From positions 1 through 64,000 of the forward strand of contig BTVY01000010.1 of NCBI GenBank assembly GCA_045863335.1: a stretch of DNA of 64,000 bases. The letters run 5' to 3'. This document shows positions 1 through 64,000 of the stretch, piece by piece. The stretch's first letter is position 1; the number at the start of each line of letters is the position of its first letter. The notes beneath the pieces were generated by a model, which had not been told where the DNA came from, did not search any database, and saw nothing but the letters and a program-made list of their open reading frames with translations. The DNA comes from Candidatus Hydrogenedentota bacterium (GTDB taxonomy: Bacteria > Hydrogenedentota > Hydrogenedentia > Hydrogenedentales > SLHB01). The translations under genes were made by a program, and so were the position numbers.

Positions 1-52
1 AGAGGACATTTCTAATGAGTTCAAAAGAGGACATTATCAGCAAGTTTTGACA
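1..52. mobile_element. Probable terminal end of an IS481/ISNCY-like insertion sequence (element continues outside the window)
   Basis: AT-rich tract with direct repeat AGAGGACATT at 1-10 and 26-35, ending in TTTTGACA at 52 (5'-TGTCA on the minus strand). Repeated GGACATT boxes plus a TGT terminus resemble IS481/ISNCY ends; no transposase is visible in the window. Confidence 0.5.
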
Positions 53-783
53 GGATTGGCGCAGATGCTGTCGGGGAGCGATATCCCGTAGCCCCGCAAT
101 GCCTTCTCTGCCGCACCGGCCCAATCGCGGTTGGCGGCGGGACTGGCGGGGCTGGGATGGAGGATTCGTCCGATGGTGTGCCCGCCATCGCCGAGGGCCT
201 CGCGGATTCGGCCTTCCGCGAAGGCGCCCACGCCGAGGACGTACCTTGGTTGTAGCTCGGCAACGATCCCGCGCAAAGCTTCGTCGCAGGCCGCGAAAAC
301 GGGGTCGGCTTCGCTCTTCGGCAGCTTGTCCGGCGTGCGATTGCGTCCGCTCTCTTCCATGAAACAGAGGGGGCAGTAGTTGGCCACGAAGAACCGCTCA
401 AAGAACCTGCCGGGGGTTCCGAAGCGGTCGCGCGCCCAGCCCCAGAGCCGCGTGCCACTGACTTCGCTGCGGGGGCATTTGAAGCCCTCAATCGGACGTT
501 TGGGGTGAACTTTCGCGGGTTTCTGGACCGGCGCCTCGATGCCCATCCAGTCCCGCACCATGGCGACGTCTCCGAAAGGCACGCCGGTCTGGGCCATGCC
601 GAAGGGGCCAGGGTTCATGCCAACGAGGAGGATTTCCTTCCTGCCGCGGCCATAGCGCTCCAAGTATTCCGCATGGGAGTCCCACGCGTACTCCAACGGA
701 TTGTAGACGTACGCCGTCGGTGGCGCGAAGCGCAATGGTTTCAAGGCCTTAACGAGATCGCGGGATACGTCTTGCAGTGCCAT
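37..783 (-). CDS. SMUG1-type (family 3) single-strand-selective uracil-DNA glycosylase
   Basis: Motifs GMNPGPFGMAQTGVPFGD, EVSG, NYCPL, RNRTPD and HPSPAS are typical of SMUG1. Start set at ATG 783 (MALQDV), because the upstream extension overlaps the next gene. Confidence 0.9.
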   Translation of the reverse strand: MALQDVSRDLVKALKPLRFAPPTAYVYNPLEYAWDSHAEYLERYGRGRKEILLVGMNPGPFGMAQTGVPFGDVAMVRDWMGIEAPVQKPAKVHPKRPIEGFKCPRSEVSGTRLWGWARDRFGTPGRFFERFFVANYCPLCFMEESGRNRTPDKLPKSEADPVFAACDEALRGIVAELQPRYVLGVGAFAEGRIREALGDGGHTIGRILHPSPASPAANRDWAGAAEKALRGYGISLPDSICANPVKTC

Positions 784-823
784 GAAGGGGAGTCTAGCAA
801 ATCGGGCCGGTCCGGGCGAGCCG

Positions 824-1795
824 CTACGTCTCCAACTCCATGCGGTCGTACATGCGTTTGATGGCCCAGACTTCTTTGACGAGGTCGTCGGCGTGGTCCT
901 GATCGACGGCGGCGAGCTTGCGGCATTGGTCGAAGGCCCGGTCGAACTGGCGCTGCTCGACTTTGACGTAGACCGAGAGCATGAGTGATTCGGGGTGATT
1001 GGGATGGGCTGCCAAGGTATCGGAAAGCAGCGAATCCGCACGGCCGACTTCACCCCGGTTGTAGCTTTTCACGGCGGCCCGGAACGACTTGGGGCTGCCC
1101 AAACTGCGCAGCGCGACGAGCCCGTACTGGCCGCCGTAGAACAGGGGCGGCACGAGCAGGAACAGCACGAGCATGGGCATTTCGAGGTACCCGGCGAGAA
1201 TGCTGACCGGCAAGTACAAGATCACGCTGTAGAGGAGCCCTTTGGCGAGTACCGCGCGCAGGGGGCGCAGGCGGTACCAGGTGTGGCTCGTCTGGATGGG
1301 GTACGGCGCGACATCCTCAATGCGGGACCGCAGGCTGTTGAGCCGATCGAGGAGAGCGTCCAGTTCCGGTTCGCGCGTGGGCACGTGCCAGAACTCGATG
1401 TGCATGGCGCGCGGGTCCGATTCCACGCTCAAGATGGTCGTGCGGCCCCGTTGAAGCACGCGGTACAGGAAATAGAGATTCACTCCAAGACAGAGCAGCG
1501 CCGGAACCACAGCGGCCGCCGCTTGAATGGTTGCGCCGCGGGTGGCTTCAACGGTGATTGCCGAGCAGAGACTGATGAAGAGCGCGCCGGCCAATAGCAT
1601 ACCGAGCAAGTAGTTGGTGTTGTACCGGAATCGGGAGGAAACCGTGATCCACTCGACCGGAATAAACACGGACGCGCTGCCCGCCCAGCCCTTCTGGTGA
1701 AAGATCAGTACGGTACCCCGCAGCTCCAGCGACGCCTGGCGAGGCCCGCCGACGGGTCGTATGGGGGCGCTTATGGTATTGGCGTCGGTCATCAA
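824..1795 (-). CDS. Membrane protein with C-terminal tetratricopeptide-like repeats
   Basis: 323 aa with two pairs of hydrophobic helices and a C-terminal TPR-like segment (AVKSYNRGEVGRA...HPNHPES...QRQFDRA). Confidence 0.6.
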   Translation of the reverse strand: MMTDANTISAPIRPVGGPRQASLELRGTVLIFHQKGWAGSASVFIPVEWITVSSRFRYNTNYLLGMLLAGALFISLCSAITVEATRGATIQAAAAVVPALLCLGVNLYFLYRVLQRGRTTILSVESDPRAMHIEFWHVPTREPELDALLDRLNSLRSRIEDVAPYPIQTSHTWYRLRPLRAVLAKGLLYSVILYLPVSILAGYLEMPMLVLFLLVPPLFYGGQYGLVALRSLGSPKSFRAAVKSYNRGEVGRADSLLSDTLAAHPNHPESLMLSVYVKVEQRQFDRAFDQCRKLAAVDQDHADDLVKEVWAIKRMYDRMELET

Positions 1796-1931
1796 AATCC
1801 TCTTCGCCCGGCAGCACGCTTCAGTATACGCCTCCGCCGCGCCGCTATTCCATTAAGGGGTAAACAACCGATTGACCGGAGATTCATTCTCTGAAATACT
1901 GAATCGTCTTAACTCATGGAGGCGCAAGGCT

Positions 1932-3080
1932 GTGAAACCGCTTACGACCCACCAAATCTTTCTGACGTTCAGCGCTATTACCGCGATTATGCTCATTCCA
2001 TCCTGCACGGGTGCGGCTGGTCCCATGGACGGCATGCACCTGGACATGATCAAAATGCCTCCTGGCTTCACGATCAGCATGTACGCGGAGGACGTGCCGA
2101 ACGCGCGGTCCATGGTGCTGAGTCCCGGCGGCATCCTCTTCGTTGGGTCGCGTGAAGACGGCAATGGACAGGTCTATGCCATTGTGGACGAGAACAAGGA
2201 CAACAAGGCCGACGAGGTCGTGGTCATCGCGAGCGGCCTGACCCAGCCCAATGGCGTGGCCTTCCGCGACGGCTCCTTGTACGTGGCGGAGATCAGCCGG
2301 ATTATCCGGTTCGATAACATCGAGACGACCTTCCGGAATAGCCCGAGCTACACGGTCGTAGACGACACGTTTCCGACGGACACCCATCACGGGTGGAAGT
2401 TCATCGCCTTCGGGCCCGACGACAAGCTTTATGTGCCGGTGGGCGCGCCGTGCAACATCTGCCTGCGCGACGACAATCCCATTTACGCGAGCATCACGCG
2501 GATGGACCCCGACGGATCGAACCGCGAGATCTACGCCGAAGGCATCCGGAACACAGTTGGTTTCGCGTGGCATCCGGACACCAGCGAACTCTGGTTTACC
2601 GACAATGGCCGTGACTGGCTCGGCGACGATGTTCCGCCCGACGAGCTGAACCGCGCGCCGCAATCCGGGATGCACTTTGGATTCCCCCACTGGCACGGGC
2701 TGGATACCCCCGATCCCCAGTACGGTTCAGGCCACACGGCGTCGGACTTCACCTTGCCCGTGCAGGAACTGGGCCCCCACGTGGCGGCCTTGGGCATGCG
2801 CTTCTACACCGGGTCGATGTTCCCGGCGGAATACCAGAAACAGATCTTCATCGCCGAACACGGCTCGTGGAACCGCAGCACTCCCATCGGCTACCGCGTC
2901 ATGCTCGTGCGCCTGAACGGCAATCAGGCTACGTCCTACGAAGTCTTCGCGGAAGGCTGGTTGCAGGACAATGGGAACGCCTGGGGGCGTCCCGTGGACG
3001 TGCTCGTGATGCCAGATGGATCGATACTCGTTTCCGACGACCGGGCGAACGCTATCTACCGGATTACTTACAGCGGGTAA
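1932..3080 (+). CDS. PQQ-dependent sugar/sorbosone dehydrogenase family protein (exported)
   Basis: Motifs HHGWKFIAFGPD, GAPCN, GIRNTVG, DNGRD, PPDELN, HGSWNR and GRPVDV. GTG start at 1932 after GGAGG, followed by a signal-like N-terminus. Confidence 0.85.
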   Translation: MKPLTTHQIFLTFSAITAIMLIPSCTGAAGPMDGMHLDMIKMPPGFTISMYAEDVPNARSMVLSPGGILFVGSREDGNGQVYAIVDENKDNKADEVVVIASGLTQPNGVAFRDGSLYVAEISRIIRFDNIETTFRNSPSYTVVDDTFPTDTHHGWKFIAFGPDDKLYVPVGAPCNICLRDDNPIYASITRMDPDGSNREIYAEGIRNTVGFAWHPDTSELWFTDNGRDWLGDDVPPDELNRAPQSGMHFGFPHWHGLDTPDPQYGSGHTASDFTLPVQELGPHVAALGMRFYTGSMFPAEYQKQIFIAEHGSWNRSTPIGYRVMLVRLNGNQATSYEVFAEGWLQDNGNAWGRPVDVLVMPDGSILVSDDRANAIYRITYSG

Positions 3081-3115
3081 TGGACGGGATGGACTGTATG
3101 GACGATATGGACCGA
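3080..3115 (+). repeat. Tandem 9-bp repeat ATGGACnnn x4
   Basis: atggacggg atggactgt atggacgat atggaccga in the intergenic spacer. Confidence 0.75.
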
Positions 3116-3138
3116 TTTGCACGGCGTCCGCCGAGTTT

Positions 3139-4602
3139 ATGAAAAGGGTTTTCAGCGCGGTTGCACTGCTCGTATTGCTGCTGTCCGGGGTGGTGTTGTA
3201 TCGCGGTGCGACGTTCAAGTCGGTTCAGGTACCTTCCACGTCCATGGGGCCGATAAGCGTCGAGGTGCCGCAGGCCGCGGAACACCTCGCCGAATCCTTG
3301 CGCTTCGAGACCATTTCCTACGGCGTGCAGGCACCTTTGAGCAAGGACGCCTTCGAGTCGTTCCACGCGTATCTCGAAACGACCTACCCGAAGGTCCACA
3401 CTACGCTAAATCGCGAAATCGCCGGCGGGTTCAGCCTGCTTTACACGTGGCGCGGCAGCGATCCCGCGCTCAAACCGTTGCTGATCATGGGCCACTTCGA
3501 CGTGGTGCCGGTGCCGCCGGACACGCTCGCAGACTGGGAGCACCCGCCTTTCGCCGGCGAAATTGTCGATGGGGTAATCTGGGGCCGGGGCGCCCTCGAC
3601 GACAAGGTCAATGTCATCGGCGCGATGGAAGCGGTCGAGTGGATGATCGGCGAGGGCTTCCAACCGCGGCGCACGCTGTACCTCGCCTTCGGCCACGACG
3701 AAGAAGTCGGGGGCGCACAAGGCGCGGTGAAGATCGCGGCATTGTTGAAGGAGCGCGGCGTCGAACTCGAATGTGTCGTCGACGAGGGCGGTTCCATCAT
3801 CGCGGACACGATGCCGGGCGTCGAGGCGCCGGTCGCCCTGATTGGCATTGCGGAGAAGGGCTATCTGACGCTTACGCTGTCGGTTGAGCAGTCGGGCGGC
3901 CATTCCTCCATGCCGCCAAACCAGAGCGCCATCGGGATTCTCGCCGCGGCCGTCGCGCGATTGGAAGCGAACCCGTTCCCCGCGAAACTCGGGGGACCAT
4001 CCCTCGAAATGTTTGCGACTTTCGGTCCGGAAATGCCCTTCGCGCAACGCGTCGTCTTCGCCAATCTCTGGTTGACCAAACCGCTCGTCATGCGCTTGCT
4101 CAGCCAATCCCCCGAAACCAATGCCATGTTGCGCACGACCACCGCGGTCACCATGATGAACGGCGGCGTGAAAGACAACGTGCTGCCTACCGAAGCGTCC
4201 GCCACCGTCAACTTCCGTATCATGCCTGGCGAAACCACGGAGTCCGTCGTCGGGCGCGTGCGCGAGATCGTGAACGACGAACGGGTTCACATCGAGGCCG
4301 CAGACAAATCGTCGCACGACCCCAGCATCGTTTCGGACACGGACGCGCCGGCCTTCGGTACGCTCGAGAAGACGATTCGCCAGGTCTGCCCCGACGTCCT
4401 GGTGGGACCCTATCTCGTGCTCGGCGCGACCGACGCCCGCCACTACGAGATCCTTACGACGAACATCTACCGCTTCACGCCCATCCGGCTCGGCAAAGGC
4501 GACACGGCCATGCTGCACGGCGCCAACGAACGCATCCGCGTCGACAACTTCGGCGAAGTCTGCCGCTTCTACGTCCAACTGATTCGCAATTTCAATACGT
4601 AG
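3139..4602 (+). CDS. M20 family metallopeptidase/amidohydrolase (carboxypeptidase S / PM20D1-like)
   Basis: Motifs [43 protein letters not shown] and HGANER, with an N-terminal membrane anchor. Confidence 0.9.
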
Positions 4603-4678
4603 CCGTCGCCACTTCCCGCAGGTACAGCGGCATTCCTCCGTGGCCTCATTTCCCCCCCAATTCTTTCCCCGCAACCAC

Positions 4679-4707
4679 TTGACATCTCGCCGGGCGAGTA
4701 TTACGAT
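4679..4707 (+). promoter_or_regulatory. Sigma70-type promoter for the DUF1559 gene
   Basis: TTGACA (4679-4684), 17-bp spacer, TACGAT (4702-4707). Confidence 0.75.
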
Positions 4708-4724
4708 TGTGCAATTCGTAATAC
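4698..4724. promoter_or_regulatory. Palindromic operator GTATTAC-N13-GTAATAC (NikR-type) overlapping the -10 box
   Basis: Perfect 9-bp arms GTATTACGA/TCGTAATAC. The geometry matches the GT(A/G)TTAC-N13-GTAA(T/C)AC class of NikR sites. Confidence 0.65.
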
Positions 4725-4750
4725 CGGGGGACATATCAAGGAGAGAACCC

Positions 4751-5734
4751 ATGGGCCGCGCTTTACTGGACCGCCGGGGATTCACCCTTATCGAACTACT
4801 CGTCGTCATCGCCATCATCGGCATTCTTGCCGCCATTCTTTTGCCCGCTCTGGCTCGCGCGCGGGAGGCGGCGCGCCGCGCGTCCTGTGCCAACAACCTC
4901 AAGCAGTTCGGCCTCGTCTTCGCCATGTATGGCGGCGAGAACGATGGCGTCTTCCCCAGTTTGCCGCCCTTCGCGAACCCCGGCGGCGTTCCCATCTTCG
5001 CGGCGCCCGATCCGTTGGCCGTCTATCCCGAGTACCTCACCGATCTCAACATCTCCAAATGCCCCTCGGATTCAGGCGGAGACGGCGCGGGCGCCATGGT
5101 GGTGGACCGGTTGCCTTCGGGCGCGATCGAAGACCACATCGAAGCGGCCCGCGCAGCCGGGGACCGCACAAGTGAGCGCTATTTCCTGGCGGCCTTCCTG
5201 GGCCGCTCGTACTGGTACCACGGTTTCGCGATGACCGACGTGGACGAGTTCTACGGCGTGTGGAACGCGACCGGGACAACCGCGTCCAGCGGCGCGGTGA
5301 TCGCCCCCGGCACCATCGTGGGTACGGTGCCCGTGACCATGCCGATCACGCCCAAAGACTGGAGCGGCGATCTCGATGTCGATATGAAGCTCGCCTGGAC
5401 CGCCATTCTCGGCACCGGGTACGCCAACGGCGATACGGCCATGCGGCTGCGCGACGGAATCGAACGCTTTGCCATCACGGACATCAACAACCCCGCTGCG
5501 GGCGCGGTTGCCCAGAGCGAAATGGTCGTCCTTTTCGACACCTACGGAAACTTCGCCGATTCGTCGATGGCGGCGGGCGGCATCGTCTTCAACCACCTGC
5601 CGGGTGGCTGCAACGTGTTGTACATGGACGGGCGCGTCAAGTTCATCCGCTATCCGAACGAGTTCCCGGTGATAACGGATGAATCGCACGGAAATGGCAT
5701 TCCGCGACAAGTTGGCCACTATGGCCTTCAATAG
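4751..5734 (+). CDS. DUF1559 prepilin-type N-terminal cleavage/methylation domain protein with H-X9-DG motif
   Basis: [49 protein letters not shown] and [26 protein letters not shown] precedes ATG 4751. Confidence 0.92.
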
Positions 5735-5750
5735 ATGAGGAACAACAACG

Positions 5751-6431
5751 ATGAACGCGAAAGCCTCCTGGTTTGCTTTGACAGTGGTTGCTACGACGCT
5801 ACTCTTCGCGCTGGCAGCATGGGCGCACGATCTCGGCGCCGGTGCAGATGCGAATGGCAAACGCCCCATGCGCGTCTTGCTGGCGTTGCCACAGGACGCT
5901 GTGATCTACAACGCAGACGCCGCCGCGCTGATCCGCGAAGGCGTGCCCGAGAAATTCGGCACGGAAGAGTGGACTGCCATTGTGCTGACACACGAATTCC
6001 ATCAGCACGTCGGCATTTACACACTCCTCGGCGCCAAGATGGCCGTCCGCGCGCGAGAACTCCTCGGCGCGCCCATGCGTGCCGTCGAGGTCACTGCGGA
6101 GACCACGCGTCAACAACCTTTCGCGTGCATGATTGACGGGCTTCAAGTCGGTTTGGGAAGCACGCTGGGACAAAATCTCATCGAAGTCCCCGAAGGCGGC
6201 ACACCGGCCGTCGCCGCGCGGTTCTATTTTGGCGGGCATACCATCCGGCTGAGCCTGAAGCCTGAGTATTCGGAACGCCTCGCGGCGATCATCTCCGATG
6301 CCCGCGCAGCCCATGGCGACTTGACTCCGGCGTACTTCGAGGCTGTCGAGAAGGCGTCCTACGGCGTATGGAAGGATTTCGATCGCAAGGAGATTTTTGA
6401 AGTGGAGGACCTTCCTCAAGCGAAGGAGTGA
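5751..6431 (+). CDS. Exported FmdE-family (formylmethanofuran dehydrogenase subunit E-like) putative metal-binding protein
   Basis: FHQHVGIYTLLGAKMA and CMIDGLQVGLGSTLG match the FmdE HxH...CxxDG signature. Signal peptide ending AWA; starts 16 bp after the DUF1559 gene. Confidence 0.7.
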   Translation: MNAKASWFALTVVATTLLFALAAWAHDLGAGADANGKRPMRVLLALPQDAVIYNADAAALIREGVPEKFGTEEWTAIVLTHEFHQHVGIYTLLGAKMAVRARELLGAPMRAVEVTAETTRQQPFACMIDGLQVGLGSTLGQNLIEVPEGGTPAVAARFYFGGHTIRLSLKPEYSERLAAIISDARAAHGDLTPAYFEAVEKASYGVWKDFDRKEIFEVEDLPQAKE

Positions 6432-6539
6432 AGCCGAACATCGCTGTCCCCATTTTCCCGGCAATAATCGAGTTGTGTTGGATCACCACATACGATTCGG
6501 CTAACGTGATGTTCATCCTAATCCCGGGAGGAGTTGCCC

Positions 6540-7451
6540 ATGCCCTGGTCCACGGAAGCGACATCGCTCGAACAACCGGTTCCCCCGGAACTGGCCGGCG
6601 AACTGCGTGACAGCACGCCGTTACGCAACGACGGTGACGCGCTGCGCGCGCGGCTTGCCGACGACGGCTACGTTTTCCTGCGCGGCGCATTGAACCGCGA
6701 CGACGTACTCGCAGCACGGGAAGAAGTCTTCTCGCGCCTGGTCGAAGTCGGGGAAGTGCGGGAACCGGCCATCGACGGGATCGCCACGGGCGTCAGCCGT
6801 CGCGAGGCGTTGCAGCCCGACCTCGGCGCCTTCTGGAAGAGCGTGTGTAACGGACCCAAGCTGCGCCGCGTCACGCATGCCGGCCCCATGCTGGACCTCA
6901 TGGCGACCGTTCTGGAGGGTCCCGTTCGCCCCTTCGACTTTCTCTGGCTGCGCCCGGTCCCACCGGGCCGTGCGTCCGCTTTCCACTACGACCACGTCTA
7001 CATGAATCGCGGCACCGACACTCTTTACACCGTCTGGACGCCCTTGGGCGACGTGCCCATTGAAGACGGACCCATCCTGCTCATGGAAGGCTCCCATCGC
7101 TGGAATGATCTCATCGATCAGTATCGCGGCTTCGACGTGGACAAGGACAAGAGCCGCCCGGGTCATGTTACGATGGAACCGGTGACGCTGGCGCAGGAGC
7201 GCGGGTGCCGTTTGTTGACGACCGACTTCCGCGCTGGGGACGTGTTGATCATGTCCATGTTCATCCTGCACGGGTCGCTGGACAACCGCTCGCCGGAAGG
7301 GCGGCTCCGGCTCTCTTGCGACACGCGGTACCAGCGCGCCGGCGATCCCATCGACGAACGCTGGATTGGCGACAACCCCATCGGCCATGGCCAGGGCTAC
7401 GGCGGCGTCGGCGGCGCACAACCCATCACGGCGGCGCCTATCCGGCGATAG
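6540..7451 (+). CDS. Phytanoyl-CoA dioxygenase family (PhyH) Fe(II)/2-oxoglutarate oxygenase
   Basis: Motifs DGYVFLRG, HYD, WTPLGD, EGSH, GDVLI, HGS and RLSCDTRY. RBS GGAGGAG. Confidence 0.85.
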   Translation: MPWSTEATSLEQPVPPELAGELRDSTPLRNDGDALRARLADDGYVFLRGALNRDDVLAAREEVFSRLVEVGEVREPAIDGIATGVSRREALQPDLGAFWKSVCNGPKLRRVTHAGPMLDLMATVLEGPVRPFDFLWLRPVPPGRASAFHYDHVYMNRGTDTLYTVWTPLGDVPIEDGPILLMEGSHRWNDLIDQYRGFDVDKDKSRPGHVTMEPVTLAQERGCRLLTTDFRAGDVLIMSMFILHGSLDNRSPEGRLRLSCDTRYQRAGDPIDERWIGDNPIGHGQGYGGVGGAQPITAAPIRR

Positions 7452-7553
7452 TACGTACGAAATCCGATACAAATCCTCATGACCGAAGACCGGATGTGCG
7501 GCGGTCCATTCGGGTAGAACATACAACCCGCGGTCAACAGATCTCGGAGGTCT

Positions 7554-8606
7554 ATGCTCGTGCGAAAATCTCTTCACGATCAACGAACATCACTTGTACT
7601 CCTCTTCATGGTCGCCGTTGCCGTCACCGGATGCACCGGCGGAAGCGGCAAAAACCTGACGGCCGACCTTGAAGGCCGCCGGGTTGAATGGTTTGACGTA
7701 GACGGCAGCTGGGCGGCCTATCGGTGGACGCCCAACAACGCGCAGTCGACGCCACAGGCGGTCGTCCTTCGGGAGTTGGGTTCTGGCGCAGAAACGGAGA
7801 TTGAGTCCGGCGGCAACTACGGCAGCGTCGCCATCGACGGCGGTATTGTGGCCTACGTGAAACGCGGCGGCGATCCCGGTTCGATTGTCGCGTACACGGC
7901 GAGCAGCGGCACGTCGGAAACCATTGCGACCGGACGGGTCGATTCCGTGGACGCCGGCGCAGGCCGCGCCGTTTGGGAAGACGCCGAAACCGGCCTCGCC
8001 ATGATTGGCAGTCTGGCGGGCGGCGGCGGCGCTGCGATGGATTCGGCAGAAAATGTGACCGACATCATGCCGCGCATTGGCGCCACGCATGCCGTGTGGG
8101 TGCGCAATGATCGGGCGGCGAACGAACACCGCTTGATGGTCTACGACGTTGCCTCCGGGTCTGCCTCACCCACCGACATCACGTCGACAAGCCGGTTCAC
8201 GGCCGACGTGTCCGGCACCAAGGTCGTATATTGCATTTTCGGTGAACCGGAAGACGCTATCCATGTCTACGACATTGCAACACGGTCGGATCAGGTGATT
8301 GCAACCGGTTCACGTATGGTCGATACGCCGCGCATCGAAGGCAACTACGTGGTCTGGCTCGAGCACATCCCCAAGGAAGAGTTCGGCGGCGTGGCGGGGC
8401 AGCCACTCTACGACGAGCGCGATTTCCGCAACCTCATGCGCCACGATCTATCGGCGGGCAGCACGAAAGAACTCGCGCACAATGTCTTCGGACTGCGCGA
8501 TCCGTTGCCTGTTGCCGATGGAATGGTTTACGCCCGCGCACCCCGAGCGATTACGCCGCCCGGTCAATCCAACACCAGCGATTTGATCGATATCCGCGCA
8601 TTTTAG
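7554..8606 (+). CDS. Lipoprotein with TolB-like beta-propeller repeats
   Basis: Lipobox AVTGC; repeated blades such as PRIGATHAVW, PRIEGNYVVW and IHVYDIAT. Confidence 0.6.
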   Translation: MLVRKSLHDQRTSLVLLFMVAVAVTGCTGGSGKNLTADLEGRRVEWFDVDGSWAAYRWTPNNAQSTPQAVVLRELGSGAETEIESGGNYGSVAIDGGIVAYVKRGGDPGSIVAYTASSGTSETIATGRVDSVDAGAGRAVWEDAETGLAMIGSLAGGGGAAMDSAENVTDIMPRIGATHAVWVRNDRAANEHRLMVYDVASGSASPTDITSTSRFTADVSGTKVVYCIFGEPEDAIHVYDIATRSDQVIATGSRMVDTPRIEGNYVVWLEHIPKEEFGGVAGQPLYDERDFRNLMRHDLSAGSTKELAHNVFGLRDPLPVADGMVYARAPRAITPPGQSNTSDLIDIRAF

Positions 8607-8619
8607 TACCCGCGATCCG

Positions 8620-10530
8620 TCACTTGCGCGGGACTTCGTAAAGGCTCAGCCCATCTTCAGAATAGACGGGCGCGAAGTTGCAGGGTTCGTTCGACGCTTG
8701 AACGAAGTACCGGATGCCGTAGGCGTTGGCCATGGTTTTCCATTCCTCGCGGCTCAACGTGGACCAATGTCGCAGCCCCTGCTCCGGCGACCCGTCGATG
8801 TTGAAACCGTACGTGTCGCGGACCATCTTGCGCAACGACGTTCCCAGACTCGGCATGTAGGTGATCAATCGCGGCGTCTGGTAATCGAGGAATACCGGCG
8901 CTCCCGTCCGCGCGTTCCATTCCACATCCCAATAGGGCGGAACGATCATGGCGTCCGGCTCGCCCGCGCCGGCGAGGTGTTGCACAACCCCTTCTTGAAA
9001 CCGCGTCCTGGGCAAATGTTCGCGTGTCCCCCATTCCCGCACGAGGAGCAGCACCAGGACGAGTCCGGCGCAAGCGAACGCTCCGTTGCGAATCATATTC
9101 GCGCGATCAATAAATTTCGGCAGCGCGCGAAGGATCCAGTGGACCGCAAACCCGGCGACCGTGCATGCGACGATGAACTGGTTGAACGTAACGAGCGCAA
9201 CGAGCGTGGCCGCCAGGACAACACACCAAGCAAGTGAGATCTTAGACGAGTATCCGTAAGCGCGTTCTGCGATTGCGCCCAACGCGCCTCCGATGAGAAT
9301 GAAGAAGAGGTACTCTCCTTCTTCTAAATAGCGCAGGTACAGGGTTTCCGGCAGGAATCGTCCGCTCAGCGCGATCGGCAGCGCGAACAAGCACAACAGC
9401 GCGGCCCAAAGTGGTGCGCGGTCCCGGATCCCGGCATTGCGCGTGCCGTTCGCCAGGAGTGACAGGCACAGGGCAAGTAGGATGGGAGCGAGGTGATTGG
9501 GAATCCGGTACGGCATCCACACAACGAGCAGAAAGGGAACGTTCTCGCCCATGACGTTGTGGATGACGCGAATGCCGATGGCCAGTACGCCCACGCAGAG
9601 CGCGTACAAGGCGATTGCCGCGACGGGGGAGTGCCGGCCATGCTTCGGTTTCGCGACGAGCAATACGCTCAGGCTTACAGCCAGGGACAACCCGATGAGC
9701 AACACACTATGGGAGAACGGATGCGCAAAGGAGATGAAGCGGTGTACATCTTCCCGCATGGAATAGTTGATCCAGATGTCGTGAATGTTGCCTTCCGCAT
9801 GGTAGGGTCCGCCGTCGGGAAGTGGCACGATGAAGAATCGTTGAGTGACGTAGAACAAGACCGACCCGGCGAATCCCAGGCCGCCCCATAAGAAGGCTGC
9901 CCGCCATTGCGCTTTGAGGCGTTCCGCATCGCCGATGACCAGTTGCGCGCCCGCAAATAACAGCAGGGGTGGCATTTGCCCGGCGTGGACTGCGAACAGG
10001 AAGGTCGACAAGAACCACGCCGTGCGCGTCCAACCCGCGGCGAAGGCCGTGAACGTGAGCAGGGCATACCCCGCGCCGATGCCGCCGACTGAAAAGAATC
10101 CCGTCCACGTGCCGATACCGTAGTGGCTGCCGAAGAACGAATACACGCCGCAGAGCGCCAGCACGACGGCCACGTGCCCCCACAGTGCGCGCCGCGTCAG
10201 AGTGAACGTCAGGAGAAAGAGGGGCAGGGTGACGAACAGCATAAGCGCGAGATCGCGAATGAAACAAACTACCAACGCGCTTCGCGTCAACCACAACAGG
10301 CCCGCGGACAGGTAGCTTTGCAGGCTGAACACGTTGCGGCAATAGATGAAGAAGGGATGGCCTTCAGGATAGGGCGACAGCCGCGTGATCGCAAGCGCGT
10401 GTTCGTAGGTCTCGTCCCAACGCACCCCGCGCACGAGCACGATGACCAGCGAAACGGCGGCCCAGAATAGACACCCGTAAAGCCGAGCCCTGCGCTCGCC
10501 CCGCGTCAATGCCACTAGCTCGAGATTCAT
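8620..10530 (-). CDS. Polytopic membrane protein, possibly a GT-C-fold glycosyltransferase
   Basis: 636 aa with more than 12 hydrophobic helices, an acidic WDETYE motif after TM1 and a soluble C-terminal domain. Confidence 0.5.
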   Translation of the reverse strand: MNLELVALTRGERRARLYGCLFWAAVSLVIVLVRGVRWDETYEHALAITRLSPYPEGHPFFIYCRNVFSLQSYLSAGLLWLTRSALVVCFIRDLALMLFVTLPLFLLTFTLTRRALWGHVAVVLALCGVYSFFGSHYGIGTWTGFFSVGGIGAGYALLTFTAFAAGWTRTAWFLSTFLFAVHAGQMPPLLLFAGAQLVIGDAERLKAQWRAAFLWGGLGFAGSVLFYVTQRFFIVPLPDGGPYHAEGNIHDIWINYSMREDVHRFISFAHPFSHSVLLIGLSLAVSLSVLLVAKPKHGRHSPVAAIALYALCVGVLAIGIRVIHNVMGENVPFLLVVWMPYRIPNHLAPILLALCLSLLANGTRNAGIRDRAPLWAALLCLFALPIALSGRFLPETLYLRYLEEGEYLFFILIGGALGAIAERAYGYSSKISLAWCVVLAATLVALVTFNQFIVACTVAGFAVHWILRALPKFIDRANMIRNGAFACAGLVLVLLLVREWGTREHLPRTRFQEGVVQHLAGAGEPDAMIVPPYWDVEWNARTGAPVFLDYQTPRLITYMPSLGTSLRKMVRDTYGFNIDGSPEQGLRHWSTLSREEWKTMANAYGIRYFVQASNEPCNFAPVYSEDGLSLYEVPRK

Positions 10531-10556
10531 TCGCTATCCATCCCGAGCGCTTTGGG

Positions 10557-10719
10557 GAACATCCCCCTTAGTTCCCCTTCAAAGGGGGAATCTGCCACCG
10601 TTGTAGTTGGCTTGTTCGTTGAATTATTCGCCTCGCGTCGCGATCCACCACGCATCGAAGTCGCTACGCAACGCGTTGCGACCCATTCCCCCTTTGAAGG
10701 GGGATTAAGGGGGATGTTC
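10557..10719. mobile_element. MITE-like element, copy 1, with 35-bp terminal inverted repeats
   Basis: GAACATCCCCCTTAGTTCCCCTTCAAAGGGGGAAT (10557-10591) versus ATTCCCCCTTTGAAGGGGGATTAAGGGGGATGTTC (10685-10719), 2 mismatches. A second copy lies at 33926. Confidence 0.75.
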
Positions 10720-10790
10720 TTCAGGCTACGGCAGAACTGACCGAAAACGGTGGCATCAGATGCTGGTGAATTGTCCTTGAACGTCATCGG

Positions 10791-12167
10791 CTATTCGGCG
10801 GCCCGGTACAGCCCGAATGCTTGGATCGTGGGGCAGGCCCGCGCGCGCACGGTCAGCCGCACTTGCGTCGCGGTGACGTCCGCGAACCGGTCGAGCCGTT
10901 TGTAGCCGATCGTTGTGCCTTCCACAACGGGTATCCATTCACCTTCCACCATGGCCTCGAGCTTGTATGACTCGACCCGTTGACCCAACGCGATGTGCTC
11001 CTGAATCAGGGAGCGGTTGAAGGTTGTCGGTTCGCCGAGGTCCACGATTAACATGCCTTCGGGAACGCCGTCGTCGGTACACCAGTAGGTCGCATCGTCA
11101 CCGTCGATAGCGTTCGTGGCCGCGAACGCGGGATCTTCGCCGCGCTCGTTGCTGGCCGTAGCCGCTTTGCCTTCCGCGAGGTTCGTCTTGAACGTTTCGG
11201 TGACAATTCGCCATACCTCGTCCAATACCGCGACGTCTTTTTCCGGCAGCAAACCACGCCGATCCGGCGACACATTCAGCAGCAGCACCGCGCCGCGCCC
11301 GACGGACTTGTAGTAGATGTCGAGCACCTCGTCCACGCTGCGCAATTGCGGTTCGCCGTCGGTGTGGAAGAACCACTGGCCTTTGCGAATGGGCACGTCG
11401 CATTCCGCCGGATACCAGACCTGCTCTTCGTCGCGATCGACCACATTCCACAAAGTCTCCGGCGCGACGCCCTGCTCGTTCCCGACCCAGCGAATATCGG
11501 GGCCGCAGATGGCGATCAACGCCTGCGGTTGCAATTCCCGGATCAGTCCGTAGTAGCCGTCCCAGTCGTAGATGTGCCCTTCGCTGCCCGCGCCATCAAA
11601 CCAGACTTCGCCGACCGCGCCGTAGTCGGTCAGCAGTTCGCGCAGCATGTTTTTGAAATGGGCATCGTAGGCGGGCGGGTCCGCATATTTCGGCTCGTGC
11701 CGGTCCCATGGGGAGAGATAAAACCCGAACACCACACCGAGATCGTGGCAGGCGTCCGCCACTTCGCGGACGACGTCGCCCTTGCCATCGCGCCACGGGC
11801 TGGCGGTGACCGCGTAATCGCTGTGCGCCGTCGGATACACGGCGAACCCGTCGTGGTGCTTAGCCGTCACGACGAGGTAGCCCATGCCGCAGCGCTTGGC
11901 GACTTCCACCCACTGGCGGCCATTGAAATCGGAGGGGTTGAAGGTCTGCGGGTCCTTCGTGCCGTCGGTCCATTCTTCGTTGTGGAAGGTGTTGATGCCG
12001 AAGTGGCAGAACATGCCGTATTCCAACTGTTGCCACGCCAGTTGCTCCGGCGAAGGCACCGGAAGGAACGGCTCCGGCGGCGTTGCGGAAAGTTGAATCA
12101 AACTCGTGGTAAGAAGGAGCGTCGTCGCGAAGGTAATGGTCGTCATGGGGTTAGCCTGCCTTTTCAA
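10791..12167 (-). CDS. Alpha-L-fucosidase (GH29) with C-terminal F5/8 type C (CBM32-like) domain
   Basis: Motifs HFGINTF, TAKHHDGF, YLSPWDRH, WFDGA, RWVGNE and YYKSVGR; signal peptide. Confidence 0.92.
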   Translation of the reverse strand: MKRQANPMTTITFATTLLLTTSLIQLSATPPEPFLPVPSPEQLAWQQLEYGMFCHFGINTFHNEEWTDGTKDPQTFNPSDFNGRQWVEVAKRCGMGYLVVTAKHHDGFAVYPTAHSDYAVTASPWRDGKGDVVREVADACHDLGVVFGFYLSPWDRHEPKYADPPAYDAHFKNMLRELLTDYGAVGEVWFDGAGSEGHIYDWDGYYGLIRELQPQALIAICGPDIRWVGNEQGVAPETLWNVVDRDEEQVWYPAECDVPIRKGQWFFHTDGEPQLRSVDEVLDIYYKSVGRGAVLLLNVSPDRRGLLPEKDVAVLDEVWRIVTETFKTNLAEGKAATASNERGEDPAFAATNAIDGDDATYWCTDDGVPEGMLIVDLGEPTTFNRSLIQEHIALGQRVESYKLEAMVEGEWIPVVEGTTIGYKRLDRFADVTATQVRLTVRARACPTIQAFGLYRAAE

Positions 12168-12456
12168 TTGCCGTACATACCGCGGACCTCGCCCATTATG
12201 CCATCGGGACGACCCGGGAGGAAGAACGGCCAGTCGCGGGAGGCGACTGCGGAAACCTTCGCTTCAGAAAAGACCAAAACCGAGTCCAAGCTTGGTCTTC
12301 GTATCAGGTACGCGAAAAAGCACTGACAATGGACGAGTTTCCACGACGCCGAGGGGGACGCGAATGCGGGAAGTGTGGTAGCATGAAGCGGTTTACGGTG
12401 AGTGACCAGATTTGGGTTTTCCCGTCGAGGACGGCGGGGTGCAAGGTAGTGAACGA

Positions 12457-12771
12457 TTGGGCGAATACGTACCGGAATTCGGCGAAGGCGTCGCCACGGA
12501 GACCGAAGAAGAGGTCAAACCGCCGTCCATGTTCCGCGTGCTCATGCACAACGACGACTACACGACCATGGAGTTCGTGGTGAGCGTGTTGATGAGCGTG
12601 TTCGGCAAAGAGGCGGAAGACGCGGTGCGCATTATGTTGAACGTCCATCAAAAGGGCGTCGGCGTCTGCGGCGTTTACACGGAGGATATCGCGTCGACGA
12701 AGATCGCGACCGTACATGCACGGGCCCAATCGGCGGGATATCCGTTACGGTGCTCCATGGAACCGGAATAA
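12457..12771 (+). CDS. clpS: ATP-dependent Clp protease adaptor ClpS (start uncertain)
   Basis: FRVLMHNDDYTTMEFVV...MLNVHQKG...YPLRCSME, immediately upstream of clpA. Confidence 0.95.
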   Translation: MGEYVPEFGEGVATETEEEVKPPSMFRVLMHNDDYTTMEFVVSVLMSVFGKEAEDAVRIMLNVHQKGVGVCGVYTEDIASTKIATVHARAQSAGYPLRCSMEPE

Positions 12772-12774
12772 TGG

Positions 12775-12840
12775 AACGAAACTCGAAATTCGAAGCACGA
12801 AATCCGAAACAAATTCAAATGACCGAAATCACAAACTCGA
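12775..12840 (+). repeat. Degenerate heptamer tandem repeat (CGAAAT[C/T]-like)
   Basis: cgaaactcgaaattcgaagcacgaaatccgaaacaaattcaaatgaccgaaatcacaaactcga between clpS and clpA. Confidence 0.7.
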
Positions 12841-12878
12841 GATGTTTATCTGCGCGCGCGACAGGAATCGCATCATAG

Positions 12879-15128
<2,250 letters not shown>

Positions 15129-15130
15129 AC

Positions 15131-15332
15131 AATTCGAAGTCCGAATTTCGAAATCCGAAACAAATTCTAAACCCCAAATTCGAATTGGCGAGATCTCGGT
15201 GTATCCGCTTTCGACTTTCTCAAAGACCTTTCCAATTACGTTCCCCGTCAAATGTATGGTCGTTTTCCCTTCTCGTTTTGAATTTCGAATTCTGGATTTG
15301 TTTCGGATTTCGAGGTTCGAATTTCGTATTTC
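15131..15332. repeat. Inverted pair of heptamer-repeat tracts between clpA and aat
   Basis: Left arm contains tcgaaatccgaaacaaat and right arm contains its exact complement atttgtttcggatttcga. Same family as 12775-12840. Confidence 0.75.
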
Positions 15333-15341
15333 ATCCCCCCG

Positions 15342-16031
15342 ATGCCGCTCTTTCGCTTAACCGAAGATCTCGTGTTCCCGCCGCCGCATCTGGCCATCGA
15401 GGACGGACTCCTCGCGGTGGGCGGCGATCTCTCCGTGGAGCGGCTCTTGCTGGCGTACCGATCGGGCATCTTCCCGTGGTATTCGGAAGGTGACCCTCTG
15501 TTGTGGTGGTCGCCGGATCCGCGGATGATCTTGTTTCCCGATGAACTTCACGTGTCGCGCAGCCTGGAGCGGGTGCTGAAGAAGGGCGAGTTCACCGTGA
15601 CCATGGACACGGCGTTTCCCTCCGTGATTCAGGCCTGTGCCGAAGCGCGCGGGCCGCGCCGGGACGGCACTTGGATCACGCGAGAGATGGAGTCGGCCTA
15701 CTGCGCGTTGCACGATGCCGGTTACGCACACTCCGTGGAATGCTGGAAAGACGGCGCGCTCGCCGGTGGCTTGTACGGCGTATCGCTTGGCGCCTGTTTC
15801 TTTGGCGAGTCCATGTTTTCCCTCGCGACCAACGCAAGCAAGGTCGCCTTCGTCCGTCTGGTCCGGCAGGTCGCAGCCTGGGACTTCCACTTCGTCGATT
15901 GCCAGATGCACACGCCCCATCTCGCCCGATTCGGCGCGAAAGAGGTTGCACGGAAGCAGTTTCTCAGGCTTTTGCGCGACGGGTTGGACACCCCCACTCG
16001 ATGTGGCAAGTGGGAGCTTGAAGTATTGTAG
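15342..16031 (+). CDS. aat: Leucyl/phenylalanyl-tRNA--protein transferase
   Basis: Motifs GLLAVGGDLS, GIFPW, WWSPDPR, AHSVECW, FFGESMFS and DCQ. Confidence 0.96.
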   Translation: MPLFRLTEDLVFPPPHLAIEDGLLAVGGDLSVERLLLAYRSGIFPWYSEGDPLLWWSPDPRMILFPDELHVSRSLERVLKKGEFTVTMDTAFPSVIQACAEARGPRRDGTWITREMESAYCALHDAGYAHSVECWKDGALAGGLYGVSLGACFFGESMFSLATNASKVAFVRLVRQVAAWDFHFVDCQMHTPHLARFGAKEVARKQFLRLLRDGLDTPTRCGKWELEVL

Positions 16032-16064
16032 TTGCCAGAAGGTTCGAGTGACCGACACAGAAGC

Positions 16065-16092
16065 AAAACGCCCGGCCGAAGCCGGGCGTTTG
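16065..16092. terminator. Bidirectional intrinsic terminator between convergent aat and desaturase
   Basis: AAAACGCCCGGC-CGAA-GCCGGGCGTTT hairpin with A/T tails on both sides. Confidence 0.8.
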
Positions 16093-16125
16093 GATACGAA
16101 TTGAAGTGTCGAAACCGGTGTACGA

Positions 16126-17052
16126 TTAGACTTCGACCGTCTCCGGTTCGTCCTGTTCGAGAGGCAGGGCTTCGTCGAGTCCGACCTTGGCGCGGATTTG
16201 GCTCAGGCGGCCGGGTTGGACCACGTCTTTGGCGAGACCGACCCATTGCATGGCCTTGATCGTCCAATACGTCATGTCGAATTCCCACCACTTATGGCCG
16301 TGGGCGGCGGAGCGCTGATCGGCGTGGTGGTTGTTGTGCCAGCCTTCACCGAAGGTGATGAGTGCGACCCACCAGGTGTTCCGGCTGTTGTCGGTGGTCT
16401 TGTAGTTGGAATAGCCCCAGAGGTGCGTGGCGGAATTGACGAGCCAGGTCGAGTGCCACACGAGCACGGTGCGAAGGGCAACGCCCCAGACGACGAATGA
16501 TAGCCCCAACTCCCAACCGCCGACGGCGTGACCGATTGCGTAAAGAATTGCGGCGCCAGCCAGGTAGATGGGGAAGAAGGCTTTATTGAAGAATCGCTGC
16601 ATAGGGTCTTTATCGAGGTCCTTCGCGAACTTTTTGCACTTGTCGTACGAGTCGAGCTTCGGATCGTCGAAGAAGTTCCAGAGGATGTGGGCCCACAGGA
16701 AGTTCTCCACCACCGGCGTGTGGGGGTCCGGCGCTTCATCGGATTCCTTATGGTGAACGCGATGGGTTGCGACCCACGTGATGGGCCCGCCCTGGAGCGC
16801 AAGACAGCCGCAGAATGTCAGGAAATACTCGACCACCTTCGGGGTCTTGTAGCTGCGGTGCGTCAACAACCGGTGGTAACACAAGGTGATGCCCAGGCCG
16901 CCCGTCACCCAGAACAATACGAGGCATAGAATGAGTCCGGTCCAACTGAAGGTGAAGGGGGCGGCCAGCGCGGCCACGTGGATCAATCCGATGACCGCGA
17001 TGGTCCCGTACTTGACATGCCGACGGGTAACCCAAGACGGTAGAAGTGCCAT
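16126..17052 (-). CDS. Delta-9-type acyl-lipid/acyl-CoA fatty acid desaturase
   Basis: His boxes YHRLLTH, HRVHH and GEGWHNNHH. Start MALLP after RBS AGGAGAAAGGA. Confidence 0.93.
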   Translation of the reverse strand: MALLPSWVTRRHVKYGTIAVIGLIHVAALAAPFTFSWTGLILCLVLFWVTGGLGITLCYHRLLTHRSYKTPKVVEYFLTFCGCLALQGGPITWVATHRVHHKESDEAPDPHTPVVENFLWAHILWNFFDDPKLDSYDKCKKFAKDLDKDPMQRFFNKAFFPIYLAGAAILYAIGHAVGGWELGLSFVVWGVALRTVLVWHSTWLVNSATHLWGYSNYKTTDNSRNTWWVALITFGEGWHNNHHADQRSAAHGHKWWEFDMTYWTIKAMQWVGLAKDVVQPGRLSQIRAKVGLDEALPLEQDEPETVEV

Positions 17053-17311
17053 TGGAAGTTCCTTTCTCCTCATAACGTGAGCGAGACTCAACCGTCCAGC
17101 TCCGCCGCGTAAGCGGCGCCGTATCCGCGATTCGACGGGGACGTGGAGATACCCACTACTGGGTTCGATCCGGCTCCCGCTGCTACTTGCCTTGCATGAG
17201 CGCACTGCGCTCGCTTAGACGCTAGTATACAGAATCTCGCGTCCATTTTCCCGGCAAAACCTGACTCCCAGGGGTCCCTGTTTGTATACTCAGTCAAGGA
17301 GGATATCGATT

Positions 17312-18637
17312 TTGCGAAGATTTCAGCTTTGTCTCGTCTCGTTGGCCTGTTCGGCTGCCATAACCCTCTCTGTATCAGACGCCGAGACCGTGGCCGAAGT
17401 TTCGGACGTGGCCCTGGTCTGGTCCGGCCATCCGGTGGGGTTCTCGCTCCTTACCGCCGGAGACACGCAATACGTTGCCTACTATGATTCCGAAAGGCGG
17501 ATGACGGTTGCATCACGGACGATCGGCGGAAGCGATTGGCAGTACAAGGTGCTTCCTGAGACCGTCGCGTGGGATAGCCACAACTCCGTCACGATTGCCC
17601 TGGATGGAGCCGGGCATCTTCACGTGTCCGGCAACATGCACGTCAAACCCCTGGTGTACTTCCGAACTCTTGAAGCCGGAAACATCCAAACCCTGGAGCG
17701 AATTCCGGCTATGACGGGAAAAGACGAGGAGCGGGTGACGTATCCTCGCTTTTTTGAGGCGCCGGACGGTTCTCTGGTGTTCACATACCGCGACGGTTCC
17801 AGTGGTTCTGGGAACCAAATTTACAACATCTACGACGTGGGCACCCACGAGTGGCGGCGGCTTTTGGACCAGCCGCTCCTCGATGGCGAGGGGCTTATGA
17901 ATGCCTATCCCGTTGGCCCCATGGTAGGCCCGGACGGGTACTACCACCTGTGCTGGGTCTGGCGGGACACGCCGGATTGCGCCACAAACCACGACCCCGG
18001 CTACGCGCGCAGCACGGACCTCGTCCACTGGGAGACTGCCGGCGGTGAGTCTTTGACGCTGCCGATTACGTTAGAAACGGCTGACACGGTCGATCCGGTA
18101 CCTGCGGGCGGCGGGATTATCAACGGCAACACGCGTATCGGCTTCGACAGCACGAACCGGCCCATCGTCTCGTATCACAAGTTCGACGAGGACGGAAACA
18201 CGCAGATTTACAATGCGCGGTTCGAGGGCGACCGCTGGGTCGTGTATCAAACCAGCGACTGGGATTTCCGTTGGGAATTCTCGGGCGGGGGATCCATCGG
18301 ATTCGAGGTCGGCGTAAGTCCGGTCGTTCACGACTCGCAAGGCGGATTGACCCAAGCCTTTCGCGCCAAACAAACAGGGAGCGGGATCTGGGTCCTGGAT
18401 GAGGAAACGTTGCAAATCCAGGAAACCCGGACGCCGGAGAGCAAAACGCCTCCAGAGGTTCGCGCACTACGGTCCGAGTTCCCCGGGATGTCGGTGCGGA
18501 CGGCGAACGATCTCGGAGAAGCTCCGGGCGGGAGCTATATCCTTCGGTGGGAGACACTTGGGCAGAACCGGGATAAGCCCCGGGACCCGCCTTGGCCGGA
18601 ACCTTCCCAGCTCCAGGTCATCCGACTGGATGAGTGA
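17312..18637 (+). CDS. Secreted BNR-repeat (BNR_4-like) beta-propeller protein
   Basis: Motifs WDSHN, SGNMH, TYPRF, YRDGSSG and Asp-box ARSTDLVHW. TTG start after AAGGAGG. Confidence 0.75.
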   Translation: MRRFQLCLVSLACSAAITLSVSDAETVAEVSDVALVWSGHPVGFSLLTAGDTQYVAYYDSERRMTVASRTIGGSDWQYKVLPETVAWDSHNSVTIALDGAGHLHVSGNMHVKPLVYFRTLEAGNIQTLERIPAMTGKDEERVTYPRFFEAPDGSLVFTYRDGSSGSGNQIYNIYDVGTHEWRRLLDQPLLDGEGLMNAYPVGPMVGPDGYYHLCWVWRDTPDCATNHDPGYARSTDLVHWETAGGESLTLPITLETADTVDPVPAGGGIINGNTRIGFDSTNRPIVSYHKFDEDGNTQIYNARFEGDRWVVYQTSDWDFRWEFSGGGSIGFEVGVSPVVHDSQGGLTQAFRAKQTGSGIWVLDEETLQIQETRTPESKTPPEVRALRSEFPGMSVRTANDLGEAPGGSYILRWETLGQNRDKPRDPPWPEPSQLQVIRLDE

Positions 18638-18827
18638 CCGGTCGTGACAGGCTTTCGCCGCGCCCGCGAATAGATCTGCTGGACCGCGACGTGCGGCTGG
18701 TCCACTCGCCAGTTGAGTTCGGCGCCGATTTGGGCAGAAACACCCGAGTCGCGTTGTTCATTCTCTACAAGTTCCCGCATGTGCAAGGTGTGGATGAAAC
18801 TCTGTCAATCGAAGGAGGGCTGTACGG

Positions 18828-19460
18828 ATGAAGACGAAAGCAATGCTCGGTGTAGCGACCCTGTGCGCGTGTGTGGGGGTCGGCGGAGTGGCCTTCATGA
18901 TGAACGAGATGGCGCTGGCAGAAGTGGCCGACCCGCCGGCGATCGGATCAGACTTCCCGTCGTTCAGCATGACCGACTACGAAGGCAACGCCCATTCTCT
19001 CGACCAGTACAAGGACAAGGTGGTTGTCTTGTCGTTTACTTCCCAAGGTTGCCCCTACTCCCGGGCTGCCGACCCCATCTACGCCGACCTGATGCAAGAC
19101 TATAAAGACGACGGCGTGATCTTTCTGAGCGTTGACGCGGACAAGAACAACGCGCCGAGCGACATCGAAGAATACGCGACGTCGAAGAATGAGACCGGCA
19201 AGAAACTTCCCTATCCCGTGCTGAAGGATGATATGAACAAGTACGCGGATACCATGGGCGCGACGCGCACGCCGGAAATCTACATCAAGGACAAGGACGG
19301 CAAGCTCGTGTACCACGGGGCCATCGACAACCAGAAGAAAACCGACGATCCCGAATACGTAAATTACGTGAAGAACGCGCTGGACGAAGTGCTTGCCGGT
19401 AAACCCGTCAGCACGCCGTCCAAGAGCGCATACGGCTGTGGCATCAAGCGGGCCAGCTAA
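18828..19460 (+). CDS. Exported thioredoxin-like redoxin (AhpC/TSA family)
   Basis: Motifs GCPYS, GATRTPEIY, YHGAIDN and YGCGIK; signal peptide. Confidence 0.85.
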   Translation: MKTKAMLGVATLCACVGVGGVAFMMNEMALAEVADPPAIGSDFPSFSMTDYEGNAHSLDQYKDKVVVLSFTSQGCPYSRAADPIYADLMQDYKDDGVIFLSVDADKNNAPSDIEEYATSKNETGKKLPYPVLKDDMNKYADTMGATRTPEIYIKDKDGKLVYHGAIDNQKKTDDPEYVNYVKNALDEVLAGKPVSTPSKSAYGCGIKRAS

Positions 19461-19463
19461 GCC

Positions 19464-20147
19464 GTGCGGCCGTCAATAGCCTGTATCTACCACGCGGCAG
19501 GCGCTTCTCTTCGATGGACGGAGCGCCTGCCGCTAGCCTTCCTAATCGCCCTATCGCTTGGCTTTGCGGGGTGCGGATTCTCGGACCCGACAGAAAACGC
19601 CGAGCCGTCGCCGCAAACGGAAGTGGCCGACACCTCAGAGACAGGTGCGTCCGTGGAAACTCCGAAATCCGACAGCTCTGACCCACCCGACCATGAAGAT
19701 CCCGGCGTAACCCGGGTCGACAAGGCCAAGACAGAAACGCTGCTTGACGAGACCGGCGGTAAGGTGCTTGTCGTGAATCTCTGGGCGACGTGGTGCCTGC
19801 CCTGCATAGCCGAGATGCCCCACCTTACCGCCTTCTACAACGGGATGAACCCGGAGTCCACTGCCTTTCTCAGTCTTTCGGCAGACGGTCCGCGGTTCAT
19901 TGACGAAGCGGTCGTGCCTTTCGTGAAGGAACACAACCTGCCTTTCCCGGTCTACGCCCTCGATTTCGAGGACCCCGACCCCTTGATTCTTGCCGGTATG
20001 TTGGGCGTAGAGGAGACGGGGTGGGACGGCGCTCTGCCGGCGACCTTCCTCTTCAACCGTGAACGCGAGCTGGTAAAACACTGGTTCGAAGAGATCAAAC
20101 CGGGGGAGTTGGAAGCGGCGGTATCGGAAGTGTTGGCGGCGGGCTAA
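19464..20147 (+). CDS. TlpA-family disulfide reductase lipoprotein (start uncertain)
   Basis: [17 protein letters not shown] and GALPATF; lipobox FAGC. Confidence 0.85.
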
Positions 20148-20225
20148 GGGACCGACACGGGCATGCTGAGGGCCTATGGGGCCCAGGCGTCATCAATCGA
20201 GTGGTACTCCTTACAGGACGGAAAC

Positions 20226-20254
20226 TTGACAGGGGGATAGGGTTATGGTACCAT
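20226..20254 (+). promoter_or_regulatory. Sigma70 promoter of groEL
   Basis: TTGACA (20226-20231), 17 bp, TACCAT (20249-20254) with an extended TG. Confidence 0.75.
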
Positions 20255-20263
20255 GGCGGGCTG

Positions 20264-21986
<1,723 letters not shown>

Positions 21987-22010
21987 TCGCCGTTTCGTAC
22001 GGCGAAGTTT

Positions 22011-22091
22011 TGTAGCGCAGGCGTCCCCGCCTGCATTCCCGAAACGGAAAATCTGATTCCAGGGAATGCAGGCAGGGACGCCTGCGCTACA
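22011..22091. repeat. REP-like inverted doublet (GTAG class)
   Basis: TGTAGCGCAGGCGTCCCCGCCTGCATTCCC (22011-22040) and its near-perfect complement (22062-22091). May also act as the groEL terminator. Confidence 0.8.
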
Positions 22092-22268
22092 TATGGCGAT
22101 AAATCGTGCGCCTCGGATTGATTCACGGTTTCGAAAGACGTGGCGCGATTGACCAATCATAGACAAAAGCCCATAATCGCACTGCTGGCAGGCAAAACCA
22201 AATCTACATCTTCGCGCGCCGCGAACACAATGTGACGGGCACACGTCGCGCAATATTGGGAGGAGCGC

Positions 22269-22706
22269 ATGAGCCGGTTTTCCGAAAGCACGATCGACAC
22301 ATTTTTGACGCGATTCCGCAGCATCGATCCGGAGACGAAACCCTTGTGGGGCGAAATGACGTTCGCGCAAATGCTGGGGCATCTGAACGGCGCGACGCGG
22401 TATTCGATGGGATACGGACCCGACGTGCCCTTCCGAGGCAATTGGAAAACCAAATACATTTTCGCGCCGCTCATCTTGAACGGATTCAAGCAGATTCCTC
22501 ACAACGTGCGGGCGCCGCGGAACGTCCAACCCAATGACAGCGACGTGGTCACATTGGAAGGGACCTTGCGCGAATTGCTCGTCTTGGTACGTGAAGGCCG
22601 CTTCAATCCGCCCCACCATCCGTTCTTTGGCATGATTGGGCCCAAGGGTTGGATGAAATTTCACGGGTATCACATGGACCATCATCTGCGGCAGTTCGGC
22701 GCGTGA
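22269..22706 (+). CDS. DUF1569 / DinB-superfamily protein
   Basis: Motifs PLWGEMTFAQMLGH, HPFFG and HMDHHLRQFG; RBS GGAGGAG. Confidence 0.85.
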   Translation: MSRFSESTIDTFLTRFRSIDPETKPLWGEMTFAQMLGHLNGATRYSMGYGPDVPFRGNWKTKYIFAPLILNGFKQIPHNVRAPRNVQPNDSDVVTLEGTLRELLVLVREGRFNPPHHPFFGMIGPKGWMKFHGYHMDHHLRQFGA

Positions 22707-22722
22707 ACGCAGTGGAGCGACT

Positions 22723-23793
22723 GTGAAAGCCCTGTTTCGATTCATTGCGATCGGTGCAATTCTATTGATTCCAGCCCTCGTGTATCTTCTGACGTGGCCT
22801 GTGGCAATCGAACCCGTCGCGTGGACGCCGCCGCCCGCGCCTCCGCTCGAAGGTGCCTATGCCCCCAACACCTATCTTGACGATGTCGAGTTACTCCTCG
22901 CCGGAGAGGTGACGGGGCCCGAGGACGTGGCGGTGGACGAAGCCGGACGGCTGTATACGGGCGTCGTGGATGGGCGAATCCTGCGCTTCGACACGGATGG
23001 CGCGAGCGTGGAGACTTTTGCCGACACGGAAGGGCGCCCGCTGGGTATGGCATGGGACGTTGCGGGGAATCTGATTGTCGCCGACGCGATCAAAGGATTG
23101 TTGTCAGTCGATCCCAAGGGCGCAGTCACGACGCTCGCAACCGAAGCCGACGGCATCCCCCTGGGATTCACCGACGACGTGGATGTTGCGGAAGACGGCA
23201 CGGTTTATTTCACCGACGCCAGTTGGCGCTACCACGTGCCGAACTACATGGCCGACCTTATGGACGGCCGCGGCAACGGCCGGTTTCTCGCATACGATCC
23301 CGCGACGCGCCAAACGCGCACCCTCATACGCGATCTGGCGTTTGCGAACGGCGTGGCGGTTAGTCCCGACCAGACCTACGTGCTGATCAACGAGACGTGG
23401 CGGTATCGCGTCTTGCGTTACTGGCTTCAGGGAGAAAAGACCGGTACCTGGGACGTTTTCATCGACAACCTTCCGGGTTTTCCTGACAACCTCTCTTCGA
23501 ATGGTGACGATATCTTCTGGGTTGCCCTCTTCACGACGCGCAATCCGACGGCGGACCTGCTCGCACCGTATCCGTTCGCGCGCAAGATCGTCTGGCGGCT
23601 GCCGCAATCGTTCTTGCCGAAGGCAGCGCCGTACAGCTTCGTCATCGGGGTGGACGCGGCCGGCGTGGTCGTTCACAATCTCCAAGGGCCGGCCGGCGTC
23701 GTCGCGCCAATCACCAGCGTGAATGAATACGATGGCGTGCTGTACTTCGGCAGCGTCGAAGACGACGCCATCGGCCGGATTGCGGCGCCGTAA
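22723..23793 (+). CDS. Strictosidine synthase / SMP-30 family beta-propeller (APMAP-like)
   Basis: Motifs GPEDV, GRPLG, YFTDAS, FANGVA and NLPGFPDN; N-terminal anchor. Confidence 0.88.
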   Translation: MKALFRFIAIGAILLIPALVYLLTWPVAIEPVAWTPPPAPPLEGAYAPNTYLDDVELLLAGEVTGPEDVAVDEAGRLYTGVVDGRILRFDTDGASVETFADTEGRPLGMAWDVAGNLIVADAIKGLLSVDPKGAVTTLATEADGIPLGFTDDVDVAEDGTVYFTDASWRYHVPNYMADLMDGRGNGRFLAYDPATRQTRTLIRDLAFANGVAVSPDQTYVLINETWRYRVLRYWLQGEKTGTWDVFIDNLPGFPDNLSSNGDDIFWVALFTTRNPTADLLAPYPFARKIVWRLPQSFLPKAAPYSFVIGVDAAGVVVHNLQGPAGVVAPITSVNEYDGVLYFGSVEDDAIGRIAAP

Positions 23794-23911
23794 CGCGCCG
23801 GCCCTGTCTCGACCAGGTGTCGTTGCCGATTGCCTGTCGACTCATTGTATGGCGGGGAATCCGATTGCGGGGTGTCCCGCTGGCCCCGTGGCGCGGACAG
23901 TCGGACGAGGA

Positions 23912-24823
23912 TTATTCACGGAGCGCGAGGAAGTGGGCAACGGTGGATTCGCCGAGCGCATCGAGGTTATAGCCGCCTTCCAGTAACGAAACAACCTTAC
24001 CGCCAGCGATTCCCTTTACCATGCGCGTCATTTCCGCGTAGGTCTCCGTCTCGAGGCGTTGCGAGGCCAGCGGGTCCATTTGGTGCGCGTCGAACCCGCA
24101 GGAAATCAGCAGAAACTCCGGTTCGAAACTCTCGAACTCCGGAAGAATCTTGTTCGCCAAGGCGTCCAGCCATTCCTTGGGTCCGTTGCCCCATTCCATC
24201 TGGACGTTGAGATTCGTGTTGTTCTTGCCCCGCTCGTTGGGATAACCCGTGCCAGGGTAGAGCGGGTGCTGGTGGATGCTCGCGTAGTAGACGGAAACGT
24301 CGTTGTAGAACGTGTGCTGCGTGCCGTTGCCGTGATGGACGTCCCAGTCGAGGATGGCGACCCGGCCCACGCCGCGCACTTCCTGCATCCACCGCGCCGC
24401 GACCGCGACGTTGTTGAACAGACAGAAGCCCATGGCGCGATCGGATTCGGCGTGATGTCCCGGTGGGCGCATGGCGGAAAAGGCGTTGTCGCAGTTTCCA
24501 TCGAGCACGGCCTTGCAGCACGCGATCGCGCCGCCCGCCGCCAAGAGGGACGCGTCCCACGAAGCCTCCATCATGGTCGTATCCTGATCGGGGTACGGCA
24601 GATTCTTGGCGCAAGTTTCCCGGATCGTATCAATATACTCCTGCGTGTGGACGCGCAGGAGATCATCGACCGTTGCCGGGGCGACCGGTACGCGCGGGGG
24701 ATCCAGCTTCGACTGCGCGAAGGCCTCCATGATGGCGTTGAGCCGTGCAGGGCATTCGGGATGGCCTGGGCCCGTATCGTGCAACAAGCCCTCCTCGCGG
24801 TAGGCGAGCATGGTTTTCGGCAT
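23912..24823 (-). CDS. Histone deacetylase family (Zn-dependent) protein
   Basis: Motifs HPECPARL, RPPGHHA, GFCLFNN, DWDVHHGNGTQ, GFDAH and LEGGY; RBS AGGAGG. Confidence 0.93.
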   Translation of the reverse strand: MPKTMLAYREEGLLHDTGPGHPECPARLNAIMEAFAQSKLDPPRVPVAPATVDDLLRVHTQEYIDTIRETCAKNLPYPDQDTTMMEASWDASLLAAGGAIACCKAVLDGNCDNAFSAMRPPGHHAESDRAMGFCLFNNVAVAARWMQEVRGVGRVAILDWDVHHGNGTQHTFYNDVSVYYASIHQHPLYPGTGYPNERGKNNTNLNVQMEWGNGPKEWLDALANKILPEFESFEPEFLLISCGFDAHQMDPLASQRLETETYAEMTRMVKGIAGGKVVSLLEGGYNLDALGESTVAHFLALRE

Positions 24824-25066
24824 GAATCCTCCTGATTGCTGCAGAGGCAATATCTGCATTCACCTGTAGTCGCGATTCAAGGGATAGATCCAATCGTAAT
24901 ATCAAATTGGGAGCCGTACAACCCGGTAATAGACCTGGAGGGATTCGTACCGTCCCGAACCTGACGGACTTCGCCAGGAATTCGGGAATTGCTTCCCGCG
25001 TGGCTGGCGAGCAAAGGGATGTTGGTTGACGCTCCCGAAGCCCCGCAGGTTTGACCCGAAAAAGAG

Positions 25067-25106
25067 CCGTGAATATTTGCACGATTAGGGTCAAAAGTGG
25101 TAAACT
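25067..25106 (+). promoter_or_regulatory. Putative promoter of the ATP synthase region, with a Rex-like box over the -35
   Basis: TTGCAC (25077) - 18 bp - TAAACT (25101). cGTGAAtattTGCACg at 25068-25083 resembles TTGTGAA-N4-TTCACAA. Confidence 0.4.
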
Positions 25107-25167
25107 GCGGGCGATGTCTGGTTTTGGGGGGTCGGGCTCGTATCAGCGGCCCACGCAAGGGAGACGC

Positions 25168-25566
25168 GTGGATTCGTTTCACCGCTTTAGCCGCCTCACC
25201 ATCGGGGTCACGCTGGTCCTCACGACAGCAATTGCCGGTATCCTGGCGATCTATGACGTCGCTGCCGCCAAGGGTTTCCAGTTAGGAGGCTTGGCCGGTG
25301 CGGCCGGGTTTTGGTTGATGGCGAACCGGGCCAGGACGATTGGCGCCATCGCCCCCGAGGAACTACCTTACCGGATACACCGGTGGACGTTTGTACGGAT
25401 CGCGTTGTACGCAGGTTTTCTGGTGCTCGCGTATACCGTAGACGGGCGGGAGTATCACGGGCTGATTGCGGCCGTATTCGGGCTGCTGGTGGTTCGGGTC
25501 GTACTGACCGGACTGGGCTTGACGATGCTTCGCGCCAAGACGGAGAATAAAGCGAATAGTGAGTGA
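25168..25566 (+). CDS. AtpI/UncI-like four-helix membrane protein
   Basis: About 132 aa, four TM helices, GFQLGG and FVRIALY patterns resembling ATP synthase protein I. GTG start after AAGGGAG; directly upstream of the ATPase operon. Confidence 0.6.
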   Translation: MDSFHRFSRLTIGVTLVLTTAIAGILAIYDVAAAKGFQLGGLAGAAGFWLMANRARTIGAIAPEELPYRIHRWTFVRIALYAGFLVLAYTVDGREYHGLIAAVFGLLVVRVVLTGLGLTMLRAKTENKANSE

Positions 25567-25661
25567 ATGGGGGCGGGGGTGTTGATTCCTCTCCGGGTTC
25601 AGTGCCTTTGGTTCTCTTGACGGCTGTGCAGTCAGCAGCTTTCCAATGATGGGAGTTTACG

Positions 25662-25973
25662 ATGTCATCGCTCGTGCAGAACATTCTTGCCCTTGAACAA
25701 GAGGCGAGCGCGGTCGTGGCGCGCGCCCACGAGCAGGCCGCAGTCACCGCGAAAGAGGCCGACGAGACGATACGGTCCCAGCGTAGCGCGTTACTTCAGG
25801 AATCGGAAGGACGCGTGGACGAGTATCGCACGTTGGCGGGCAATCGGTTTGAGACGGAAAAGGCTGCAGCCCAAGCGCACCATGAATCGGCGATGGCCGC
25901 CCTCGATCAAATTCCTTCAGCGCAGATACAGAAGCAGGTGGACCGAATCGTGAACGCGTTTAGGGGGATATAG
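25662..25973 (+). CDS. V/A-type ATP synthase peripheral stalk subunit H/G
   Basis: 103-aa coiled coil (ILALEQEASAVVARA) placed first in the operon. Confidence 0.75.
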   Translation: MSSLVQNILALEQEASAVVARAHEQAAVTAKEADETIRSQRSALLQESEGRVDEYRTLAGNRFETEKAAAQAHHESAMAALDQIPSAQIQKQVDRIVNAFRGI

Positions 25974-25978
25974 GCTCC

Positions 25979-28054
25979 ATGGCCATCGACCCCATGAAGA
26001 AAGTGACTATTCTGTGCCCGGTGGGTTCGTCGCGCCGGTTGAACCGGGCGTTGCATACGCTGGGCACGGTCGAGCTTGTCGACGCATCTCCGCATCTCGA
26101 AGAGGCAGGCGAGGCGCTTTCGCGCAAGGAAGTTTCGACCGAGCAAACCGATCTGCAACTTCAGAAGCTGCACTTGATCACGGGGCTCATTGATGAGTTT
26201 GCGCCCGAGGAGCAAAGCTTTCTGGAGGGGTTGACGCCGCTGCCGCTCGTCATCGAACCCAAGGAGTTGGACGAGGCTATCCGGTCCTACGATCTTGACG
26301 GGACTTATGAAATCGCGCACGACCTCGACGACGCGTACAAGCGCGCCGAACGGCGCATGAGCGAAATCCAGGCGCAGCTCGAAACACTGGCGCCGTTAGA
26401 GGATTTGCCGCTCACCGTATCGGACCTGAAATCGCCAGTGCATGTGCGCATGCAACTCGGAACGATCCCGGCGCGAAACCTGGAGGATTTCAAAGGGAAT
26501 CCGGCTGTTCAGGCCATACTCGCCTGGGAGTCGGTGGCGTCTGGGCAGGCGTCTCGCCAGAAGCAAAACGGAAGCAAGAACGGCGGCAGCGGAACCGCGG
26601 GGCAATCGGATGCCGTTCGCGTAGTGGTGACCTATCTGTTGGAGGATGAAAATTCTGCGCGGCGGTTGTTGGCCGAGTCCCAGTTTGAGGAGATTCCGTT
26701 GCCCGATATTCGCGGCAAGGTGCGCGACCGGATTCGTGAATTGAACGGCGACTTCAACGAGTGCGAGCGGCAGATCGATCACGTGCGCGAAGAAGCCATC
26801 AAGCTGGCGGCATCGCGACGTACGATCAAGGTTTTGACGGCCTATTGGGAGAGCACGCGAAAACGGCAGCTGGCCCGGGGCATCACGGCGGAAGGCCGCT
26901 GGGTACATGTCACCGAGGGGTACACCCGCGCGCGCGACGTGTGCGAACTGCAACGCATGTTGCAGCGCGAACTTCCGGAAACTTCTCTGATCATCCGCGA
27001 TCCCGAACCCGGCGAAGACGTGCCGGTAAGCATCACCTTGCCCAAGCTCGTGCGCCCCATCCAGATGCTGGTGAACTTGTTCGGCTTGCCGCCTTATGCG
27101 AACTTCGATCCGTCGCCGTTTATCGTGTTCAACTTCACGCTCTTCTTCGGCATCTGCTTCGGCGATGTCGGCTACGGTACGATGCTGACGCTGCTGGGCT
27201 GGTATATCGCGCGCAAGACCCGTCTTTATGAGGGTGTCCATTTCTTCGCAAAACTGCTTATGCTGGCGGGCGTCAGCACGATCGTCTTCGGGCTGCTCTT
27301 TGGATCGTGGTTCGGCGATCTGTACAACCCCGAGTATCTCGGTGAGAACAACCCGCTCTTGCGGGTCAAGAATGTATTCCAAATCACGGACCCGCTGGCG
27401 GACCCGGTGACGATGCTCGTCGCCGCGTTGGGCGTCGGGATGCTGAACCAGTTCTACGGAATTGGCCTCAAGATGTATGGCGCGGCGAGGCAAGGCGACT
27501 GGGTCACGGCGTTCTGCGACGGATTATTGTGGCTGATTACTTTGCCCGGCATGGTTATCGCCATCAGCACGATCTTCGTGGAGCTGCCGTCTTTGGTCTT
27601 CAATATCGGTGTGGGCATGTTTGTCGTTGGCGCCATTGGCCTGGTTCTCACGCAAGGTCGTGACGCCGAGGGAATCGTGGCCAAGATTGGCACGGGCGTC
27701 GTCAGCCTCTACGGGATCGTGGGCAGTTACGGCTGCACGGCATTCATCGGCGACACGTTGTCCTATTGCCGTTTGCTCGCGCTGGCATTGACCACGTCGA
27801 TCGTCGGCTTGACGGTCAACATGATCGGGGGGCTGCTTGCGGAGAGCGTGCCGTACGTGGGCACGGTGCTTTTCATCGTCGTGTTGGTCGTCGGCCACAC
27901 GTTCAATTTCGCTATCAGCATGCTGGGCGCATTTGTGCATGCCATGCGTTTGATTTTCGTGGAGTTCTTCGGGCGGTTCTACGAAGGGGGCGCGAAACCC
28001 TTCGAGCCGCTGGGATTCGATTCGCCTTCGTACGTATTGAAACGGTCGCAGTAA
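25979..28054 (+). CDS. ntpI: V/A-type ATP synthase subunit I (a)
   Basis: Motifs MKKVT, DPSP, FGDVGYG, LSYCRLLAL, GHTFN and HAMRLIFVEFFGRFYEGG. Confidence 0.95.
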   Translation: MAIDPMKKVTILCPVGSSRRLNRALHTLGTVELVDASPHLEEAGEALSRKEVSTEQTDLQLQKLHLITGLIDEFAPEEQSFLEGLTPLPLVIEPKELDEAIRSYDLDGTYEIAHDLDDAYKRAERRMSEIQAQLETLAPLEDLPLTVSDLKSPVHVRMQLGTIPARNLEDFKGNPAVQAILAWESVASGQASRQKQNGSKNGGSGTAGQSDAVRVVVTYLLEDENSARRLLAESQFEEIPLPDIRGKVRDRIRELNGDFNECERQIDHVREEAIKLAASRRTIKVLTAYWESTRKRQLARGITAEGRWVHVTEGYTRARDVCELQRMLQRELPETSLIIRDPEPGEDVPVSITLPKLVRPIQMLVNLFGLPPYANFDPSPFIVFNFTLFFGICFGDVGYGTMLTLLGWYIARKTRLYEGVHFFAKLLMLAGVSTIVFGLLFGSWFGDLYNPEYLGENNPLLRVKNVFQITDPLADPVTMLVAALGVGMLNQFYGIGLKMYGAARQGDWVTAFCDGLLWLITLPGMVIAISTIFVELPSLVFNIGVGMFVVGAIGLVLTQGRDAEGIVAKIGTGVVSLYGIVGSYGCTAFIGDTLSYCRLLALALTTSIVGLTVNMIGGLLAESVPYVGTVLFIVVLVVGHTFNFAISMLGAFVHAMRLIFVEFFGRFYEGGAKPFEPLGFDSPSYVLKRSQ

Positions 28055-28144
28055 ACCCGGCCCCAGACAAAGGCCAGTGAAATGAAGTCACGCCACGGCG
28101 TGGCGGGGAGTAAATCCCCAAGGAAAGGATGGAGGACGCGGAAC

Positions 28145-28678
28145 ATGGATCTTCAGTTGTCAGTTGAGCTGGGGCGGGGACTCGCCTTTACTGGTGCCGC
28201 GCTGGCGTTCGCATTGGGCGGCTGCGGTTCGGCGAAAGGCATCGGAATCGCTTCCCAGGAAGCCGCAGGGGTGCTCAGCGAGAAGCCGGGCCTGTTCGGC
28301 CGATTGCTGGTGATGGTTGCCCTGCCGGGCACCCAAGGGTTTTATGGATTCATCACGACCTTCATGATGGCCCAGCAGACGGGCCTCATAGGCGGAACGG
28401 TGAATGTAACGCCGGGCACGGGGTTGGCACTTGCATTGGTCGGTTTTGGCGCGGGGCTCGCCCTATATGTCAGCGCGATCAATCAGGGGCAGGCATCGGC
28501 CGCGGGTATCGCACTCATTGGCCGTCGTGAAGACGCTGCGGGACGCGCACTGCTGTTCCCGGCCCTGGTGGAAACCTACGCCGTGGTTGCGTTGCTCGCA
28601 GCGATTCTGTTCATTCTGTGGCTGACCAACAGCGCGGAAACATCCAACGTGCTCGAATACATTCGGACCGCGCAATAA
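28145..28678 (+). CDS. ntpK: V/A-type ATP synthase subunit K (c), four-TM type with Na+-binding signature
   Basis: Motifs GSAKG, LPGTQGFYG, SAINQG and LVETYA. Start MDLQL after GGAGG. Confidence 0.93.
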   Translation: MDLQLSVELGRGLAFTGAALAFALGGCGSAKGIGIASQEAAGVLSEKPGLFGRLLVMVALPGTQGFYGFITTFMMAQQTGLIGGTVNVTPGTGLALALVGFGAGLALYVSAINQGQASAAGIALIGRREDAAGRALLFPALVETYAVVALLAAILFILWLTNSAETSNVLEYIRTAQ

Positions 28679-28720
28679 CCCGTCGGCCCGCGAACCACAC
28701 GAGAATCAGGGAGCACCATC

Positions 28721-29308
28721 GTGGGACTTGAAAAGATCCAGGAGGCCGTGAAGACCTCGGCGCAGAAAGAGGCCGATCTGATCGTGCGCGCGGCCCAGCG
28801 TTCTGCGGAGGAGCGGATTGAGGCCGAACGCGAAGCGGCCGAACGCGAAGCGGAGCGGCAGTATCAGGCAGCGACCCGGGCCATCGAGGAAGAGTTCAGC
28901 CGGAAGCTGCTGCAGGTGAAAGGCGCCCAGGGCAAGCAGTTGCTCGAAAAGCGCAACGGCCTGTTGAAACGCGTATTCGACCAGGCGCGGCAGCAGATCG
29001 TCAGCATGGACCCGCAGGAGTACGCCAAGATCATGGGCGGCCTGCTGGAACGCGCCGTCGGCGACCGGGGCGGGAAACTTCGGATTCACCCCAAGGACAA
29101 AGCGGCCTTTGAGAAGGTGCTGAGCGAGTTCAACGGAAAACGCGGCGGCAAACCGGTAACCCTCGACGAGTCGAAGCCCTTGCCCGAGCAGGGCGGGTTC
29201 ATCTTCGTGAGCGACACGTTCGAGGTGGACCAGACCGTGGGAACCTTGTTGACTGACATGGAACACGAATTGGCGCCGCAGATCGCGGCCGATTTGTTCA
29301 GCGAGTAG
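28721..29308 (+). CDS. ntpE: V/A-type ATP synthase subunit E
   Basis: MGLEKI coiled coil, GGFI, C-terminal IAADLF; operon position. Confidence 0.9.
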   Translation: MGLEKIQEAVKTSAQKEADLIVRAAQRSAEERIEAEREAAEREAERQYQAATRAIEEEFSRKLLQVKGAQGKQLLEKRNGLLKRVFDQARQQIVSMDPQEYAKIMGGLLERAVGDRGGKLRIHPKDKAAFEKVLSEFNGKRGGKPVTLDESKPLPEQGGFIFVSDTFEVDQTVGTLLTDMEHELAPQIAADLFSE

Positions 29309-29323
29309 GATGCGGAAGCGCCG

Positions 29324-30313
29324 GTGATAGCCTTAACACCATTCAACCCCGACTGGGGATTCGTCTGCGGGCGGGTGAGCACGCTGGAAGCGCGCCTGCT
29401 CACGTCGGAGTTTTTCAACACCATGGTGTCCCATCCGAAGCTGGAAGACGTCATGCGCCAGTTGCAGGACACGCCCTTGCGCGATTTCGCCGTGTCCGGC
29501 GCGGACTTCCAGGACTGGAGCGGGATTATTGACCAGTATTTCCACGACCTCGTGAAGTCGATTCGCAAGGATTGCCCAAACCCGGCGATTGCCAACTTGT
29601 TCATTCTCCGCGACGACTACCAGAACCTGAAGATCGCCGTGACGGGGCAGAACACCTATCCCTTCCCGAGCGCGACCCTGGAGCCGGAGAAGTTAGCGGG
29701 CGTGTCCGGCGGCGATGCGTCGCATTTGCCGTCACCCTTCCGGGAAGCGGCATCGGCGGCGCTGGCCTCGGTCGAGGAGACGCGCAATCAGCAGATGGTG
29801 GACGTGGTACTCGACGCAGCGTATCTGCGTCACATCCTTTCCCTGCGCGAGACCACGAAATCGGAGTTGGTGCGCACGTACATTGAGGACTTTGTGTTGT
29901 CCCACGCCCTGGTCGCGATTTGGCGGCGTTACGAAACAGGCGTCTCGGCCAAAGCGATTCAGCGGTACCTGATCCCCATGGGCAACCTGACGTCTACGCT
30001 GTCCGCTGTGTTGAATGCGGGCGAGCCATCGAACTGGCCGGATGTCGTGCGCGGTTCCATCGGCGAGCTGTTGCGTCAAGCCATCGAGTTGGACGAAGGC
30101 GATGCCGCGCGCCGGTTCGAGGACTTGTCCACAAACCATCTCGTGGCCATTACACAGCGCGGCCAAGGACAGGTCTCGGGGCCGGAGCGGGTGCTGGCGT
30201 ATCTGCGGACCCTCGCGAGCGAAGCACACAACCTGAAACTGATCGTCTGTGGACGGTTGAGCCGGATCGAGCCGGACAACCTCAAGCGGCGGATGCGGGT
30301 GGCCCATGGTTAG
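29324..30313 (+). CDS. ntpC: V/A-type ATP synthase subunit C (d)
   Basis: Motifs GRVSTLEARLL, DYQNLK, GPERVLAY and EAHNLKLI; operon position. Confidence 0.88.
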   Translation: MIALTPFNPDWGFVCGRVSTLEARLLTSEFFNTMVSHPKLEDVMRQLQDTPLRDFAVSGADFQDWSGIIDQYFHDLVKSIRKDCPNPAIANLFILRDDYQNLKIAVTGQNTYPFPSATLEPEKLAGVSGGDASHLPSPFREAASAALASVEETRNQQMVDVVLDAAYLRHILSLRETTKSELVRTYIEDFVLSHALVAIWRRYETGVSAKAIQRYLIPMGNLTSTLSAVLNAGEPSNWPDVVRGSIGELLRQAIELDEGDAARRFEDLSTNHLVAITQRGQGQVSGPERVLAYLRTLASEAHNLKLIVCGRLSRIEPDNLKRRMRVAHG

Positions 30314-30629
30314 AGCGGTAGCAGTTGGCGAACGGCACCTGATCCTGGGATTTAAGGGCGTTGGCTTCGAGATCGTGGGATGCTCCGACGCGACGAGCCT
30401 GCACGCGGAACTTGGCAAGCTGTCGCGCGATGCGGACGTCGCCCTCGTGCTCGTGACCGAGAGCATGGCCAAAGAAGCGCCGGAGGCCATCGAACTGTTT
30501 CGCGAACGCAGCCAGGGGATCCTGACCATCATCCCCACGCACGAGGGAAGCCAGCATTACAGTTTCGAGATCATGAAGAAAGCCGTGGAACGCTCCATCG
30601 GCGTCGATATATTGGGCAAAGAACAATAG
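30306..30629 (+). CDS. ntpG: V/A-type ATP synthase subunit F
   Basis: AVAVGERHLILGFKGVG and VERSIGVDI. Confidence 0.9.
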   Translation: MVRAVAVGERHLILGFKGVGFEIVGCSDATSLHAELGKLSRDADVALVLVTESMAKEAPEAIELFRERSQGILTIIPTHEGSQHYSFEIMKKAVERSIGVDILGKEQ

Positions 30630-30686
30630 TACCTGCGGTGCAGCGGCCCCAATGGAGGGGGCGCGCAAACGGTAAAGGTAGAAGCG

Positions 30687-32447
30687 GTGAGCAACGAGCA
30701 CGGAGTAGTGGTGAAAGTGTCGGGTCCCCTGGTGGTGGCCCGCGGATTGGGCGGCGCACGCATGTTCGAGATGGTGCGCGTCGGCGAAGAACGCCTCTTC
30801 GGCGAGATCATCGAGATCCGGGGCGAAGACTTCTCCGTCCAGGTCTACGAAGAGACCGAAGGCATCGGACCCGGCCAGCCCGTGTTTCGCACCGGCGAAG
30901 CCTTGAGCGTGGAATTGGGACCCGGCCTCATCAAGTCCATTTACGACGGCGTACAGCGGCCGCTCGACAAGCTACAACAGGACTTCGGCGATTTCATCGT
31001 GCGCGGCGCCGAACGGCCGGCGCTTGACCGCGACGCTCAATGGGAGTTCGTTCCCGTTGCGAAGGAAGGCGATGAAGTTTTCGCTGGCGACGTGCTCGGC
31101 ACGGTGAAGGAAAGCAAACTCGTCGTCCATAAGATCATGGTCCCGCCGGGAACGAAAGGGAAGGTCAAGAAGATTGGCCAGGTGACCGGCAACGTGGAGA
31201 CCGAAGTGGCCGTGCTCGAAACGGCAAATGGACCTGTCCCGGTTAACATGATTCAGCGGTGGCCCGTCCGGCACGGCCGTAACGTGGCGCGCAAACTGCC
31301 GCCGACGGTGCCACTCGTTACGGGCCAGCGCGTCATCGATATGTTCTTCCCGCTCGCCAAGGGGGGCACGGCCTGCGTGCCGGGTCCATTTGGAAGCGGC
31401 AAGACGGTCGTGCAACACCAGCTCGCGAAGTGGTCCGACGCCAACGTCATCGTCTATGTGGGTTGCGGCGAACGCGGAAACGAAATGACGGACGTGCTCA
31501 TGGAGTTTCCCGAACTGAAAGACCCGACGTCCGGCGAGCCCTTGATGGAACGCACGGTGCTTATTGCGAACACATCGAACATGCCGGTGGCCGCGCGGGA
31601 GGCGTCGGTATTTACCGGCATCACCATCGCCGAGTATTTCCGCGACATGGGGTACTCGGTCGCGCTGATGGCCGACTCGACGAGCCGTTGGGCCGAGGCC
31701 ATGCGCGAAATGTCCGGCCGTCTCGAAGAAATGCCCGGCGAAGAAGGCTATCCCGCGTATTTGGGTTCGCGGATTGCCAGCTTCTACGAGCGTTCCGGAA
31801 ACGTCGTGTGCCTTGGATCGGAGCAACGGGAAGGTTCGCTTTCGCTCATCGGCGCCGTGTCGCCTCCCGGTGGCGACCTGTCGGAACCGGTCGTACAGGC
31901 GACGCTGCGCGTGGTCAAGGTGTTTTGGGGGCTGGACGACAAGCTGGCGTTCGCGCGCCACTTCCCGGCCATCAACTGGCTGACGTCCTATTCGCTGTAT
32001 CAGGACGTAATCGACCGCTACGCCAACGAGACCTACGACAAGGATTGGGAATCCGCGCGCAAACGGGCTATGGCTATCTTGCAGCGCGAGTCGGAGCTGG
32101 ACGAACTCGTGCGCCTGGTCGGTATCGACGCGCTGGCCCACGACGACCGGTTGCTGATGCAGGCCGCGAAGATGGTCCGCGAAGACTTCCTGCACCAGAA
32201 CGCCTTCGACGAGCGCGACAGTTACACATCCATGCCGAAGCAGTTGCGGCTGCTGAAGGTCATCCTTCATTACTTCGACGAAGCGCGCGCGGGAATGAAA
32301 GAAGGCGCGGAACTCAGCGCGCTGCTTAATCTGAAGGCGATGGACGACGTGGCCCGCGCCAAATTGATCCCCGAAGACAAGCCCGAAGAGTACGAGGCCC
32401 TGATGCAGCGCATTACGGAAGAAATCCAAGCCCTGCCGAGAGACTAA
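30687..32447 (+). CDS. ntpA: V/A-type ATP synthase catalytic subunit A
   Basis: Motifs [25 protein letters not shown] and EEGYPAYL. Confidence 0.97.
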
Positions 32448-32472
32448 CGGCCGGAATCATGGGAGCGAGAGC

Positions 32473-33873
32473 GTGATTACTCGAGAGTACAGAACGGTCA
32501 AACAGGTGGTCGGCCCCCTTATCCTCGTGGAAGGGGTGGAAGGGATCACCTATGGCGAACTGACCGACATCAAGCAGGACGACGGTACGCTCCGGCGCGG
32601 CCGCGTGCTCGAGGTGAACGGCGACAAGGCCATGGTGCAGGTATTTGAAGGCACCAGCGGCTTGTCCCCCCAGGACCTGAAAGTGAAGTTCCTGGGCAAA
32701 GGTCAGGAACTTGGCGTGTCGGAAGATATGCTAGGCCGCGTGTTTGACGGATTCGGCCGCCCCATCGATGACGGCCCGGAACTGATTCCCGAGAAGTGGC
32801 TCAACATCAATGGCAGCCCCATGAACCCCTTCGCGCGGGACTATCCGAACGAGTTCATCCAGACCGGCATCTCGACCATCGACTTGCTAAATACGCTCGT
32901 GCGCGGCCAGAAGCTCCCGATTTTCTCAGCGTCCGGCTTGCCCCACTCCCGGCTTGCGGCGCAGATCGCGCGACAGGCAACCACGCTGAAGTCGGGCGAG
33001 AAGTTCGCGGTGATCTTCGCGGCCATGGGCATTACCTTCGAAGAGTCCGAGTTCTTCGTGGCGGACTTCAAGCGGACCGGCGCCATCGAGCGCGCGGTGC
33101 TCTTCATGAACTTGGCCGACGACCCGCCCATCGAACGCATCGCGGTGCCCCGCATGGCGCTCACCGCGGCGGAGTTCCTGGCCTACGAAAAGGGCATGCA
33201 CGTGCTGGTCATTCTGACGGATCTGACCAACTACTGCGAGGCTCTTCGCGAGATTTCGGCGGCACGCAAGGAAGTGCCCGGACGCCGCGGGTATCCCGGC
33301 TATCTGTATACCGACTTGTCGACCCTGTACGAACGGGCAGGCCGCATCAAGGGGAAAGACGGGTCCATCACGCAGATCCCCGTGTTGACCATGCCGGAAG
33401 ATGACAAAACGCACCCCATCCCCGACTTGACCGGGTACATCACCGAGGGGCAGGTCATCATCAGCCGGCCAATCCACACGCAGGGCATTTATCCGCCTGT
33501 CGACGTGCTGCCGTCCTTGTCGCGGTTGAAGGACAAGGGTATCGGCAAAGGCAAAACCCGTGAAGATCACGCCGACGTGATGAACCAGTTGTATTCCGCC
33601 TACGCCCGCGGCAAGAACGCAAAGGAGCTGGCGGTCGTGCTCGGCGAATCGGCCTTGAGCGAGACGGACCTCCTGTTCGTGAAGTTCGCCGACGCCTTCG
33701 AAGAGCGGTTCGTGACGCAGGGCGAAGACGAGAACCGGACCATCGAGGAAAGCCTGGCCATCGGCTGGGACCTTCTGGCCATGTTGCCGCGCGGTGAACT
33801 CAAACGCGTACGCGACGCGTGGGTCGAGAAATACCACCCCGGCGGCGCGACCGCCGCGGCGGCGAGCGAATAG
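32473..33873 (+). CDS. ntpB: V/A-type ATP synthase subunit B
   Basis: Motifs [30 protein letters not shown] and [15 protein letters not shown]. Confidence 0.97.
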
Positions 33874-33925
33874 GCACAAGCAACGTGATGGAGGAGACCC
33901 ACGCAGCAATGGTAGAAGGCGAGGA

Positions 33926-34087
33926 AACATCCCCCTTTGTCCCCCTTCAAAGGGGGAATTGTGCTTACGCGAGTTTTTCGGCAGAAGTATCGTACTTGAC
34001 CCGGAACGAAGTCCCCGGCGAAGCCAGGAGTGCAATGCGAAGCGTTGCGACTGGTTCCCCCTTTGAAGGGGGATCAAGGGGGATGTT
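33926..34087. mobile_element. MITE-like element, copy 2, between subunit B and D genes
   Basis: AACATCCCCCTTTGTCCCCCTTCAAAGGGGGAA ... TTCCCCCTTTGAAGGGGGATCAAGGGGGATGTT; same termini and nearly the same length as 10557-10719. Confidence 0.75.
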
Positions 34088-34132
34088 CTTCGGGCAAACT
34101 GCGTCTCCGAAGACGTATACAGGACGAAGTCG

Positions 34133-34777
34133 ATGGCACGATTAGCGGTAAACCCGACGCGGATGGAGCTGTTGCGGCTGCGCAAGCGGCTGCAGGTGGC
34201 CGTGCGCGGTCACAAACTGCTGAAAGACAAACTCGACGGTCTCATGAAAGAGTTCATGGCGCTGGCCGCCGAGTACAAGCAGTACCGCCTCGCGGTGGAT
34301 GAAGAACTGCCGCGCGTCATGAAGTTCTTCGTGTTGGCCGAGGTGACCTCGTCCCGTCTGATCACCGAAGACGCCCTGGAAAACACGCGCCAGGAACTGA
34401 AGATCGAGCGGAAAATTCGGCGCATCATGAGCGTGAATGTGCCGCACCTGGACGTCGAATTCGGCGAAACCACCGGCGGCTACTCCATGGTGCATACTTC
34501 GGTGGAACTCGACGAAGCGATCACGGGCCTGCGCGCCTTCCTGCCGAAGCTGCTGAAGATGGCGGAACTGGAAGAGACGGTCCGGCTGCTCAGCGACGAG
34601 ATCGAAAAGACGCGCCGCCGCGTGAACGCGCTTGAACACTCCTTCATCCCGCGCATGCAGGAAACCATCAAGTACATCAAGGACAAGCTCGACGAAACCG
34701 AACGGTCCAACACGAGCCGTCTCATGAAGATCAAGAGCCAGCGCGAAGCGATCGAACAAATGCAGGCGTCGGGCTGA
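34133..34777 (+). CDS. ntpD: V/A-type ATP synthase subunit D
   Basis: NPTRMELL, RGHKLLKDK and IEKTRRRVNALE. Confidence 0.96.
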   Translation: MARLAVNPTRMELLRLRKRLQVAVRGHKLLKDKLDGLMKEFMALAAEYKQYRLAVDEELPRVMKFFVLAEVTSSRLITEDALENTRQELKIERKIRRIMSVNVPHLDVEFGETTGGYSMVHTSVELDEAITGLRAFLPKLLKMAELEETVRLLSDEIEKTRRRVNALEHSFIPRMQETIKYIKDKLDETERSNTSRLMKIKSQREAIEQMQASG

Positions 34778-34803
34778 ACGGCTCCCGTCCCAGGCAACCT
34801 ATC

Positions 34804-34832
34804 TTGACATTCCCCCGCCTCCCCGGCAGAAT
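34804..34832 (+). promoter_or_regulatory. Putative sigma70 promoter upstream of a small ORF
   Basis: TTGACA (34804-34809) - 17 bp - CAGAAT (34827-34832). Confidence 0.55.
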
Positions 34833-34928
34833 CCGGCCCGCCAAGCGGCTTGGCGTGATGGGCTGTGCGCGCCTCCGCCGCGGTGTTCTTGTGAAGGTGG
34901 TGACAAATCAAAACGGGAGGGGTGGCTA

Positions 34929-35066
34929 ATGAAACAACGGAACGTACGATTCAGCAGCAAACGAATTCCCGCACTGGCGGGGTTCGGCGGTGCGAACATC
35001 AACTTCGCGCTTATTCTCCGATATTTGGAAAGGTTTCTACTGCTTATTCTCGGCCGCCGAGGCTAA
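34929..35066 (+). CDS. Unannotated 45-aa small protein (basic N-terminus, amphipathic C-terminal helix)
   Basis: MKQRNVRFSSKRIPALAGFGGANINFALILRYLERFLLLILGRRG; RBS GGGAGGGG 6 nt upstream; own putative promoter and terminator. Confidence 0.6.
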   Translation: MKQRNVRFSSKRIPALAGFGGANINFALILRYLERFLLLILGRRG

Positions 35067-35092
35067 GAGTTCGCTTCTTACAATGTTGCCAT

Positions 35093-35133
35093 CCCACCGC
35101 TGTGTTTCAGAGCCGGCGGTGGGCTTTCCTTTT
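35093..35133 (+). terminator. Intrinsic terminator after the small ORF
   Basis: CCCACCGCTG...CGGCGGTGGG followed by CTTTCCTTTT. Confidence 0.65.
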
Positions 35134-35218
35134 CGCTATCGCTGCTCGTGTGCATGATGCAGGGTACATGCGGTATGATCGCGCTCTTTCTGACATAAAC
35201 GGTGAATCGGGTAAGACC

Positions 35219-36958
35219 ATGACGGACAAGACTTTCAAGCGAACGCTGGTGACCAGCGCTCTGCCTTATGCGAACGGCCATATCCATCTCGGCCACATCG
35301 CGGGCGCGTACCTGCCGGCGGATATCTACGTGCGCTATAAACGGCTCAAGGGCGAACCGGTGCTGTACATCTGCGGGTCCGACGAGTTCGGCGTGCCTAT
35401 TACGCTGACCGCGTTGAAAGAGGGCATTACCCCGCAGGAGGTCATCGACCGCTACCACGCGGCGAACACTAAATCCTTCGCCGATCTGGGCATCGGCTTC
35501 GACATCTACGGGCGCACGTCATGGCCCCTGCACGCCGACACCACGCAGACCTTCTTCCGCAGGCTCAACGATGGCGGCTTTGTTGAAGAGCAAGAAATGG
35601 AGTTGTGGTACTCGGAGCAATCCGAAATCTACCTGCCGGACCGGTATGTCAAAGGCACTTGCCCAAAGTGCGGGTATGAAGACGCGACGGGCGACGAGTG
35701 CGAGAATTGCGGCGCCCAGTACGCGGCGCACGATCTCATCAATCCGCGCGTCAATATTCCGAACGACACGTCCACGCCCGTCCTGCGCAACTCAACGCAC
35801 TGGTTCCTGCGGCTCCAGGATTTCGCGGGCGATCTGAAAACGTGGCTGGACAGCCATCCGGAATGGCGCGCCAACGTGAAGGGCATCGCCAACGGCTGGG
35901 TGCAGGATCTCCGCGCGCGCTGCATCACCCGCGATACGGATTGGGGCGTGCCCATTCCGCTGGACGATCCGCGCACGAAGGGCAAGCGCATTTATGTATG
36001 GTTCGACGCGCCCATCGGCTACGTGACGAACACGCGGCAGTGGGGCATTGATACGAAGGGCGACGAGAACGCGTGGGAACCGTGGTGGAAGGATGAATCA
36101 ACCCGGCTGATCCATTTCATCGGCAAGGACAACGTGCCCTTCCATGCCGTCATTTTTCCGGCCATGCTGATGGGCCAAAAAGACTACGTGCTGCCTGACG
36201 ACGTGGTCGGAAACGAGTACCTCAACGTCTTCAATCGCCAGACGGGGAAAGCGGAAAAGGGATCGAAGTCAAAGGGCAACATGATCAGCGTGCGCTGGTT
36301 TGTGGAACGGTTCAGCCGCGACGCCATCCGCTACTACATCTGCGCCATCATGCCGGAGACGAAAGACGCGGCCTTCGACTGGGACGAATTCCAGAACCGG
36401 TACAACGGCGAACTCTGCGATGTGGTCGGCAACTTCGTGCACCGGTCGCTGACGATGACGGTCAAGAACTTCGACGGGAAAGTGCCCGAACCGGGCGATT
36501 TGGACGACGAGGATCGCGCCTTGCTGGATTCTTTGCCGGGGCTTATCGACGGCGTTGCCGAATCACTGGAAGGTTTCCGGTTCCGTCAGGCCTCCGAACG
36601 ATTCATCGACATCGGCCGCCGCGCCAATGTCTATTTCGACACGAAAGTGCCGTGGACCACGCGCAAGACAGACCTCGTCCGCACCGGCACGACGTTGTAC
36701 GTGTGCTGCCAGGTCGTGCGCGCGCTCTGCACAGTCATGGCGCCCTTCGCACCCGACGGCGCGGCGAAGTTGGCAGAGACCCTCGGCGTGGCTCTGCCGA
36801 ACGGCGGTTCCGCTGGCGGCGAGGACGGGTGGAATGCTGCGAAGGACGGGGTACGCGCAGGCAGCCCCCTGCAAACCCCGCAGGTGCTGTTCCCCAAGGT
36901 CGACCCGGACGTCATCGCCCAGCTTGCGGAAGAGCACGCCGCGGGGAAAGCGTTCTAG
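35219..36958 (+). CDS. metG: Methionine--tRNA ligase (no C-terminal tRNA-binding OB domain)
   Basis: Motifs TSALPYANG, HLGH, CPKC/CENC knuckle, YVWFDA, GKDNVPFH and the KMSKS variant KGSKS. Confidence 0.96.
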   Translation: MTDKTFKRTLVTSALPYANGHIHLGHIAGAYLPADIYVRYKRLKGEPVLYICGSDEFGVPITLTALKEGITPQEVIDRYHAANTKSFADLGIGFDIYGRTSWPLHADTTQTFFRRLNDGGFVEEQEMELWYSEQSEIYLPDRYVKGTCPKCGYEDATGDECENCGAQYAAHDLINPRVNIPNDTSTPVLRNSTHWFLRLQDFAGDLKTWLDSHPEWRANVKGIANGWVQDLRARCITRDTDWGVPIPLDDPRTKGKRIYVWFDAPIGYVTNTRQWGIDTKGDENAWEPWWKDESTRLIHFIGKDNVPFHAVIFPAMLMGQKDYVLPDDVVGNEYLNVFNRQTGKAEKGSKSKGNMISVRWFVERFSRDAIRYYICAIMPETKDAAFDWDEFQNRYNGELCDVVGNFVHRSLTMTVKNFDGKVPEPGDLDDEDRALLDSLPGLIDGVAESLEGFRFRQASERFIDIGRRANVYFDTKVPWTTRKTDLVRTGTTLYVCCQVVRALCTVMAPFAPDGAAKLAETLGVALPNGGSAGGEDGWNAAKDGVRAGSPLQTPQVLFPKVDPDVIAQLAEEHAAGKAF

Positions 36959-37002
36959 CAAATCGCAGGCGCTTGCGCGTCATCGCACCAAGTCACGACC
37001 CT

Positions 37003-37025
37003 TGTAGCGCAGGCGTCCCGCCGGC
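37003..37025 (+). repeat. Single REP-like unit (GTAG class)
   Basis: TGTAGCGCAGGCGTCCCGCCGGC, matching the 22011 family. Confidence 0.65.
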
Positions 37026-37083
37026 TTCTTCGTGTAGAATCTCGCTCGTCCGTGCAGATCGTGCGGTTCAGGGGGGAGATAAC

Positions 37084-38040
37084 ATGACACCACGGGAAAG
37101 ATTCATTGCCGCGTTGGAGCGGCGTCCGCTGACCGGGCGGGTGCCGCACTTCGAGTTGGTTTTCTTTCTTACCATGGAAGCCTTTGGACGCGTGCATCCG
37201 AGCCACCGCAACTATGCCCAGTGGGACCAAATGACGGAGTCGGAGCGCAACCTTCATCGCCATGACCAGGCGGACTTGTTCATCCAGACGGCGCGGCACT
37301 ACGAACACAACGCGATCTTTCTGCATCCCAATCCGTGGCGCGAGGACGAGGCCTTGCGCTGCATTGATCTTGTGCGGGAGAAGTCCGGCGACGAGTTCTT
37401 CCTCATGTACCACGGCGACGCAACCTACGCCATCCCCCACGGAGACGAAATGGTCGAGCACGCGGCGTGGTTGTACGAGCATTTCGACGAAGCAAGGGAC
37501 GAAGCGCAACGGAAGGTCGACAAACAACTCGCCTGGGCGGAGCGGCTCGCGAAGCACGGCGGCCTGGACGGGTTTGCCTTGTGCGACGATTATTGCTTTA
37601 ACGACAACCCCTTCCTCAGCCCCGACATGTTTGCGGAGATCATTACGCCGTACTTGACGCAGGTGATCGCGGGTGAACGCGAACTCGGGTTCTACTGCAT
37701 CAAACATACCGACGGCAACGTGATGCCGATCCTCGACCAGCTCGTGAGCGCTAATCCCCACGCGATTCATTCGCTCGATCCGCAGGGTGGCGTCAACATC
37801 GCGGAAGTGAAACGGCTCTATGGCGACAAGGTGTGCCTCATCGGGAACGTGAACTGCGGGCTGCTCACGTCCGGTACCGAGGAAGAGGTGATCGAATCCG
37901 CACGGTACTGCATCAAGCACGGCATGCCTGGCGGCGGCTACATCTTTTCCACCAGCAACTGCGCATTCACCGGGCTACCCCTCGAACGGTATGAACTCAT
38001 GTGGCGCGTCTGGCACGAAGAAGCCATCTATCCGGAGTAA
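37084..38040 (+). CDS. Uroporphyrinogen decarboxylase / MtaA-like family protein
   Basis: Motifs MTPRERF, DDYCF, KHTDGN, SLDPQ, LIGNV and GGGYIFSTSN. Confidence 0.8.
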   Translation: MTPRERFIAALERRPLTGRVPHFELVFFLTMEAFGRVHPSHRNYAQWDQMTESERNLHRHDQADLFIQTARHYEHNAIFLHPNPWREDEALRCIDLVREKSGDEFFLMYHGDATYAIPHGDEMVEHAAWLYEHFDEARDEAQRKVDKQLAWAERLAKHGGLDGFALCDDYCFNDNPFLSPDMFAEIITPYLTQVIAGERELGFYCIKHTDGNVMPILDQLVSANPHAIHSLDPQGGVNIAEVKRLYGDKVCLIGNVNCGLLTSGTEEEVIESARYCIKHGMPGGGYIFSTSNCAFTGLPLERYELMWRVWHEEAIYPE

Positions 38041-38121
38041 ACACTCCCGTTTCTGTTATCCTGTTGACGGAATTTGTCACGGCGTGCGCTGCACGTACGT
38101 TACCGATAGGAGATCGATCCC

Positions 38122-38703
38122 ATGAGCGCGAAGAAGATTCTCATGCTGGTTGGCGACTATGTTGAAGATTACGAAGCCATGTGCCCGTTTCAGATTTTGC
38201 AGACCGTCGGGCACACGGTCCATGCGGTGTGTCCGGACAAGAAAGCGGGCGATTCGGTGCGCACGGCCATCCACGATTTCGAAGGCGACCAGACCTACAG
38301 CGAGAAGCGCGGCCACAACTTTGCGTTGAACGCTACCTTTGCGGACATCAAGGAGGCGGACTACGACGCGCTGGTGATTCCCGGCGGGCGCGCGCCCGAA
38401 TATATCCGGCTCAATCCACGTGTGATCGAGATCGTGCGGCATTTCGCCGAGGCAAACAAACCCATCGCCGCCGTTTGCCACGGGCTGCAGGTGCTCGCCG
38501 CGGCGGGCGTGCTCAAGGGCCGGACTTGCTCCGCCTATCCGGCCTGCGGGCCTGACATTGTCAGCGCAGGCGGCACCTATAAAGACATCGCGATGGACGC
38601 GGCGCACGTGGATGGCAACCTCGTCTCCGCGCCCGCGTGGCCGGCCCATCCCGCGTGGATGGCGGCATTTCTAAAGGTTTTGGGGACAACAATCGAAGCC
38701 TAG
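38122..38703 (+). CDS. DJ-1/PfpI family protein
   Basis: Motifs [28 protein letters not shown] and APAWP. Confidence 0.93.
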
Positions 38704-38721
38704 GAAACGGGGGATTCACCG

Positions 38722-40242
38722 ATGCGCGCTGTCGTACTTGCATTGACGCTGACCTGCGGGGCCGTCGCCGCGCCCATGCTGATTCTCAACGAAGACAACA
38801 GTCATTTCTACATGTCGCGCACGGCAAACGACATGACCATCGACGGTTTGAATGCCTTCGTCGATCAATACGCGGGCACCAAAGTCACCCACCTCTTCCT
38901 CAACGCCAGCGCCATGCGCGCGAGTTACGCGAGCGATGTGTGGGACCGCATCTGGGACGTGGGCAATCAGGTCGTGCCGGAAGAGCCGCCGGTTCTCCAG
39001 AACTGGGTGGACAACGCGCGGCTGCTACACGAGCGCGGACTCGATCCCTACGCCCTGTGGATCGCGCGTTGCCGCGAGAAAGGCATCTCGCCCTGGATCA
39101 GCATGCGCATGAACGATGTCCACGACGTGGACAATCCCAAGAATTTCATGCACAGCACGTACTGGGTGAACCATCCGGAATACTGGCGCGTGCCCGGCAG
39201 CACGGGCGCCTGGGTAGACCGTGCGTTCAACTACGCGATTCCCGAAGTCCGCGAACATCACATGGTGCTTATTCGCGAACTGCTGGAACGGTACGACGCT
39301 GACGGCATCGAGCTGGACTGGATGCGCTTCGGCTATCACTTCGCGCCGGGCGAAGAGGAAGCGGGTCGAGCCATTCTCACCGCGTTCATGCGAGACGTGC
39401 GCGACCTGGCTAGTACGTGGTCCACGAAACGAGGCCATCCCATTCAGGTTTGCGCGCGCGTTCCGGCGCACCCGGACGCGGCTGTGGGACTAGGCATGGA
39501 CGGTATCGCGTGGGCGCAGGAAGGTTTGATCGACATCTTGATCCCTACGCCCTTCTGGGCAACAGCCGACTTCGACATCCCGGTCGAGCTCTGGCGTGAA
39601 CAGTTGGGCGACGCGGATGCCAACATCATCGTCGCGCCGGGACAGGAGATCCTCGTCAGGGCATATCCCGGCGGCCCCGCAGTCCCGAATGACCTGGCGT
39701 CCTTGCGCGGGTTCGCGGCGTCGGCCTGGCATCGCGGCGCGGAAGGTATGTACCTCTTCAATTACATGGATCCCGCGCCCATGGCCGGCGGCGTCGAGGC
39801 GTACCGGACGCTTCTCAAAGAAGGCCTGGCGGAATCTGCTCTGGAGGGTAAAACGAGCCGCCACGTGGTGACGTACCGTGACACGGTACCCGCACGTGTT
39901 TCTAACAATGCACAGTTGCCAAAGCCCGCGAACGATTCCTGCGGGTTCCGAATCTACGCGGGACCCATCCCTGCAAGCGGCACTGCAACGTTGCTTGTTG
40001 GATTGGCGGAAAAGGAAGGCGTGGGCAACGTCGTAATGCAGGCGTCCGCGAACGGCAAACCGTGCGAAGCGATCGCTGATATCACGGACCGCGAAAACCT
40101 CGCCGGCGTTGGTCGCGCGCTTGCGTTCCAATGCCCTGCGTCGGCACTAACGGACGGATACAATACGTTCGAGGTGTTGCCGGAGTCCGCTGCGGCGGAA
40201 CACCAGATCGTCTGGGTGGAACTGCGGTTAGACGCAGAGTAA
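38722..40242 (+). CDS. Secreted glycoside-hydrolase-like protein (GHL10 / UPF0748-type TIM barrel)
   Basis: Signal peptide; motifs NEDNS, SMRMND, FNYAIPEVR, YDADGIELDW and GMYLFN. Confidence 0.65.
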   Translation: MRAVVLALTLTCGAVAAPMLILNEDNSHFYMSRTANDMTIDGLNAFVDQYAGTKVTHLFLNASAMRASYASDVWDRIWDVGNQVVPEEPPVLQNWVDNARLLHERGLDPYALWIARCREKGISPWISMRMNDVHDVDNPKNFMHSTYWVNHPEYWRVPGSTGAWVDRAFNYAIPEVREHHMVLIRELLERYDADGIELDWMRFGYHFAPGEEEAGRAILTAFMRDVRDLASTWSTKRGHPIQVCARVPAHPDAAVGLGMDGIAWAQEGLIDILIPTPFWATADFDIPVELWREQLGDADANIIVAPGQEILVRAYPGGPAVPNDLASLRGFAASAWHRGAEGMYLFNYMDPAPMAGGVEAYRTLLKEGLAESALEGKTSRHVVTYRDTVPARVSNNAQLPKPANDSCGFRIYAGPIPASGTATLLVGLAEKEGVGNVVMQASANGKPCEAIADITDRENLAGVGRALAFQCPASALTDGYNTFEVLPESAAAEHQIVWVELRLDAE

Positions 40243-40256
40243 CAGTGCGGATGCCG

Positions 40257-40289
40257 ATTGTGGTGCAGGCTGAAAGCCTGCACCACAAT
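40257..40289. repeat. Perfect palindromic REP-like hairpin (GTGG class)
   Basis: ATTGTGGTGCAGGCT-GAA-AGCCTGCACCACAAT. Confidence 0.75.
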
Positions 40290-40320
40290 TTCACGCATCA
40301 AGAGGCAATGGAGGCCGATC

Positions 40321-41724
40321 ATGCGCGTAGCCTGGATAGGATTGCTCGTCCTCCTACTGCCGACCTTCGCAAGCGCCGACATTAAGATCCCGGTCATCGA
40401 GGGGGAATGGTGGCAGGTGGCGGGCGACCCGGACTTGGGCCAGTACACCGATCCAAAGCAACAGCCCGTTGATTTCGCGGTGTGGCAAGCGGCCGACGGC
40501 ACCTGGCAACTGTGGTCGTGCATTCGCCACACCACCTGCGGCGGCCATACGCGCCTGTTTCACCGCTGGGAAGGGCAGCGCCTCACCGACACCGATTGGG
40601 AACCGAAAGGTATCGCCATGATGGCGGACCCTGGCCTCGGCGAACCCTTGGGCGGATTGCAGGCACCGCATGTGGTGCAGTGGCAAGGCACGTACTGGAT
40701 GGCCTACGGCGACTGGGACGACATCTGCTTCGCCACCAGCGAGGACGGCAAGGAGTTCACCCGGATCATCCAGCCGGACGGCGAAACGGCGGTGTTCACC
40801 GAAGGCCCCGGGGTGAATACGCGCGACGCCATGCTCCTCTTCACGGAAGAACTCTGGTACTGCTACTACACGGCTTTCCCCAACGGGCGCGGCTACGACT
40901 ATTGCCGCACATCGGCGGATCTGAAGACTTGGAGCCATTCCTCGGTTGTGGCCTACGGTGGCTGGGCCGGCAACAATCCGTTTTCGGCGGAATGCCCGCA
41001 CATGGTCGAGGTCGATCCCGGTGAATACTACCTGTTCCGCACGCAACGGTACGGGGAAGACGGGCAGACTTCGGTGTACCGTTCGGAGAATCCATTGAAC
41101 TTTGGGATCGACGACGACTCGTACTTCGTGACGTCTATGCCCGTCGCCGCGCCGGAGATCGTCTTGTATGAGGGGCAGTACTACATGGCTTCCCTTTTGC
41201 CCAGTCTCAAGGGCATACGCATCGCAAAGCTGAATTGGGTTTCGGTTGAAACCATTGGCATGCCTGTCTTCGACTTCGACGACACCGATGCGCGGGAAGA
41301 ATGGAAGGTCGTCGATGGCGACATCGATCCCGTGTTTACCCAATCGACACGGCAGGATTTCGCCGCGCCCATGGATTGGTTCATCGGCACCGCTGAGGTT
41401 GCCGAGGGCGGTTTCGAAGATGCGCGCATGTGCGTCGTTGAATCGCCGTCCTTCACTGTCGTGGACGCACCATACGCCGTCTACATTTCCGGAGGCGCGC
41501 GCGACGCCTCGTTGCACGTTGTCGTGGCCGACTCCGCCACCGGCGAAGAGTTCCTTCGCATGACCGGCCGAACCAGCAATCGTCTCGAACGGCGCATTGT
41601 TGACCTGTCGAAGTTTGCGGGAAGAGAAGCCGTCGTTCGGGTTGTGGACCGCGACTCCGAGCCCTGGGGGCACATCAATTTCGGTGGGTTATTCGTATTG
41701 AGCGGTCAGGGGAACTCTGACTGA
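40321..41724 (+). CDS. Secreted GH32/GH43-like five-bladed beta-propeller protein with C-terminal beta-sandwich
   Basis: Motifs QAPHV, ATSEDG, RDAM, AECP, AAPEI and a C-terminal WGHIN. Confidence 0.65.
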   Translation: MRVAWIGLLVLLLPTFASADIKIPVIEGEWWQVAGDPDLGQYTDPKQQPVDFAVWQAADGTWQLWSCIRHTTCGGHTRLFHRWEGQRLTDTDWEPKGIAMMADPGLGEPLGGLQAPHVVQWQGTYWMAYGDWDDICFATSEDGKEFTRIIQPDGETAVFTEGPGVNTRDAMLLFTEELWYCYYTAFPNGRGYDYCRTSADLKTWSHSSVVAYGGWAGNNPFSAECPHMVEVDPGEYYLFRTQRYGEDGQTSVYRSENPLNFGIDDDSYFVTSMPVAAPEIVLYEGQYYMASLLPSLKGIRIAKLNWVSVETIGMPVFDFDDTDAREEWKVVDGDIDPVFTQSTRQDFAAPMDWFIGTAEVAEGGFEDARMCVVESPSFTVVDAPYAVYISGGARDASLHVVVADSATGEEFLRMTGRTSNRLERRIVDLSKFAGREAVVRVVDRDSEPWGHINFGGLFVLSGQGNSD

Positions 41725-41777
41725 CGATCGGTGGCACGCGTCGTCATTCTGAGCGTAGAGTGGGCAAAATGATCGGG

Positions 41778-44015
41778 TCATCCTGCTTCGACTTCATCTT
41801 CGTCGCTCTCTTCCACTTCCACCAGTTCCGAGCGGCCGGCCATGTCGCGTTCATTGGCCCACATCAGGAATCGATCGATGCGGTCGAACACCTCTTCCGA
41901 ACCTTGGCCGTTGATGATGCCGTGGCGGTCATGGTCGAAATAGGTCAACTCCTTCTCGTGGGTGCCGAGCCGTTCGTAAATCCCCATGCCGCTCGTGGGA
42001 TCGACGATGGGATCGCGGTGGCTCTGCACCAGCAGCGTCGGAACGCAAACGTCGCCGAGGACTTCTTCCATGGCGCGCATGGCGCTGCCCAATTCCTTCA
42101 CGCCGGTGACCGGGTTGCGCGTGTAGTTGATGTGCTTGTTCTCCGGTGTATTTTCAACGTACTCCCAGTTACTTCCGCCTTTCCATCTGGACAGCAGACT
42201 GTTCATGGACACGATTGACGATGCGAACCGGGCCATGTAGTTGCGCAATTGCAACGGCGCGTTGATGGCGAAAACCGCCTTTATTTTGTCGCGCTTCTTA
42301 CCCGCTGCAAGGAGCGCGAGCACACCACCCGTGGAAAAGCCGCCGAGGATGATGTTATCGGTGAGACTTTTAATGATGGCGTAGCCGCGATTGACCGACT
42401 CGTACCATTCCTCCCACGGTGTCCGCGCCAGGTCCTCCGGCGACGTGCCATGACCGCGCAGACGCGCCACGTAAACCGCGTAGCCCTTTGCCTCGAAATG
42501 CTCCGCCAAGGTCCGCACTTCCAGCGGCGCGGCCATGTAGCCGTGGACCAGCAGAATTCCCGCCTTGAACCGTTTAGGCGCGAGGAGAAAGGGCCTGCCC
42601 ACTTCCGGTGGTTTGCTTTCCCCCGGTTTCGCAAACTCTGCGTAGTCGCGCTCGAAGATTTCCATATCTTCCAAAAGGAAGATCGAGCGAATCTTGCTCG
42701 ACAATACCGTGCGAGGCGTATGCGCCACATTGCGAATGAGATTGGTCAGAAGCGAAAGCGGCTCGATTTCATTTGCAATCACCGTGGTGAGTTCGTCCTT
42801 GCGAACGGTCTGGAACTCGCCGCGTCCGGGCCGCAACTGAAAGTTCTTGATATAGAAGTTGCCCTGGCGGCGCAGGATTCCGTCGTTGATGCAGAGTTCT
42901 ACGAAATCGTTGAACGCCTTGCTCGGGTCTTCGTAGATGATGTTGCGGTAGGATTGATCGAGCACGTGATGAAGGCGGTGCTGCCCGAGTTGTTTGATTT
43001 GATGCACGCACAGGAAGATGCGGTTTCGATAGGCGCGCTCTGTGAATTTGCGCGCCCGCTGATGGCGGATAATGGTCCCAAAGATATGGTCGTAGTTGAC
43101 CGTGGTGTTCCGGTAGATGTCCGCCATGTACCGGATCATTAACCGCCGCGCTGCTTCGTTGAAGGTGGATTCCGGGTCTTCTTCCAGCGGCGTGAGCCCC
43201 GCGCCTGGCGTGCCTTTCAAACGATCGAGATCGGGCGCTTGCAAGTACTCCCGTACGTCGATGGGTTCGCCGAAGGTCACGTCGATATCCGTGTCCTTGG
43301 AAAGCACCGTGCCTTCGACGGAAAGCTCTTCGAGCGCGCGACGGCTCAGGTCTTTCGCAATGCCCCGCGCGACGCGCAACACAATGTTCTCGTGCGCGCG
43401 GATCGGGAAGTAGGTTATGTTTACCGGAATGATCGCCGTGTGTTGTTCCAGCACGCGGTCCAGGGAGACGACGCAGAACTTCTCAAGCACGCTGGTCAGC
43501 TCTTCCTGCTCATCCGGATTGTCTTTCAGCAGGGCAAGCCGTTGCCGGTAAAACTCGGCGCGGAGCGCGAGCACGGCGGCTCCTGTATGCGGCGGCCGGC
43601 GCGTGCCCTTGCTGTACACCGTGAACATGCCCTGCGCGTCGACGACCTTCTTGTCCTTGATCATCCCGCCTTCGGGAAAGATGATCCACGGGTTTTCCCC
43701 GTTCAGCAGCGAACAAATGATCGTCCGGTCGCGGTCCGGATCCTTGGTGGAAACATTGCCCATGGAGAGCAGGTACTTTCCGATGCGGCCGACGAACAGT
43801 TCCGCCGCCGCAAGCGACCAGATTTCCTTGCCCGTCTGCCGGTTCAGGATATACGGCAGGAGAACCGTTTCCAGGCGCGTGAAATGATTGACCACGAAAA
43901 TGATGGCGAGGTCGTCGCGGATATTCTCCACGTTGTGCAGCCGGATGTTGGCCTTGATCAGTTTGGTCGCGATATCCAAAGTCCATTTCGAGGACTTGAC
44001 TGCAAACGCACCCAT
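41778..44015 (-). CDS. Fusion of a PlsC-like acyltransferase and an alpha/beta hydrolase (carboxylesterase/monoacylglycerol lipase-like)
   Basis: N-terminal NHFTRLE and IFPEGG; C-terminal LVHGY, RLRGHG, GFSTGG, DPIV and RHG. Confidence 0.85.
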   Translation of the reverse strand: MGAFAVKSSKWTLDIATKLIKANIRLHNVENIRDDLAIIFVVNHFTRLETVLLPYILNRQTGKEIWSLAAAELFVGRIGKYLLSMGNVSTKDPDRDRTIICSLLNGENPWIIFPEGGMIKDKKVVDAQGMFTVYSKGTRRPPHTGAAVLALRAEFYRQRLALLKDNPDEQEELTSVLEKFCVVSLDRVLEQHTAIIPVNITYFPIRAHENIVLRVARGIAKDLSRRALEELSVEGTVLSKDTDIDVTFGEPIDVREYLQAPDLDRLKGTPGAGLTPLEEDPESTFNEAARRLMIRYMADIYRNTTVNYDHIFGTIIRHQRARKFTERAYRNRIFLCVHQIKQLGQHRLHHVLDQSYRNIIYEDPSKAFNDFVELCINDGILRRQGNFYIKNFQLRPGRGEFQTVRKDELTTVIANEIEPLSLLTNLIRNVAHTPRTVLSSKIRSIFLLEDMEIFERDYAEFAKPGESKPPEVGRPFLLAPKRFKAGILLVHGYMAAPLEVRTLAEHFEAKGYAVYVARLRGHGTSPEDLARTPWEEWYESVNRGYAIIKSLTDNIILGGFSTGGVLALLAAGKKRDKIKAVFAINAPLQLRNYMARFASSIVSMNSLLSRWKGGSNWEYVENTPENKHINYTRNPVTGVKELGSAMRAMEEVLGDVCVPTLLVQSHRDPIVDPTSGMGIYERLGTHEKELTYFDHDRHGIINGQGSEEVFDRIDRFLMWANERDMAGRSELVEVEESDEDEVEAG

Positions 44016-44040
44016 GACTTCCCCTGGTAACTGTAATGGC

Positions 44041-44252
44041 TAACCCGCATTTCTCACCGACCCGCGTCGCCACCTTCGTGACAACGCATCAGAAGCGGTG
44101 AGAAACGCTCCCGAGTAAACCTTCAGGCTCACTGGTGAGGATTTCTCGCACGCACACAGTGTCAATTCAGATGGCTTGCCACATCCACGGAAACTTCTGC
44201 AACAATTGACATTAAGTATTCAACGATATGTGCGTGTGAGAAATCCGGGCTA
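44041..44252. mobile_element. Nested inverted-repeat element (IS-end remnant/MITE-like)
   Basis: Outer TAACCCGCATTTCTCAC / GTGAGAAATCCGGGCTA (15/17); inner GGATTTCTCGCACGCACA (44139) / TGTGCGTGTGAGAAATCC (44229) (17/18). Confidence 0.55.
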
Positions 44253-44325
44253 ACGACCGGTGTCTGTCGTCACTATACCGCAGGAATTCCAACGCGGCAA
44301 GACGCCGGCGCTGCGCTCGAACGGG

Positions 44326-44380
44326 ATTGTGGTGCAGGCTTCCAGCCTGCTTGAGAAGCTGGCCGAAAACCTGCACCAAA
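44326..44380. repeat. REP-like doublet (GTGG class)
   Basis: ATTGTGGTGCAGGCTTCCAGCCTGC plus a degenerate inverted partner; same family as 40257. Confidence 0.65.
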
Positions 44381-44423
44381 GAAAGTGATCTCTCGCGAAG
44401 CGGTCAACCAAACCTCGCAGGGC

Positions 44424-45122
44424 TTACGCAAGGTCGAACAGCAACACCTCCGAGTCTTCCGTCGCCCGGATCTCCAGATTGGTCTCGTCGCTGATAGCCG
44501 CGCCATCCGAGACGTTCAGCACTTCACCGTTAACGGTTACCGACCCGCGCAAGACTTGTATCCACGCGTGGCGGCCATCCGCGAGCGCGTGCGAAACTGC
44601 AGCGCCCGCATCGAGCGCGGCGAGGTATACCGACGCATCTTGATGGATCGTGAGCGCGCCGTTTTTCGCTTCGCGCGCCGCGACCAGCAGCAGGCGGTTA
44701 TGCTTGTCTTCATCGGAATATGCGCGTTCTTCGTAGCCGGGTTCGAGTCCATCCCGCTCGGGAAACAACCAAATCTGGTAGAGGTGGACCGGTTCCGTGT
44801 CCGACGCATTGAACTCGCTGTGGCGAATCCCCGATCCGGCGGTCATCCGCTGGAACATGCCGGGACCCAAGACTGATCCATTGCCCAGGCTGTCGCGATG
44901 TTCGAGTCCACCCTCCAAAACGTAGGTGAGAATCTCCATATCCTTGTGACCGTGTTCGCCGAAACCCTGACTTGGCTTCACGCGGTCCTCATTCATGACG
45001 CGCAGCGCGCGGAATCCCATGTGTTCCGGGTCGTGGTAGGCGCCAAAGGAAAACGTGTGGTTCGCATCCAGCCAGCCGTGGTTGAAATGACCACGTTCAT
45101 GCGATCGACGAATCGTAATCAT
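44424..45122 (-). CDS. Pirin family protein (YhhW-like)
   Basis: Motifs HGWL, HTFSF, FGEHGHKDMEI, HRDSLG, HSEFN and YQIW; RBS GAGGAGG. Confidence 0.93.
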   Translation of the reverse strand: MITIRRSHERGHFNHGWLDANHTFSFGAYHDPEHMGFRALRVMNEDRVKPSQGFGEHGHKDMEILTYVLEGGLEHRDSLGNGSVLGPGMFQRMTAGSGIRHSEFNASDTEPVHLYQIWLFPERDGLEPGYEERAYSDEDKHNRLLLVAAREAKNGALTIHQDASVYLAALDAGAAVSHALADGRHAWIQVLRGSVTVNGEVLNVSDGAAISDETNLEIRATEDSEVLLFDLA

Positions 45123-45189
45123 CGTAAGACCTCCTCGATTTGTGCTCTGCGGTTGATCGTTTGCCAAGCAAGCGTTGCCTACTACCGTG

Positions 45190-45606
45190 TTACTTGGCAG
45201 TCGCCTTTCGTGCATCCACGCTGAATGCGCCGGGGCCATGAGCGACGATCTGCAGCAGGCCACCCATGATGGCCAGATTCTTCATGAAGTTGATGGTCTG
45301 CATGCGAACCTGATCCGGTTCCACCGACCAGAAGGCGTGGAAGATGAGCGTTGCCGGGATGAGAAACACAATCAACGCCATCGCGCCCCAGCGCGACTTG
45401 AAGCCAGTCAGCACGGACAGACCGCCCACGAGTTCAAAGAGGATTGCCATGACAAGCAGGAATCCCGCGGCGGGCATCCCGTGGGAGGCCATGTAGCCGG
45501 TGGTGCCGGAGAAATCCGTGATCTTGCCAAAGCCGCTCATGAGAAAGATGGCGCTCAGCAGAATGCGTCCGGGCAGCGGCGCGTATCGGTTCAGTGCAGT
45601 GTCCAT
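45190..45606 (-). CDS. DoxX family membrane protein
   Basis: Motifs GRILLSAIF, ELVGG, FHAFW, FMKNLAIMGGLL and GPGAFSVD. Confidence 0.92.
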   Translation of the reverse strand: MDTALNRYAPLPGRILLSAIFLMSGFGKITDFSGTTGYMASHGMPAAGFLLVMAILFELVGGLSVLTGFKSRWGAMALIVFLIPATLIFHAFWSVEPDQVRMQTINFMKNLAIMGGLLQIVAHGPGAFSVDARKATAK

Positions 45607-45656
45607 ACGTTCCTCCTTTGTCTCCGCGGGACGGCCCGCGTCCAGGTTCAATTAGT

Positions 45657-45671
45657 TGTTTCAACAGGTAT
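45657..45671. promoter_or_regulatory. Putative MarR operator upstream of doxX
   Basis: TGTTTCAACAGGTAT, 13/15 identical to TGTGTCAACATGTAT at 46282-46296. Confidence 0.55.
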
Positions 45672-45749
45672 CGCCTTGCAGAAAAATCGGGACGGCTCCC
45701 GCTTACTGGTCAAATGGGCGAGCGCAGCAAAGGAAAAGGGAAACTTCCC

Positions 45750-46229
45750 CTATTTTTCACTTAGGTGCGGCTCACGTGCTTTGACCATGAGGCGGCTGAT
45801 GGTGGCCAGTTCAGTCGCGCTCATGTGGCCCAGCAGTTTCCGGTGCATCTCCCGAACCGGGCCGTCCAAGGTGGCCAAGGTGTCCAGGCCCGCCGGCGTG
45901 ATGTGGACATAGATGACGCGCCGGTCTACCTTGCAACGTTCCCGCCGGGCCAGTTTCAGCTTTTCCAACCGATCGATCAGCCGGGTCATGTCGGGCTCCC
46001 GGGCGACCATCCGGTCACCGATATCGTGCACCCGCGCGCCATGGTCGCCCGCGCCGCGCAGGATGCGGAGAATGTTGTAGAGCGGCGCGGAAAGGTTCTG
46101 CTCTTTCAGAAGCGCCGACGAGATCCCGGTAAGGACGCTGTGCGTGCGCATGATATTGAGCATCGCCTCGTCTTCAGGGCCCGCAAAGGCTTTGCGTTGT
46201 TTGATTTCGGTTTGCAGTGCCGAAGTCAT
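45750..46229 (-). CDS. MarR family transcriptional regulator
   Basis: Motifs YNILRIL, PDMTRLIDRLE and DRRVIYVHITPAG. Confidence 0.92.
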   Translation of the reverse strand: MTSALQTEIKQRKAFAGPEDEAMLNIMRTHSVLTGISSALLKEQNLSAPLYNILRILRGAGDHGARVHDIGDRMVAREPDMTRLIDRLEKLKLARRERCKVDRRVIYVHITPAGLDTLATLDGPVREMHRKLLGHMSATELATISRLMVKAREPHLSEK

Positions 46230-46260
46230 GATGTCCTCGCTTTCCGGTTGACTCAACGCA

Positions 46261-46296
46261 ATTATACCGTAAAACAGATAATGTGTCAACATGTAT
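46261..46296 (-). promoter_or_regulatory. Consensus sigma70 promoter of marR, with putative operator over the -35
   Basis: Minus strand TTGACA (46289-46284) - 17 bp - TATAAT (46266-46261). Confidence 0.85.
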
Positions 46297-46454
46297 GTGT
46301 TGCCGCGTTCCAACTCCCCCCCGAGCCGGGCCGTGGACTGGGATTGGACCCGCGTGATCTGGCAAGGTACGGTGGAATCCCCGCCAAAACGGGGATCGCA
46401 TACGTCTCGTGCCCGTAAAGTCCTTTCCAGGCAGAAAAAGCAAGGACATAGAAA

Positions 46455-47477
46455 ATGCCGTTGAAGATTGCCTTTGCCGGATTTCGTCACGGCCATATCA
46501 TGGCCTTGTACCGGTTGTTACTGGACCGTAGCGACGCCACCATCGTGGCGGCGTGCGAAGAGGACACAGAAGCGGCGGAGGCCGCCATGGACCAGGGGGT
46601 CCGCATCACACACCGCCGCTTCGCAAAAATGTTGTCCACGGTCGAGTGCGACGTCATCGCCTGCGGCGACTACTTCGCCATCCGCGGAGAGCGGCTCATC
46701 GCCGCGCTGGAGGCGGGCAAGCACGTCATCGGCGACAAACCGCTGTGCACGCGCCTCACCGAACTGGACCGGATTCAGGAACTGGCCCACAGCAAACACT
46801 TGAAGGTCGGTTGTCTGTTGGATCTGCCGAACCTGGGCCCCTACATCACCCTGCGCAACATGATTCAGAACGGCGCCGTCGGCGAAGTGCACACGATCAC
46901 GTTCCTGGGCATCCATCCCCTCAACTACGCCAAACGGCCCAAGTGGTATTTTGAACCCGGCAAGCACGGCGGCACGGTCAACGACATCGGCATCCACGCC
47001 GTCGACATTATTCCGTGGTTAACTGGGCGAAGCATAACCGGCATTACCGCAGCGCGAGGCTGGAACGCGCGGTTGCCTCAACACCCTGAATTTCAAGATG
47101 GCGGCACGTTGATGCTCCGGCTGGACAATGACGGGTGCGCTCTGGGCGACGTTTCCTATTTGAGCGCCGATACGACGGGGTACAAGAATCCCGCGTACTG
47201 GCGGTTCACCATAACCGGCTCTGCGGGACTCATCGAGACGGCATGCACGGACACGCTCGTACACCTGTACCGCCACGATTCCGAGAAGCCCATCGAAGAA
47301 CCCATCGCCGAACACGCGACCGGCGGTTTTTTCGAAGATTTCCTGCGCGACGTGGCAGACGAACCCAACCTGGGCGGACTCCACACGGAGCGGGTGTTGC
47401 ACAGTTCCAGAGTCACCCTTCTGGCCCAACAGGCAGCGGACACGGGGCAGTTTCCGGTAGACGTGCCCACAGGCTGA
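46455..47477 (+). CDS. Gfo/Idh/MocA family oxidoreductase
   Basis: Rossmann start IAFAGFRHGH, AGKHVIGDKP and GGTVNDIGIHAVD. Confidence 0.88.
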   Translation: MPLKIAFAGFRHGHIMALYRLLLDRSDATIVAACEEDTEAAEAAMDQGVRITHRRFAKMLSTVECDVIACGDYFAIRGERLIAALEAGKHVIGDKPLCTRLTELDRIQELAHSKHLKVGCLLDLPNLGPYITLRNMIQNGAVGEVHTITFLGIHPLNYAKRPKWYFEPGKHGGTVNDIGIHAVDIIPWLTGRSITGITAARGWNARLPQHPEFQDGGTLMLRLDNDGCALGDVSYLSADTTGYKNPAYWRFTITGSAGLIETACTDTLVHLYRHDSEKPIEEPIAEHATGGFFEDFLRDVADEPNLGGLHTERVLHSSRVTLLAQQAADTGQFPVDVPTG

Positions 47478-47592
47478 CCGCGAGACCGTCCTTCCTGACT
47501 CTCCCGTATCGCTCTCACCACCTTCGCTGAAACGCGGCCTGCCCCTGTAGTATACTTGGCCCTTTCGAGTGGTCGAGGGAGTATTCCGGAAA

Positions 47593-48309
47593 ATGAAGAC
47601 ACTGGTGTCGGTGGTCGTCCCGTTCTATAACGAAGAGGACAACGTACTCCCATTGGCAAACAAGGTCGCCGAGGTCTTCGCCGGCCTGCCGGACTACGAG
47701 TACGAGTGCCTCTTCGTCAATGACGGGAGCAAGGATGGCACCCGGGCCCGGTTAGACGGACTCGCGGAGCAGGATGCGCGAATCCGGCCCCTGCACCTGG
47801 TGGAAAACCGGGGCCAGTCGGCCGCCTTGGTGGCCGGGATGCGGCGCGCGAAGGGCGAGTTCATCCTGACGTTGGACGGCGATCTGCAGAACGATCCCTG
47901 CGATTTCCCGAAGATGCTGGAGTTGTTGAAAGACTTCGACTGCGTGTGTGGCTATCGGGCGAATCGCCAGGACACGTGGGTCCGCAAGATATCCAGCAGA
48001 ATCGGAAACGGCGTGCGGCGGATGATTCTGGACGACGGCATCCGCGACGCAGGCTGCGGCAGCAAGGGTTTCCGGCGCGCCTGCGTGGAGCACATCATCC
48101 CGTTCAACGGCGTCCACCGGTATTTTGCCGTGATGGTGCGGAACGGCGGGCTGACGCTGACCGAATGCCCAGTCACGCATCATCCCCGCGTGCATGGCAT
48201 TTCGAAGTATGGCATTCACAACCGCCTGTGGCGCGGTATCTACGACCTCATCGGCGTGGGCTGGCTGCGCCGGCGTTATGTAACCTTCCGTGTGGAAGGA
48301 GAGGACTGA
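47593..48309 (+). CDS. GT2 polyprenol-phosphate glycosyltransferase (ArnC/DPM1-like)
   Basis: Motifs VVPFYNE, VNDGSKD, GQSAAL, DGDLQND and DAGCG. Confidence 0.9.
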   Translation: MKTLVSVVVPFYNEEDNVLPLANKVAEVFAGLPDYEYECLFVNDGSKDGTRARLDGLAEQDARIRPLHLVENRGQSAALVAGMRRAKGEFILTLDGDLQNDPCDFPKMLELLKDFDCVCGYRANRQDTWVRKISSRIGNGVRRMILDDGIRDAGCGSKGFRRACVEHIIPFNGVHRYFAVMVRNGGLTLTECPVTHHPRVHGISKYGIHNRLWRGIYDLIGVGWLRRRYVTFRVEGED

Positions 48310-49014
48310 GTGAGCGCGTATCTATCCGACCCCGTCCTGTTGTTCTGGCTGATCCTGGGGGCGACAGGCGGCGTAATTTTCTACGGGCGTTTTTACGTTC
48401 AGTGGTGGGCTTCCGAGCGCCAGAAGCGCAGCGTGATGCCCATCGCCTTCTGGTACATGAGCAGCGTGGGCTCGCTCATGCTCTTGGCGTACGCGGTCCA
48501 CACCCAGTCCCCCGTGGGCGCGCTGGGCCAAAGCCTGAATATCGTCATCTACTCCCGCAACCTGGTCCATATCTGGCGTGAGAAGGGCAAGCTGACCTCC
48601 GCGGCGAATTGGGCGATTCATGGCGCCGTCGCGGTCATCTCAATCGTGGCCCTGGGCTTGGTGGCCCATATCTGGTTCTCCGAATACCGGCACACGCAGA
48701 CCGTCGCTGAGAACGAGGCCAATCAGATCTGGTTCTGGCTGGCTATCGGCGTGGCGGGTCAGGCGCTGTTTGCGTCGCGGTTCATCATTCAATGGATCGC
48801 TACCGAAGTGAAGCGGAAGAGCGTGATTCCCCATATTTTCTGGCACATCAGTGTTGTGGCGAGTGTGCTGCAACTCGCCTGCTTTTGGCAGCGGGGCGAA
48901 TGGATCTTCGCCCTGGGCATGATTGCGAATATCCTCGTGTACAGCCGCAATCTCTGGTTCATCTACCGGCATCCGGAGGAGTCGCAGGCCAGCCAAGCCG
49001 GAATGGCCCAGTGA
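48310..49014 (+). CDS. Lipid-A-disaccharide synthase N-terminal (LAB_N) tandem-domain membrane protein
   Basis: Two RFxxQWxxxExxxxSVxPxxFW repeats. Confidence 0.85.
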   Translation: MSAYLSDPVLLFWLILGATGGVIFYGRFYVQWWASERQKRSVMPIAFWYMSSVGSLMLLAYAVHTQSPVGALGQSLNIVIYSRNLVHIWREKGKLTSAANWAIHGAVAVISIVALGLVAHIWFSEYRHTQTVAENEANQIWFWLAIGVAGQALFASRFIIQWIATEVKRKSVIPHIFWHISVVASVLQLACFWQRGEWIFALGMIANILVYSRNLWFIYRHPEESQASQAGMAQ

Positions 49015-50987
49015 TGCTCAAGCACGTCCCACTGATCTTCGTACTCCTCTGCGGAGCGGTCCTCTTCGGTATCAACGTCTGGGGCTACAACCTATGGGCG
49101 CCCGATGAACCCCGCTTCGCTCAAGTCGCCCGAGAAATCCTCGACACGGGCGACTGGATCGTCATGCACGTGAACGGCGAGCCCTACTACGAAAAGCCGC
49201 CGCTCATGTTTTGGACCATCGCGCTTTTCTCCCTGCCCTTTGGCGACGTAACGGAATTGACCGCGCGCATGCCGTCCATCCTCGGCGCCCTGGCGACGCT
49301 CTTGCTGACCTTCCTGCTGGCGGAGCGCATGTACGGGAAACGCGTGGCCTTCGCCTCGTCCGTCGTCTTGATGACCATGGCCCTGTTCTGGTGGCAGGCA
49401 CGGACCGCCCAGATCGACATGTACCTAACCGCGTGGACCACGCTCACCCTGTTTGCCTTCTGGCGGCATTTCGAATCACGGGACACGAAATGGCTCATCG
49501 TCATGTACGGGGCCATCGCCGCGGCCGTATTTGCGAAGGGTCCGCCGGGAGTGGTGTTTCCGTTGTTGCTGGCCTTCACCTTCTACTGGCGCAAACGGGC
49601 GGAGCGGCGCTCTCTGCATCTGGTCGTCGGCATTGTCGCGGTGGCCATAGTCGTTGGCATCTGGCTAATCCCCGCATACTCCATGGCAGGCGGAGAAGAG
49701 ACGCGGCCCCACATGACCGAAGAAACCTCCGTCGGCATGATCGCGCAAAACCTCTACCGGCAGACCATCGGCCGATTCGTGTTGGGCGTCAGCAAAAAGC
49801 AGCCGCCCTGGTACTATCTCGAAAACCTGCCGGTGAACGTCTTCCCGTGGACCCTGTTTCTGCCTTGGATGCTCTACGCCGTATGGAAACGGCGCCATGA
49901 AGGTCCGGCCATGCGGCTGCTCTTGTGCTGGACGCTGCCGGCCATTCTGTTCTTCTCCATCAGCTCGGGAAAACGCGCCCTGTATCTCCTGCCCATTTTC
50001 CCGGCTATCGCCATCCTGTTCGGAACGACGCTGGTTGAACTCATGGACAGCGATCGGGAGAAGTGGCGGCGGCGCACCGGCTATGTCTGGGCGGCCATTA
50101 TGCTTTTACTCGGTCTGCCCGCGGTTCCGCTTGGCTATATGGCCGCAACTGGAAACCTGGATCGGTTCGACGCATTCCTCCAGTCGCAGGATTTGCCCAT
50201 GGCGATTACGGACCATGGCCTGACGGTTATCCTGACCATTCTGCCGCTGTGCGTGTGTGCGCTCTTCTTCTTCGTCCACGCGATCGTCAGCTCCCGGCGC
50301 ATGGAAGGGCGCATGCTTCCTTACGCCATGGCGGGCCACTTCGCAGGGCTCGCCGCGGTGCTTGCCGTCATCGTTTTTCCGTTCATCAATACCTTCAAAG
50401 GGGCTGAGAAATTCTGCGCACCGGTTCGGATGCTCGCGGAGCAGGGCGAGGATTTCCGGTTGTACTCGGTTGCCTTCTCCCGCGAGACCTACGTTTTCTA
50501 CTCCAAACATCACCATATCCCCTTCCTGGTAGACGAGTGGCCCTTGCCCGTTCCCGAAGGCCGGAATCCCGACGAAATCGCGATGCAACAGCGCGCAATG
50601 GGGGGCGTCCTTCGCGGCGCGACCCAGGACGTTCCCATCGCCGACATATCCTCGGTAACCGACGAGGAATTGGAAGCGTTGCGAGGGGCGTCCGAAGCCG
50701 CGTTTGCTTTTGCCTCGACCAAGTCGGACCTCGTGGAACCGTTTCGAGTGGCGGTCACGGAAGGGGTTCAGGACTTTCATGCGGACTTTGAGGGTGGTAC
50801 GCCCGCTTTCATGTATGTGCAAACCCAGGATTGGCGGTGGCTTCTGACGTTTGCGCCGGCCCTGCGCGAGTTGCCCATCGTAGGACATGAAGCGGTTGGG
50901 AGCCGTCAAGTTCTGCTCGTGGCAAACCAGGCGGGGGCGAGACTACTCCCGCCCGAATCCAGTAACGCTCATCGGCCCGGCGGGTAA
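49014..50987 (+). CDS. ArnT/PMT-like (GT-C) glycosyltransferase
   Basis: Motifs PDEPRF, YEKPPL, ARMPS, IDM, AKGP, PWYYL and KRALYLLP; GTGATG overlap with the upstream gene. Confidence 0.9.
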   Translation: MLKHVPLIFVLLCGAVLFGINVWGYNLWAPDEPRFAQVAREILDTGDWIVMHVNGEPYYEKPPLMFWTIALFSLPFGDVTELTARMPSILGALATLLLTFLLAERMYGKRVAFASSVVLMTMALFWWQARTAQIDMYLTAWTTLTLFAFWRHFESRDTKWLIVMYGAIAAAVFAKGPPGVVFPLLLAFTFYWRKRAERRSLHLVVGIVAVAIVVGIWLIPAYSMAGGEETRPHMTEETSVGMIAQNLYRQTIGRFVLGVSKKQPPWYYLENLPVNVFPWTLFLPWMLYAVWKRRHEGPAMRLLLCWTLPAILFFSISSGKRALYLLPIFPAIAILFGTTLVELMDSDREKWRRRTGYVWAAIMLLLGLPAVPLGYMAATGNLDRFDAFLQSQDLPMAITDHGLTVILTILPLCVCALFFFVHAIVSSRRMEGRMLPYAMAGHFAGLAAVLAVIVFPFINTFKGAEKFCAPVRMLAEQGEDFRLYSVAFSRETYVFYSKHHHIPFLVDEWPLPVPEGRNPDEIAMQQRAMGGVLRGATQDVPIADISSVTDEELEALRGASEAAFAFASTKSDLVEPFRVAVTEGVQDFHADFEGGTPAFMYVQTQDWRWLLTFAPALRELPIVGHEAVGSRQVLLVANQAGARLLPPESSNAHRPGG

Positions 50988-51126
50988 TGTATGGCAGGCA
51001 GGGTTATCCACCGATTGGACCAGCCATCGGCATCAGGGGTTTCGCCAAATCGGCTATTGCCAACCATAGATAGTGTTTGCCGACATTTGGAAGTTGCACA
51101 TCTAGCGGATGGCCGGGCGGGAATAC

Positions 51127-51156
51127 TTGACAAACCGAAACAAGATTGAGTAGCAT
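51127..51156 (+). promoter_or_regulatory. Putative sigma70 promoter of a small ORF
   Basis: TTGACA (51127-51132) - 18 bp - TAGCAT (51151-51156). Confidence 0.55.
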
Positions 51157-51209
51157 AACGAAAGCGTTGGGTCGCTGATCGTACATCTATTGAGAAGGAG
51201 GAACTGGAC

Positions 51210-51353
51210 ATGCCGAATTTTGACGCCATTTTTCAGAACTTGCTGGGATCGTTTGCTGACGCGTTGATTGTCAACCTCGGTGAGCTCGGCTATGCCGTGC
51301 TGCTGTGGCTCATCAATCTGCTGCTTCTGGTTGACGTTCCGACGCCGATCTAA
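51210..51353 (+). CDS. Unannotated 47-aa hydrophobic, acidic small protein
   Basis: MPNFDAIFQNLLGSFADALIVNLGELGYAVLLWLINLLLLVDVPTPI; strong RBS AAGGAGG; own putative promoter and terminator. Confidence 0.7.
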   Translation: MPNFDAIFQNLLGSFADALIVNLGELGYAVLLWLINLLLLVDVPTPI

Positions 51354-51386
51354 GCCTCAACAGAAACTACGCAGATTCAGATTTTG

Positions 51387-51426
51387 CCGCTGCCCGTGTG
51401 CCTTGTGTGCGCGGGCAGCGGTTTTT
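51387..51426 (+). terminator. Intrinsic terminator
   Basis: CCGCTGCCCG...CGGGCAGCGG followed by TTTTT. Confidence 0.8.
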
Positions 51427-51500
51427 ATGGCACCCCCAGTCTCACGCTAACTCCTTGCGCCCACTTGCAGTAGCGAATCGAGCCGGGTAGGCTCTTCTTC

Positions 51501-53900
51501 ATGAACAGGCCTCTGGTTTGGGTCGCCACGATGCTCGCTTTGGGTACATGGGCCGGTGGCGAAGGGTTGATATCCGGGCTTCTCGTCCCGGTGGCAATCT
51601 TCCTGTGCGGCCTGATTCCCCCCATAGCGATGCCGCGAAAACCACAGTTTAGGCTCGTTTCAGTCGTCCTCTGCTCCTTCGCCCTGGGCACGCTACTCTG
51701 GAACGTGCGGCATGCAGGTCCGCTGGGCGACCCGGTTTCGCAGTTGGTCGATTCCATGCCGAACTCCCCCTGGACCATGACGGGCCGAGTCCAGCGCACG
51801 GATCTCTTTATTGAGAATGCCTCTTCGCTGCGATTCACGCTCGATGTCGATGAGGTGGCTGCCGGCGGCCTTACCTACCAAGCAAGGGGGAAAGTTCAAG
51901 TACGCTGGCGGGACCCGTCAGGGCCGGTATTCACCGGGCAGCGAGTACAGGTGGAAGGAACGGCCACCAACCGAATCGGCACCGTTAATCCAGGAATCTA
52001 CGACGCGGAAGATCATCTCAAATCCGAGGGCACCTTTGCGCAATTGACCGTTCGGACCCCGGACGGCGTCAAGATCTTGAAGGAGGGGCCGTGGTGGTCG
52101 CTACGTTATCAGACCTCGCGTTTTCGCGTCCTGGAAGCCGCATGGTTCAAGGAGATTACGCCGCCGCAGTTCCTTCCGGTCGTGTATGCGGTATGGTTGG
52201 GAGACCGGTCGCACCTGCCACAGGACGTCTATGCGACGTATCGGCTGTCGGGCATCGCGCATATCCTGGCCGTCTCGGGCGTCCACGTAGGGATCATCTT
52301 CGCCAGCACCATGTTCGGCCTGCGCCTGTTCATGAGGAGCGGACGCTATCGTGCGCTGGTCGCCATGGTGACGGTCGTTCTCTTCGCGTTTGTCGCAGGG
52401 GCATCGGTGACCAGTCTGCGCGCGGCGCTGATGGTCTGCATCTATCTCGTGGCCGAGTTGTTCGAACGCGAACCGGACACGCCGACCGCACTGAGCCTCG
52501 CGGCAATCTTTTTCCTCGGCTATAACCCGGACGTTCTGTATCACATCGGATTCCAGCTTTCCTTCGCGAGCGTGGCGTCCATTCTGATCTTCACGTCGCC
52601 TATCGAACGTATTCTCGGGCCCCTACCTCTCGTCGTGCGCCAAACCGTCGCGGTTTCACTTGCCGTGCAGATCCTTCCGGTTCCGCTCTCGGCCTGCTAC
52701 TTCCACGTGTTGCCAGTTTGCGGCCCATTGATCAATCTCGTTGCGGTTCCGCTGTTGACCGTTGTGCTTTGGCTGTGCTTTCTATCTGCGCTGACGGCGG
52801 GGATCTCGTTCTCCATAGCGACTATCTTCGCCCACGCCCTCGCACCCGCGATTACCGTCATCCAAACCGTCGCCGGCTGGGGCGCAGAAGTCCAGCAGTA
52901 TATGCCCCCAATCACGTCGCCCACCCTCGGCGCGGGCATCATGTATGTCCTGGTAGTGCTGAGCGCCGTGGGCATTCGCGCCGCCAGCCGCCGTGGATCC
53001 TTCGTACATCGAGGCGTCGTCGTGGTGGCATTGATTGGCGTAGTCGTATTCTGGCGCGACTGGTGGCCGGAGCCATCCGTTGCCTTTCTTGACGTGCGTC
53101 AAGGCGACGCCACGGTAATCCTATCGCCAGAAGGAAGAGTAGCCGTGATCGACGCGGGAAATCGCAACGAATTCGCGGACTACGGCGAACGCGTCGTCGC
53201 GCCGTACCTTTGGTCGCACGGCGTTACGCGCATCGATCACTTGTTCCTGACCCACGCCGACCGGGACCACATGGGCGGCGCCGTGTACCTGCTCGATGAG
53301 TTGGATGTAGGCGAAGTCTTGCTGGGGCCGGTCGCCGGGGACAGCCAGACGGAGCGAGAGATCATCGAACGCTGTGTAATACACTCGGTCCCCGTCAAAC
53401 GTGTGACGTCTGGCGAAGTCTTTGACTTGGGCGGAGCGGCGCTTCACGTATTGCATCCGCCAGCGGAATGGCCGGGAAACCACGAGGACAACGACCTGAG
53501 TGTCGTGATACGACTCGATTGGGATGGCACGCGCGTGCTCCTGCCCGGCGATATCGAGGCGGAAGCGGAGGCGTTGGTGGCAAGGTCCGATTGCAGGGCG
53601 GACGTGCTGAAAGTCCCCCACCACGGTTCGCGTACGTCGAGCTCGATCGCGTTCATCGACGCGGTGGCTCCGCGATTCGCTGTCGTGTCAACAGGAGGAC
53701 GATACGGGCGAGAGGCCGTTTCATCACAAGTGCTCGACCGCTACGTGCAGCGCGGCATTACCGTGCTCCGAACCGATGAGTTGGGGGCCGTCGTGCTCAG
53801 ACTGGATAACGGCTCTCCGCATCTGGTGGGTACGCGACAAGTACGCCCCGCCAACCCGGTGCTGAAGCGCGCAGGCACAGCCCTTGGAGATAACCAATGA
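51501..53900 (+). CDS. comEC: DNA internalization competence protein ComEC/Rec2
   Basis: OB domain, competence domain (GIAHILAVSGVHV, GFQLSF) and MBL domain (THADRDHMGG, KVPHHGS). Confidence 0.93.
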   Translation: MNRPLVWVATMLALGTWAGGEGLISGLLVPVAIFLCGLIPPIAMPRKPQFRLVSVVLCSFALGTLLWNVRHAGPLGDPVSQLVDSMPNSPWTMTGRVQRTDLFIENASSLRFTLDVDEVAAGGLTYQARGKVQVRWRDPSGPVFTGQRVQVEGTATNRIGTVNPGIYDAEDHLKSEGTFAQLTVRTPDGVKILKEGPWWSLRYQTSRFRVLEAAWFKEITPPQFLPVVYAVWLGDRSHLPQDVYATYRLSGIAHILAVSGVHVGIIFASTMFGLRLFMRSGRYRALVAMVTVVLFAFVAGASVTSLRAALMVCIYLVAELFEREPDTPTALSLAAIFFLGYNPDVLYHIGFQLSFASVASILIFTSPIERILGPLPLVVRQTVAVSLAVQILPVPLSACYFHVLPVCGPLINLVAVPLLTVVLWLCFLSALTAGISFSIATIFAHALAPAITVIQTVAGWGAEVQQYMPPITSPTLGAGIMYVLVVLSAVGIRAASRRGSFVHRGVVVVALIGVVVFWRDWWPEPSVAFLDVRQGDATVILSPEGRVAVIDAGNRNEFADYGERVVAPYLWSHGVTRIDHLFLTHADRDHMGGAVYLLDELDVGEVLLGPVAGDSQTEREIIERCVIHSVPVKRVTSGEVFDLGGAALHVLHPPAEWPGNHEDNDLSVVIRLDWDGTRVLLPGDIEAEAEALVARSDCRADVLKVPHHGSRTSSSIAFIDAVAPRFAVVSTGGRYGREAVSSQVLDRYVQRGITVLRTDELGAVVLRLDNGSPHLVGTRQVRPANPVLKRAGTALGDNQ

Positions 53901-55300
53901 TCCCGGTCAAAATGCGCGCAAGTTTTTCGCTCTTCCTGACAATTACCGCTCTTTCCTTCATCGTCGCCGTTGACTCCAGCGCGGATGACCGCGTCCGGCC
54001 GTATGAGGCCGATCCCCAGTACTGGCAGTACAAGGGCGAGCCCGTGCTCCTGCTCGGGGGCAGCAAGACGGACCACATTTTTCTGCTTGACGATCTGGAG
54101 AGTCACCTCGACGAGATTGTCGCGGCCGGCGGGAACTATGTGCGTTGCACGATGAGCCAACGTGAAGGCGCCGCGCTAAAGCCGCACCGGCTGTTGCCGG
54201 ACAACACGTTTGATCTCGACCAGTGGAACGACGACTACTGGAACCGCTTCGACCGGTGCCTTGAACTATGCGCGGCGCGCAACATCATTGTGCAGATCGA
54301 GCTGTGGGATCGCTTCGACTATTCGCAGAAGGAATGGGCGGCGAGCGCGTGGCGTCCCGCCAACAACGTGAACTACACCGGCGAGGAAACGGGATTCGCC
54401 GACGCCTATCCCGAGCCGGCCCATCGCGACAAGCAACCCTTCTTCTTTACCGTTCCCGGCATACCCCAATACAACAAGCGATACGCGCGCATTCTCTCCT
54501 ATCAGGAAGCCTTCGCGGAAAAGGTTTTGCAGCACGCGCTGCCGCACGGCAACGTGCTCTATTGCATCAGCAACGAAGGATCGGCCCCGGCGGAGTGGAG
54601 CGCGCATTGGGCGCAACTCATCCATGACCGCGCGCGGCAGGCGGGCGTCTCCGCGTTCGTCACGGAAATGCTCGACGGCGCGCGCCTGGAACCCGTCGTG
54701 AGCCGTCCGGACCTGTACACCTTTGTCGAAGGGTCAAAAGTGCTTGGGCCTCGACGTCAAGCCTGGGCGCCGAAAGGCGAAGGTCAATGGCAGATGACCC
54801 TCGACACTTTCGCGGCGATGGGCGATGCGAAGCGGCCTATCAACGCGGTGAAAATCATCACGAACGAAGACGCGGAACAGGACGTCTACTCACGGCAGAA
54901 ACTCTGGCGCGGGCTCATGGCGGGGATGGCTGCCATTCGATTCCATCGTGCGCCCGCAGGGTCTGCCCTCAACGACAGTGCCAAAGCATGCATTCGCGCC
55001 GCGCGGCTGGTCGAAGCGCAGGTAAAATTCTGGGAACTCGCGCCGCGCCTCGATCTGCTTTCAGATCGTGACGTGGACGAAGCATACCTGCGCGCGACAC
55101 CGGGACACGGCTATGTGATGTACTTTCCCAACGGAGGCGAGGTGACGATTGATCTCTCACGGGAACGGGAAACCCTCTCTGGCTACTGGATTGAAGTCGG
55201 AGCGGGCGAACAACGCGAAGTGTTCGCTGTCGACGGGGGCGCGCCAGTATCGATTGCAGCACCCGGAAAGGCAGATTGGGCCCTCGTACTTACACCTTAG
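53897..55300 (+). CDS. Secreted glycoside-hydrolase-like protein (clan GH-A-like barrel with C-terminal beta domain)
   Basis: Signal peptide; motifs YWQYKGEPVLLLG, GGNYVR, YCISNE and a C-terminal DWAL. Confidence 0.6.
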   Translation: MIPVKMRASFSLFLTITALSFIVAVDSSADDRVRPYEADPQYWQYKGEPVLLLGGSKTDHIFLLDDLESHLDEIVAAGGNYVRCTMSQREGAALKPHRLLPDNTFDLDQWNDDYWNRFDRCLELCAARNIIVQIELWDRFDYSQKEWAASAWRPANNVNYTGEETGFADAYPEPAHRDKQPFFFTVPGIPQYNKRYARILSYQEAFAEKVLQHALPHGNVLYCISNEGSAPAEWSAHWAQLIHDRARQAGVSAFVTEMLDGARLEPVVSRPDLYTFVEGSKVLGPRRQAWAPKGEGQWQMTLDTFAAMGDAKRPINAVKIITNEDAEQDVYSRQKLWRGLMAGMAAIRFHRAPAGSALNDSAKACIRAARLVEAQVKFWELAPRLDLLSDRDVDEAYLRATPGHGYVMYFPNGGEVTIDLSRERETLSGYWIEVGAGEQREVFAVDGGAPVSIAAPGKADWALVLTP

Positions 55301-55416
55301 AGGTATCGCGAGCGGCATCGAGTATCAAACCTTGCCGTTCCGGAACTTTGGTCGCGCATCGGGGATTCCATGCAGTACGCATCGCAATGGCCCGGCATCG
55401 ATATGAGGGACCTTTC

Positions 55417-55962
55417 ATGCTTACTGCGCACGTGCCTGCAGGCTATATCCTATCCAGAGCGGCGTTATCATCAGGCCTGCTGCCCGCGACCCTGTCGCCT
55501 CGACTCGTCATAGCATCCGGGGTGTTCGCTGCAATCCTGCCCGACCTCGATATGATCTACTTCTACACCATCGACGCGCGCCAACACCTGCACCACAGCT
55601 ATTGGACGCACATCCCATTGTTTTGGGTGGGCGTCTGCCTTGTCGTCGTTGCCGTGCTATATGCAATCCGGCAGGCAAAGTATGCGCCCCTGGTGGTTCT
55701 TGCTGCCGCAAACCTTCTCGTTCACTGCTTCCTGGATACGGTTGTTGCCGGCATCCTTTGGCACAAACCGTTTCTTCACAAATATACGGTGTTCGTAGAA
55801 GTTCCGAACGTATATCCCTACACGTTTATGAACTTTGTGCTGCACTGGACCTTTATATTCGAAGTGCTCATCTGGATCGTGGCGCTCGGATTGTTCCTCG
55901 GCGGCAGCCGCGGATTCTTGCGGCGACGCACGCCAACGTCCAGTCTCCCTGAAATGGGTTGA
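55417..55962 (+). CDS. Membrane-bound metal-dependent hydrolase (YdjM/DUF457-like)
   Basis: Motifs TAH, LPDLD, HHSYWTH and HCFLD. Confidence 0.8.
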   Translation: MLTAHVPAGYILSRAALSSGLLPATLSPRLVIASGVFAAILPDLDMIYFYTIDARQHLHHSYWTHIPLFWVGVCLVVVAVLYAIRQAKYAPLVVLAAANLLVHCFLDTVVAGILWHKPFLHKYTVFVEVPNVYPYTFMNFVLHWTFIFEVLIWIVALGLFLGGSRGFLRRRTPTSSLPEMG

Positions 55963-55963
55963 A

Positions 55964-56707
55964 TCACCCCTTCCGCGCGGTGATGAAATCGAAATGGTCG
56001 ACAAATTCCAGCACCTCCACGTCCGCATACCGGGCTTCCATTTCGCCCAGACCAGCCGCCAATTCCTCTGGCGAGAACGACGACAGAAGTGTCATGTACT
56101 GGGACTCGACCATGGCGAAATACTTGACCTTTGGGATGGCGTGCGGGTATTCGAGACAGTCGTGCTCCACTTGGAAACCCGCGTCGCGCAAGAGTTCCTG
56201 CAATTCGTCGGGGCAGGCGTGCCAGTTCAAGGCTCGTTCCAGCGCCGCATCGAACAAGGGATACCGGATCGTCGGCGGTACGTGCACCAGAAGAAACGCG
56301 CCGCCCTTCGGAAGGTTCGCGTAAATGTTCGCGAAGAGCTGCGCCTTGTCGTCCACGTGGTGCACGGCTTCCTTCATGAACGCTTTCGTGTATCCGTTGT
56401 GGTTTGCCGAGTACGCAAGCGCGTCCATGCAGATGGGCGTCAACCCACAACCTTCCGGGATCGCAGCGAGCATTTCGGCGAAGGGGTCCACTGCTTGAAC
56501 GGGTTGCTTCAATGAAACCTGCTTCAGGATGTCGACGGAGTACATGCCGGTGCCGCAAGCGAGGTCCAGCAGGACATCATCCGGCTGGAGTTCGAGTTTC
56601 TCGACCATCTTGGACGTCAATGCGCGCACGAATTCTGGCGAATAGTACAGGAAATCGTCGTACTTGTCCGCGATCCGCGTGTAATGTTCACGCAACAGTT
56701 CACTCAT
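55964..56707 (-). CDS. Class I SAM-dependent methyltransferase, last gene of the ect-ehu operon
   Basis: Motif I LLDLACGTG, VDP and KEAVHH; 26 bp after ehuA with RBS GGGAGGGAG. Confidence 0.88.
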   Translation of the reverse strand: MSELLREHYTRIADKYDDFLYYSPEFVRALTSKMVEKLELQPDDVLLDLACGTGMYSVDILKQVSLKQPVQAVDPFAEMLAAIPEGCGLTPICMDALAYSANHNGYTKAFMKEAVHHVDDKAQLFANIYANLPKGGAFLLVHVPPTIRYPLFDAALERALNWHACPDELQELLRDAGFQVEHDCLEYPHAIPKVKYFAMVESQYMTLLSSFSPEELAAGLGEMEARYADVEVLEFVDHFDFITARKG

Positions 56708-56733
56708 CTAATCTCCCTCCCTGGCTGCCTGCT

Positions 56734-57510
56734 TCATGCTTCGAGAACCGCCTTCAAGAATTCTCGGGTCCGTTCTTCGGACGGTTCAGTGAAGATGTGA
56801 TCGGGCGTGCCTTCTTCAACGATATTTCCGTGGTCGATGAAGACCACACGATCGGAGATCTCCTGCGCAAACCGCATCTCGTGGGTAACGAGGATCATCG
56901 TCGTGTCGTCCTGATGGGCCAGGTCGCGAAGCACTGTCAACACTTCGCCAACCAGCTCCGGGTCGAGGGCCGAAGTGACCTCGTCGAACAACATCACCGC
57001 CGGTTGCAGGGCCAGCGCGCGGGCAATCGCAACGCGCTGCTTCTGGCCTCCGGACAGTTGCCCGGGATAGACGTCGACTTTGTCGGCGAGACCCACCTTG
57101 TCCAGGAGTTGCCGGGCGCGCTCTTCCGCTTCTGCCCTGGGCGTCTTTAAGACGTGCCGCGGCGCGACGGTGACGTTGTGGAGCACGGTCATATGGGGAA
57201 ACAGGTTGAAGTGTTGAAAGACCATGCCCACCTTGCCCCGAACGTGACGAACGTGTTTGCGATTGGCAGGGACTGTCTTGCCGTTCTTCCGCATGTGCCA
57301 CATCGAGTCGCCGTCGATTTCAATTTCGCCTGAGGTCGGTTTCTCCAGGGTCATGATCAATCGCAATAAGGTCGATTTTCCCGAACCGCTCGGGCCTATG
57401 ATGGATACCTTCTCTTTAGGCGCTACATCGAGATTCAGACCACGAATCACATGAACGTCACCATAGGATTTGACGATATTCTTGAGGCGGACGATCGGTT
57501 GCTCGCTCAT
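56734..57510 (-). CDS. ehuA: Ectoine/hydroxyectoine ABC transporter ATPase EhuA
   Basis: Motifs [22 protein letters not shown] and [11 protein letters not shown]; ehu context. Confidence 0.92.
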
Positions 57511-58172
57511 GGGCGCGCTCCGTGGACGTGCAGCTTGCGTTCACTCCACCGGATGAATGAAGCCGCCAGCAAGCTGCACACGAGGAAGAAGATCCCCGCC
57601 ATCGTGAGGGGTTCCAGATAGCGGAAGGTCTCGGAGCCGATGATCTTGGATGATTGCAGCAATTCAAGCACGGTGATCGCGGAGAGCATGGGCGTATCCT
57701 TGAACATGGCGACGAAATAGTTGCCGAGGGCCGGGATAATCGGCGGAATCGCCTGGGGCAGGATCACCTTGAACCACGTCTGACGCCGATTCAGGTTAAG
57801 CGCAGTAGCCGCTTCCCATTGACCCCGGTCGACGCCCTCGATGCCCGCTCGATAGACCTCTGACATGAACCCGCTGTAATGAATGCCGAGCGCGATGATG
57901 CCCGTGAGGAGCGGCGTCATGCTGATCCCGAATTCCGGCAAGACATAGAACAGGAAGTAGATCTGCACGAGCACCGGTGTGCTCCGAATGAATTCCACAA
58001 TCGAGGCCACGGGCCAACAGATCGTACGGTGCTTGCTCCGGCGCGCCATGGCCCAGATCAGGCCCAGAACCGCCGCGAGCAGGGTGCCGATGATGGTCGC
58101 TTTCACGGTGACCACCAAACCGCGCAGCAGCTCGGGCATGATCTCCCAGGCAAATTGCCAGTCGAAGTTCAA
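57507..58172 (-). CDS. ehuD: Ectoine/hydroxyectoine ABC transporter permease EhuD
   Basis: Motifs [24 protein letters not shown] and FKDTP; TTG start after GGAGG. Confidence 0.9.
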
Positions 58173-58837
58173 TGGGATACCTCCAATTGCCGACCTCGTG
58201 TGAGGCGCCGTTCCAGCATGCGCACGAAGAACGTGAGGACGAGCGCAATGACGAAGTACATTACGAGCAGAAGTCCGAAGACTTCCGTGGTTCGCAAGGT
58301 TTCCGCGCGGAGCAATTGGCCGCGGAAGGTCAGATCGCTCAGCGTGATCAGCGAGACCAGCGCGGTGCTCTTCAACAACTCGATGAGCAGATTCCCCGCC
58401 GGTGGCAACATGGCGATGGCCGCCTGCGGCACGGTCACCAGCCACAAACTTTGCAACGGCGACAAGTTCAGCGCGGTGGATGCTTCGTGCTGTCCTTTGG
58501 GCACCGCCTGAATGGCGCCGCGCACGACCTCGCCGCCGTAGCTGCCGATATTGAGGCCGAGCACGAGGATCCCTGTCGTCATGGCGGAAAGGCTGACGCC
58601 AATGAGCGGCAGCGCGAAATAGAACCAGTACAACTGGACCAGCGCGGAGGTCCCGCGGAACGTTTCAATATACGCAATCGACATCCAGCGGATCGGCAAC
58701 ACTTTGCTGAGCCGGCCCAGACCCGACAGCCACGCCGCGACAAAGGCAACGCAAGCACCCCCCGCCGTAAGCCCCAGAGTGACCCAGAGTCCGCCCAGCA
58801 ACGAAGGCAGTAAATCAAGTGGCGGCGGCACGTCCAC
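58169..58837 (-). CDS. ehuC: Ectoine/hydroxyectoine ABC transporter permease EhuC
   Basis: Motifs FRGTSALVQLYW, EVVRGA and LVSLITLSDLTF. Confidence 0.9.
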   Translation of the reverse strand: MDVPPPLDLLPSLLGGLWVTLGLTAGGACVAFVAAWLSGLGRLSKVLPIRWMSIAYIETFRGTSALVQLYWFYFALPLIGVSLSAMTTGILVLGLNIGSYGGEVVRGAIQAVPKGQHEASTALNLSPLQSLWLVTVPQAAIAMLPPAGNLLIELLKSTALVSLITLSDLTFRGQLLRAETLRTTEVFGLLLVMYFVIALVLTFFVRMLERRLTRGRQLEVSH

Positions 58838-58849
58838 AACCTCCCCCCG

Positions 58850-59032
58850 CCGTCATCCTCGCGTAAGCGGGGACCCATCTTTGGTCTACCTCAAGCGCCG
58901 CATATTGAGTCCCACACCCGTGACGAACCCACACCGTCATCCCCGCGAAGGCGGGGATCCATCTTCGTGGCACGTCCCAAGCACTTGGCGATGCGAAGAT
59001 GGATCCCCGCCTTCGCGGGGATGACGGTGTGG
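58850..59032. repeat. REP-like cluster between ehuB and ehuC
   Basis: Perfect 39-bp inverted repeat (58929-58967 / 58994-59032) with core CGTCATCCCCGCGAAGGCGGGGATCCA, plus a third degenerate copy at 58850-58880. Confidence 0.85.
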
Positions 59033-59044
59033 AGCGGGACATTG

Positions 59045-59959
59045 TCATGAGCCGCCGCCTACGCCACCGCAGAGTTCCTCGGCCGTCACATCGCCGGGCA
59101 ACTCACTCTCTGTGAAGCCGAAAGGTTGGACCGTCTGCAAGTGATCTGGCGTGCCGATGTAGTCGCCCAGCGCTTCGTTAAACGCTTCACGAAACGCGGC
59201 GTCGTCATTGCGGAATCCGAAGGCGCCATATCCACGTATGGTCTCGCCTTCGATGACCGGATCGGTGAAAGGCTCCGCGCGCTCCAGCTTTCCATTGCCG
59301 GACTTGCTCATGAGATCCTGAATCGTGAGGCTCGTGCCCGCGTAGGCGTCGACCCGTCCCGCGACCACACCGGCAAGCGCGCTCGGCGGATCGGGAAACA
59401 CGATGACGCGGTCGTCGGGTATTCCGGTGGATCGCGCGTAGCCCCGCTCCACGGTTCCTGCCACCACGCCGAGCGTTGCGGACTCGTGCTGCGCGATGTC
59501 CTCGTAGCTGTGCAGAGCGAGCGGGTTGCCCGCCTTTACGACAAAGGCCTCGCCAATCGTATAGCTCGGGTTGGAGAACGCGATCTGCTCGCAACGCTCC
59601 GGCGTGATGTACATCCCCGCCGCGATTACATCGAATCGCTTCGCTTTCAAGCCCGGGATCAGCGAGCCGAACTCCGTCAGCACGCCTTCCACCTCGTTCA
59701 CGCCCATGCCGCTCATGACGGCGCGCAATACCTCCGGCGCTTCGCCGGTCAGTTTTCCCGTAGACGAATCAACGTACGCGTAGGGTGCTTCGTTCGCATA
59801 GCCCACGCGGATCGTGCCGGTCCGTTGGATCCGGTCCAGCGTCGACTCATCAGGATTAGACGGTGCGGAGCCCGAGCCGCCGCAGGACGGCAAGATCGCG
59901 CCAATCAGAAAAGCGGCGGCTACCGCGCGCGACAGCCGCCGGATGATGCGTTGTGACAT
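59045..59959 (-). CDS. ehuB: Ectoine/hydroxyectoine ABC transporter substrate-binding lipoprotein EhuB
   Basis: Motifs GYANEAPY, TGEAPE, FGSLIPGL, AAGMYITPERC and YGAFGFR; lipobox LPSC. Confidence 0.92.
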   Translation of the reverse strand: MSQRIIRRLSRAVAAAFLIGAILPSCGGSGSAPSNPDESTLDRIQRTGTIRVGYANEAPYAYVDSSTGKLTGEAPEVLRAVMSGMGVNEVEGVLTEFGSLIPGLKAKRFDVIAAGMYITPERCEQIAFSNPSYTIGEAFVVKAGNPLALHSYEDIAQHESATLGVVAGTVERGYARSTGIPDDRVIVFPDPPSALAGVVAGRVDAYAGTSLTIQDLMSKSGNGKLERAEPFTDPVIEGETIRGYGAFGFRNDDAAFREAFNEALGDYIGTPDHLQTVQPFGFTESELPGDVTAEELCGGVGGGS

Positions 59960-59992
59960 CGTGTGAATCTCCGGGGCACGTCGCCCCACATA

Positions 59993-60925
59993 TCAAGCTT
60001 GAATCGCTTCCATGTTGGCGACCAGCGAGCCGCTGTCCACCGGGGTGATGGGTGAGAAATCGTGGGACGCGACGAATTCCGGACGCGGCTTGTCGGCCTG
60101 AAAGGGATCAACGAGCGCGTTGGAGACCGCGTTGTACACGAGAAACACGTTGCTGCGCGGATACGGCGAAATGTTGCTGTTCGACCCATGCATGACGTTG
60201 CACTCAAACAACAGCACCGAACCGGCCCCACCCTTCGGGGCTACGATACCGCCGCGCTCGGCGAGCGTGGTCAAACTCGTGTGGTCCGGCACGCCGTATT
60301 CTTGCTTGCGCAAGGAATCTTTGTAATGATCCTTCGGAGTCCGCCCCGCACAGGACACGAAGTACTTGTGCGATCCCGGAATCACCATGAGCGGACCGTT
60401 ATGTTCGTTGTTTTCCGTGAGCGCGATGGAGCAACTGACAGCGCGCATGCGCGGCATACCGTCTTCCGCGTGCCAGGTCTCGAAATCGGAGTGCCAGTAG
60501 AACTCCTTGCCCTTGAAACCCGGCTTGTAGTTGATGCGGGACTGATGGATGTAGAGATCGTCGTCCAACAACTGGCGGATCATGTCCACGAGGCGGCTGT
60601 CGCGCGAAAGCATCCAGAAGAGGTGGCTCAAGCGGGTCACGTCGAACACTGAACGCACGTCTTTGCTGGTGGGTTCGATGATCGTGCACCCCTTCTCGGC
60701 GACTTCCTCCGACTGGCGAAGCGCGTGCACTTCCTTCTGCATCGCGTCTACTTCGTCGCCTGCGAAAAAGTTCTCGAGAAAAAGGAACCCGTCCCGGTCG
60801 TATTGTTCAAGTTGCGGCCGGGTGAGTGGCCCCAAGGCGGAACCGTTGTGACTGTAGACAACCGGATCCCGGCGCTCCATGAGCGAGAATTCATCGGTTG
60901 TGCGGGTTGGGTAGATATCCTGCAT
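59993..60925 (-). CDS. ectD: Ectoine hydroxylase
   Basis: EctD signature FYWHSDFETWHAEDGMP; HGSNSNISPYPRSN. Confidence 0.97.
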   Translation of the reverse strand: MQDIYPTRTTDEFSLMERRDPVVYSHNGSALGPLTRPQLEQYDRDGFLFLENFFAGDEVDAMQKEVHALRQSEEVAEKGCTIIEPTSKDVRSVFDVTRLSHLFWMLSRDSRLVDMIRQLLDDDLYIHQSRINYKPGFKGKEFYWHSDFETWHAEDGMPRMRAVSCSIALTENNEHNGPLMVIPGSHKYFVSCAGRTPKDHYKDSLRKQEYGVPDHTSLTTLAERGGIVAPKGGAGSVLLFECNVMHGSNSNISPYPRSNVFLVYNAVSNALVDPFQADKPRPEFVASHDFSPITPVDSGSLVANMEAIQA

Positions 60926-60937
60926 GGTTCCCTTCCT

Positions 60938-61372
60938 TCAGTGTTCGGTGGCCGCCAGGGGCTTGGCAGCCACGGAGTCGTTCTCTTCATCCTCAATCAA
61001 GGGATAGACGCCTTCGTCGTCGTGTACTTCCTTGCCCGTGCAGGGGGGATTGAACACGCACATGAGGCGGAGATTGGTCTTGGCGCGCACGATGTGCTTG
61101 TCGTGCTGGTCCAGGGCATACATGGTTCCCGGGACAATGGTGTGCTTGTCCCCGTTTGCCAGGTCCTCCAGTTCCCCTTCGCCTTCGACGCAGTAGACCG
61201 ATTCCAGATGGTTCCGGTACCACATGTAGGTTTCTGTGCCTGCGTAGATGATGGTCTCGTGGAAGGAGAAACCCATGCCATCCTTCCGCAGCAGAAAACG
61301 GCGGCTGACCCAGGTCGGTGCGTGGACCTCGCGGTCCGTGCCCTGCAAATCTTTAGCGGTGCGAACGATCAT
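60938..61372 (-). CDS. ectC: Ectoine synthase
   Basis: [27 protein letters not shown] and CVFNPP. Confidence 0.97.
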
Positions 61373-61373
61373 T

Positions 61374-63292
<1,919 letters not shown>

Positions 63293-63297
63293 ATCGG

Positions 63298-63432
63298 TTA
63301 TGCCTCGGTTACCGGCTTCGTGGGCACCCGAACGGTCCCCTGACATTCGGGACATTTGCCCTTCTTGCCGAGGGCGTCGTCAGGGGCCTTCAGTTTTGCC
63401 TCGCAGTGCGGACATTTGATGACAAGTGCCAT
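63298..63432 (-). CDS. Unannotated 44-aa stand-alone zinc-ribbon microprotein
   Basis: MALVIKCPHCEAKLKAPDDALGKKGKCPECQGTVRVPTKPVTEA; two CPxC knuckles; RBS AAAGGGAG; ends 5 nt before the ectA start. Confidence 0.85.
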   Translation of the reverse strand: MALVIKCPHCEAKLKAPDDALGKKGKCPECQGTVRVPTKPVTEA

Positions 63433-63501
63433 AGGTCAATCGTCTCCCTTCGGTTGTTCGAGAAATGAGTTATGTGAAGCCCGTACGTCGTGGTCCCCAC
63501 A

Positions 63502-63906
63502 CTAGAATGACGCAGCGACTTCTCCACCCACCCGGAGCGGCAGACGCGCAAGGTTGTTTGCGATCTCCGACACCCGTTCAGACTTGGAAACCAAAAGCAA
63601 ACCTGGTTGCGTGCCGGCCGCAGCCATTTCGGCCGCGTCCCATTCGGTAGCCAATACAGCGATAGGGACCTTTCGGTCGAAGTCGCGGACGTTGAGCACA
63701 AGCTCAAGACAGTCCACGTTCGACGCGTCGAGGTCGGCGAGGACTGCCTGGTACCTCTTCCGGCGCAGGCTGCCAACGGCCTCGGAAATGTCGCGTACGA
63801 TTTCGGTGACGAGCCCGCACTCGAGAGCGGCCCGCGCTACGATGCCTCGGGGCCCGTTCGATACGATCAGGTCCTGTCCGGATGCCGTTTGGGTTCTGGG
63901 TGTCAT
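63502..63906 (-). CDS. Stand-alone, atypical response-regulator receiver-like protein
   Basis: REC-like pattern (EAVGSLRRKRYQAVLADLD, LELVLNVRDFDRKVPIAVL, LVSK). The usual acidic pair after beta1 is missing. Confidence 0.65.
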   Translation of the reverse strand: MTPRTQTASGQDLIVSNGPRGIVARAALECGLVTEIVRDISEAVGSLRRKRYQAVLADLDASNVDCLELVLNVRDFDRKVPIAVLATEWDAAEMAAAGTQPGLLLVSKSERVSEIANNLARLPLRVGGEVAASF

Positions 63907-63959
63907 ACCCCTGCATACCAGGTTGAAATGGGTTGCTGGTCGTGTGTGGTTAGGAACTA

Positions 63960-63975
63960 TGCAATACCGATGCCA
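63960..63975 (-). promoter_or_regulatory. Sigma54 (RpoN) -24/-12 promoter heading the ectoine operon
   Basis: Minus strand TGGCATCGGTATTGCA (GG-N10-GC), 54 bp upstream of the receiver gene. Confidence 0.75.
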
Positions 63976-64000
63976 AGTGCGCTCGGAAAACGTCGATACC

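Follow-up and report, generated by a model that had tools for sequence, protein, structure and literature searches.

A methyltransferase gene recurrently associated with ectoine synthesis and uptake genes in eight bacterial phyla

In bacteria of eight phyla, genes for the synthesis (ect) and the uptake (ehu) of ectoine are accompanied by a gene for a putative SAM-dependent methyltransferase, and this association is real and recurrent rather than a product of chance. We describe the gene from a 64,000-nucleotide stretch of contig BTVY01000010.1 of a Candidatus Hydrogenedentota bacterium (hereafter, the window), where it is the final gene of an ectABCD-ehuBCDA run on a single strand. Ectoine is an osmolyte that has been studied in depth and is made on an industrial scale, and the only tailoring of this molecule described in the accessible text of reviews is its hydroxylation by EctD. 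A methyltransferase conserved beside ect and ehu genes in eight phyla suggests that a further ectoine derivative exists and provides a candidate enzyme for it.

The methyltransferase gene and its cluster

The eight genes upstream of the methyltransferase, which code for EctA, EctB, EctC, EctD, EhuB, EhuC, EhuD and EhuA, are adjacent and share its strand, and 8 of 8 pass their NCBIfam cut-offs (table 1). An earlier note on this DNA had described an intact class I methyltransferase gene 26 bp after ehuA on the same strand, with its own ribosome-binding site, with no terminator in between and ending at a convergent gene, and every part of this description has held. The open reading frame starts with ATG and is free of stops and frameshifts, and its product passes three Pfam cut-offs (Methyltransf_25, 42.7 bits against 27; Methyltransf_23, 36.7 against 27; Methyltransf_11, 34.9 against 21.2). 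The ehuA stop at 56734 leaves the gap of 26 bp that holds the ribosome-binding site, and comparable purine-rich sites precede the methyltransferase gene at L001, L002 and L003 (L designates loci of other genomes, P homologous proteins). In a scan of positions 46000-60000, none of 24 terminator-like and none of 5 promoter-like sites fell in this gap. The stop of the convergent YdjM-like gene lies 1 nt from that of the methyltransferase and marks the end of the run; the YdjM-like gene is present in L001 and missing from L002. The GC3 of the methyltransferase gene is 0.75, and the eight ect and ehu genes span 0.69-0.81.

Table 1. Features of the ect/ehu cluster in the window
Feature	Positions	Strand	Basis and remarks
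YdjM-like membrane protein gene, convergent, outside the system	55276..55962	+	PF04307 35.8 bits, cut-off 29; start uncertain
Methyltransferase, class I SAM-dependent, ect/ehu-linked subfamily, 247 aa	55964..56707	-	ORF, Pfam, model, homologs
Ribosome-binding site GGGAGGGAG	56713..56721	-	inside the 26-bp gap after ehuA, 5 nt ahead of the methyltransferase ATG
ehuA, ABC ATPase	56734..57510	-	TIGR03005 394 bits, cut-off 345
ehuD, permease	57507..58172	-	TIGR03003 325 bits, cut-off 205
ehuC, permease	58169..58837	-	TIGR03004 270 bits, cut-off 197
Inverted repeat, perfect 39-bp, between ehuB and ehuC	58929..59032		z = -9.6; without U-tract
ehuB, ectoine/hydroxyectoine-binding protein	59045..59959	-	TIGR02995 296 bits, cut-off 191; PDB 2q88 match E 1.5e-50
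ectD, ectoine hydroxylase	59993..60925	-	TIGR02408 404 bits, cut-off 337
ectC, ectoine synthase	60938..61372	-	NF009806 204 bits, cut-off 128
ectB, diaminobutyrate transaminase	61374..62699	-	TIGR02407 656 bits, cut-off 552; start may be 62681
ectA, diaminobutyrate acetyltransferase	62699..63292	-	TIGR02406 212 bits, cut-off 121

A single transcript running from ectA to the methyltransferase is likely; it can only be inferred, because the 39-bp inverted repeat sits between ehuB and ehuC. This repeat, which we take to be REP-like, is not found in the closest relative, L001 (where the ehuB-ehuC gap is 2 nt), and its core has no second copy anywhere in the window; it might stabilise the part of the message upstream of it or attenuate read-through.

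Just upstream of ectA, a zinc-ribbon-like ORF of 44 aa (CxxC...CxxC; 63432-63298, minus strand) is conserved in the two closest loci (L001:1490-1624 and L003:1016-1153), and because it fills this interval the ectA start is likely at 63292 and not at 63355. Ahead of the cluster stands a gene for a stand-alone receiver-like domain (63906-63502, minus strand; Pfam 23.5 bits, under the cut-off), as it also does in L001 and L003; other lineages have a MarR gene there. Elsewhere in the window are a complete and ordinary-looking V/A-type ATP synthase operon (25168-34774, plus strand) and the equally ordinary-looking clpS-clpA-aat, metG, groEL, comEC and a second PhyH-family dioxygenase gene (6534-7448).

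A subfamily defined by its residues and its neighbours

A protein search returned 274 relatives, the best 120 of which are 55-93% identical to the window protein over the full length; a search of 50%-identity representatives gave 766 at E<=0.001, of which 51 reached E<=1e-30. The close family measures 245-268 aa. By title, the nearest genome records are from Nitrospiraceae (94%) and Hydrogenedentota (93% and 85%), though the titles of MAGs may be wrong, and the ESM Atlas matches consist of unnamed methyltransferase clusters only. In a FastTree phylogeny of 157 rows, the window protein belongs to a group of 58 (support 94), separate from a mainly marine cyanobacterial group, from actinomycete groups and from three PhyH-fused proteins. 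A series of residues is kept throughout the family (H8, Y9, Y16, motif I, D74, K112, E113, H116, H117 and YPLF). Another series is specific to the group of the window protein (L20, H142-V143-P144, W162-H163-A164 and D240); the cyanobacterial and main actinomycete groups instead carry W20, L/M/T142, x-Q-P and V/A240, and five basal actinomycete rows have the window group's set in part only. We called a protein signature-positive when it had 5 of the 6 residues H142, V143, P144, W162, H163 and D240. The signature occurs in 120/120 of the close homologs listed, as against 0/67 proteins of the mainly cyanobacterial sister group, a difference in sequence that suggests a substrate unlike that of the sister groups. 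In conservation the methyltransferase equals the Ect and Ehu proteins that accompany it: its mean pairwise identity is 57-58%, and the values at the same loci are 58% for EctB, 56% for EctC and 54% for EhuB.

The sister group (L041, L043, L044, L047, L048, L050, L051 and L053, together with protein hits) is 40-46% identical, lacks ect linkage and differs in its pocket signature. Its members come chiefly from marine cyanobacteria (Lyngbya, Moorena, Okeania, Trichodesmium sp., Crocosphaera and Calothrix) and are candidates for methylating another osmolyte. Three distant relatives of 534-558 aa (P0180, P0232 and P0252; 32-35% identity) are fused to a PhyH-type dioxygenase domain, of the superfamily to which EctD belongs, and look to be of eukaryotic or algal origin. 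A point against ectoine as the substrate is that the wider family, which has the same core H8/Y9/Y16/K112/E113/H116/H117, includes marine cyanobacterial and actinomycete members with no ect linkage, so that ectoine was not the family's original substrate.

The scan of species genomes confirmed 90 relatives; 80 loci were examined and 78 were scored for the signature. The two left unscored have short or broken frames (L077, which is ehu-linked, and L049, without an ect or ehu match in 1.4 kb). Neighbouring genes were called with a codon-score caller, and a locus was taken as linked when the 8 kb fetched contained an ect or ehu gene with 40% identity or more to its counterpart in the window. Linkage was found at 30 of the 39 signature-positive loci versus 1 of the 39 signature-negative ones (Fisher p 3e-12, on rows that are not independent), which bears out the recurring linkage for which the earlier note had proposed to look. 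According to their record titles, the 30 linked loci come from Planctomycetota (9), Actinomycetota (6), Pseudomonadota (5), Nitrospinota (3), Nitrospirota (2), Myxococcota (2), Hydrogenedentota (2) and Acidobacteriota (1), eight phyla in total. The carriers include nitrifier- and anammox-related lineages, and examples in culture are Bradyrhizobium cenepequi CNPSo 4026 (L017) and Planctomycetales 10988 (L009). About nine gene orders are represented: the methyltransferase may lie directly after ehuA, after ectD or after ehuB, divergent from ectA or from a marR that follows ectD, or convergent on ehuA or ectC. A MarR gene adjoins it or lies close by in L006, L007, L008, L013, L021, L029, L034, L046 and L052.

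The nine signature-positive loci (9/39) that are unlinked count against a role in ectoine metabolism. Four of them are covered by less than 2.5 kb on both sides; the other five (L014, L023, L027, L028 and L039), with 3 kb or more to one side, are genuine exceptions as far as linkage in cis goes. The methyltransferase is an accessory gene and not a standard component of ectABCD-ehuBCDA clusters, because 72,556 plasmid records contain EhuB in 338 cases and EctC in 91 versus a methyltransferase match in only 4, at 27-35% identity; in the one of these four that was inspected, no ect genes lie nearby.

Several observations were made beside these loci. A distant signature-negative homolog of the actinomycete group (L059:3131-3892; 34%) lies between ectA and ehuA and suggests a second, independent recruitment of the family to an ectoine cluster. 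A draft contig of Candidatus Scalindua rubra (L038:3609-5199) carries ectA, an incomplete ectB, a portion of ehuA and the methyltransferase. The accessible text of the Scalindua genome paper states that no Scalindua can make ectoine (PMC5486813), and both overlooked genes and a mis-binned contig are possible. A radical SAM/SPASM-like gene of 330-360 aa recurs within or alongside ect loci that carry the methyltransferase in records of Nitrospinota and Scalindua (L013:1192-2277, plus strand; L021:450-1451, minus; L038:1362-2363, plus; L049:1018-1428, plus); it passes no specific NCBIfam family cut-off and may be a second accessory gene. In three actinomycete loci (L054:8744-11338, L057:8729-11362 and L060:8729-11401), a homolog without the signature runs into the start of a large gene with NACHT and FGE-sulfatase domains, and in eight Pseudonocardiales-type or Actinomycetota loci such a homolog lies near a GntR-UTRA regulator in an apparent integrative element.

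Fold, gene contexts and the probable substrate

The structure model of the window protein (pLDDT 93.6, pTM 0.89) has a class I fold of seven strands; a lid lies at the N-terminus, helices form a cap after beta5, and beta6 and beta7 make a long pair. Motif I, of the D-x-G-x-G-x-G type and placed after beta1, reads LDLACGTG at 47-54 (most homologs have G in place of A50), with D48, G52 and T53 invariant in 35/35 sequences, and D74 is the acidic end of beta2. By motif I, D74 and the seven-strand model, the protein is a class I SAM-dependent methyltransferase, and we infer from sequence that it transfers methyl groups from SAM. The top 50 structural matches are all SAM-dependent methyltransferase folds. 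The best five are tied at a Z of about 20 and less than 20% identity among O-methyltransferases, S-methyltransferases and methyltransferases of uncharacterised type; since they act on different atoms, they indicate the fold and not the substrate. The signature residues sit at the ends of beta4, beta5 and beta7 and in the cap helices, and such positions, together with general knowledge of the fold, suggest that they line the acceptor pocket. The segment K112-E113-x-x-H116-H117 aligns with the R-D-x-x-x-H of the phosphoethanolamine N-methyltransferases (PMTs), E113 and H117 corresponding to D and H, and H117 is presumably the equivalent of PfPMT His132. The same pairing of an acidic residue with a histidine after beta4 is widespread among class I enzymes.

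The contexts in which the gene is found say more about its substrate. Complete ectABC is present in 22/30 linked loci, and 10 linked loci have ect genes without ehu. Within the 22 ectABC loci, ectD occurs in 19 (once cut by a contig end and once frameshifted); L015 and L021 show none within the DNA fetched and L013 has no intact copy, yet all three carry the methyltransferase, and hydroxyectoine as an obligate substrate is thus rejected. What remains of ectD in L013 (4572-4915) has a large internal deletion, and ectABC, ehu and the methyltransferase are intact there. L024 and L031 have ehuBCDA with DoeA-like or EutA-like genes, and ectABC is absent from their contig DNA; the scores of these DoeA-like and EutA-like genes, far under the cut-offs (237 against 575 and 97 against 318), count against involvement of ectoine. 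At L052 (3995-4914), ectA and ectD are decayed remnants and ectB and ectC are gone, but marR, ehuBCDA and a methyltransferase gene 75% identical to that of L008 are intact; this is one MAG contig, and the decay may be recent. Ring-closed ectoine would be the molecule common to the ect-only, ehu-only and decayed settings, as judged from the gene content of partial contigs, and for this reason it is put forward as the substrate. A scan of 255 neighbouring genes revealed no recurring synthesis gene for betaine, proline or DMSP, and osmolyte-type neighbours were limited to transporters within ect clusters (ProP-like at L008; sodium:solute symporters at L009 and L034).

A retuned EhuB transporter was considered and gave no signal: the pocket motifs of EhuB at 19 linked loci are the same as in S. 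terangae EhuB, whose locus has no methyltransferase. Nor do evolutionary distances tell whether the methyltransferase has co-evolved with ect rather than ehu, or the reverse, since over the same 10 loci its correlations with EctA (rho 0.45), EctB (0.38), EctC (0.20), EhuB (0.50) and EhuD (0.49) do not discriminate.

From the gene contexts described it is somewhat likely that the methyltransferase acts on ectoine or hydroxyectoine and gives a derivative of +14 Da. It would be a dedicated tailoring enzyme of the ectoine system, in which SAM is bound under the lid of the Rossmann fold, the aromatic residues Y22, W162 and Y204 and the acids E113 and D240 hold the amidinium ring and a histidine serves as base. 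One methyl group would be transferred to ring-closed ectoine, and perhaps to 5-hydroxyectoine too, supplied by EctABC(D) synthesis or by EhuABCD import, and the +14 Da ectoine would most likely act as a further compatible solute under the same osmotic control. The earlier note had proposed a methylated derivative of ectoine, hydroxyectoine or diaminobutyrate, or else a second solute. The sequence comparisons favour the first two. The diaminobutyrate derivative is less likely because the gene persists where synthesis genes are gone or decayed, and so is a second, unrelated solute, because genes for betaine, proline or DMSP synthesis do not recur nearby.

The position of the methyl group can be narrowed only in part. 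A ring nitrogen is a possible site, if an unlikely one, and is made plausible by the PMT-like motif. Methylation of an oxygen, on the carboxyl or the 5-OH, is still less probable and is made plausible by the Tam/BioC-like structural neighbours. The C2 methyl, which would give 2-homoectoine, is a doubtful candidate; it enters because of the H/D exchange seen in D3-ectoine and the natural occurrence of 2-homoectoine. Azizah and Pohnert are said to have described this compound in 2024 as the 2-ethyl, +CH2 analogue, of the same mass as methylectoine, and it has reportedly been found in Rhodobacteraceae. Against a link with the C2 methyl, 0 of the 80 loci belong to Rhodobacteraceae records, and the use of propionyl-CoA by EctA would explain 2-homoectoine without a methyltransferase. 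The accessible text of one paper notes H/D exchange in D3-ectoine made from CD3CN (PMC7024275), and this exchange fits an acidic C2 methyl and is no proof of one.

Other explanations deserve consideration, and the least unlikely of them is that the enzyme makes a second, unrelated osmolyte (for example the betaine of homoserine, of proline or of another amino acid, or a sulfonium compound) and resides in ect/ehu clusters for shared osmotic regulation only. Aspartate-semialdehyde is a precursor of both homoserine and ectoine, the nearest solved sequences are multi-step amine N-methyltransferases, and unlinked signature-positive loci do exist. The largely marine cyanobacterial membership of the sister group also agrees with it, and in Trichodesmium, according to the accessible text, homoserine betaine is made through a single 'Methyltransferase type 11', Tery_2447 (PMC5864184). 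However, the gene tracks ect and ehu specifically, its neighbours include the transporters named above and no recurring synthesis gene for such a solute, and its pocket residues are sharply unlike those of the cyanobacterial group; the 60 best of the 140 PDB profile matches include no GSMT, SDMT, DsyB or MmtN chain, and no homolog of DsyGD length was found. An open-chain substrate is improbable. Here L-2,4-diaminobutyrate or N-acetyl-diaminobutyrate would be converted to a betaine-like solute, or to an N-methyl precursor for cyclisation by EctC. A protonated amidine is a poorer nucleophile than a free alpha-amine, the catalytic motif is PMT-like and most linked loci have all of ectABC; in uptake-only settings, ring hydrolysis of the DoeA type would give N-acetyl-diaminobutyrate, and L024 has a DoeA-like gene. 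Nonetheless, L052 and L031 keep the methyltransferase on contig DNA without synthesis genes or hydrolase, and the EctC of the window aligns with solved ectoine synthases with no change obvious by eye.

A slightly more improbable alternative accepts ectoine as the substrate and makes the product something other than an osmolyte, for example a methyl ester or other derivative that is a disposal form or a signal to a MarR-type regulator. The carboxyl methyltransferases Tam, Tmt1 and BioC are among the structural neighbours, and MarR adjoins or is co-oriented with the gene in several loci (at L008 the gap is 30 bp), but the window, L009, L010, L017 and L025 have no MarR beside the gene, and no exporter recurs. 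That the gene is an unrelated passenger on a mobile ect/ehu cassette is very improbable and largely refuted: many of the records are MAG contigs, and its distances track those of EctA, EctB, EhuB and EhuD (rho 0.38-0.50 over the 10 loci) as they would under co-transfer, but the link has outlasted about nine rearrangements, including divergent, convergent, ect-only and ehu-only ones, and the distant homolog of L059, too, is found in an ectoine cluster.

Returning to methylation of ectoine, we tentatively propose from sequence comparison that the subfamily could be a second tailoring enzyme beside EctD, supplying little-cultured bacteria of the eight phyla with a methylated ectoine (N-methylectoine, or 2-homoectoine through C-methylation at the amidine methyl) as a compatible solute. 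If true, this would provide a candidate gene for the +CH2 ectoine signals (homoectoine mass) of marine metabolomics, a biocatalyst with which to make new extremolytes and a marker by which to trace osmolyte chemistry among uncultured lineages, and it would make the cyanobacterial sister groups and the PhyH-fused forms candidates for other marine osmolytes.

Comparison with known systems

The PMTs are the best matches among solved sequences (AtPMT1, 5wp4; PMT-2, 4ine/4krh), at E 2e-5 for the single sequence and 3.5e-8 for the profile. The motif after beta4 is alike in the two (K-E-x-x-H-H to R-D-x-x-x-H), whereas the overall structure, including the phosphobase-binding cap, does not match (TM-score 0.55-0.58, rmsd about 8 A, 14-19% identity), and the window protein is single-domain and without phospholipid context; identity with PMT is rejected. 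In PfPMT, the accessible text describes a catalytic Tyr/His pair (PMC6705855). Over the whole fold, the best matches are TTHA0223 (2yqz), HvrF (9e72), OxaG (5w7k), 3ege and TmtA (5egp), with Z of 19.7-20.2 and rmsd of 2.7-3.4 A over 217-237 residues at 11-18% identity; Tam and Tmt1 follow at a Z of about 17. Thirteen NCBIfam models match the methyltransferase and no specific one reaches its cut-off. The best is BioC (34 bits against 185), UbiE has 31 against 216 and there is no Tam model among the 13, so that identity with BioC, UbiE or Tam is rejected; the source labels 'UbiE' and 'trans-aconitate methyltransferase' on homologs are generic. GSMT is likewise rejected (NF051855, 19.9 bits against a cut-off of 350, over residues 6-81 only), in keeping with the earlier note's impression.

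Like the window protein, GSMT/SDMT, DsyG/DSYE/TpMMT and Tery_2447 are class I enzymes of the Methyltransf_11 type and of similar size, and they make compatible solutes, as the accessible texts describe (PMC11306096, PMC5864184). Assignment to DsyG/DSYE calls for about 46-50% identity to the DsyG(D) of G. sunshinyii and for MSM activity. Compared by description, the single-domain DsyG, DsyG-like and DSYE proteins are listed at 276-347 aa in the accessible text (PMC11306096), against the 245-268 aa of the close family. Lengths speak against DsyG/DSYE identity, a lead that was set aside: the Planctomycetales protein MCA9139260.1, assayed in that source, has 278 aa versus 255 aa for P0087. No homolog or fusion of DsyGD length was found at E<=0.001 among 7,999 candidates; of six long hits, three have a PhyH-type and one an EamA domain, and a ureidoglycolate-lyase match was found in 0/5 scanned. 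Tery_2447, also compared by description, is annotated as 'Methyltransferase type 11' with a length above 705 bp in the accessible text (PMC5864184), and the Trichodesmium sp. protein P0301 falls in the cyanobacterial sister group.

The compound nearest to the proposed product is 2-homoectoine, a natural relative of ectoine in marine algae and bacteria according to the accessible text (PMC11644330); its link to the methyltransferase is hypothetical. The association of the methyltransferase with ect and ehu is apparently unreported. The word 'methyltransferase' is absent from the accessible main text, as distinct from figures and supplements, of the 2018 ectoine review (PMC5924519), and it occurs once, for GSMT, in the corresponding text of the 2026 survey of Planctomycetota (PMC13342039); a literature search that covered few subscription journals found neither methylectoine nor this methyltransferase gene. 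Clusters of ect genes with Ehu importers are described in the accessible text of that survey (PMC13342039), and when set against such known ectABCD-ehuBCDA clusters, the window has all eight of their genes and, in addition, a conserved methyltransferase.
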